64,000 nucleotides of DNA from Paraspadella gotoi. Its lineage: Eukaryota > Animalia > Chaetognatha. A program made the translations under genes and the position numbers. Positions 1 to 64,000 of this stretch are shown one piece after another. Location of the stretch: positions 2,570 to 66,569 of the forward strand of contig JBJCIZ010000263.1 of assembly GCA_051294375.1 (NCBI GenBank), in the 5' to 3' direction. The first letter of the stretch is position 1. Every line of letters begins with the position of its first letter. The notes under the pieces are model-generated. The model was not told the origin of the DNA. It saw only the letters and a list, made by a program, of their open reading frames with translations, and made no database searches.

Positions 1-49
1 GCTTTGAAAAACATTAACAAAAACTTTGCTCTACACATTAAGTAAGAGG

Positions 50-240
50 AAGAGAGACAGAGAGAGAGAAAGAGAGTGAGAGTGAGTGTGTGAGAAGAGA
101 TGAAGGCGAGAGTTGTCCAAACAAAGGGTGCAGTAAAGGAACAGGGCCAGATGATGAGGACAGCGTGAAGCGAAGAACACGTAGGAAGAAAGAGATAATT
201 TTGAAATGGGTGAAAATTGAAAAGAGAGAGACGGAGAAAT
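50..240 (-). repeat. Third degenerate copy of the PLE 3' UTR/pLTR segment
   Basis: GA tract followed by TCCAAACAAAG...CAGATGATGAGGACAG.GTGAAG...TGGGTGAAA parallels 4610-4740 and the reverse complement of 6830-6960. Confidence 0.5.
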
Positions 241-434
241 AATTACATTGGACAAATGTTGACAACAAAGATCTCATTAGAGAACGAAAACTTAGAACAT
301 ATAGCTCATGATTTTAATAACAATAAGTTTAAACTTAAATAAATTAAAAAAAAATGAAATGGGAGGAATACTGGATCACATGAAGCGCAAACGATGTCAG
401 CAAAATCTCACAGTTATATGTGAGGAATGTAGTA

Positions 435-1265
435 GATAAGGCGACTAAGTGCGGCTGAAGATGACTATATCCGTTAACTCTAATAAACCCCCTTTAGTAG
501 CCATGGAACGGGTCACTGGCTGCTTGGAACCAGGCTTGAGGGAAACTAATGTCTGGCCACACGCCCCCCAAGGCGGACTTAACGCGCCGTCCTCACGCTT
601 CCCACAGGGTAAGGGACCGGGTTGGTGCTTGAAACCCCAGGTACGACCTAGTGGTTCTATGAACTTGATGCTATTACTCAATTGAGCCACCGGCGTCAGG
701 AAACTGAAGGTGTCATCGCTTATAGGCGCGGAGATCGCTGAACCCAAGCAATGCCCGACTACATGCCCCCGCAGATTAGTCTAACCTCATTCCCTGCACT
801 GCTTTCCAGATGGAGGGAGTGGGAGCAATCTTCAGCACGTCCATGGTCCCTGGAAATCAGAAGCGTTGGGAACTACGGCTCGACAGGATTGGGCGCTCAC
901 CAGGTTAGACAAGCCGTCTAAGTGCGGCTGAAGCATGACTATTTCCGTAACTATCTATCAACCCCCTTTAGTAGCCATGGAAACGGGTCCTGGGCTTGGA
1001 ACCAGGCTTGAGGGGTTGCCCACGCCCCCAAAGGCGGTACCGCCGTCCTCACGCTCCCACAGGAGGTAACGCCGTTCAACCAAAGGCGAAGAAAGGAAAC
1101 GGGTTTGAAAAAAAATATGAATTGAACTCCAAGAGTACCAAAGTGGCATGCAGCTGAAATTGGCTATACTCAATGAAGAGCCACCGGAGTCAGGAAACTG
1201 AAGGTGAGTCATGCCTTATAGGCGGTGTAAAATATTAAAAGGTGAAACCTTAGGCAATGGCACCT
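435..1265 (+). repeat. Two tandem copies of an unidentified ~475-bp unit (left arm of a long inverted repeat)
   Basis: CTAAGTGCGGCTGAAG...GTAGCCATGGAA...CTTGGAACCAGGCTTGAGGG...GTCCTCACGCT...GTCAGGAAACTGAAGGTG occurs from ~445 and again from ~919. Confidence 0.8.
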
Positions 1266-2569
1266 ATACAAAGGAATTAGAATAAAAGTTAATAGATTAA
1301 GTGAAATATATAATATTCAAACTCGCAGAAATTTGGTCAACTGGCATATTTGGTCAACTTTAAAGAATTTGGTTCAAACTGCGAAATATTTTTGTCAATT
1401 GGCGATTAATTTTGAGGTTTCATATCATATCTCTAATCAATCAAATCTCTATATATCCATATATCAAAAAAATCAATCAATCAATCAATCAATATCAGAG
1501 AGACGAGAGAAAACTTTAAAAAATTCGAAATAAATAGTGTCTTTTGGTTTTTCTAATTTAATCTTTTTCCACTCCTACGGATCCTCAATAAATTTTTATA
1601 TTTCCGAGCTATATTATCACATAACTTTCCTAAACCCACCACACAAAATTTCAATGTTCGATTTATCTATCCATTTTTTAATAAACATAAATAATTATGC
1701 AGTAAAATTTAAGTAAAAATACTTTAAGTAAATAGTAGACTTTTGATTTTTTCTATTGTTTTTAAGTCAATTATAACACTATCGCCAACGATTTCCCTAA
1801 CGAAAACTCATATCCCATCTCAATCACACAGTTTCTCACCCACACACAAATAATTTCATACCAATGTCCATCAATCCAATTCACGAGTTAATTGAAAGGT
1901 TTTTTGCATAAGCGTCTGGACGGATGCGACGGAACGACTGGACGACGGACGTAAGAACGGACGGACTCGGTTTTTTTGCATAATCATAATCAGATGTTCT
2001 GACATATATAAGCTGGTATGCCGACATATTGAGGGGCGGACCGACGGACCGCACCAAACTGACTCTATAGAGTACGCGGATCTGCTGATAAGCAGGAACC
2101 GACTAAAAATCTTTATAAATTTTATTACTCATTAAATACTTTAGGCCACGGGATCACTCAAGCCTAAAATAATGATAGGAAATCCTAATTTACTGATATC
2201 ATAAATCATTTTCTCACATTCAATGTAAGAGTTTCAATTAAAAAAATAATCAAAAACTTTTTAAAAATCTACCCTAAAATGTTCATAAAATTTAAACAAA
2301 ATTTTTTCTCCGGCTAAAACTAGATTTTCAAGAGAAAAATACTTTTTCTTTAAATGTAAGCTTAAATTTTTTTACAACCAAATTTTAATTTAAAACTGAT
2401 TCTTTACAGTAAGCTCAATTTCTACTTCATTAATTAATTCTTCATTTAAGGTAACATAAGTACATCTTGGAGTTATCACTAGATAAGAGTGTCTATTAAA
2501 ACAATCTACCCTACTCATTTTCCAGTATGGTTTTTATGCTTTATTGATTTGTATAACAATAGTCTCCAA

Positions 2570-3372
2570 TGGGCATGCCTAGCGTTCACCCCGTCCTAAC
2601 TAATACTCATGACACTTCCACGATCCCTGACCCGGTGGACCTTCATGGTAAAACCATCAGCTTCATAGACCACTAAGGGGTACCGGTTCAAAATCCAACC
2701 CTGTCTTTTGTGGTATCCTACTCTGTGGGAAGGTGTGAGGGACGGCCGTAAGCCGCTCACTTTGGGTGGCGTGGAAAACCCTTCAAGCTTCGCCGTTCCA
2801 AGCCCAAGGACCCGTTCCATAGCTGGTCTAAGGCTTTAAATGGTAAAGAAGTTCACGATAGTCCCTATCCTTCAGCCCACTTTATGCGCCTTATTACATC
2901 AGTCTGGTGAGCCCATCCTGTTGAGCGTTTTCCCAACCTTCTATGGCATTCCAGGCCCGATGTACGTTTGGTGAAAAATTGCTCCCCTCCCTCCACTGGA
3001 AGCAGTGGATGTTCAAGAATTAGATGAGGCGTGGAGTTACAATCTGGGGTGCAATGTAACTCAGGGCAATTGTTCCCTAGGTTCACACACGCCTATAAAG
3101 CATGGACACCTTCAGTCACTGACCCGGATGGGCCATTTGAGTAAAGCACCATCATGCTTGCCATGACCCACAAGAGGCATACTGGGTTGGGAAAATGAAC
3201 CTCTTGCGGGGATAAGGTGGTGTATGAGGTACCGGCCTAATAAACCGCGTCTTGGGAGGGCGTGGAAAACCCTCAAGCTGTTTCCAAGCCGAGGACCCCA
3301 TTCCATAGCTGCCCTAAGGGTGCTTATAGAAGTTTACGGAGATCGATCTTCAAGCCCACTTAGCGCCTTATC
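2570..3372 (-). repeat. Two tandem copies of the same ~475-bp unit, inverted (right arm)
   Basis: TTCCAAGCC...GACCCGTTCCATAGCT...CTTCAGCCCACTT..GCGCCTTAT (~2796-2893 and ~3281-3371) is the reverse complement of 436-540 with many indels. Confidence 0.75.
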
Positions 3373-4094
3373 CACAAGTTTAAGCAGTTAAAAAACTTAT
3401 CAAATTAGTATGTTCATTTGACTTTTACATTTATGTAAAAATGATTTTAATAGTGTTTAAATAGTACAGAATGTTAATCTTTCTTGACCAAAGTGAAGTT
3501 AAAAAACGAAAGAGTTAGCAGCTCAAACCGTTGGACTCTTCTTGAAAGAAAAAAATATCGGGCAAGTAAGGAAAAAGTGGGGGAGATTCTAAATGAGCGG
3601 CTGTTGTTTTTTGAGAAAAATGTTTTTTGATAATCAAGGAATTAATCCACAAAATTGACATAAATAATCAAATTATTACTAAATGAAAGGAAGGCAAAAT
3701 CTATGAAAGTATCATTTATCATTAAGAATTAGGGGATTCGTGACCTAAAAGGCCAAATTTTAATGATAAAAACCCGCACTTAACGTTTGAGGCTGCAACT
3801 CTTCAAATAGATTCTTTTATTTTATAAATATATATAGTAAAAAAAAAAAATCGAAAAAAATGTCGAATGACGCCTTTGAAAAATAAAAGTAATGTGAAAA
3901 ACATTTTCGGGATATCGTCATGAGCTCTCCTTTCGAAATCCGAGCTCGGTCTTAGCCTTTATTATAATTCGAATTGAGCTGATCCCCGGAGCTAAAATTA
4001 TTAAAATTTTATTACACCAATTAAATATTAAGAACTATCTGAAGAATCCTTAGAGATTATAAAGTAAAATTATTCAAAAAACCAAGTATAAAAT

Positions 4095-4420
4095 GTCATC
4101 CTTCAGAATCGCTTCACCCGGGGGCGGTGCTTGGGGGACGGACCCCGCTGGAAGGTGGCTCCGACAGGGCAGGGCCCCCGCCGAGGGGCAGGCAAATCTT
4201 TACCGGTCCTATAGGGGCGCCCCCTGTTAGCCTCTTTTTTTAGAATAGCCCCAAGGGGCCACTCCAGGGTGAATCCCCCTGCACTCGGGCACCTAGGAAA
4301 AACCTGGGCTAACCCCAGGGCGATGGATTTTCCTGCACCCCTCGAACGGCTCTCCCTCCTATCTCTCTCTTCCCTCTATTCTCTCTTTCTCTTTCCCTCT
4401 CTCTCTCTCTCTTTCTACTA
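4095..4420. repeat. GC-rich CCCC/GGGG-tract repeat plus CT tract; degenerate inverted copy of ~7830-8220
   Basis: ATGTCATC...CCCGGGGGCGG at 4093-4126 resembles the reverse complement of 8185-8220 (ATGTCATCTCCCAAATCCTCCGCCCCGCGGGGCGG). GGGGCGCCCC occurs in both. Confidence 0.5.
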
Positions 4421-4507
4421 TCTATTTTCTATTTTCATCTTTCATTAAATAAAATATAAATTTTAGCGAGAAAAAACAATTTTATTTGTTTTATCAACGA
4501 ACTTGTA

Positions 4508-4572
4508 TTATTGGAAGACATGTTCGACTACATTGAGTTATAGCAGTTCTATCATCTAGTTTATGACAATTC
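4508..4572 (-). ncRNA. Degenerate hammerhead copy at the PLE 3' end
   Basis: Reverse complement reads ATTGTCATAAACTAGATGATAG...GTAGTCGAACATGTCTTCCAAT. It is collinear with 6986-7040 but the core is disrupted by indels. AATAAA follows downstream. Confidence 0.5.
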
Positions 4573-5429
4573 AATATTTTTTACTACTTTATACATAGGT
4601 TTAGAGAGAAGTTAGAGAGAGAGAGAGAAACAGAAAAAGAGGGTGGTATTCCAACAAAAGAGAGTTGAGCAAAGACAGTGCGTCAGATGATGAGGTATAG
4701 AGTGAAGGTAAGAGTCAGGGGAAAGAAGTGGGTGAAATTAGAAATAAGAGAGAAGAGAGCAGAGAAGAGAGACAGGGGGTGTAAGAGAAAATCTGTCTAA
4801 CATTTTTTTGTAATATGTATTAACAATGATAGAGAAATTAAAAATAACAAACTTTAATAGTTTAAACATTAGTAACATTTGAAAAATAAATAAAGAATTG
4901 AAATAGAAAGAATAAGTGATGAGGGATAGGTAAAGTAAAGAAGTTAGTGAAAATTAAGTTGAGAGAAGAGCTTCAAAGTGAGCTGGCCCCCCCCCGCGTT
5001 GACCAAAGGTGCCGGCACGTTTGCGATTAGGCTCGGGGTCATTGGCTTGCTCAATGGGCTGAGAAGATATGACTGGGGTGTGGACATTTCGGGACCTGGT
5101 AGTACTCCTCCTCGGGAAAATCCTAACGAACACCGAAATATTCTCTCATGGCCTGATAGGCCTGCCGTATGGCCCTCTCTCACCTGACGGTGAGGTGGGC
5201 GATTGCCTGTTCTTGCCTGCTTTGGTGCATGGAGATACAGACTCCTCATCGCCTCCTCTCTGTAGCCGTCTTTTTGGACGACGTGCCAGTGTGAGAAGAG
5301 TCATGCCAGGTTGCTACAGGCTCGGGAGAGGGTATCGGTCGTCCATTGCCTGCTGGGAGGTCTCCGCCTGACCCGTTGAGGGGGGCAGGGGAATCACCGT
5401 GCGGTTGGGGGCGGCTCTGGGCGTCCACC

Positions 5430-6803
5430 ACCACTTGATAAGCGTATCATAGCTTGGAGGAGAGATCGAAGCGTCCTCCCATCACGGTTTCAGAGAGGGC
5501 TCGAGGGCTTTGATGTAGCATAGGCCTCTCTAATACCTTCTTGAAAACCAATTTTGGTCATGGGACAGCACGAGGCAGTCCGTCTCTCTAAACAGATGGC
5601 CAGAGGCTACAGAGTGCTCTGATAACGATAGCTGACAGGTAGTGACCTCGTGAGTCACGGTAAGGTTTCGTATGTTGCTTGAAAACCGATCTGAGAGAGA
5701 TTTTCCTGTCTGCGCCCCACGTCATGCTGCTGTGCAGGGTTGGTTTCCCTTGCCTGCACAGGCCGCCCAATAGACGGCTCCTGATGTTTTCGTTCTGGGG
5801 ATTTTTGTCTTCGGTTCACCAGTGGCTCACGTACGAGAACCGCGGGTCGTCACTGAAGTGAGATCCCCTGTCTTGCCAGCACCGCACCAAAGCTTCAGTG
5901 ATCCCCTGGTGGTAGGGGAGGGACAAGTGACCCACGTTCTTGAGACGCTTCTGCTTATCACTCCCATTTGCTCTGTGGTGGGCGCGGTTGGTCCTTCAGC
6001 AGCAAAGGTCCCGTTCTTCCTCCTGGGGGGCGGAGGTTGAACCTGCGTTAGCGGCTACTTGGGCAGCCCCTTGGTGGCCACTGCCCTCAGCTTGGTTCTG
6101 CCGGAACCTAGCGCTTCTCGAATGCCCACAGAGGGTAACCCATTCGAGCGCCAAGGCTCTTTTGACATCGCTCAAGCTCGGCGGCCTGGAGCTCGGGGGT
6201 CGACGGAATCAGTAGTAAGCCTCTCCTGGTAAGGGATCTGAACTGTGGCGAGCTTGTGTGACAAGGGGGCGTGCGAATCAAAGGAATGTATTGATCAGTA
6301 TGCGTTGGTTTGCGATAGACAGAAAAACTCCAATGAGCCGCCCTCTTTGCGCTTTATAAGCACATCGAGCATTGGATTTTAACCATTCCTCCTCTTTCTT
6401 CACACGTTCACTTTATACTCGCTTTCGATGCCGTTCAAGTGTGTTAGTAAGGCTCACGAGATCCCTTTGCACAGCCAGGATGGTATCGTCTGCTTTCCGA
6501 TACCAAAGAGAAACTGACTCTGCCCCATGCAGAGATCGAAAAGAAGCCAAAGGCTCCACCTCATAGTCCTCCATATAGAAATCTGCCAGAGGACTTGAGG
6601 TTGATTTGCACCATCCCTAAGCCACCAGGCTGGGCATAGTTCCGTCCATCGAACCTGAAGTAACGCCAGTTCCAGGTCGAGCCGCAGCAGTGCCATGATA
6701 TCATCCAATTGGATTGGCGTACGCTCGTGTAACAACCGGTCTCCCTTCAGGCGGCGTCTGCGGATGCTAACGCAGTCCTGAGGGATGTTATGAACATACT
6801 TTT
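5430..6803 (-). pseudogene. Penelope-type reverse transcriptase (C-terminal part) and GIY-YIG endonuclease, frameshifted
   Basis: Manual minus-strand translation across frameshifts. RT: ...RLLHERTPIQLDDIMALLRL..YFRFDGRNYAQPGGLGM..SSPLADFYMEDYE..WYRKADDT..SVYRKPTHTDQYIP.DSHAPLSHKLATV. Endonuclease: TSGAVYWAACAG..VG.QTGKSLSDRFKQH..HSVASGHLF..GIREA.YIKALEPSLNRDGGRFDLS.SYDTLIK. Confidence 0.88.
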
Positions 6804-6924
6804 TAAGTACACGAGACCAAGAGGATGACTATCACCCAACTTCTTCCCCTGATCTTACCTTCACCTGTCCTCATATCTGACCACTGTCCTTTGCTCGAAT
6901 TCTTTGTTGGAAACTCCCTCTTTT

Positions 6925-6960
<36 letters not shown>

Positions 6961-6985
6961 ACCAATGTAAAGAGTAAAAAATATG

Positions 6986-7040
6986 ATTGTCATAACTGAT
7001 GAAGACTCTAAAACTCAAGAGTCGAAACATGTCTTACAAT
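6986..7040 (+). ncRNA. Minimal type I hammerhead ribozyme in the inverted PLE pLTR
   Basis: Core CTGATGA (6996-7002), then stem II GACTC/GAGTC, then GAAA (7024-7027), then palindromic helix III ACATGT with a GTC cleavage triplet (C7033). Stem I is ATTG-tca-TAA paired with TTA-CAAT. Confidence 0.85.
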
Positions 7041-7204
7041 AATACAATTCGTTGATCTAAAAACAATAAATTGTTTTTTCTCCTAAACTTCAAAACGCAA
7101 CGAAATTGATAGTTTATACACAATAAAATATAAAAATAAAAATAATATTTTTTACTTTAATTAATCAATCAATGAACCAATAGCTGTACCAATACCAACT
7201 TGCA

Positions 7205-7360
7205 TAATTTAGTCAAATGACATAATTTGGTCAACTGACATAAATTGGTCAACTGATATAATTTAATCAACTTTTAAAATTTGGTAATCTTTTATAATTT
7301 GGTAAACTTTCATAATTTGGTAATTTTTTTAAAATTTAGTTAACTTGCTTAATTTGATTA
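7205..7360. repeat. ~18-19 bp minisatellite (AATTTGGTCAACT...)
   Basis: About 8 degenerate units. The same unit also occurs at 1330-1400. Confidence 0.7.
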
Positions 7361-8730
7361 TTTGGGCAACAATCAACTTAACAATTAGCTAATTAATAAT
7401 TTTATCCGATAGAAATAAAAAAAAGAAAGAGAGAAAAAGAGTGCAAAAATTTTTTGAATAATGTTCAAGTAAAAGTAATTTTTGTTTTTCCATTAAAACT
7501 CACTTTCACTTGCATACTTTTCTGCCCATACACAAAATTTTATTTTAATTCATCTATGAAATTTTAAATAATAGAATAAAAAGTAGGATGGTTTTAATTT
7601 TTTAATTCACTTATAAAAAATAATTAATTAAAAAATATTTAATTGATTAATTAATTAATATCAGTCTTTAAGTCCGTCCCATATTAGCAGTAAACTCCAA
7701 TTATTCGTGATTAAATAGATGGATTGGAATAAAATTTTGTGTGAGGGTAGAAAAGTATGTGATTGAGCTAGATATAAAGTTTTGCTCACTCTCTTTCTCA
7801 AATCGTCAGCCTCTACTTAACAATGAGCGAAAGAGAGAGAGAAAAAGAAAAAGGGAGAGAGAAAGAGAGAGTAACAGACAGGGAGAAATATTTTCAGATA
7901 TAATAACATAGTCAGAAAGTATATTTTCTTATCTAAACTTTGCTCTCTCTTTAACTCGCCCCTGGGGGAGCAGTTTTTTGCTCCCCAAGGGGTTACCCCC
8001 AGGGGCACACTTTTTTTGGCCCCAGGGGGCTAAGCATTAGGGGCGCCCCTAATAGACCCAAAATGTTGGCCCCAGGGGGAACCCCCCTGGGGCGGCCCCC
8101 TGAGGCAATCCAGAGGGGGCGCCCCCTCAATGACCATTTTGCTGCTCCCCCTGGAATAGTCTGCCCCCTGGGGCCGCCCCTAGAGCCGCCCCGCGGGGCG
8201 GAGGATTTGGGAGATGACATATCTCTTCAAAACAGTCAAGAACTTGCTCAGTAGAGTGGAGCACTGGGGAACATAAATTTTATTGGAGTGAACAAACATG
8301 GATATTTAGACGTAAGATAGTATGATTAATATTCTGCTTATATTGTTTGGGGAACAGTATCATTAATTACAATATATTTATAGTAATATCCTTATAAAAT
8401 CATAAATTTTTAAAATAATTTTTTTATATTTTTTATTAAAGATTCTGATTCTTTATAAAAAGTTAAATCAAAAATATAAAATATGTTATTAAAAATTTTA
8501 ATGTCTTTAGAGTTAAAAATGCAAAAAAAGGGTAAATTCTCCACTTTTTCACGCTTTGTAGTAGAAAATATTATATGATAAAATGTTTGGGTCATTTTTC
8601 GCGGCTTTAACCTAAAAATATCATGTAACATATTTTACAAAAGTTTTTTAGTTTTTTCCAGCAAATCCGAAACTGTTCTTAAAAATAAAAAATATGATTT
8701 AGAAATTTTTTGATTTTATAAGGATATTAC

Positions 8731-9521
8731 TTGGGGATGAGCATCGTTTCTAAACTATTGAGTATTTTTAAATAAATTTGGTAACAATTGATAGGGAATT
8801 TAAAATACTATCTATTTGCAAAATTTCATAAAAATCGGATAATCCGTTCAAAAGTTATGGAAATAAAACAGTTGAAAAATCGCGCTTCAAATCGAGCAAC
8901 TTTTGCTTCAAATCGAACTCGTTTTGATCCAATAAGGATTTGAACTACCGTAGTACTAAGCTTTAAACCGATAATAGCGATTATGCGCGAACCGGGCCTC
9001 ATAAGAGAAAATAGAATAAGAGAAGCCCGGAAAAAAAGAAATCCTTACAAAAGTAATCACAAAACTAACATAATTATAACAGAAAAAAAAATGGAAAAGA
9101 CAAGAGAGCCAAAGAAGTAATAAATTGGGGATGAGCATCGTTTCTAAACTATTGAGTATTTTTAAATAAATTTGGTACCGATCGATAGGAAATTAAAAAT
9201 ACTATCTATATACAAATTTTCATAAAAATCGGATAATCCGTTCAAAAGTTATGGCAATAAAACAGTCGCGAAAATCGCGCTTCAAATCGATCAACTTTCC
9301 CTTAAAATCGAACTCGTTTTGATCCAATAAGGATTTGAACTACCGTAGTACTAAGCTTTAAACCGATAATAGCGATTTTGCAGGAACCGGGCCTCATAAG
9401 AGAAAATAGAATAAGCGAAGCTCGGAAAAAAAGGAATCCTTACAAAATTAATCACAAAACTAACATAATTATAACAGAATAAAAAATGGAAAAGACAAGA
9501 GAGCCAAAGAAGTAATAAATT
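8731..9521. repeat. Tandem duplication of a ~395-bp AT-rich unit
   Basis: TTGGGGATGAGCATCGTTTCTAAACTATTGAG...GAGCCAAAGAAGTAATAAATTG starts at 8731 and again at ~9125, at high identity. Confidence 0.9.
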
Positions 9522-9844
9522 GAAAGTATATTGACTGATCTCACCAGCAAAACTACTATTAAACTGACTCAATTTAATATCGTTAATTAAAGATTTAGAA
9601 TTCACTATCGTCACTTCACGATTAATTTTTCATTTTTGAATCATTTTAATTTTATGATAACTGATTTTAATATGATAGCAATAAAACTATAATTAAAAGA
9701 TAATGATTGATAATGGTAAGTAAATTGATGCAATGAATAAAATTAATTAAACTAATGATGATGACGATAGTTTAATATCTAAAATTTGTCATATCTGAAT
9801 CCGGATTTGACTACGATAATTTAGCCGTAATCAGCTAAAAATTA

Positions 9845-10540
9845 TGTAAGTTGAAAAAGGTATGCAAGTTGAAAAAGATATGCAAGTTTAAAAAGGTATA
9901 AAAGTTTAAAAAAGTATGCAAGTTGAAAAAAGTATGCAAGTTGAAAAAAAGTATGCATACTTTGAAAAAAAAGTATGCATACTTTGAAAAAAAGTATGCA
10001 TAATTGGAAAAAAGTATGCATATTGGAAAAAAGTATGCATACTTTGGAAAAAAAAGTATGCAATTGAAAAAGTATGCATATTTGGAAAAAAAGTATGCAT
10101 ACTTTAAAAAAGTATCTTGAGAGAAGACAATAAGCTATCCGAATCCGTACTGATATGTATGATTTGTCAATTTTTTTTTTCTTTCTCTCTCTCTCTTTCT
10201 TCTTGTTAAACTTTCTTCTCTTTATTAATCAATTTCCTGTCATTCAGCGTATTTTCATAAAGAGATAAATAAAGAGACTACAAGGGACAAACACGCCTCG
10301 AACGCCAATATCACGGGCGTGAATTCAAAACATTTCACACAGACCGCGTTCTAAAACGTAAAAATAAATTGGAAAAAAAGTATGCATACTTTGAAAAAAG
10401 TATAAAGCATACTTCAAAAAAGAGGCATACTTCAAAAAGTAGGCATACTTTGAAAAAAAAGTAGCATACTTGAAAAAAAATAGTATGCAAGTTGGAAAAA
10501 GTATGCAATTTGAAAAAAGTATGCATACTTTAAAAAAAGT
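9845..10540. repeat. ~18-23 bp minisatellite built on palindromic AAAGTATGCATACTTT, within a duplicated block
   Basis: Arrays at 9845-10110 and 10370-10540. The unique segment after each array (10110-10365 and 10538-10800) is also duplicated. Confidence 0.85.
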
Positions 10541-10965
10541 ATCTTGAGAGAAAGACAATAAGCTATCCGAATCCGTACTGATATGTATGATTTTGTCAAT
10601 TTTTTTTTTTCTTTCTCTCTCTCTCCTTTCTCTTGTTAAACTTTCTTCTCTTATTAATCAATTTCCTATCATTCAGCGTATTTTCATAAAGAGATAAGAT
10701 AAAGAGACTAACAAGGGACAAACGACGCCTAGAACGCCAATATCACACGGTAGTGAAATTCAAAAACATTTCAACAGACGCGTTCTAAAACGTAAAAATA
10801 CGGTTAAAGCCATGTTGAAATATGGTTTTTATCTGGCCCGGATCGCGCATGATCAATGCTTATTTTTAATTGATGTCCTCATTGGATAACCTACGTCAAC
10901 CATTTTCAATACAACCGGAACGCGCTTAAAAAAGCTTTTAGCGTGCAAAAACTTGATATCCTTTT

Positions 10966-11567
10966 TGTCGAGAAACCAGAAAACCTGGCTCGGTGACGCC
11001 TCCTCGCGTGTCGACCCGTCAGGCTACTACTGAGTGAAACCTTGGTCTTCACCTCGCGTCTCAACCGAAGTGGGCGCGGTCTTGTCCGACGCCCCTTGAG
11101 CCGTCGCAGCCTCTGCGACCCGTTGTGAGCGTGTGGAAGTCGAAGGAGCTTGCGAAGGAACCCAAGTCCGTTGAAGGCGAGGGTGTCGAGCTTGCACGCC
11201 GTCTCTGCTAAGAGTCACGAGTCCATAGTAGAGTCTGAGGCTAGTGACATGTGGCCTCTCCGTGCCTCCTTTGCCCGCGAGTCTCTGGGCTGGCAGTGTC
11301 TCAGTGGGGCTGTCTCGTGGCCCTTGATCTAGGAAAGTTGGTGACGTAAGGATTGACATGAATGACGGAAGGACTTCATAGCCCGTAAAGAGCCGTTTGG
11401 AGACGGGTCTAGGTAACTCTCTAACTGACTGAAAAAAAGGAGAGAAATGCATACAAAAAGAGTATAGAAAAAGCAGACGAAATGTATAGAAAAGTTACGT
11501 GACAATGAAATGGAATAATTGAGCAAAATAATGAGAAAAATGAATAAAACAGCGCCATCTCTCATCA
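10966..11567 (-). repeat. BEL/Pao 3' LTR (copy 1, minus strand)
   Basis: Reverse complement runs TGATGAGAGATGGCG...GGTTTCTCGACA and matches 42754-43361 and 54149-54755. The polypurine tract is adjacent at 11568-11586. Confidence 0.93.
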
Positions 11568-12466
11568 CCCCCACCTCCGGCTTCCCTAAGGGAACCGAAA
11601 AATCGCCCTTATGCCGGGGGAAGGTGAATCGAGAGAAGATGAAAGGGAGAAGTAGAAAAAAAGGGGAAAAAATGAAATGAGGAAATAAGAAAAAGGGAAT
11701 AGAAAGGAAGTAGAATGAATAAAATAAGGAGAAAAGAGAGGGGATGGGGAAAGATTTGAAACGGAAAATGAAATGGAAAGGTGAAATGGAAAAATGTCTA
11801 TTTAATTTTAAATTCATTTTTAAATGGCCCGTCTGCAAACGTAATGATAAGATATAAAATGAAACTATAATCATTGTTATTCTTTTTACTGTAATCATTT
11901 GTACATTTTACACTGTTCACTTGAAACTATTTCTTGATCATGATTGTAAATAAAACAAACGAAATGAACTATGAATTATATGAATAGAAACCTACAAAAT
12001 TCTGTGCATCGGTTTTTAAACGTTACTGAAAGGACAGTGATACAAATTTGAGAAACTAAATTTCGTGAGATCATGAATCGAATTAAAAAACTAAAATAGA
12101 CTGAAGTAAATCTAACAAAATAAACGGACGTATCCACTAAAAAAAAATTACGACGCAAAGGTTTAACACGTTTGAATAAAAAGTCACCGAAATTTTAACT
12201 TTACTTAAAATAAAAAACGTTTGTACCTGTTTTATGTGTGAGGCTGAACTCTCTAGAAAATTGAACCGTTTGTCTTTTCAAACAGGTCAACCTCGCGATT
12301 GTCTTGTCAAACTAACGAGTTACGTTGAGGCAAACAGTCATAGCACGTAAAGCAGACTTTATTCCGTTCTGTAATTCGGTTCCGTAAACAGTTCTGGTTT
12401 TGGTCTGACATCACGTTGTGCCCGCCAACTGTCTTATCAGCGTGTCCGGGCAACAATGCGAGCTGT

Positions 12467-13275
12467 CTAAAGATCGTCGTCATCTTCCTCCATCTCCTCG
12501 CCGTCATCTTTGCCTAAAAGGGCCCGTTCTCGCTCGGGGGTAATATGGATAAGGGGGAGCGAGGAAATCCTTTCGAGCGGCGGGAGTTGCGGACAAGTCT
12601 CGCCTACGGAGACGAAGGAATCGTCTGCGGAAGATGGAGGGGTCGTCAGCGTTGTCTCTGTCAAGTTCGTTGTAGAAGCAGAAGTCGTAAATGACGTGTC
12701 AAGTGGGGTCACGGAAGAGGGGAACAACACGTCGGGGGTTTCCGTAGCATCAAGCGTGTTGTCTCTGGCGGAGGGTGTAGGGGTTACGGTTTCTTCTTCT
12801 GGGGTGGAAGCCGCGGTCTTTTCCTTGTCGGCTTTAGGAGTGGAATGTTCGTGGAAAACGATTGCAGTATTGCGGAACTCTTCCCGCACGTCTCTACAGC
12901 GAAATCCGTCCGAATCTATTGTTGGGTAGTTCTTCTCGGAGCGGGGTACAGTTGGCATTTTCTTCTTAGGAGTTGCTGGGTATTTAAATTGTTTATCCCA
13001 TTTCTTGTACTCGATGAATCGTTCTTTCTCATTCCTTGTCATTTGCCCGGATTTCTTACGGGCCTCTTGTTCGTCGAGGTGGCGTTGGTGAGCTTTTTTC
13101 AGCCTCTGCTGGTGAGAGTCCCCATTGAATCGGCTTGTCGACGTTGGCTGGGAGAGATGGTTGCTGGGGTGCAGAAGGCGCGGCCTTGCTCCTCGCTCCC
13201 TTTCCGCTCTCGGCTCCCAAATCTGATTCCGAGATGAAATCTCTTTTCCTCTTGTCGTTGACGGTCTTCTCCAGC
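12467..13275 (-). CDS. Extra ORF (ORF3), C-terminal exon, copy 1
   Basis: ...HQRHLDEQEARKKSGQMTRNEKERFIEYKKWDKQFKYPATPKKK...DDGEEMEEDDDDL*, homologous to 52440-53251. Confidence 0.7.
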
Positions 13276-13283
13276 GCCTCGAA

Positions 13284-16200
13284 GGAAAGAACGATTTACG
13301 AATTAATTGAATTCCTAAAAATGCACCTTTTAGCAGTAAAATCCGTCTACTACAGGAAAAAGAAGTCGTCGACGGCCTCGTAGCAGCGGTTGTGGCATCC
13401 AGTAAAGCTTCCACCCGCGATTCAAAACGGTGGGGGCGCGCCCGGCCTTCCAGAGATGAACAATCGAATGAATTTTCGATTCCCTGGATGACTCCGATCC
13501 CACCCAACCACCTCCAAGCCGAGAAGACGAAGACGACGCAGAAGTAAAGAGCAACCACCAAGGTTGGCTCCCACAACGCAGACGATAGATACCGGATGTG
13601 GTTATGTTGTCGCTCAACAGGCAGTACCACAGGCAAACCCTGTGGCGCCTCAACCCATCCCGCCAACCTCTATCACCCAGTCACAGGCGCAACCACCTAT
13701 GACATCAACGCTAAACCCGGGAGCGCCAATGTTTACATCGACCCCTGCTCGACCAACCACACCGCATTGTCTTTCTGTGGTCAAAACCATATGGTATGGG
13801 ATTGTGCAGGGTATCAGGCTCTTGGAGTTCAGGCAAGAGCTGATATGATTTTGGGTAGAAGAATTTGTTTCAAATGCCTGAACGGGAACCACCTAGCTAG
13901 CAAATGCAGGTTTGGAGTTCCATGCTCTTTATGTAGAGGCAATCATCATCAAACGTTACATGGGATGGCTCCGGTACGCCGATTTAATTCCTAACGAAAA
14001 ATACGCAATATCAGCCGACGACGTTTGCACAGCCACCTACTTACGCAACCCCCGCCTTCACCCCTCCTCTGCCCCCTCTTATACCCCTTCGCCCATGCCC
14101 CAGCCCCTCTACCAGGTGCCGGTGGCGGCGAACACTACAGCAACGACGGTGAACGGTGGTACCTTTGATCCAAATCAAACGATCCCCATGAAACGCGACA
14201 ACCAGCCACCCCCTGCAGTGGCTGCAGGTACGCGTCAAGTTGACTGGCGGTTGCGTCCGCCCCAGGTGAATCGACCTTTCGTCCAGTTGTACGGTCGTTG
14301 TAGAAACCGGCGGACGCAAGTGTACAACTTACGCCATGATTGATAGTGGCTGTAATCGATGTGTCTTAAAACAAAAACATTGCTGATGAATTAAAACTAG
14401 ATGTAACCCATATTCCCATGAGAATCAGGACCCTCGATAGCGATCAAACAATGCATCGGGAATGTGGCCGATTCAATGTGGAACCGCTTGATGGAACTTT
14501 TTCCATTTCCGTCCACCGCGCGATTGTGGGAAAACTGCTGACATCGGAGGACGACCGCCCCCTTGTAATGAAGATGTGGCCGGAAAACCACATCTGGAAG
14601 GGGTTTCATTCCCCAATCTCCCTGACAAGGAGGTTGGAATGCTCCTCCAGCGGGATTTGCCTATACTTGGATCGGCGGTGAAGTACGACGTGGCGCTGCA
14701 GATCAGCCAATCGCACTCATGACCGACTTTTGTTGGACCCTCGTTGGTCCGCGGCCTGGTACGGACGGGAGTGATGTCCACTGTGCCCGTATCACTGCGG
14801 AGTACATAGAGGAAGATGAGAGAAAAATCCAAGAAGATATTCGACGCTTATTTCATCGTGACTTTGTTCCGGCGCCAAGTGCAACAAAGCTTCCATCTGT
14901 TGAAGATGAGTACGCCGTGAAACAATTGGAATCAACCATTCGGTATGATGAGAAAGAAGGGCATTATTTTGTTGGTTTTACCATGGATGAGAGGTAGAGA
15001 AAAAGCGGCTGAAGTTTTGAACAGTAGAGATTCGGCAACGATGGCCCTCAATCGTTTGCAGTCTCTTATGCGCAAACTCAACCGAAATCCTGCTGACAAA
15101 AAACGAGTCAATGATGAGATGAAAAAAGTTTGTGGAGGAAGGGCACGCGCGAAAAGTCGACGTCAACAAGATCTCAAAGAAGAAACCGATTTGGACCCTT
15201 CCACTTCACGTAGTAGTACGACATGATAAAAACAAAGTACGTATTTGTCATGATGCACGCGCAAGCGTGAAAGGTAAATCTCTCAATGACGAGTTGTTGA
15301 CTGGCCCAGACTACATGACAAATCTATTGGGCGTCATGTTACGTTTTCGACGCCACAGAGTGGCATTAGCCGCGGATATTCGCGGATTTTTCCACCAGGT
15401 ATTTGTTGATGAAAACGATGTACATTGCTTCCAATATTGGTGGTTTGAGGATGATGCATGTACACAATTAGCCCTCTTTGAACTTAGGGTCCATATTTTT
15501 GGTGCAAAAAGTTCACCGCTTGTGGCTAATTATACCCTCAAAACCCACGCGAAAACGTTGGAAGGAAAATTGCCAATGAGGTTGTCGAGGCGATTATTCG
15601 CCAATTCTATGTCGACGATTTTCTCGGATCAATGCCCGACGAAGAAACCGCTCGCGAGATTAAGAAGGGCCTGACTGAAGCTCTTCGCCGCGGCGGGTTC
15701 GAGTTGACGAAATGGAAATGCTCTGTGCCAAGTGTTCTGGAAGACGAACCTGATCAAGCGACGGACACAACGAAAACGTTTACTGATGGAAACGATAATG
15801 ACGTGAAAGACGAACGACCCCGAGATAAAGTATTGGGTGTTGCATTTTCATTTTTTGATGATTATTTTTCCCCATGCATTAATCAGGAAAAGTGTTAAAA
15901 CGTTGTATTACAAAAAGACAAATTTTGTCTCTTACCGCCAGCCTGTACGATCCACTGGGCATCGTTCCCGTTTACGCTGAAAGGACGCAATTACTTCCAG
16001 CGCGCGAAGAAGCAACAGCGGACTGGGATTCCCCTCTGCCAGATGATCTCATCAAGGACTTTGATACCTGGCGTCAACAAATGCACAGAATTGGAGTCCA
16101 TCAAACTCCCGCGATGGATTGCAACAAGAGAGACGACGAACGATCCCGCGGAGCTTCACGTATTTTCGGACGCCAGCCATGATGGCTACGGCGTCACTAT

Positions 16201-18287
16201 TTATCGTAGAACTGTCCCACCTACTGACGGAAAATCTCATGTTGCCTTTATTATGTCCAGGTCCCGAGTGACGCCGGCCGATTCCTCCAAAGCGTCTCAC
16301 CACAACTCGATCCGAGATTGGATTTGACGGCGGCATGCCTCGGCGCAGAGATTCGACACACCGTGGTAGAAGAGATGACAAATGACCGGTTTGAAAAAGT
16401 AGTAATGTGGACTGATTCTGAAACGGTTTTGAAACAAATTTTTGATTGTAGTCTAAATTTGCAGCTTTCTTTAAAAAACCGTTTATCTCGAATTAGGGAA
16501 TTAACCGATGTCACGGAATGGCGCTACGTCGCGACGGATGAAAATCCCGCTGACGATTGCAGCCGAGGTCTTCCTGCTGGTGACCCAAATGGCAACGTTT
16601 TCACAATGGCCCCGACTTCTTGTGGCGCCCAGAAGCGGAGTGGCCGGAACAGAAGCTGTCCGCGAAACCACTCCCAGCAGACATCCTTACGACTGAGGCC
16701 GACGAAGATGTCGAGACGGCCACGGATAAACGCTCAAACAAAAAATCCAATGTAGAACATTGGGCCCTTCGAGTCGCACGCCAAGTTCTGACTCCCATAA
16801 AAAACTTCGTTTGATTGCGACGATGAAACACGCGATCACGAGATGGATTGAATGGAGAAAAGCATTGCGCCAAGACGCAGATGCTAGACCAAAAAAGATA
16901 AAATGGCTGACTTTAAAAGATTTAAAAGATGCAGAAATTATCCAATGCCGACGCTGCAGCTTCGCTATTTTCCAGACGAGTACCGCCAACTTCGAGAGAA
17001 AAATGTTCGCTCTCCGGATGCTAGAGCTGAGTTAACGCAGACACGTTCCCCACTGCGCCAGCTCAACCCATTCCTAGACCCTGCGGACGTTATACGAATT
17101 GGCGGCCGAATTGGGAAAGCGATTTTAGCCTATGAAACGCGACATCCAATTGTGTTACCAAAAAATGATCAAATTGTACGAGATTACATCCGCCATGTTC
17201 ACGAGCAAGAAGCGCACGCTGGCGTTGAACACGTACTCGCAAACACCGCCGCCGATTTCACATTCCTTCAATGCGCCAGGTTGCGAGGTCCGTCATTAAA
17301 CGTTGCGTCAGTTGTCAAAAGAATTTCCGACCCCCGGCGACGCAAAAGATGGGCGACATACCCGAGGACCGTCTGACGATTGGAGAACCATTCTCGGCAG
17401 TGGGCGTCGACATCTTTGGCCCATTTCACGTCGTGCATGGTGGCCGGGGCAGTGCCAAACGTTGGGTAGCTTTGTATACGTGTTTAAAATCAAGGGCTAT
17501 CCATCTAGAAGTTCTACACGACTTATCATCTTCATCCTTTATAAACTCTATAATCCGCTTTAACTCCCGTCGCCCTGGGACGAAAAAATTTTTCAGTGAT
17601 AACGGAACCAACTTACGCGGGGCGGATTCAGAGTTGAAAGCGGCAGTGGAAAAATGGAGAGAGGAGCAGGTGCATAAAAAAATGATAGAGTACGGAGTCG
17701 AATGGGTTTTTGGCCCTCCCCATGCCCCCCAATGGGGAGGAGTGTGGGAGAGATTGGTTCAATCTACCAAAAAACATTTGACTGCTATTTTGAAAAAAGA
17801 TAAACTTCAACTTGAAGTTCTGACGACGGCGTTGGCAGCGGTAGAAAGCATCCTAAATCGTCGCCCGCTGACAAGACTCAGCGAAGACCCGCGCGATTTG
17901 GAAGCCCTGACGCCAGCCCAAATTCTATACCCAAGTGTCTACCGCACATCCAGAGCGATAATGTGCCGCCGGAGTCTGTTAACGGCGACGCTCTGAGAAG
18001 TACATGGAGATTAGCGAGACGTTTAAGCGAGAATTTGGGAACGCTGGAAGCACGAGTATGTAGTAACGCTTCAACAGCGCCAAAAGTGGCAAAAAACGCA
18101 GGAAAATCTGAAAGAGGATCAATTAGTCCTAATGGTTGACGAGCTAAAATCACGAGATCAATGGCGGTTAGCGCAAGTCATTGACGCAGGTGAAGGCACG
18201 CACGTGCGACGCGTGCAAGTACGCACTGCGGACGATAAGATCTTTGAACGCGACCGAAACAAACTCGTCCCATTGGAATGTGATTGA
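13284..18287 (+). CDS. BEL/Pao Gag(C-term)-Pol polyprotein, copy 1 (many frameshifts, probably partly sequencing error)
   Basis: Three Cys/His knuckles (CxFCGQNHMVWDC, CFKCLNGNHLASKC, CSLCRGNHHQTLH). Protease YAMIDSG (~14330-14352). RT KVRICHDARA/LLTGPD/LRFR/ADIRGFFHQV/FGAKSSP/FYVDDF. Pao RNase H region YDPLG/LHVFSDAS/WTDSETVL/ENPAD. Integrase HEQEAH..CVSC, GVDIFGP, SDNGTN, GGVWERLV. Confidence 0.93.
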
Positions 18288-18558
18288 TCTAACTCATAAA
18301 AATTGTTTTCTTTTGCTGATTATTTCTGACTATGACTTGCTTCATTTGTATATATTGTAAATATATCTTGTTAAAACTCATAGTAAACGCCACTATTCTC
18401 GTCTCTTATTGCTTTGGTTTCACAATGTGATTTTGTAAAACTCTGTTTGAACAAATAAAGTGAAGATTACGTTTCTTATTATTTCTGTTTTAAATGCACG
18501 TAACTAATTTTTTTTTTTACTTTCTACCATACCCAGAGATTCTTTCTATAACATTAAA

Positions 18559-19881
18559 ATGGCGAACAAACAACATCGCAAACGAAGTTCCTCCAGCTGA
18601 ACTCTCCCGGAAGCGGCACCACCGTTGTGACGTTTCATCCAATGGCCATTGGGAGAGCCTCTGCCTGGATTGCCTTTGGACGTCGACGATTCCTACCGTC
18701 AGTATACGCCATCCTGGAGGAACTCAATTCAGAGACCATTATCAGAGAACTCCGAGCATGGGCCGAGGCTGGTGATATCACCGCCCTGAATCCCCCGCCC
18801 AGGAGCCTGAACATGATTTGGGAGTTGAGAACGGCGACGGGCCATTCCGTCAACATTTCCGACCGTGTAGATTGGGCACCCAGAAGCCCGTTAATTCAGG
18901 TCCAGATTCGATTGTTAGGGACCTACAAGGCGGGATGTATACCAACATGGATGAAGCCCGCCATGCGCTCTTCGCCGCCCTAGCTCGGCGCGATGCAACG
19001 ACAAGACGTTCTCGCAGTGTCGGACGCCCAGCCCCGTCCTCTTCTCCCGTAGCCCCTGCTGCCCCGCGCGTGCCTACGCCTTCCCCTCCTCCGCGTCCGT
19101 CGGCCCAGCCGGCGAGAAACGTGTGTAGTGAGGAAGGAGACGGAAGTGCAGAACGTGGTAAGTGGCCAGGTGGCTCCAGAGCAAACCCTGGACAACACCT
19201 TAGCCGCAAGAAAAAAGCATGATGCGCATGAAGATGCACATCGAAAAGAGACTGGCGAAACGCGCGGAATCGAATGTCAACAAGCCATCCGTAGTCTTCG
19301 TTCCATCTACAACCGTAGCTGATCAACCAGGACCGTTCCTAAAGCGCTGATCACCCCTGATCCATCACCCGCTCAACCAACGCCGATGGAACAGGACAAT
19401 CCCTTCGAGTTGCGAAACCTCCATACTTCTCCGTCCCATGTCCAGATTTCCAACGCGATCAGACGTCCTAGTGTACCAGCCGATCTCCACCAAGAGCGGG
19501 TCAGATCAAGTAGAGGAAGCAATGAAAACGACGGAACAACAAACACGAGAAATAGAAAGAGAAAGACGCAGGTCCCGTCGTGCGGCCAAGATTAACGCGA
19601 CCTATCCGCCGGCGTGCTGGGCCGCGTGCCCATGCACACGCCGAATGCAACCTCAACGCCAGTACACGACGTGACCACACCACAGAGCCAGGAGAACGGA
19701 GGTTCCTTGAAGAAATGATAAAAATATAATTCCACTTTAATAAATCAGACTAGATTAATTAACACGTTATCCCCTTCCCTTCCCTTTTCCCATTCGTATC
19801 TATTTTAGGAGAAACGATTTCAACCTGACAATTGATGAACAGGACATCAACGCTACGTTTCGCGAGGCCCCGCCCGGTTGC
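18559..19881 (+). CDS. Extra ORF (ORF3) exon 1, putative intron (19702-19808) and start of exon 2, copy 1
   Basis: AAAATGG start at 18559. Reads ...VTFHPMAIGRASAWIAFGRRRFLPSVYAILEELNSETIIRELRAW... and matches 51174 onward. Confidence 0.7.
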
Positions 19882-20677
19882 NNNNNNNNNNNNNNNNNNN
19901 NNNNNNNNNNNNNNNNNNNNNNNNNNNNNNNNNNNNNNNNNNNNNNNNNNNNNNNNNNNNNNNNNNNNNNNNNNNNNNNNNAGTGTTTGTCGGAAAAAAA
20001 ATTTAATTTCCCCACGATGTGGAACTCATTTAAGTTGATCCATGAATTAAAAATCTTGATTGATATTTTTTTTTGGGGGGGGACTCCATAATTCATAAGT
20101 TAGATCTGTCGATTACTGCCTATTATTTGTTTATTTATGATTTATTTAATTCTTTTTTGAACATCAATTATGAATATTTTTTTTTAAAAAATTTGTTTCT
20201 TCTCTATTAGTTCCATCAGTATGTCCATCCAAAAAAAAAAGAAAAAAAAGGAAAAAAAAAAAAGGAAAAAGAAAAAAAGAAAGATGACTGATGAGCTTCT
20301 TACCACTAATATTGTGCCACGTCATACATTGTTTTTACTCAAACTTGTTTCTTATATCTTTTTAATTGAATAAAATAATTAAGTTCAAAAAATACAAATA
20401 TTATAATTTTTAGATAAAATATGTAATAAACGAGGTTAACAATAATTTAAAAAAATGTATATTTTTTTTTAGTTACATAAAAACAAAGTCTTGAATGATA
20501 GAGAGAGAGAAAAGATAGAGAGAGAAAGAAAGAGAGAAAGGAAAAAGAAAGAAAAAAAAGAAAAAAAAGAAAAAAAAAGAGAGAGAGACGGAGAAAGAAG
20601 AGAAAGAGAGAGAGAGAGCAGAAGAAAGTGAGAGAAAAGAGAAAAGAAGAGAAAGAGAGAGTAACAGACAGGGAGAG

Positions 20678-21302
20678 TGAATGAGAGATGGCGACTGTTT
20701 TATTCATTTTTCTCATTATTTTGCTATTTATTCCATTTCATTCGTTCACGTGACTTTTCTATTACATTCGTCTGCTTTTCTATTACTCTTTTTGTTATGC
20801 ATTTCTTTCCCTTTTTCGTCAGTTTAGTTAGAGGAGTTACCTTGTGACCTCTCCAAACGCTCTTTACGGTCTATGAAGTCCTTCCGTCATTCATGTCAGC
20901 CTTACGTCACCCAACTTGTCCTAGATCAAGGGCCACGAGACAGCCCACTTGAGCACTGCCAGCCAGAGACTCGCGGGGCAAAGGAGGGCACGGACGAGGC
21001 CAACATGTCACTAGCCTCAGACTCACTATGGAGCTTCGTGACTCTTAGCAGAGGACGTCGTCGCAAGGCTCGACACCCTCGCCTTCAACGAACTTGGTTC
21101 CTCGCAAGGCTTCCTTCGACTTTCCACACCGCTTACAACGGGGTCGCAGAGGCTGCGACGGCTCGAAGGGCGTCGGACAGACCGGCCCACTTTCTGTTGG
21201 AAGAGCGAAGGTGAAGGACCAAGGTTTTCACTCGTTAGTAGCCTGACGCGGTCGACACCGAGGAGGCGTCACCGAGACCCAGTTTGGTTCTGTTTCTCGA
21301 CA
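20678..21302 (+). repeat. BEL/Pao 5' LTR (copy 2, error-rich)
   Basis: TGAATGAGAGATGGCG...TTTCTCGACA, collinear with the other LTRs, with many single-base insertions. Confidence 0.88.
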
Positions 21303-21461
21303 GTAAAAGAGCCGAGAGCCTTTCTTATTTTGATTGCACATACCGACGTGCGTATAGGAAATACGTACATGGCGGATATGTAGATTTGATTATGTAAGAT
21401 TCCATTATTTTTTTTCTTTTTAATCGAATTACTATTATTTTACCCTCAAACCCCCCTCGTG

Positions 21462-24400
21462 ATGGCTTCTGCACCGGAGAACGATGGACCTTTTCAGGAA
21501 GAGGAGGAAGCAGTGGCTCCAACAGAATTTGCATCGCAGATGGAGACCCTCTTCCACACGTTTCAACGACTCCATGGTACAGCGGAAGAAACCGGATCTC
21601 CGCCAGATCGTATGTCCGCCAATAGCATGAGGGAGGCGTTAGAGGCAAAGCTTCAAATTGCTCAGCAGATAACCGCCAGCAGTGATTATGTACCAAACCC
21701 CTCTCTGACTTCGGCGATGGAGAGAACGCAGGAGATCCTCCAAACAATCCCCCGATATCCTGCGACAACCCTTACGCAGTTTTCTATTGACGGAATAGGA
21801 AACGTTCTGAATATACCTACTACCATTACGCAACAACCACTCCGCCCCTCCTCCCCCTTTGATGGCATGATTAACCCTAATTTGGGGAGAGCACTGGCAC
21901 GAAGATCGAGTGGACGAAATACTCCAACGGTGGGGGGAGCAGCGACAGCTACGAGATTAGATGAACCTGTCGCATCTAGAACCAGGTCTTCCGTATCAAC
22001 GGCTTCCCACCTTCGTACCGCTTTTTTAGACCCTTCGACCATAGCTACGACAGGAAGGGAATCGATGTCGTGGGATCATTACCCCGACAGTCGTACTCCG
22101 TCGCACACACGGGCACTTCAACGGCCTCCGGCCTCGACACGAGGAACCACTGGAGGACCGCCAACTGCGACGACGACAACGTCAACGACGACAACGGCTT
22201 CTGAATCAACCTCGGCCTCGCAGCCGACAGTTTTTACGTCCACCTCTACCACTAAACCACAGGTTGTTTAAGAGACACTAAAAGGCAGAGGGAGATTGTG
22301 TACGAAAGTCTTAGCGACAAGCAGCTGAACAGCATCACATTCGAGTCAATACCGCTAAAACGAGTACTCCGCGAACAGGAGCGACTACAATATAACCGCG
22401 CTGCTCGGATAATATGCACTCGACGCAAGAACGAATTAGCCCAGCAAGCTACTGACAACGAAGATCAACAACTAAGAGAGCTTGAAGCAGTTCGTACAAA
22501 GCGCCGACGGAAGAGTCAGCTGCCATTAGATGCCACCGACTCGGCACGACCATTGCGTCTTCTAACGCTAATGCGCCGGGGAGAACTTTGAAATCTCACG
22601 GAAGGATTTGCGCCTCCCGCGGATCGTTCCGCCAGAGTAACCTTTTCGGCGCAAAACAGCCCGTCGGCTCGCACGTTACCTCCCTAGGCGAATGCCTCTC
22701 TGCCATTGAAGCCTTCACGCAACAGCAGAACCAAGCTCAGGCAGAAGAGAGAGAACAAAGGCGCCGGGAGAGAGATCAAATGAGAGGATTTTGGATGAAC
22801 AAAACCAAAAGAAAGAGCACGGATGGCTACAGTACTTCTCTGCACAAGAAAGAGAAAGAGATCGGATGGCGAGAACTCTAGCCGGAGATGGCTGCACAAT
22901 GAAAGGATGAGGTTGAATCGGCGGGACAACCGCCGATGCAAGAGCAGCAACCGGTTACTCCTCAGAACCATCCGCCAGCATTTGAAACCCCTCCTGAACA
23001 AAGAATGCCGCCAGACAAAGTAGAGAACCACACCGGCGATTGGCGATCCGACAAGCAACGTCAAATACAAAGCTGATGACCTATATACGGCGGTTAGAAC
23101 AAGAGTTGGCGAAGAAAGACGCCAGCCGCGCGACAGGGACACCTACAGCAGAAGGTGGGGGAGAAGCAATGGCAGCAGGATCGATACCTGAGGCCCCTCC
23201 TCGATTACCTGCCGCGCCAGCAGTCCCGCCCACTGCTAACCCACAGTTTGAGAGATTATTATTCTAGTCAACCGAATCAACCATCCGAATGGTGAAGGAT
23301 CTTCGCCCTGAGGAAGTCTTCATGAGCGAAGGACGCAAAAATAAGGTTGTTTTTGAAATCATATGCAACAATGGGAATCTGCAATGTCACAACCAGGCGT
23401 TACTGACCAGATGCGTCACCAAGAATTACGCTTCTGGTTTGGCGGTCTCGCAAAACTGAAATTCAGAAATATTTCCACCGACAAGATTAGCAGCAGCGTC
23501 ACCGAAGCTATACACATGCTGCGAAAAGAGTTTGGCCGACCCGATGCTTCCCCTCAGAGATGCTTCGAGATTGCCTCGCTGCGGGAAAACCACCGAAGCG
23601 AACGACATCGATGGAGGCGAATACCCGGCTTGAGAACATCGTTGGGATTGCGGAAGCGAAAGGCGGATCCGCGATTTAAAAGAGATACGGTCATTGCGGA
23701 GATTCTTGAAACAAAGTTTCCCCAATGGAAAGGAAAATTCGCTGAGATCAACTCCGAGAGTTGTATTTATCAGGAAGGAAAAAGAACATTTACGAATTAA
23801 TTGAATTCCTAAAAATGCACCTTAGCAGTAAAATCCGTTACTACAGGAAAAAGAAGTCGTCGACGGCTCCGGGTAGCAGCGGTTGTGGCATCCAGTAAAG
23901 CTCCACCCGCGATTCAAAACGTGGGGGCGCGCCCGGCCTTCCCAGAGATGAACAATCGAATGAATCTTTCGATTCCCTGGATGACTCCGATCCCACCCAA
24001 CCACCTCCAAAGCCGAGAAGACGAAGACGACGCAGAAGTAAAGAGCAACACCAAGGTTGGCTCCCCAACGCAACGAGCGAACTAGATACGGATGTGGTAT
24101 GTTGTCGCTCAACAGGCAGTACCACAGGCAAACCCTGTGGGCGCCTCAACCCATCCCGCCAACCTCTATCACCCAGTCACAGGCGCAACCACCTATGACA
24201 TCAACGCTAAACCCGGCGAGAGCGCCAATGTTTAACATCGCCCCTGCTCGACCAACCACACCGCATTGTCATTTCTGTGGTCAAAACCATATGGTATGGG
24301 ATTGTGCAGGGTATCAGGCTCTTGAGGTTCAGGCAAGAGCTGATATGATTTTGGGGTAGAAGAATTTGTTTCAAATGCCTGAACGGAGAACCACCTAGCT

Positions 24401-26418
24401 AGCAAATGCAGGTTTGGAGTTCCATGCCTTTATGTAGAGGCAATCATCATCAAACGTTTACATGGGTATGCGCGGTAAACAGACCGACTTTAATCCTACG
24501 ACAAATACGCAATATCAGCCGACGACGTTTGCACAGCCACCTACTTACGCAACCCCCGCCTTCACCCCTCCCTCTGCCCCCTCTTATACCCCTTCGCCCA
24601 TGCCCCAGCCCCTCTACCAGGTGCCGGTGGCGGCGAACACTACAGCAACGACGGTGAACGGTGGTACCTTTGATCCAAATCAAACGATCCCCATGANNNN
24701 NNNNNNATCGATGTGTCTTAAAACAAAACATTGCTGATGAATTAAAACTAGATGTAACCCATATTCCCATGAGAATCAGGACCCTCGATAGCGATCAAAC
24801 AATGCATCGGGATGTGGCCGATTTCAATGTGGAACCGCTTGATGGAACTTTTTCCATTTCCGTCCACCGCGCGATTGTGGGAAAACTGCNNNNNNNNNNN
24901 NNNNNNNNNNNNNNNNNNNNNNNNNNNNNNNNNNNNNNNNNNNNNNNNNNNNNNNNNNNNNNNNNNNNNNNNNNNNNNNNNNNNNNNNNNNNNNNNNNNN
25001 NNNNNNNNNNNNNNNNNNNNNNNNNNNNNNNNNNNNNNNNNNNNNNNNNNNCCAATCTCCCTGACAAGGAGGTTGGAATGCTCCTCCCAGCGGGATTTGC
25101 CTATACTTGGATCGGCGGTGAAGTACGACGTGGCGCTGCAGATCAGCCAATCGCACTCATGACCGACTTTGGTTGGACCCTCGTTGGTCCGCGGCCTGGT
25201 ACGGACGGGAGTGATGTCCACTGTGCCCGTATCACTGCGGAGTACATAGAGGAAGATGAGAGAAAAATCCAAGAAGATATTCGACGCTTATTTCATCGTG
25301 ACTTTGTTCCGGCGCCAAGTGCAACAAAGCTTCCATCTGTTGAAGATGAGTACGCCGTGAAACAATTGGAATCAACCANNNNNNNNNNNNNNNNNNNNNN
25401 NNNNNNNNNNNNNNNNNNNNNNNNNNNNNNNNNNNNNNNNNNNNNNNNNNNNNNNNNNNNNNNNNNNNNNNNNNNNNNNNNNNNNNNNNNNNNNNNNNNN
25501 NNNNNNNNNNNNNNNNNNNNNNNNNNNNNNNNNNNNNNNNNNNNNNNNNNNNNNNNNNNNNNNNNNNNNNNNNNNNNNNNNNNNNNNNNNNNNNNNNNNN
25601 NNNNNNNNNNNNNNNNNNNNNNNNNNNNNNNNNNCGTCAACAAGATCTCAAAGAAGAAACCGATTTGGACCCTTCCACTTCACGTAGTAGTACGACATGA
25701 TAAAAACAAAGTACGTATTTGTCATGATGCACGCGCAAGCGTGAAAGGTAAATCTCTCAATGACGAGTTGTTGACTGNNNNNNNNNNNNNNNNNNNNNNN
25801 NNNNNNNNNNNNNNNNNNNNNNNNNNNNNNNNNNNNNNNNNNNNNNNNNNNNNNNNNNNNNNNNNNNNNNNNNNNNNNNNNNNNNNNNNNNNNNNNNNNN
25901 NNNNNNNNNNNNNNNNNNNNNNNNNNNNNNNNNNNNNNNNNNNNNNNNNNNNNNNNNNNNNNNNNNNNNNNNNNNNNNNNNNNNNNNNNNNNNNNNNNNN
26001 NNNNNNNNNNNNNNNNNNNNNNNNNNNNNNNNNNNNNNAATGCCCGACGAAGAAACCGCTCGCGAGATTAAGAAGGGCCTGACTGAAGCTCTTCGCCGCG
26101 GCGGGTTCGAGTTGACGAAATGGAAATGCTCTGTGCCAAGTGTTCTGGAAGACGAACCTGATCAAGCGACGGACACAACGAAAACGTTTACTGATGGAAA
26201 CGATAATGACGTGAAAGACGAACGACCCCGAGATAAAGTATTGGGTGTTGCATTTTCATTTTTTGATGATTATTTTTCCCCATGCATTAATCAGGAAAAA
26301 GTGTTAAAACGTTGTATTACAAAAAGACAAATTTTGTCTCTTACCGCCAGCCTGTACGATCCACTGGGCATCGTTTCGCCGTTTACGCTGAAAGGACGCA
26401 ATTACTTCCAGCGCGCGA
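21462..26418 (+). CDS. BEL/Pao Gag-PR-RT, copy 2 (partial, gapped, frameshifted)
   Basis: Starts MASAPENDG... Contains zinc knuckles at 24260-24460, KVRICHDARA, GGFELTKW and ASLYDPLG. Breaks off at ~26418. Confidence 0.88.
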
Positions 26419-26432
26419 AAAGAGAGGAGAAT

Positions 26433-27480
26433 GCCGTCGTCAGAACTTCAGAGTTGAGGGTTATTTTTGTCAGGCAGTATCAATGTTTGTAATTGAGAGA
26501 AACCAAATCTTTCCCACACTCCTCCCCATGGGCAGGGAGGGAGGGCCAAATCAGCCATTCGACTTACCGTACTACTATCATTTTTTTTATGCACTTGCTC
26601 CTCTCTTCCATTTTTTCACTGCCGCTTTCCAACTCTGAATCCGCCCCCGTAAGTTGGTTCCTTATCACTGAAAATTTTTTTCGATCCCAGGGCGATTATA
26701 AGAGTATCATAAAGGATGAAGATGCAATAAATCGTGGTAGAACTTCTAGATGGATAGCCCTTGATTAAACACGTATACAAAGCTACCCAACGTTTGGCAC
26801 TGGCCCCGGCCACTCATGCACGACGTGAAATGGCCAAAGATGTCGACGGCCACTGCGAGAATGTTCTCCAATCGTCAGACAGGTCCTCGGGTATGTCGGC
26901 CTATCTTTTGCATCGCGGGGGTCGGAAATTCTTTTTAGACAACTGACGCATCGTTTAATGACGGACCTCGCAACCCTTGCGCATTGAAGGAATATGAAAT
27001 CCGGCGCCGGATGTTTGCGAGTACGTGTTCAACGCCAGTGCGCTTCTTGCTCGTGAAATGGCGGATGTAATCTCGTACAATTTGATCATTTTTTGGTAAA
27101 GCGACAATTGGATGTCGCGTTTCATCAGGCTAAATCTCTTGTTTCCTCAATCGGTCTCAGTAAATTTGATATATTTGATTCGTCGCGGAAGACGTCATGA
27201 AATGGGTGAGCTTGGCGCAGTGGGGAATCGTGATCTGCATTAAACTCAGATCTATGCATTCCTCCGAGAGCGAAACATTTATTTAATCCTCTCAAAAGTG
27301 TGTGCGGGTACTCACTGTCTGGAAAAAAATACCAGAAGCTGCAAGCGCATCGAATATCCATTGAGGAGATAATTTTCTGCATCTTTAAAAAATCTTTAAA
27401 TCAGCCATTTTATCCTTTATTGGTCTATGTTCAAATCTGCGTCTTGGCGCAATGAAATTTACTCCAAATTACAATCCATC
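26433..27480 (-). mobile_element. Inverted BEL/Pao integrase fragment
   Basis: Reverse complement of ~16850-17830 (SAKRWVALYTCL; HEQEAH region), joined directly to the plus-strand RT of copy 2. Confidence 0.85.
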
Positions 27481-29469
27481 ATTTGTCCATCTCTTTCTAC
27501 CACTGAAAAGAATCGTTTTGAGCCTTCGTCTTTTATATCTTTAATCTCGGTCACAATGAAACGCGTCCCTTATTTTAAACGACATTTTTACGGTCAATTT
27601 TTTTTGCTATGGTCGTCTCAACGTTTGGCAGGAAATCTCGATACAAATTAATCAATTGTGGTTTCATGGATCGAATCAGAACTTTAATCGTTCCGTTTAC
27701 GAAACTTCAGTATTCCTACGAATTCTTGTTAAACAAGTGATTTTGTATGTGTTTATTCGTGTTATTTCCCTCAATAAAAGATGCGTTTTCTAGAACTCTT
27801 TGTACGTACATTTTGGAATCGGACGATGCTATGGAACGTTTAGTCATCCGAGCAGGGCGAGAAGATAGATTACTTCATACAGTAGAAATAACAGAATGAA
27901 ACTGCTTTCGCGGATATATTCCGTTCGAATTTTTAAAACAGAAAAATGACGACATCAAAAGATTCTCACTGCGTCATCGATTGAACACGTATCAAATATG
28001 AAGATATAACTGCTTATCATTAAAAAGTTGTCGCCGCTAAATTTTTAATATTTCTCCGTTAACACATTTATTCGAACAGTGTTTACAATGGTGATTGTGG
28101 AAAAAGAGAGATTTACTTTGTTTCTTTTTTGGTCCCTGAAAAAAATAAAGGCTCTATGAATGCGAAACAAGGACTAAAGAATCGCCAACGAAATCATTAG
28201 AAAAGAATTGAGAGACGATTGTGTAAACACCTTTGAAAAAATTCAATTTCCTGCGTGAACCACTGTGCTCCATTCAATATGAGGCGGCAATGGAAAAGAG
28301 ATTAAATGGCAAGACTGGCGGTCTCAAATTGATAAATTGATAAGAAGACGAATTTTAATCTCTAGCTATAAATATCATGAGCCATGCGCCGTATACAAGT
28401 ACAGAATCTGCAATCCGTTTTAACGAAAAAAACATGTTGATTCTAGAGCGGATTCGGTTCAGTTCATCGCCTCCTGTCACTTTTTCGAACGCACAAGGCC
28501 CACATCTAAACGATGGGGAGGAGACAAAGTCGAAAACGAATGGGAGGAGAAATCTACTTCCGTCTCTTTAGCTTTCAACGATTCCCCAAAGAAGCCCGAA
28601 AAATCATTACAACGAATTTTAAGCGAATTGAGAACAACACAACGAGGCCGTTGTAACAGCCGTCTTCCTACTATTCTTCGCGCGACATGTGAGAACTCTT
28701 CTCATCCTTTACTAGTCAGTTTGGACTACGATCTTGCCGTCTGCTTTTAGATTTTCGTAGTTTAGCACGTCGGAGAAAGGTAACTAAAATTAGCATGAAT
28801 CAAACAGATTGTGACACTTTCAATGTTCCTGAGAACCAGGTCACGTGCCCGGCCTTATGCGAATCCTAAAGAGTCGGTGGCGAGCTCTGATATTTGTGAT
28901 GCCGGCACCAACTCTACTCTCCCATGACAACTTCATTGCGTACCAGTGACGAGAACTCGTGCAGTTTCAAATTGCCGGAAAAGACTTTGAAATGCGAATC
29001 TGATGACTCAACCTAAGATTGGTGTCACAGGATAACATCGATGCACGACGAGCCTCCCATAAACTGAGAAATCTGATAGAGTGTAATACATGAGTTTATT
29101 ATACATATGAATTCCTATAGGATTGAAACCAAAAAGATGAAAAAAAAATGAATAAGTGAAAGGAAATGTTTTCTTTGTTTATATTAAAACTATCGTTTAA
29201 TAGCAATGAAATGAATTTTATACACGTTTGCCTCACGCTTCATTGAATTGATTATCTAATTTACTGTGGTTTTTTTATTTTTGCGTGATATATTTTAGAC
29301 TCGTCTTTAATTTTTGTCAATGTTTTATATTGACAGATGGGGGAGCAAAGAAGTTTTGCCTGATACTTTAATATCTGTTTATCTTCTAGTCACATGACGC
29401 GTCCTTATTTTAAGATTTATTTATGGTCAATTTTTTGCTCTGGGACATTCTAACGATAAATATTGACCG

Positions 29470-29645
29470 GCCGTAGCCATCATGGCTGGCATCACGAAAA
29501 TACATGAGCTCCGCGGGATCGTTGTGTTTCTTGCTGTGCATCCATCGCGGGAGCTTGATGGACTCCATTCTGGCATTGTGTTACGCCAGGTTTGAAAGTC
29601 CTGATGAGATCATCTGGCAGCGTGGAATTCCACAGTGCCGCTGAT
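29470..29645 (-). mobile_element. Short BEL/Pao RNase H fragment (ELHVFSDASHDGYG region)
   Basis: CCGTAGCCATCATGGCTGGC...GAGCTCCGCGGGATCGT is the reverse complement of ~16020-16192. Confidence 0.8.
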
Positions 29646-29685
29646 TGCTTATCGTTCGAGNNNNNNNNNNNNNNNNNNNNNNNNN

Positions 29686-32600
29686 CTTGATTTTGTGGTA
29701 CAGTTTCTGCGATACACTACTACACCATAGCCATCATGGCTGGCATCAGAAAATACATGCAGTTCCGCGGGATCTTCTGTTGTTTCTCTTGTGGCGATCC
29801 ATCGCGGCAAGCTTGATGGACTCCAGTTCTGGCACTGTATTCGCCAGGTGTTGAAAGTCCTGTACGAGGTCATCCGGAAGAGGTGAATCCCCAGTCCGTT
29901 GATCGCTTCATTTCGCAGCGTTGAAAGTAATTACGTCCTTTCATGTAAATGGTGAGAAATCCCAATGGTCGTACAAGCTGCTCGTTAGGGATAGAAAATT
30001 TGTCTTTTATGATGCAACGTTTCATGACTTATATCTGGTTACACAAGGGGAAAATAATCATCAAAATGATAGAAAGCAACACCCAATACTTTATTCTCTT
30101 GGGCGCTCATCTTTGGTGTGCGTCGTCATTTCCATTGTAAGGTCTAATCTCTTCTCACCGATGCTCTCGTGATTGTCCGCTTCGCTCATCTCTCTCAGCC
30201 ACAGGGAACTGAAATTCGCAAAAATTATGTTCCAACTTCGAAAGGCGCCACAAAGCGGAGGGCTTCGACAGAAGGACCCTTCTTACAAACTCACGCGCCC
30301 AGTTTCTCCATTTGGGGTAGAACGAGGAAATCATCGCATAGAACTGTCGGATAATGGCTTCGACGAACATTCCATTGGAAGCTTTCCGCATTCCCAACGT
30401 CTTTTGCGTGAGTCTTGAGGTGCTAATTTGCGACAACGGTGAAACTCTTTGCGGCCTAAAAATGTAGCACTCTACAGTTCCGAAGAGAACAGTTTGCGTT
30501 ACAAGTATGCATCCGCTCGTACCACGCAATAAACGAAAGCAATGATATCAATTTTCATCGACAAATACTTGATGGAAGAAGCGCGCGGTATCCGCGGCCA
30601 GCTGCGCCACTATGACGATACGAAATCGGAGATAACAGCCCAGCATATTCGTACAATGTAGTCGGGTCCAGTGAAGTTAATTGCGTCATTAAAACATTTA
30701 CCTCTCACGTTGCACGTGACGTCGTGGCAATTCGTACTTTGTCTTTGTCTCGTGTAGCGACAACGTGACGGGAAAGGTTTTCCAGATTGGTTTATGCGGG
30801 GGGACATCGTCTGGTGTCAACTCTACGAGCAATTGGACCTTCCTTCGAACAGAATTTTTTTCATTTTCTTCATTTACCGCTTTTTTTAAGTCAGCAGGGA
30901 TATCTATTGAGTTTTCGGATAAGAGATGTTAAACCGGTTTTAAAATGCCATTGTTGGCAGAAAATCTCTACTATTCAATATTCTGCTCGCCTTTTCCCTA
31001 CCTCTCATTGGCCAGGGTAAACCGACCGAAAATAAATGACCTTCTTTCTCGTCAAATCGTATGTGGTCTTCAAGTTGTTTTATCCGGCGTATTCGTCTTT
31101 CAAGCCGCTGACGCAGCTTCTTAGCACTAAGGCGCCGGGACGAAATCGGCGGATGAAAACAGACGTCGAGATGTCTTCTTGGATTTTCTTCTCATCTTCT
31201 TCGAACATATGTCCGCTGTTATGCGGGCACAATGTATATCATCTTGCTGCTCATACCGGGCCGCGGATCAGCTAACAAGCGTCCAGAGCCAAAAATCGGT
31301 CATTAATGCAATCTGGCTGATCTGCGGGGCCACGTCGAACTTACGCCGCCTATCCGTATAAGCGAACCCTGCTGGGAGGAGCAGTCCAACCTCCTTGTCT
31401 GGGAGGTTGGGAAGGAAACCGCCTTACTAGGTGTGTGAGTTTTTCGCGGCCACATCTTCAATGAAGGGGGAGGTCATCCTTCGCGACGTCAAGCAGTTTT
31501 CCCACTAATTGCGCGGCGTACAGAAAGTGAGAAAGTTCATGCGAGTGGTTCCGACATTGAATCGGTCACTTCTCGATGATCGTCTGGTCGCAATCGAGGG
31601 TCCTGATTCTCATGGGAATACGCATTACGTCTAATTTTAATTCGTCCCAAGCCGATATAAATTTTTCTTTTCAAAAACACACCAATCGATTACAATCCTG
31701 AGTCTATCATGGCGTAACGTGTGCGCTTGCGTCCGCGCCGATTTCTCGACGAACCGGCAACAACTGGACGAAAGGTCGACCGCCTGGGGCGGACGCAACC
31801 GGCCAGGTCGCAAGCCTTGAGGTCGGCCGTCACCATGCCGCCACCGGAGGAGGAGGTGGACGCTAAAACTTATAGGAATTGTCCTGATTCAGATCCGGTA
31901 ATTCCGCTATTACACCGTCGATGTGATGTGGCCGCGCTTGGCGCTGATAGAGGGGCCTGGGGCATTGAACGCAGGGGAGGTAAAGAAGGACAGTAGGATG
32001 GGGAAAGCGGGAGGTGCATAATGGGGGTTGTACATATGTGTCGTTTGTTGGCTGATATTGTCGTATTTGTATATGGGGGGGTGGATTGGATCGACGCGCA
32101 CTGGCGCCATCCCATTAAGTCGGTGATGGTTACTCTACAGTAAAGAGCACAAAGACCCAAACCTAACATTTACTCGCTAAAATGGTTACCAATTCCAAAC
32201 ATTTAAAACAAATCTTCTGGCCTAGAATAGATCAGCTCTTGCCTGGATTCCAAGCCGCTAAGTATCCGCGCACATTCCCAAACCATGTGAGCTTAGGCCG
32301 CAGAAGTGACAATGCTGGTCGTTGCAGGCCGGACCGGCCAGTTGCATGCGTAATTGGGGTCCCTGGATTCTTGTTGGATGCAATGGACTGTGTCTGTGTC
32401 GCCCGAAATCTGCGTCGACTGAACAGATTGTGGCAAACATAAGGTTCTTCGCTGCCTGGTGGTTTGGCTTGCTGTGCTGCGACATAAGCCGCAACCAGTA
32501 TCCACTGTGGGCCGGCAAGAGGCCGATCTGCACTTGTTCCTTGCTCCGGTCGTCGTCTTCGTCTTTCCGGTTTTGGGGTGGCTGTGTGGTCGGCTATGCG

Positions 32601-35030
32601 TCCAGACAGGAGTCAAATGATATCAGTTAGATTTGATTCTCCACCTGGAATTCGGAAGGGCCCCCACCCGTTATTGCATCGCGGGGGGGCAATTCAATTG
32701 CTATCAACGCGCTACCCGAGGCCAGTTGACGTTTTCTTTTTTTGTAGTATAACGGACCTTAAACCGCTTAAAAGCGTGTATTTTTAAAAAATTGATAAAT
32801 CAGTAGATTGTTCTTTTTCGGGTTGGTCAGCATACAAACATTGCGTTTCCTCTGCAAATTTTTTCTTTCCACTGAGGAATTTTGTTTCTAGGATCTCGGC
32901 AATACCGTATCCCTGTTCAAATTCACGAATACGACCTTGCCTCTGCTATCCCTCAATTTTCTCCAACCGGGTAATTGTCTCGTCATATCAGGTAGCTTCG
33001 TCACTTACCTCCAGCAAGACAATCTCGCAGGCATTTCATGACAGGATGAAGCGTTCCGTCGACGAACTTCGTCGTAACATTTCTATCGCTTCGGAGACCG
33101 CCAGCGCATAATTCAACGACGCGTGAAAATATTTCTGTAACTTTAACCTTGCAAGGCCTCCAAATCCAAAAGCGTAATTCTTTGATGCCGCATTTGCGTC
33201 CGGTAACGCCAGGTTGTGACATCACCGATTCCATTGTTGCATTGATGGATCTCAACACCACTTTGTTTTTGAATCCTCACTTCATGAAGAACCTCCTCTG
33301 GGCGGAGGTGCTCTTTCAACATCCGAATCGTTTAGATTCAGCCGATTGCGAAAATAGAATATCTTCAAACTGAGGATTAGCCATAGGTATGAGTCCGCCA
33401 GTGTAACGGGAGGTTGGGGAGAAAAATCCTGGCAGCCGTTCCTGGCTTCAGCTAGACCTCCCCCCACCTTGTACTGTCGGGGTCGGCATTTGATACGGAC
33501 TGCGTCTCTCATCGCCGAGCTCTTGTTCTAACCGGCGGATCGTGCTCAGGTTAATTTTTATGTGGAGTTGAGTCATTGGGGACATTGCGGCGGCGGCTCC
33601 GCACTTTGTCTAGGGAGGCATTGATTCATGTAGGGCGTGCGTCAAACGCGATTGTTTCACGGCGGTGGCACTGTGGCGGCGGTGAGCGGTTTCCTGCCGA
33701 TTGAGGGGGTGATCCTCTCTACCGCCGTGGCTACCTGATTGAGAGTCATCGCCATCCGTTGTTCTCTCTCTCTTTTCAAGAAAATTTGTGTCATCGTTCT
33801 CTTTCTTGATTTCTGTTCATTGAGGATCCTAATATCTGCTCTTTCTCACGACGTCTCTCTTCTCTCTCTGCTTACTAGCACCTGATTTTGTCGTTAGCTA
33901 AAGGTTTCAATGCGAAAGACATTCGCCAGAAATAACTGCGACGCCGACGGGCTGTTTTGCGCTGAGAAAGTGGACTTGACCGACGATCAGCTGGGGGTAC
34001 AAATCCTTCCGCTTTGGCTCTCAGAGCTCTCCCTCGGCGCCATGGCATCGTCGTTGCAATGGTCGTGCTAAAGTCGCTGCTGCCTCATAGCGGCATCGGA
34101 CTCATGCCGTCGGCCGGCCTCACGATTTACTCCCTCTAGAGCTCTTAATTCTGCATGTCCTCTGCAGCCGGCTGTTTTTACCGCTGAGAACTATTGCCGT
34201 CTTTCCGCTCGCCTGCTCCGCTATCCGAGCTGCGCGGTTCCCGCTGAATTCGTTCCAGTTCTGGGAATATTCTTCCTCCTGCAGTGTCTTACTCTCGTTG
34301 TGTGTAGCTCAAAAGCTCGTCTGTAGCACTTCCTCCCTCCTCTCCTGTCTGCTGTAAGACTAACGAGGTAGGAATTGTAATCTAATAAAGACTGACGCGT
34401 TCGGCACGTTCGGAGGGCCGTGCGTCCATCCTATCGGCATTGTTTTATGGTCGTCGACCAGCTCGATGTTGTGCTGCTGCGCGCTGCTTCTGCGCTTCGT
34501 CTGCCTGTGTTGACGGTCGGAGGGTTTCTGTAATGCAACAGTATTGCGTGGCGCTGTGAGGTTGCCAGCGGATATGATCCCACGACATTGATCTCGTTCC
34601 AGCTTTTAGTCTATCGTTTGGAAGGGTCAAGCGAAAAGCTGTAGTTGGTATGCGGAACTGTTTGACGCAGAAATCGGGTCTTCTAGATGCAATTGGTTCA
34701 TCATCCAAAACCGCCATAGCCCCCCCAACCGTCAGGGAGTGTTATCCGTCCACCCCATCCCAATCGTATCGTACAGATCTCGAAGTTGGGGCGCATCAAT
34801 CACCTCCAAAGGGGGAAGGGGTTTATCGGCGTGGCTGATCTACAATATCTGGTCGGTATGCTTCAAAACGTTATCCAACTTCTTCGGTGTAAATTCGCTG
34901 TCTGAGGGTCGTGGTTGCCGAGGCTATCGCATTCGCATGATTCTCTCAGGAGACCCTCCCTGGTCCGTACCATACGTGACCGGGTCAGACAAACCTGTGG
35001 GAGCTGCCTTGGTCACTCATTGTCCGCGCC
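29686..35030 (-). mobile_element. Diverged sister-lineage BEL/Pao copy (gag-PR-RT-RH start), degraded
   Basis: Collinear in reverse with the main family: LPRWIATRETTEDPAELHVFSDASHDGYGV, GPDY, QHCHFCG, MSQPGVT, RSMSWDH. It has many substitutions relative to the main family. Confidence 0.85.
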
Positions 35031-35039
35031 CAACTGCCC

Positions 35040-36891
35040 CTAGGCGGTATATCCTGTGCGGCTTGGGGAACAAGCCGGCCCACCGACGGGCCCGTCAAGG
35101 CGTGCCCGCCAGGGTGGCGGAGAGGGCTGCGCGTGCAGGACCACGCCTACGGCACTCGACCCGGCGCGCGCGAAAAGCCAGAGGGGCGGCGGCGCCGCGG
35201 CGGGTGCGGGAAAAGACGCGACATGCAGCGAGACGCGCAGGCGGACGACACAGCGGAGAGAGGAAAGGCGGGCGCCCGCCACAACAAAAACGCCGGGCCC
35301 GGAGGGCGCCACGCGCCGCCGCGGCCGGACCGCCCCGGGAAGGGGCCACCAGGGTCGCGGGCGCAAGCGCTGGTGCGAACAGCACACGGTTAGGAAGTGG
35401 GAAGCAGCCGCCCAAAGGTAAACAAATGAGAGCGGGAAATACAGCCGCAGAAAGGCTATCGCGGCATATCTAAAGCGCGGGAAATCGAACAGCAGAAAAT
35501 ACGGCCCGGCCGAGGCTCAGCCCGACGCGAGCAACTGCGCGGGCGTAAGCACGAGGACAGAGATCGCGGAGAAGTAGGCGCGAGCACGAGATGAGGCCAA
35601 CGAAGGAGAGCTCCGGAGCGGCGGGGGACGGGCGCGGACGAGAGGGAGCGAACCCGGAGCCCGAGACGGCGCCGGGGTCGAGACCCGGCAGCGCCGGGAC
35701 CGCGGGGGGGGGCGGCCCACCGAGGCCGGCGCCCCGCGTCCGCCGCCGGAAGGGGGCGCGCGCGAAGGCCGACGGCCCCGGCCCGCCCAAGACCCGGGTC
35801 CGCCGCACACAGAAAACGCGCGGCGCGCCGCCCAGACCCGCAGGACCCCGGAAGAGGGGAGAGGAGACGGAAGCGGCGAAGGGGAGGCGGGGCAAGACCC
35901 GGGGGCACACGCGGGCAAGAGGCACGAGGGCGAGCAGCAGACAGGCGGGGGCGGCGCAGGGGCAGCCCGTAAGCGGGGGAGCGAAAAGGGCTCGCCGGAA
36001 AGGGGGGGCACGCAGGAGGAGGCCGCCAATAAGACCCGAGTAAAGGCCGGGGCCCGCAAGAGAAGGTGCCCGGAAAAAAGCCGTGGAGAGACGCGGGCAA
36101 AACGGGAAACTAGGAACGAAAAGGAAAAAGAAAAGCAGACCGAAAGCACGAAAGGAAAAGAAACATAGGGGACCAAGGAAAGAAGAGAACAAGGACGAAA
36201 GGAGAAAAGAAGAGGGAGGCAGCGCGCCGGCAAACAGAGGAGGGGAGGGCGTCGGACGCCGCCAACCGGGTGCGCGGAACCGGACGTGGGCGCACGCGCG
36301 GCCGCCCGGGGACGGCAGGCCCGGGGGCGGCCCGGCCGGCCGACCGGGCGCCCACCGGGCGGGGAGCGGGGCGGCGCCGGGGGGGGGGCGGCGTCGCCCG
36401 ACCCCACGGCGCACGCAGCGCGCCCGCGGCCTCGCGCGGGCCCAGGGACCCAAGCGCCCGACAGACCGGGCACCGCGCACCCCCCCCCCCAACACGCCCC
36501 AAGCCCCGGCCCCGGGCCGCGACCCAGGGCGGGCCCGCCGCCCGCCGGGCACACGACGGCCACCCCGGGCAGGACGGCCGGCGGGGCCCACGGCGGGCAC
36601 GGCGCCGGGGGGCGGGGCGGGCCCGCGGCCGGGACCGGAGGACCGGGCCCTGGCGCCCCAGGCCGGGAGGGGGGGCCGGGGGGGGGGGGCGGGGCCCGGC
36701 CCCGCACCCGCGCGGCGGAGCCACCGGCGGGGCCGGCGCGCCGCGGGGCGCGCGGCGCGCCGAGTGGCTCCCGCCGCCGGAGCGGGGCGGGGCGGCGGGC
36801 GCCACGGCGCCGGCGCGCCCGGCGGTAGGAGCCGGGACCCGGCGGCACGGCCGGCCCGGCCCCGCCGCGGCGTGGGAGCTGCGGGCGGCCC
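35040..36891. other. Extremely GC-rich low-complexity stretch, probably a sequencing or consensus artefact
   Basis: Near absence of T on the plus strand, no recognisable motif or period, open in most frames, and abrupt joins to BEL/Pao sequence on both sides. Confidence 0.5.
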
Positions 36892-38064
36892 AGCTACGGC
36901 GTCACTATTTATCGTAGAACTGTCCCACCTACTGACGGAAAATCTCATGTTGCCTTTATTATGTCCAGGTCCCGAGTGACGCCGGCCGATTCCTCCAAAG
37001 CGTCTCACCACAACTCGATCCCGAGATTGGAGTTGACGGCGGCATGCCTCGGCGCAGAGATTCGACACACCGTGGTAGAAGAGATGACAAATGACCGGTT
37101 TGAAAAAGTAGTAATGTGGACTGATTCTGAAACGGTTTTGAAACAAATTTTTGANNNNNNNNNNAAATTTGCAGCTTTCTTTAAAAACCGTTTATCTCGA
37201 ATTAGGGAATTAACCGATGTCACGGAATGGCGCTACGTCGCGACGGATGAAAATCCCGCTGACGATTGCAGCCGAGGTCTTCCTGCTGGTGACCCAAAAT
37301 GGCAACGTTTTCACAATGGCCCCGACTTCTTGTGGCGCCCAGAAGCGGAGTGGCCGGAACAGAAGCTGTCCGCGAAACCACTCCCAGCAGACATCCTTAC
37401 GACTGAGGCCGACGAAGATGTCGAGACGGCCACGGATAAACGCTCAAACAAAAAATCCAATGTAGAACATTGGGCCCTTCGAGTCGCACGCCAATGTTCT
37501 GACTCCCATAAAAAACTTCGTTTGATTGCGACGATGAAACACGCGATCACGAGATGGATTGAATGGAGAAAAGCATTGCGCCAAGACGCAGANNNNNNNN
37601 NNNNNNNNNNNNNNNNNNNNNNNNNNNNNNNNNNNNNNNNNNNNNNNNNNNNNNNNNNNNNNNNNNNNNNNNNNNNNNNNNNNNNNNNNNNNNNNNNNNN
37701 NNNNNNNNNNNNNNNNNNNNNNNNNNNNNNNNNNNNNNNNNNNNNNNNNNNAAGATGCAGAAATTATCCAATGCCGAGCGCTGCAGCTTCGCTATTTTCC
37801 AGACGAGTACCGCCAACTTCGAGAGAAAAATGTTCGCTNNNNNNNNNNNNNNNNNNNNNNNNNNNNGACACGTTCCCCACTGCGCCAGCTCAACCCATTC
37901 CTAGACCCTGCGGACGTTATACGAATTGGCGGCCGAATTGGGAAAGCGAATTTAGCCTATGAAACGCGACATCCAATTGTGTTACCAAAAAATGATCAAA
38001 TTGTACGAGATTACATCCGCCATGTTCACGAGCAAGAAGCGCACGCTGGCGTTGAACACGTACT
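36892..38064 (+). mobile_element. BEL/Pao RNase H to integrase zinc-finger fragment
   Basis: SIPRLELTAACLG, WTDSETVL, FFKNRLSRI, ENPADDCSRG, WQRFHNGPDFL, IGGRI, HEQEAHAG. Near-identical to 16184-17237. Confidence 0.92.
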
Positions 38065-38103
38065 NNNNNNNNNNNNNNNNNNNNNNNNNTTTTTCGCGGT
38101 CCA

Positions 38104-38144
<41 letters not shown>

Positions 38145-38913
38145 GAAGAAAGAGAGAGGAGAGAGAGAGAGCTCCTCCTGATTGCTCCAACGAACGAGTA
38201 GCGTGGATGAAGGAAGACAGAAGGGGAGGGGAGCTAACGAGAGAAAAAATGATAGTGGGCATACCCAAGGTGGGCGGGATGGTTTTTGAGCGCGAGGCAA
38301 TGGTCGCGGTTACAATGTGGTCGTGCGGCCGAGGGGGGGGGCGGGAGGGGAGGAGACTGAAGATGGAAGCCGTTGGAACAGGGTTCCATTTAGCCCATGG
38401 CGATGGCGTTGTCTCATTGCCCAGGAGGTTTCTAGCTCGAGTAGTTTCGAGTTATGTGCTTATTGCTTATACGCTATCAGAGAAAATTAAGAGGGGGGAA
38501 AAAAGAATTTATTATTTGAAGTACTTGCAACGCGGCAACATACCTACTTTAGTACATTGCAACTGAGTAAACCGCTAATAGTTAGTAAAGTCGTATCGGC
38601 GTGGACAGACGGAAAAAATACATTCGGACGTCGAAACGTAACGCGCGATTTCCGCGACGTCATTTCCTGACGCTGACCTTTTTGATCGATCATACGTCGA
38701 ACCGCGTCGCTCGGGGACGATGGGCGGCGGGGGCGGCGGGAGCGGCGGCTGCGGCGTCGGCTGCGAGGCGATGCGGAAAAGGGGAGGCGCGCCTCGTCAT
38801 GAAATGTAGGTAATGTGCTCGCATCAGAGATGCAAATGACGGGAAGGAGACAGGTGCTCGGGCGGAGATGGCGTCTCAGTCTAAAAGGTCCATAGTATAG
38901 GGAGAGAGAGAGA

Positions 38914-38962
<49 letters not shown>

Positions 38963-38979
38963 GAGGTGTTCAGGAGGAG

Positions 38980-39190
38980 ATTAGATAATTAGATAAGTTA
39001 GATGCCGAGGAGAAGATAAGTCAGACCCTCAGTAAAGATAAGTGGTTGCCTGGAAGTCAGATCCTCTGGAAAGATAAGTCAGAGATTCTAAAAACGATAG
39101 TCAGATCCTGGGCACTAGATAAGTCAGGATCTAGGAGAAAAGATAAGTCAGTTCCAGGGGTAAAGATATATCCGTTGCTGGGTCTTAGAT
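38980..39190 (+). repeat. Degenerate minisatellite with AGATAAGTCAG core
   Basis: AGATAAG(TCAG) recurs at ~38991, 39014, 39036, 39072, 39117 and 39141. Confidence 0.65.
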
Positions 39191-39443
39191 TGTCAGGAAG
39201 TTTGGAAAAGATGGGTCAGTTGCTCGGGTAAAAGTACGGTAGGGGGGGGGTCCAAGTAAACGATGGTATAGCTTAACGACCAGGCGGGAAAGGGGGCCGC
39301 GGGGAACGGGGGCCGCGGGGAGGGGTGGGGTAGAGAGAGAGAGGGAAAGAGAATTACATTCGATGACAACGAAAAGAATGAGAAGCTTTTAGAAAGATTG
39401 TCGGGGGCAATTTGTGGAAATTAAGACGAAGAGGGAGAGAGAG

Positions 39444-39520
<77 letters not shown>

Positions 39521-42500
39521 AGGAGGATTGGAAGCTTCCAAGGAAAGAGGGAGAAGCTTGATGGTTAGGGGTTGGGGGAAATTGGGGTAGAAGAAAAATG
39601 AAATGATACGGGTAAGGTTAAATTACAACAAAAGAATAAATTGGATTAGCGATTAAGACAAGTATACGGAGCGGAAAATACAATAAAAGTAATAAAAAAT
39701 GAACTCTAGAAGGGCAATTTATATAATGATTAAAAATCTCACAAAACCAAAATCCAAACATATGACAGAAACTTGTTTTTATTTTTTAAATTTCTTTTTT
39801 TAAATACCGACTTGTTAAAAGCACAATGGGGAACAAACCAGAAAGCAAGGTAAAGTACACCTGCATCACGTCGGGCTCTCCACTTATGGCAAACAGCCGG
39901 GTTACCTGTGATGCCATTGGGAAAATATAAATCTCACTGTTGGCTTTGGGGGGGGCTTCCGACCCTGCAGTGACGCATCCAGGACGGCTCGCTTTGCCAA
40001 CGCAGAGGGAAGTCGTTTAGAAACAGTGGATGGAACACTACCGGAATGGTGTGTTCCCCCTCGGAGCGAATGGATTTGGCTGAACGATGGGTGGACATTA
40101 AGCAGTGTGAAGTATCAGCCACATGCAAGATAAAAAAGTAAAACAAACTGTAAAACAGAGCGCAAAAAAAAAAAATTAATGAAAATTGGTATAAGGTAGA
40201 CTAAAAAAAGGAAGTAAGAGCAAAAAAAAAAAGGGAAGTGGAGAATTTGTATCGCGAGCGATAATCGGAGTTGGCTTCGGCTTCTTCGTCTCCCGGCGGA
40301 CGATAAATCAAGAGGCCAACAATGAACGAAGGCCGCGTATCGGAACGATTCCAAAGGCTCGCGTTTGTTGGGAAGGGGCGTTGGTGGGTGTTGGGGTGGG
40401 GGGAGTTTGAAGAGGGTATGGGGTCGGGAAGGAGAGAGGGATTTAATCGTTGAATGAGAAAGGCCTCGGGTGTGGAGGCGGGAGGGAGGAGAGAAGACCG
40501 TTTGTTACTCCGATTTGATGAATGAAAAGAAAGAGGAAATCCCCCAGTGAAGGGTAAACGCCCCTCGTTTGATAAACGCGCCTCTCGATCGCGTGCGCGT
40601 GATTCCTTTTTTGCGCGCGTGATTCACGGATCACGTGCGTTTACGGTGCACGGGACCACGGCACTTGGCGTTCACGCAAGTGGATTTTCGACAGATCAAC
40701 GACTGTAATGTTCAGGTGTTCATTGATAGGTCTTGCGCTCGTAGGGCGGATATAACTGCGAGTATCGCACGCACGGATCACGGATCACGATTACCGATCA
40801 TCGCCCTCGGTCGTTTTCATTGGAGAGAGAAATATCATTTAATTCTCTTTTCTCCTCTACGCTCTCCCTTACGCTATGTTCGCGGGGATGAATGTAAGAG
40901 GAGAGAAAGAAGGGAAAGGGAAAAGGTCCAGCTGCCGGTAAGGCGACGAAGGTTAACGAAGACATTAACGACACGTGACGAACGAATGGAAATCCGAGAG
41001 AGTCCGTAGCGGAGAGCAAAAAAAAAAAAGGGATGGCGTTCCGGGAAAGGAACGTCGAGACCAGGGGCGACTGTTGACTGGCGAATGTCGAATGGAAAAT
41101 TGGAAGACGCCAAGAAAACGACTCGAGCTTCGGGAAGTTCACGCGGGGGTCGTGAGTAGTCACTGTATATAATCGGTTTTAAAATGTGGAATTTGCGGCA
41201 ATGCGGTACTCTTGCTGCAGCACGTTTTTTAGAATAAGTGAATCGTTTGAATGATTGCGCTGAGAAATTAGCGGCAGCAGAAAACTAGAAGCAATGCACC
41301 ATGGGATATACAACGGGGACCATTCTCAAATTTTTTTTTTTTAAATTGATAACAATAGTCATTTAATATCCGAAAAAAAAATACATTCATTAAGTATTTT
41401 CAGCTTTTGATGCAACTCAATCATGGGGCAAACTCTCATGTACATTGTATGCGGAGATAAACTGCCGTCGTCAGCTTATTCAATGATTTTTCAATACTCT
41501 CTGACTTGATTTGCATGTCTCTCTCTTTTTCCCTCTCTCTTTCTCCTCTCCCCTCCCTCTCTTCTCTCTCTCTATCCTCTCACTCTCACTCTCTCTCACT
41601 GGCGCCATTTTTCCCCATTGTTCCCAGATCCTAGAATTCTAATTCAATCCAAGCCTGAAAAATAGGAGGTGGAGCTTTGGATTTCTTAAACTCAAATCTT
41701 GTGTTTTTTTGTTTTTTTGTTTTTTTTTTGGTCGAGTTCATGGTTAAGAAGATATATTTACTTTATCTAGAAGGATTAATATTTATAATAGCGATATACA
41801 CATGGTTTATTCTCGTCATTCGTTATCACATTAAAACTATTTCTAATGCTGAAGAAATAATTTTTTTCTATTGAAAAACAATAATCTCGAGTTCACTGAC
41901 TTCATCTGAAATTATTCAAGTTCTTTTCCTTTTAATCCTCTTATCTTTGTATCGTTGCCTCATACTCCATCTACGGGTTTAAATCACCGATTCTCCTCCG
42001 CCCTCTAACGTCGAGAAAAAAAGATTCCCACGCCGTCAGCGTCGTCTTTCTCGAAGGCGTTTCGGCCCCCATTTCGTGTCTCATCAATTCTCTCTGTCTT
42101 TACTGATCACCTCGACCAAGTCAATCATTCATTTCCTACAAAATTCACTGAGAATTTTCTTTCCACTCCACCGCGCTTGTGAAATTGCGTTGTGAAATTC
42201 GAAAACATTCTCGCGATTCAATAAACCACATTTTTCTTTCTCTCCTCCCTGCTCAACCTCAATTACCTTCATTTCCCAGCCCTCTCTTCTTCATCCTCTG
42301 CTTCCATCCTTGCTCCTTCTCTCCCCACTTCCCTCCTTTCTTTTACCCCCACCCTCTTATCCCTCCCCCACTCCGACGCTTCGATCTGGTCTTCCATCAT
42401 CGCCCGTCATGAGATGCTTAGTCGAGGTTTCTCTCTCTTTCTCCTTTTCCGCCCATTATCACGGGGCGATCACAACGCGTGGCGTAGCGCCAACTCTAAA

Positions 42501-42753
42501 TTCTGCGGCGACGAGCTCGGGCGTGAGAATAGTATAAGCGATGCTGCTTGGTGCTGGCGATGGTATAAGGAAATCTGCTTGGTGCGATTGCGTGGAAAGG
42601 GTTACTTTTTGAAAAAGATTCCAATTATTAGTAGTTTGGTGGCGTCGGCAGTGATTGTTTGTTACTTTCTACACGATCCGAGTCTTGTCGTCAAAAATAC
42701 AATACAAACGTAACAATTAAACAAGAAACAAACTATGTAGTGGCTTTCTGGTG

Positions 42754-43361
42754 TGATGAGAGATGGCGCTGTTTTATTCATTTTTCTCATTATTTGCTCA
42801 TTTATTCCATTTCATTGTCACGTGACTTTTCTATACATTTCGTCTGCTTTTTCTATACTCTTTTTGTATGCATTTCTTTCCTTTTTCAGTCAGTTAGAGA
42901 GTTACCTTGACCCGTCTCCAAACGGCTCTTTACGGGCTATGAAGTCCTTCCGTCATTCATGTCAGCCCTTACGTCACCAACTTTCCTAGATCAAGGGCCA
43001 CGAGACAGCCCACTGAGACACTGCCAGCCCAGAGACTCGCGGGCAAAGGAGGCACGGAGAGGCCACATGTCACTAGCCTCAGACTCTACTATGGACTCGT
43101 GACTCTTAGCAGAGACGGCGTCGCAAGGCTCGACACCCTCGCCTTCAACGGACTTGGGTTCCTTCGCAAGCTCCTTCGACTTTCCACACCGCTACAACGG
43201 GGTCGCAGAGGCTGCGACGGCTCCGAAGGGGCGTCGGACAAGACCGCGCCCACTTCCGGTTGAGACGCGAGGTGAAGACCAAGGTTTCACTCAGTAGTAG
43301 CCTGACGGGTCGACACGCGAGGAGGCGTCACCGAGACCAGGTTGGTTCTGGTTTCTCGACA
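42754..43361 (+). repeat. 5' LTR of copy 3
   Basis: TGATGAGAGA...TTTCTCGACA. The termini form an imperfect inverted repeat (TG..GAGA). Confidence 0.93.
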
Positions 43362-43514
43362 TATATAACGTATAGCCTTCATATATTATTGTACTTCGTC
43401 ACATACTGCGTGTCTTGGTTTAAATTACTCACAGCGGCATTGTAAGTTATGTGTATCCATTTTTTTTTCTTTTTTAATCGAATTACTATTATTTTACCTC
43501 AAACCCCCCTCGTG

Positions 43515-46500
43515 ATGGCTTCTGCACCGGAGAACGATGGACCTTCAGGAAGAGGAGGAAGCAGTGGCTCCAACAGAATTTGCATCCCAGATGGAGACCC
43601 TCTTCCACACGTTTCAACGACTCCATGGTACAGCGGAAGAAACCGGATCTCCGCCAGATCGTATGTCGCCAATAGCATGAGGGAGGCGTTAGAGGAAAGC
43701 TTCAAATTGCTCAGCAGATAACCGCCAGCAGTGATTATGTACCAAACCCCTCTCTGACTTCGGCGATGGAGAGAACGCAGGAGATCCTCCAAACAATCCC
43801 CCGATATCCTGCGACAACCTTACGCAGTTTTCTAATTGACGGAATAGGAACGTTCTGAATATACCTACTACCATTACGCAACAACCACTCCGCCCCTCCT
43901 CCCCTTTGATGGCATGATTAACCCTAATTTGGGAGAGCACTGGCACGAAGATCGAGTGGACGAATACTCCAACGGTGGGGGGAGCAGCGACAGCTACGAG
44001 ATTAGATGAACCTGTCGCATCTAGAACAGGTCTTCCGTATCAACGGCTTTCCCACCTTCGTACCGCTTTTTTAGACCCTTCGACCATAGCTACGACAGGA
44101 AGGGAATCGATGTCGTGGATCATTACCCCGACAGTCGTACTCCGTCGCACACACGGGCACTTCAACGGCCTCCGGCCCTCGACACGAGGATCCACTGGAG
44201 GACCGCCAACTGCGACGACGACAACGTCAACGACGACAACGGCTTCTGAATCAACCTCGGCCTCGCAGCCGACAGTTTTTACGTCACTCTACCTACTCCA
44301 CAGGTTTTGGAGGCTACTAGGAGAGGGATGGACGAAAATATTACGACAAGCAGCTGAACAGCATACCATTCGAGTCAATACCGCTGAGTACTCCACGAAC
44401 AGAGCGACTACAATATAACCGCGCTGCTCGGATAATGCACTCGACGCAAGAACGTGATATAGCTCAGCGAGCTACTGGACAACGAAGATCAACAACCTAA
44501 GAGAGCTTGAAGCAGTTCGTACAAATGCGCCGACGGAAAGAGTCAGCTGCCATTAGAATGCCACCGACTCGCGCACGACCATTAGCGTCTTCTAACGGCT
44601 AATGCGCCGGGGGAGAACTTTGACAATCTCACGGAGGATTTGCACCTCCTGCGGATCGTTCCGCCAGAGTAACCTTTTCGGCGCAAAACAGCCCGTCGGC
44701 TTCGCACGTTACCTCCCTAGGCGAATGCCTCTCTGCCATTGAAGCCTTCACGCAACAGCAGAACCAAGCTCAGGCAGAAGAGAGAGAACAAAGGCGCGGA
44801 GAGAGATCAAAATGAGTAGGAATTTTGGGATGAACAAAACCAAGAAAGAGCACGGATGGCTCAGTACTTCTCTGCACAGAAAGAGAAAGAGATCGGATGG
44901 CGAGAACTCTAGCCGAGATGGCTGCACAATAGAAAGGATGAGGTTGAATCCGGCGGGACAACCGCCGATGCAAGAGCAGCCACCGGTTACTCCTCAGAAC
45001 ATCGCCAGCATTTGAAACCCCTCCTGAACAAAGAATGCCGCCGAGACAAAGTAGAGAACCACTACCGGCGATCGCGATCCGACAACGCAAACGTCAAATA
45101 CAAAGCTTGACCGACTATATACGGCGGTTAGAACAAGAGTTGGGCGAGAAAGACGCAGCGCGCGACAGGACACCTACAGCAGAAGGTGGGGAGAAGCAAT
45201 GCAGCAGGATCGATACCTGAGGCCCCTCTCGATTACCTGCCCGCGCCAGCAGTCCCGCCCACTGCTAACCCACAGTTTGAGAGATATTTGTATTCACAGT
45301 CAACCGAATCAACCATCCGAATGTTGAAGATCTTCGCCCTGAGAAGTCTCATGAGCGAAGATGCCAAAAATAAGGTTGTTTTTAAAATTCATATGCAACA
45401 ATGGGAATCTGCAATGTCACAACCAGGCGTTACTGACCAGATGCGTCACCAAGAATTACGCTTCTGGTTTGGCGGTCTCGCAAACTGAAATTGCAGAAAT
45501 ATTTCCACCGACAAGATTATGCAGCAGCGGTCACCGAAGCTATACACATGCTGCGGAAAAGAGTTTGGCCGACCCGATGCTTCCCTCATGAGATGCTTCG
45601 AGATTGCCTCGCTGGCGGGAAAGCCACCGAAGCGAACGACATCGATGAGGCGATTACCCGGCTTGAGAACATCGTTGGGATTGCGGAAGCGAAAGGCCGG
45701 ATCCGCGATTTAAACAGAGATACGGTCATTGCGGAGATTCTTGAACAAAGTTTCCCCAATGGAAAGAAAAATTCGCTGAGATCAACTCCGAGAGTTTGTA
45801 TTTATCAGGAAGAAAAAGAACGATTTACGAATTAATTGAATTCCTAAAAATGCACCTTTTAGCAGTAAAATCCGTCTACTACAGAAAAGAAGTCGTCGAC
45901 GGCCTCTGGTAGCAGCGTTGTGGCATCCAGTAAAGCTCCACCCGCGATTCAAAACGGTGGGGGCGCGCCCGCCTTCCAGAGATGAACAATCGAATGAATC
46001 TTTCGATTCCCTGGATGACTCCGATCCACCCAACCACCTCCAAAGCCGAGAAGACGAAGACGACGCAGAAGTAAAGAGCAACCACCAAGGTTGGCTCCCA
46101 CAACGCAGACGATAGATACCGGATGTGGTTATGTTGTCGCTCAACAGGCAGTACCACAGGCAAAACCCTGTGGCGCCTCAACCCATCCCGCCAACCTCTA
46201 TCACCCAGTCACAGGCGCAACCACCTATGACATCAACGCTAAACCCGTGAGCGCCAATGTTTACATCGACCCCTGCTCGACCAACCACACCGCATTGTCA
46301 TTTCTGTGGTCAAAACCATATGGTATGGGATTGTGCAGGGTATCAGGCTCTTGGAGTTCAGGCAAGAGCTGATATGATTTTGGGTAGAAGAATTGTTTCA
46401 AATGCCTGAACGGGAACCACCTAGCTAGCAAATGCAGGTTTGGAGTTCCATGCTCTTTATGTAGAGGCAATCATCATCAAACGTACATGGGATGGCTCCG

Positions 46501-49500
46501 GTACGCGATTTAATCCTACGACAAATACGCAATATCAGCCGACGACGTTTGCACAGCCACCTACTTACGCAACCCCGCCTTCACCCCTCCTCTGCCCCCT
46601 CTTATACCCCTTCGCCATGCCCCAGCCCCTCTACCAGTCGGTGGCGGCAACACTACAGCAACGACGGTGAACGGTGGTACCTTTGATCCAAATCAAACGA
46701 TCCCCATGAACGCGACAACCACGCCACCCCCTGCAGTGGCTGCAGGTACGGCGTCAAGTTGACTGGCGGTTGCGTCCGCCCCAGGTGAATCGACCTTTCG
46801 TCCAGTTGTACCGGTCGTTGTAGAAACCGCGGGACGCAAGTGTACAACTTACGCCATGATTGATAGTGCTGCTGTAATCGATGTCTGGTTCTTACAAACA
46901 AAACATTGCTTAAATTGTATATGCCCAATTTTTTTTAAATACTAGATGTTCAATTCTACCGTAATATATCCCATGAGAATCTCAGGACCTCTATAGGCGA
47001 TCAAACAAATGCATCGGGATGTGGCTTCATGGATTTGCAGATGGGTGGAACCGCTTGATGAACTTTTCCATTTCCCGTCCCAAGATACACCTGATCGACT
47101 GATTTTTGGGAAAACTGCTGACATCGGAGCGACGCACCGCCCCTTTGTAATAGAAGATGTGGCCGAAAACCACATCTGTATTTCGGGTTTTCATTCCCCA
47201 ATCTCCCTGACAAGGAGGTTGGAATTGCTTCCTCCCAGCTGGATTTGCCTATACTTTGGATCGGCGGTGAATGTACGACGTGGCGTGCAGATCAGCCAAT
47301 CGCACTCATTGGACCGACTTTGGTTGGACCCTCGTTGGTCCGCGCACTGGTACGGACGTGGAAGTGATGTCCACGTGTGGCCCGTATCACTGGTAGTTAC
47401 ATTAGAGGAATGATGAAGAAAAATCCAAGAAGATATTCGACGCTTAGTTTCATCGTGACTTGTTCGTTGCGCCAAGTGCAAACAGAAGCTTCCATCTGTT
47501 GAAGATGAGTACGCCGTAAGAAACAATTGGAATAACCATCGGTATGATGAGAAAGTTAAGGCATTATTTTGTGGTTTACCATGGATGAGAGTAGGAGTAA
47601 ATAAAGCAGACTGCAGTTTTGAAACAGTAGAGATTCGGCAACGATGGCCTCAATTCGTTTGCAGTCTCTTTATGCGCAAAGCTACAACCGAAAATCCTGC
47701 TGACAAAAAACGAGAGTCAATGATGAGGATTGATAAAAGTATTGATGGAGGAAGGGCTACGCCAAAGTAGTCGACGTCAACAAGATCTCAAAGAAAAAAC
47801 CGATTAGACCTTCCACTTTCACGTTATAGTAGACGACATGATAAAACAAAGTACGTATTTGTTCATGATGCACGCGAAGCGTGAAAGGTAAACTACTCTC
47901 AATGACGATTGTTGTTGACTGGCCCAGACTACATGACAAATCTATTGGGCGTCATGTTACGTTTCGACGCCACAGAGTGGCATTAGCCGCGGATATTCGG
48001 GATTTTTCCACCAGGTATTTGTTGATGAAAACGATGTACATTGCTTCCAATTAGGTGGTTTGAGGATGATGCATGTACACAATAGCCCTCTTTGAACTTA
48101 GGGTCATATTTTTGGTGGCAAAAAGTTCACCGCTTGTGGCTATTATACCCTCAAAACCCCGCGAAAACGTTGGAAGGAAATTGCCAATGGAGGTTGTCGA
48201 GGCGATTATTCGCCAATTCTATGTCGACGATTTTCTCGGATCAATGCCCGACGAAGAAACCGCTCGCGAGATTAAGAAGGGCCTGATGAAGCTCTTCGCC
48301 GCGGCGGGTTCGAGTTGACGAAATGGAAATGCTCTGTGCCAAGTGTTCTGGAAGACGAACCTGATCAAGCGACGGACACAACGAAAACGTTTACAGATGG
48401 AAACGATAATGACGTGAAAGACGAACGACCCGGATAAAGTATTGGGTGTTGCATTTTCATTTTTTGATGATTATTTTTTCCCATGCATTAATCAGGAAAA
48501 AGTGTTAAAACGTTGTATTACAAAAAGACAAATTTTGTCTCTTACCGCCAGCCTGTACGATCCATGGGCTCGTTTCGCCGTTTACGCTGAAAGGACGCAA
48601 TTACTTCCAGCGCGCGAACGAAGCAACAGCGGACTGGATTCCCCTCTGCCAGATGATCTCATCAAGGACTTTGATACTGGCGTCAACAAATGCCAGAATT
48701 GGAGTCCATCAAACTCCCGCGATGATTGCAACAAGAGAGACGACGAACGATCCCGCGGAGCTTCACGTATTTTCGGACGCCAGCCATGAGGCTACGGCGT
48801 CACTATTTATCGTAAACTGTCCCACCTACTGACGGAAAATCTCATGTTGCCTTTATTATGTCCAGTCCCGAGTGACGCCGGCCGATTCCTCCAAAGCGTC
48901 TCACCAAACTCGATCCCGAGATTGGAGTTGACGGCGGCATGCCTCGGCGCAGAGATTCGACACACCGTGGTAAAGAGATGACAATGACCGGTTTGAAAAA
49001 GTAGTAATGTGGACTGATTCTGAACGGTTTTGAAACAAATTTTGATTGTAAGTCTAAATTTGCAGCTTTTCTTTAAAAAACCGTTTATCTCGAATTAGGG
49101 AATTAACCGATGTCACGGAATGGCGCTACGTCGCGACGGATGAAAATCCCGCTGACGATTGCAGCGAGGTCTTCCTGCTGGTGACCCAAAATGGCAACGT
49201 TTTCACAATGGCCCGACTTCTTGTGCGCCGCAGAAGCGGAGTGGCCGGAACAGAAGCTGTCCGCGTTGAAAACCATCCCAGCAGACATCCTTACGACTGA
49301 GGCCGACGAAGATGTCGAGACGGCCACGGATAACGCTCAATACAAAAAATCAATGTAGAACATTTGGGCCCATTCCGAGTCGCCACGCGCAATGGTTCCT
49401 GACTCCCATAAAAAACTTCGTTTGATTGCGACGATGAAACACGCGATAGAGATGATTGAATGGAGAAAAGCATTGCGCAAGACGCAGATGCTAGACCAAA

Positions 49501-50904
49501 AAGATAAATGGCTGACTTTAAAGATTTAAAAGATGCTAAGAAATTATCCAATGCCGAGCGCTGCAGCTTCGCTATTTTTCCAGACGAGTACCGCCAACTT
49601 CGAGAGAAAAATGTTCGCTCTCCGGATGCTAGAGCTGAGTTAACGCAGACACGTTCGCCACTGCGCCAGCTCAACCCATTACCTAGACCTCTGCGGACGT
49701 TATAACGAATTGGCGGCCGAATTGGGAAAAGCGAATTTAGCCTAATGAAACGCGACATCCAATTGGTGTTACCAAAAAATGATCAAATTGTACGAGATTA
49801 CATCCGCCTATGTTCACGAGCAAGAAGCGCACGCTGGCGTTGAACACGTACTCGCAAAACACCCGCCGCCGATTTCACATTCCTCAATGCGACCAGGTAT
49901 TGCGAGGTCCGTCATTAAACGTTGCGTCAGTTGTCAAAAGAATTTCCGACCCCCGGCACGCAAAAGATGGGCGACATACCCGAAGGACCGTCTGACGATT
50001 GGAGAACCATTCTCGGCAGTGGGCGTCGACATCTTTGGCCCATTTCACGTCGTGCATGGTGGCCGGGGCAGTGCCAAACGTTGGGTAGCTTTGTATACGT
50101 GTTTAAAATCAAGGGCTATCCATCTAGAAGTTCTACACGACTTATCATCTCATCCTTTATAAACTCTATAATCCGCTTTAACTCCCGTCGCCCTGGGACG
50201 AAAAAATTTTTCAGTGATAACGGAACCAACTTACGCGGGGCGGATTCAGAGTTGAAAGCGGCAGTGGAAAAATGGAGAGAGGAGCAGGTGCATAAAAAAA
50301 TGATAGAGTACGGAGTCGAATGGGTTTTTGGCCCTCCCATGCCCCCCAATGGGGAGGAGTGTGGAGAGATTGGTTCAATCTACCAAAAAACATTTGACTG
50401 CTATTTTGAAAAAAGATAAACTTCAACTTGAAGTTCTGACGACGGCGTTGGCAGCGGTAGAAAGCATCCTAAATCGTCGCCCGCTGACAAGACTCAGCGA
50501 AGACCCGCGCGATTTGGAAGCCCTGACGCCAGCCCAAATTCTATACCCAAGTGTCTACGCACCATCCAGAGCGATAATCGTGCCGCCGGAGTCTGTTAAC
50601 GGCGACGCTCTGAGAAGTACATGGAGATTAGCGAGACGTTTAAGCGAAGAATTTTGGAACGCTGGAAGCACGAGTATGTAGTAACGCTTCAACAGCGCCA
50701 AAAGTGGCAAAAAAACGCAGGAAAATCTGAAAGAGGATCAATTAGTCCTAATGGTTGACGAGCTAAAATCACGAGATCAATGGCGGTTAGCGCAAGTCAT
50801 TGACGCAGGTGAAGGCACGCACGTGCACGCGTGCAAGTACGCACTGCGGACGATAAGATCTTTGAACGCGACCGAAACAAACTCGTCCATTGGAATGTGA
50901 TTGA
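43515..50904 (+). CDS. BEL/Pao Gag-Pol polyprotein, copy 3 (frameshifted in this assembly)
   Basis: ATG GCT TCT GCA CCG start. Knuckles ~46295-46490, protease YAMIDS ~46850, IIRQFYVDDFLG ~48225, integrase GVDIFGP/SDNGTN/LNRRPL. Stop after ...LECD. Confidence 0.93.
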
Positions 50905-51118
50905 TCTAACTCATAAAAATTGTTTTCTTTTGCTGATTATTTCTGACTATGACTTGCTTCATTTGTATATATTGTAAATATATCTTGTTAAACTCATAGT
51001 AAACGCCACTATTCTCGTCTCTTATTGCTTTGGTTTCACAATGTGATTTTGTAAAACTCTGTTTGAAACAAATAAAGTGAAGATTACGTTTCTTATTATT
51101 TCTGTTTTAAATGCACGT

Positions 51119-51151
51119 AACTAATTTTTTTTTACTTTCTACCATACCCAG
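51119..51151 (+). promoter_or_regulatory. Candidate 3' splice acceptor upstream of ORF3
   Basis: Branch-like AACTAAT, then TTTTTTTTACTTTCTACCATACC, then CAG, 22 nt before AAAATGG. The same site is at 18502-18536. Confidence 0.5.
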
Positions 51152-51173
51152 AGATTCTTTCTATACAATTAAA

Positions 51174-53251
51174 ATGGCGAACAAACAAACATCGCAAACG
51201 AAGTTCCTCCAGCTGAACTCTCCGGAAGCGGCACCACCGTTGTGACGTTTCATCCAATGGCCATTGGGAGAGCCTCTGCCTGGATTGCCTTTGGACGTCG
51301 ACGATTCCTACCGTCAGTATACGCCATCCTGGAGGAACTCAATTCAGAGACCATTATCAGAGAACTCCGAGCATGGGCCGAGGCTGGTGATATCACCGCC
51401 CTGAATCCCCCGCCCAGGAGCCTGAACATGATTTGGGAGTTGAGAACGGNNNNNNNNNNTTCCGTCAACATTTCCGACCGTGTAGATTGGGCACCCAGAA
51501 GCCCCGTTAATTCAGGTCCAGATTCGATTGTTAGGGACCTACAAGGCGGGATGTATACCAACATGGATGAAGCCCGCCATGCGCTCTTCGCCGCCCTAGC
51601 TCGGCGCGATGCAACGACAAGACGTTCTCGCAGTGTCGGACGCCCAGCCCCGTCCTCTTCTCCCGTAGCCCCTGCTGCCCNNNNNNNNNNTACGCCTTCC
51701 CCTCCTCCGCGTCCGTCGGCCCAGCCGGCGAGAAACGTGGTAGTGAGGAAGGAGACGGAAGTGCAGAACGTGGTAAGTGGCCAGGTGGCTCCAGAGCAAA
51801 ACNNNNNNNNNNNNNNNNNNNNNNNNNCCTGGACAACACCTTAGCCGCAAAGAAAAAGGCATGATGGCATGAAGATGCACATCGAAAAGAGACTGGCGAA
51901 ACGCGCGGAATCGAATGTCAACAAGCCATCCGTAGTCTTCGTTCCATCTACAACCGTAGCTGATCAACCACCGACCGTTCCTAAAGCGCTGATCACCCTG
52001 ATCCATCACCCGCTCAACAACGCCGATGGAACAGGACAATCCTTGAGTTGCGAAACCTCCATACTTCTCCGTCCCATGTCCAGATTTCAACGCGATCAGA
52101 CGTCCTAGTGTACCAGCCGATCTCCACCAAGAGCTGGTCAGATCAAGTAGAGGAAGCAATGAAAACGACGGAACAACAAACACGAGAAATAGAAAGAGAA
52201 AGACGCAGGTCCCGTCGTGCGGCCAAGATTAACCGCGACCTATCCGCCGGCGTGCTGGGCCGCGTGCCCATGCACACGCCGAATGCAACCTCAACGCCAG
52301 TACACGACGTGACCACACCCACAGAGCCAGAGAACGGAGGTTAAAAAACCACGACTAGATTAATTGTAGTATGAGAACGATTTCAACCTGACAATTGATG
52401 AACAGGACATCAACGCTACGTTTCGCAGGCCCCGCCCGGTTGGCTGGAGAAGACCGTCAACGACAAGAGGAAAAGAGATTTCGTCTCGGAATCAGATTCG
52501 GGAGCCGAGAACGGAAACGGCGCGAGGAGCAAGGCCGCGCCTTCTGCACCCCAGCAACCGTCTCTCCCAGCCAACGTCGACAAGCCGATTCAATGGGGAC
52601 TCTCACCAGCAGAGGCTGAAAAAGCTCACCAACGCCACCTCGACGAACAAGAGGCCCGTAAGAAATCCGGGGCAAATGACAAGGAATGAGAAAGAACGAT
52701 TCATCGAGTACAAGAAATGGGATAAACAATTTAAATACCCGGCAACTCCAAAGAAGAAAAGGCCAACTGTACCCCGCTCCGAGAAGAACTACCCAACGAT
52801 AGATTCGGACGGATTCCGCTGTAGAGACGTGCGGGAAGAGTTCCGCAATACTGCAATTGTTTTCCACGAACATTCCACTCCTGAAGCCGACAAGGAAAAG
52901 ACCGCGGCTTCCACCCAGAAGAAGAAACCGTAACTCCTACACCCTCCCCCCCGGAGACAACACGCTTGATGCTACGGAAACCCCCGACGTGTTGTTCCCC
53001 TCTTCCGTGACCCCACCTGACACGTCATTTACGACTTCTGCTTCTACAACGAACTTGACAGAGACAACGCTGACGACCCCTCCATCTTCCGCAGACGATT
53101 CCTTCGTCTCCGTATGCGAGACTTGTCCGCACCTACCGCCGCTCGAAAGGATTTCCTCGCTCCCCCTTATCCATATTACCCCCAGCGAGAACGGGCCCTT
53201 CTAGGCGAAGATGACGGCGAGGAGATGGAGGAAGACGACGACGATCTTTAA
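51174..53251 (+). CDS. Extra ORF (ORF3), putatively two exons, ~680 aa, unknown function
   Basis: Reconstructed from copies at 18559-19881, 12467-13275, 63591-64000 and this one. It is a GC-richer coding-like block between AT-rich spacers and ends DDGEEMEEDDDDL*. Confidence 0.72.
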
Positions 53252-54130
53252 AAAGCTCGCATTGTTGCCCGGACACGCTGATAAGACAGTTGGACGGGCA
53301 CAACGTGATATCAGACCAAAACCGGAACTGTTTACGGAACCGAATTACGGAACAACGGAATAAAGTCTGCTTTACGTGCTATGACTGTTCGCCTCAACGT
53401 AACTCGTTGGTTTGACAAGACAATCGCGAGGTTGACCTGTTTGAAAAGACAACAGTTCAATTTTCTAGAGAGCTCAGCCTCACACGTAAAACAGGTACAA
53501 ACGTTTTTTATTATAAGTAAAGTTAAAATATCGGTGACTTTTTATTCAAACGTGTTAAACCTTTGCGTCGTAATTGTTTTTTAGTTGATACGTCTGTTTA
53601 TTTTGTTAGATTTACTTCAGTCTAATTTAGTTTTTTAATTCGTTTCATGATCACACGAAATTTAGTTTCTTAAATTCGTATCACTGTCCTTTCAGTAACG
53701 TTTAAAAACCGACGCACAGAATTTCGTAGGTTTCTATTCATACAAGTTATTTCGTTCGTTTTATTGACAATCATGATCAAGAAATAGTGAACAGTGTAAA
53801 ATGTACAAATGATTACAGTAAAAAGAATAACAATGATTATAGTTTCATTTTATATCTTATCATTACGTTTGCAGACGGGCCATTAAAAAAAAAAAAAAAA
53901 AATTAATATAAAATTAAATAGACATTTTTTCCATTCATCTTTCCATTTCATTATTTCCGTTTCAAATCTTTCCCCATCCCCTCTTTTTTTTTTTTTTCTC
54001 ATTTTATTCATTCTACTACTTTCTATTCCCTTTTCTTATTTCCTCATTCATTTTTCCCTTTTTCTACTTCTCCTTTCATCTTCTCTCGATTCACCTTCCC
54101 CGGCATAAGGGCGATTTTTCCGGTTCCCTT

Positions 54131-54148
54131 AGGAAGCCGGAGGTGGGG
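54131..54148 (+). promoter_or_regulatory. Polypurine tract (plus-strand primer)
   Basis: AGGAAGCCGGAGGTGGGG immediately precedes the TG of the 3' LTR. It is also present in copy 1. Confidence 0.75.
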
Positions 54149-54755
54149 TGATGAGAGATGGCGCTGTTTTATTCATTTTTCTCATTATTTTGCTCATTAT
54201 TTCCATTTCATTGTCACGTGACTTTTCTATACATTTCGTCTGCTTTTCCTATACTCTTTTTGTATGCATTTCTTTCCTTTTTCAGTCAGTTAGAGAGTTA
54301 CCTTGACCCGTCTCCAAACGGCTCTTTACGGGCTATGAAGTCCTTCCGTCATTCATGTCAGCCCTTACGTCACCAACTTTCCTAGATCAAGGGCCACGAG
54401 ACAGCCCACTGAGACACTGCCAGCCCAGAGACTCGCGGGCAAAGGAGGCACGGAGAGGCCACATGTCACTAGCCTCAGACTCTACTATGGACTCGTGACT
54501 CTTAGCAGAGACGGCGTCGCAAGGCTCGACACCCTCGCCTTCAACGGACTTGGGTTCCTTCGCAAGCTCCTTCGACTTTCCACACCGTACAACGGGGTCG
54601 CAGAGGCTGCGACGGCTCCGAAGGGGCGTCGGACAAGACCGCGCCACTTCCGGTTGAGACGCGAGGTGAAGACCAAGGTTTCACTCAGTAGTAGCCTGAC
54701 GGTCGACACGCGAGGAGGCGTCACCGAGACCAGGTTTGGTTCTGGTTTCTCGACA
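54149..54755 (+). repeat. 3' LTR of copy 3
   Basis: TGATGAGAGATGG...GGTTTCTCGACA, near-identical to the 5' LTR. Confidence 0.93.
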
Positions 54756-55299
54756 TATTCATATATCATATATATGATTCATCATCTACCTCTTCCGTTA
54801 CATTACGATTTCTAACTTTTTTTAAAGTTGTTACTCACAAGCGGCATTTCAAGTTGTACCATTTCCTATCGAGTATCGCTCTCCTTTTTTTCCTTCGTCC
54901 CGTTTTTTCCCATTTTCTCCTTCCATCTTTCCCTTTTTTTTCCCCCGTTTTTTTCTTCCCTTCCTTTATTTCTCCCTTATCTTTCATGTTCTCAAGTTCC
55001 CTGTTTCCCTATTTTACTTTCTTTTCCTTAAACATCTTTCTCATTTTGGCGAACCTTTTCCTCTCTCCCATTCCCTTTCTTTCTCTCCTTAATTCTCACC
55101 ATTCCTCTACTTCTGCTTCACCATTTTCCTTTCTTTTTCTTTTCTTATAAATTCCCTTTCTTTTACGTCTCTTCTCTCGTTTCATCATCCACTTCTTTCC
55201 CTTCCTTCCATTTCCCCTCCAGATTTTTTTCGACTCGAAAATGACCATGATGCTTCCCGGGGCCTCGTATGTCTTTCTCTTTTCGCGCTAATTGGAGGC

Positions 55300-63290
<7,991 letters not shown>

Positions 63291-63312
63291 CATGAGCCTT
63301 TTTTTTCCACTA

Positions 63313-64000
63313 AGACTTTTTATTCAAACGTGTTAAACCTTTGCGTCGTAATTGTTTTTTAGTTGATACGTCTGTTTATTTTGTTAGATTTACTTCAGTC
63401 TAATTTAGTTTTTTAATTCGTTTCATGATCACACGAAATTTAGTTTCTTAAATTCGTATCACTGTCCTTTCAGTAACGTTTAAAAACCGACGCACAGAAT
63501 TTCGTAGGTTTCTATTCATACAAGTTCATTTCGTTCGTTTTATTGACAATCATGATCAAGAAATAGTGAACAGTGTAAAANNNNNNNNNNGAGGAAGCAA
63601 TGAAAACGACGGAACAACAAACACGAGAAATAGAAAGAGAAAGACGCAGGTCCCGTCGTGCGGCCAAGATTAACCGCGACCTATCCGCCGGCGTGCTGGG
63701 CCGCGTGCCCATGCACACGCCGAATGCAACCTCAACGCCAGTACACGACGTGACCACACCCACAGAGCCAGGAGAACGGAGGTTCCTTGAAGAAATGATA
63801 AAAATATAATTCCACTTTAATAAATCAGACTAGATTAATTAACACGTTATCCCCTTCCCCTTCCCTTTTCCCATTCGTATCTATTTTAGGAGAAACGATT
63901 TCAACCTGACAATTGATGAACAGGACATCAACGCTACGTTTCGCGAGGCCCCGCCCGGTTGGCTGGAGAAGACCGTCAACGACAAGAGGAAAAGAGATTT
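63313..64000 (+). mobile_element. BEL/Pao fragments: 3' UTR piece (63313-63580), then ORF3 exon 1 end, intron and exon 2 start (63591-64000)
   Basis: 63313-63580 matches ~53536-53800. 63591-64000 matches 19513-19880 and 52150-52480. The order is reversed across a 10-N gap. Confidence 0.88.

Follow-up and report, generated by a model that had tools for sequence, protein, structure and literature searches.

A BEL/Pao retrotransposon of the arrow worm Paraspadella gotoi with a long third gene of predicted non-Env type in the env position

Among the LTR retrotransposons of C. elegans, Cer1 is a Ty3/gypsy element, and Cer7 reportedly carries accessory ORFs. The CERV protein of Cer1 (517 aa) is made from a spliced mRNA, carries a candidate NLS, is without homologues beyond the nematodes and is needed for export of Cer1 gRNA (excerpts of PMC10309623). 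According to the available parts of the publications concerned, accessory ORFs are already known in other LTR groups as well (PMC10309623, PMC5408684, PMC7264820, bioRxiv 2025.03.14.642691): the extra ORFs of bdelloid and plant elements encode GDSL esterases, DEDDy exonucleases or small membrane proteins, or are mostly antisense (PMC5408684, PMC7264820), and those of the MDG1 group are 70–110 aa long and lie upstream of gag, sORF2 having a transmembrane segment (bioRxiv 2025.03.14.642691).

The ICTV profile of the Belpaoviridae gives gag, pol and an env-like gene only (PMC8742986), in agreement with the premise of the original prediction that extra 3′ ORFs of BEL/Pao elements are Env-like. Env-like third genes are likewise the only ones mentioned in the BEL/Pao literature consulted (PMC8742986; excerpts of PMC3118150, PMC554778, PMC13524379 and PMC2774666), and a 2009 survey, in the part available, places accessory genes in retroviruses, caulimoviruses and two Ty3/gypsy clades, not in Bel/Pao (PMC2774666). 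A literature search with thin coverage, whose phrase matching missed the slash-form ‘BEL/Pao’, found no non-Env BEL/Pao accessory gene, and the excerpts of PMC6431247, PMC8556966 and PMC6238403 contain nothing on such genes.

We analysed a stretch of 64,000 nt of P. gotoi DNA (assembly GCA_051294375.1, contig JBJCIZ010000263.1, positions 2,570 to 66,569; ‘the window’), in which the original prediction had placed a BEL/Pao element with a large non-Env ORF behind pol. The features to which we refer are as follows (copy A is the element at 42754–54755).

42754..43361, + strand: 5′ LTR, TG...CA, 608 nt; 98.5% identical to the 3′ LTR (self-comparison)
43442..43447, + strand: candidate leader splice donor GTAAGT, 73 nt upstream of the gag ATG at 43515
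43515..50904, + strand: gag-pol, frame-broken in the assembly; Cys-His knuckles, DSA, YVDD, DAS, integrase, DUF5641 tail
50905..51173, + strand: AT-rich spacer with AATAAA at 51071, branch-like CTAAT, T-tract and acceptor AG ending at 51151
51174..52339, + strand: third gene, coding part 1, ∼380 codons
52340..52371, + strand: likely intron, collapsed in copy A (108 nt in copy D, 107 nt in copy B)
52372..53251, + strand: third gene, coding part 2, ∼290 codons
53252..54148, + strand: 3′ UTR, AATAAA at 53359, polypurine tract at its end
54149..54755, + strand: 3′ LTR, 607 nt (self-comparison and public contigs)
10966..13275, − strand: copy C, with coding part 2, 3′ UTR and LTR of a diverged copy
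13286..19880, + strand: copy B, with pol, spacer, coding part 1 and intron; stops at an assembly gap
63591..64000, + strand: copy D, a fragment spanning the intron

The element and its copies in the window

The element that carries the third gene is a BEL/Pao LTR retrotransposon of 12,002 nt from LTR to LTR, as had been predicted. Its identity follows from the LTRs, from the PR-RT-RH order of the pol motifs (DSA at 46862, YVDD at 48220, DAS at 48776) and from a match of copy B to Pfam PF05380 (Peptidase_A17; E = 4.6e-14, 53 bits against a cut-off of 22.3); the match to PF18701 (DUF5641; E = 1.1e-4) falls just under the cut-off. Among the 120 integrase matches listed, most come with PF18701 and PF05380. 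Two Cys-His knuckles were found in gag (at 46296 and 46394), and a purine-rich run, present in a public contig too, ends at 54148 before the 3′ LTR. Both LTR lengths lie inside the Belpaoviridae range of 0.2–1.2 kb; the total length exceeds the range of 4.2–10 kb, which is descriptive and no bar to membership. Inspection by eye of copies A and E, whose leader is unreliable in the window, revealed no primer-binding site for tRNA-Arg or tRNA-Gly; the public contigs carry other letters in this leader stretch. A target-site duplication was looked for around the element and not found, and an Rfam search gave no matches. Just past the 3′ LTR, positions 54756–54900 are partially like the 5′ leader, suggesting that another copy follows in tandem or that the assembly was joined there.

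The assembly of the window is noisy, containing patches of N as well as indels dispersed along it, and in none of its copies there does the third gene keep an unbroken frame. The block is covered in all four public sequencing runs examined (from three studies; 11 runs listed), whose contigs differ from the window by no substitution in coding part 1 and by one or two in part 2. Seven of the 12 indel rows listed (30 rows in total) fall in the ORF, at or beside the frame switches, so the frame breaks are probably assembly errors. The third gene lies with pol inside the same pair of LTRs, and a single short-read contig of 7,121 nt (run X2) spans pol, spacer, ORF and 3′ UTR; this linkage is thus not a scaffolding artefact. 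In X2 the element has a contig depth of 63 and its flank of 9–17, which hints, as a rough guide and not as a copy number, at several near-identical copies; the family looks young and multi-copy.

According to the original prediction, all copies that reach this region carry the block. The copies do show it, but their independence had been overstated: what separates copies B and D from copy A is nearly all indels, and, being otherwise near letter-identical, they are not independent evidence, which leaves copy C (∼3–4% diverged from copy A, with the second coding part only) as the one diverged copy.

Several other observations were made in the window. Within 10966–26419 the order of the adjoining pieces C, B and E is scrambled, and copy B ends exactly where copy C begins, which points to mis-assembly. 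A second BEL/Pao family, 67–81% identical to the first, occupies 26430–34114 (− strand) and is broken off before its 3′ region. The stretch 35000–36890 has 72–77% GC, unlike its surroundings, and is possibly a poor read or foreign DNA. Fragments reminiscent of a Penelope-type reverse transcriptase, with no Pfam match, lie at 6111–6828 (− strand). Finally, 8731–10800 holds a 395-nt tandem duplication and a minisatellite block with units of 18–19 nt.

Coding constraint and character of the third gene product

The predicted block is where it was said to be, with the pol stop at 50902–50904, an ATG at 51174, a stop at 53249–53251 and 897 nt from there to the 3′ LTR. GC content rises from 27% in the spacer to 56% in coding part 1 and 54% in part 2, and is 34% in the 3′ UTR.

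Coding part 2 is under purifying selection. Copies A and C differ by 23 substitutions over 792 sites, and 12 of these are silent, against 6.8 expected with each change placed at random (P = 0.017; the silent count includes a TAA/TAG swap at the stop, and five bases beside an indel were left out). The resulting pN/pS of 0.28, an estimate from one pair of copies with 23 changes, is not the value of ∼1 that would have spoken against a coding block. Non-silent changes are also rarer than changes in the 3′ UTR (1.8% of sites versus 4.1%, 22/541; Fisher P = 0.018), and the stop is kept as TAA or TAG. The silent signal is strongest at 52670–52935 (six of eight changes) and absent in the Ser/Thr block (one of five). 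For part 1, a diverged contig of 2,127 nt (X2 record 9, its upstream loose end found also in X1) matches 52236–52277 with five differences; past the DNA match, read by hand, it continues in frame (TPKHTSTPVF versus TPNATSTPVH) with seven of ten residues kept, four of them through third-base changes. An alternative frame at 52950–53180, more folded-looking, was ruled out by stops in both copies.

Coding part 1 begins with a globular-like N-terminal region of ∼140 aa, followed by a Pro-rich linker, an Arg-rich cluster and a conserved DLSAGVLGRVPMH..TSTPV stretch; part 2 contains KRKR, a predicted helical hairpin, FIEYKKWDKQFKYP, KKKR, a Ser/Thr-rich stretch and an acidic tail with 12 D/E among the last 20 residues. 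The motifs quoted in the original prediction were all present in the sequence. Its folded N-terminal domain fared less well: the composition is indeed globular-like (23% ILVM, 7.7% aromatic), but single-sequence AlphaFold modelling reached a pLDDT of only 37.7. The product carries 13 S/T-P sites and, as sequence patterns, the basic clusters RRR, KRKR and KKKR; a leucine-rich export-signal pattern in its loose form has four matches, which are uninformative. The product is likely a mostly unstructured, basic, acid-tailed protein, and the basic clusters, taken alone, would place it in the nucleus.

Judged by its sequence, the product is not Env-like. The highest Kyte-Doolittle 19-mer is 1.03 in copy A and 1.37 across four copies in any forward frame; the unbroken pieces (553 positions) hold three Cys and three N-x-S/T sites; and hydropathy together with reading of the sequence gave no hydrophobic core after the ATG that could serve as a signal peptide. 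The predicted lack of signal peptide, transmembrane segment and Cys pattern thus agrees with these values. The Pfam and PDB sequence searches gave no match to the F, gB or Gc fusogens; the structure models were not of a quality or size that would allow their folds to be compared.

The product had been assigned to no recognised family, and the Pfam, PDB, protein and metagenome searches that we ran yielded no match either. The N-terminal piece matched none of 1046 candidates among longer proteins, none of 1.84 billion protein representatives (50%), where the host's own proteins seem absent, none of 95 pattern matches in metagenome contigs and nothing in PDB, with an Atlas best of 0.84; coding part 2 had no match in Atlas or PDB and none among 15 pattern matches in viral contigs. 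For the third ORF, Pfam at E up to 5 gave nothing but sub-threshold matches, and tblastn of its pieces against 80 BEL/Pao loci reached E = 0.28 at best, with two of the seven queries out of frame. These blanks say little about novelty, since the searches did not return the query itself either. In the database searches of Pfam, PDB and the 50% representatives, no match to Rev or CERV appeared. AlphaFold modelled the coding part 2 piece as a two-helix hairpin (helix 20–35 in pLDDT blocks of 78–93), for which Foldseek returned no match and VIA a best Z of 3.4, not a meaningful fold match. A likeness of the hairpin to the end of an HMG-box was considered and dropped for want of Pfam support. A short LSxGVLG match of the third ORF to P0123, of the L004 family described below, is within chance by a rough estimate.

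Splice signals and related elements

YAG acceptor-like sites were ranked by pyrimidine content. The site ending at 51151, 22 nt before the ATG, is first of 260 in copy A; in copy B this site and the one at the end of a 108-nt GT..AG segment are joint first of 149, and the third site tied with them is without the branch-like motif that the other two have. The segment, at 63782–63889 in copy D, starts with AG/GT and has 31.5% GC between flanks of 58% and 50%; its removal keeps both coding parts in one frame, and the unspliced frame stops after nine codons. In all four public runs this place takes up 122 letters, as copy D would give, against 45 in the window. A candidate leader donor, GTAAG, is found 73 nt upstream of the gag ATG in copies A and E (at 21394 in the latter), both of them noisy; the donor of the segment, GTTCCT, is weak. 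With one of the two best acceptor-like sites directly upstream of the ATG and the other closing the 108-nt segment, the third gene is likely spliced and expressed from a sub-genomic RNA. In its predicted form this layout is similar to that of retroviruses, where a donor in the leader is paired with a 3′ acceptor, and has an internal intron in addition.

Neither of the two predicted splice sites is seen joined in any public contig; the runs behind these contigs are not confirmed as RNA. Run X8, RNA by guess only, contains the intron unspliced; that it misses the upstream flank covered by X2 fits RNA, low-depth DNA or another individual. Inside coding part 1 there is also a consensus donor, GTAAGT at 51773, out of phase with the second acceptor; the two joined would give a short product with the N-terminal region only.

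Integrase trees were built from ∼230 residues; 143 sequences had been collected, of which the first tree includes 117, and the second tree has 52 sequences. They place the window element in a clade of 26 members together with 21 metagenome proteins and four metagenome loci (L001–L004), with FastTree support of 0.999 and 0.997; the same clade was recovered in a fast IQ-TREE run. Downstream DNA was surveyed in those loci, 20 of 80, that extend 1.5 kb or more past the stop of pol; three are in the clade and 17 outside it. Two of the three other clade members with downstream DNA carry long, basic, acid-tailed third ORFs: L003, which with L002 makes up one element, has 464 codons behind an acceptor, and L004 has 612. 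Neither has a Pfam match or a segment above 1.42 hydropathy, and both have 66–71% disorder-promoting residues, 17–18% Lys/Arg and acidic tails. The third member, L001, has no such ORF in ∼1.4 kb after pol. Outside the clade a basic, acid-tailed third ORF was found in none of the 17 loci: nine are without an ORF of 200 codons, five run into another Gag and three have other ORFs. This contrast between clade and non-clade loci is suggestive and not a statistical test, since it involves three elements and kin share traits. Among the BEL elements outside the clade, one (L007:7321–8457) has a 379-codon ORF after pol, with no Pfam match at E up to 0.01, that is reminiscent of a Schlafen/AlbA-like domain.

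A top-ranked acceptor-like site precedes the third ORF in both relatives (joint first of 114 in L003, first of 92 in L004), and L003 has a GTAAGA donor upstream, in phase with the third-ORF acceptor. The L003 ORF contains four R-S-[KR]-S-P repeats; that of L004 is Arg-rich and is 56% identical in two other proteins. No homology was detected among the three clade ORFs (hhalign probability 0.2–1.4%), so they have diverged beyond recognition or were born separately. At L003:4231–4687, a short acidic candidate for an upstream exon ends at the GTAAGA donor, with 80-nt tandem repeats just upstream. In the L004 family (L004:2510–2968, P0122–P0124) the reading frame of the third ORF begins within the last part of pol and has no stop for ∼135–150 codons, as far as the Met with which the aligned region starts in all three members, which share residues; a recoding or overlapping-frame signal is possible there.

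Possible roles and comparison with described elements

The reading that we prefer, while still doubting it somewhat more than we trust it, is that the third gene encodes a nuclear regulator, like HIV Rev or CERV, of the processing and export of the element's own RNA; among orphans made from a spliced LTR-element mRNA, CERV is the tested precedent for such a role (PMC10309623). The leader donor would be spliced to the acceptor 22 nt before the ATG; removal of the 108-nt segment would give a product of ∼670 aa, and its retention behind the weak donor a shorter one of ∼390 aa. The basic clusters would carry the protein into the nucleus, where its Arg-rich segments could bind the element's RNA, and full-length RNA with its intron would then reach the cytoplasm for Gag-Pol synthesis and packaging. 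The element's full-length RNA would contain the donor, both strong acceptors and the intron, and would nonetheless have to leave the nucleus unspliced. Drosophila gypsy, an envelope-splicing element, exports unspliced RNA with no known Rev, so that the splice layout in itself does not call for a Rev-like protein. Taken together, the predicted splice layout and the Arg-rich and RS-repeat motifs somewhat favour an RNA-level regulator over the roles of anti-silencing, transactivation and chromatin targeting that the original prediction had named.

Those roles make up an alternative that we regard as possible but unlikely, in which the N-terminal domain would sit on the LTR or on chromatin and the acidic tail would recruit the transcription machinery or displace histones. 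The acidic tail, the basic clusters and the 13 S/T-P sites would fit it, and DNA methylation in arrow worms, which is aimed mainly at LTR retrotransposons, would favour a counter-measure (excerpts of PMC12460157). On the other hand, Pfam and PDB searches found no DNA- or chromatin-binding domain, and the RS repeats of L003 suggest RNA and not DNA.

It is improbable that the protein is a helper of the particle or the pre-integration complex, entering particles together with Gag as a chaperone of nucleic acids or a factor for nuclear import. A basic, disordered, S/T-P-rich composition would suit such a helper, and the frame that opens within the end of pol in the L004 family would allow fusion to Pol; the window ORF, however, is set off from pol by a 269-nt AT-rich spacer and has an acceptor and an ATG of its own.

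We give little credence to an operon-like transcript in which the two coding parts would be independent cistrons, with cleavage of each at an AATAAA and spliced-leader trans-splicing at both acceptors. AATAAA does occur ∼80 and ∼70 nt before the two acceptors (copy B), the unspliced frame stops nine codons into the 108-nt segment, and operons of this kind, whose gaps are shorter than 250 bp, occur in arrow worms (excerpts of PMC12460157). Yet AATAAA is common in AT-rich DNA, the 108-nt segment is an in-frame GT-AG unit, and coding part 2 is without an in-frame ATG for ∼100 codons, which the published spliced leaders, as far as Table 3 of PMC2481426 (available in part) lists them, do not supply.

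That the block is host coding sequence picked up by the element, or cargo in decay that does nothing for it, is very unlikely. The intron-like segment, the clade member without such an ORF and the weak constraint on the Ser/Thr block would be in keeping with this reading, whereas purifying selection between element copies and the same position and composition in two relatives argue against it, as does the lack of a host homologue of the N-terminal piece among the 1.84 billion representatives, where the host's proteins seem absent. A highly diverged Env would suit a gene that follows pol and a splice acceptor and precedes the 3′ LTR, but is scarcely credible for a product whose 19-mers do not exceed 1.03 in copy A, whose N-terminus is unlike a signal peptide and whose 553 readable positions hold three Cys and three N-x-S/T sites.

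If the preferred role of an RNA regulator is extended to the relatives, an unnamed BEL/Pao branch might be ‘complex’ in the way of lentiviruses, with env replaced by spliced, fast-evolving, disordered RNA regulators that keep their position, composition and acidic tail but have lost all sequence resemblance; the third gene of the window element may itself give several isoforms through weak and strong donors. We hold this broader scheme to be rather less probable than not. The branch with third ORFs has been seen here only in metagenomes and in this host. A clade-wide non-Env third gene would, if true, mean an additional level of regulation in the LTR family that has been studied least, and would offer a second animal case, after Cer1, for asking how unspliced RNA is exported or host silencing evaded. 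The question can be tested, because the family looks young and multi-copy.

With Tas, Cer7 and roo of BEL/Pao the element shares the LTR-gag-pol organization, the PR-RT-RH-IN order, Peptidase_A17 and a third gene between pol and the 3′ LTR (PMC8742986; excerpts of PMC554778 and PMC13524379). Unlike theirs, the third gene here has a likely intron and, judged by sequence, a product lacking a membrane anchor, a signal peptide and an ectodomain rich in Cys; at 12.0 kb the element is longer than the BEL/Pao elements of 4.2–10 kb listed by ICTV (PMC8742986). The ORF3s of bdelloid elements and the additional ORFs of plant elements are, in the available parts of PMC5408684 and PMC7264820, also genes between pol and the 3′ LTR other than a canonical Env; ours differs from them as a sense, low-complexity, likely nuclear orphan in BEL/Pao. 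The sORF2 and FAST-like proteins of the MDG1 group (excerpts of bioRxiv 2025.03.14.642691) are, like the third gene, encoded by accessory ORFs of envelope-less LTR retrotransposons, but the third gene is long, lies downstream of pol and is without a transmembrane segment. The searches gave no link to CERV or Rev in sequence or fold; the exons of CERV overlap gag, and CERV has three folded domains and a Cys loop, unlike the product described here (excerpts of PMC10309623). What the two would have in common, going by the same excerpts, is orphan status, a length of several hundred residues, origin from the spliced mRNA of an LTR element (predicted in our case), a candidate NLS and S/T-P sites (PMC10309623).
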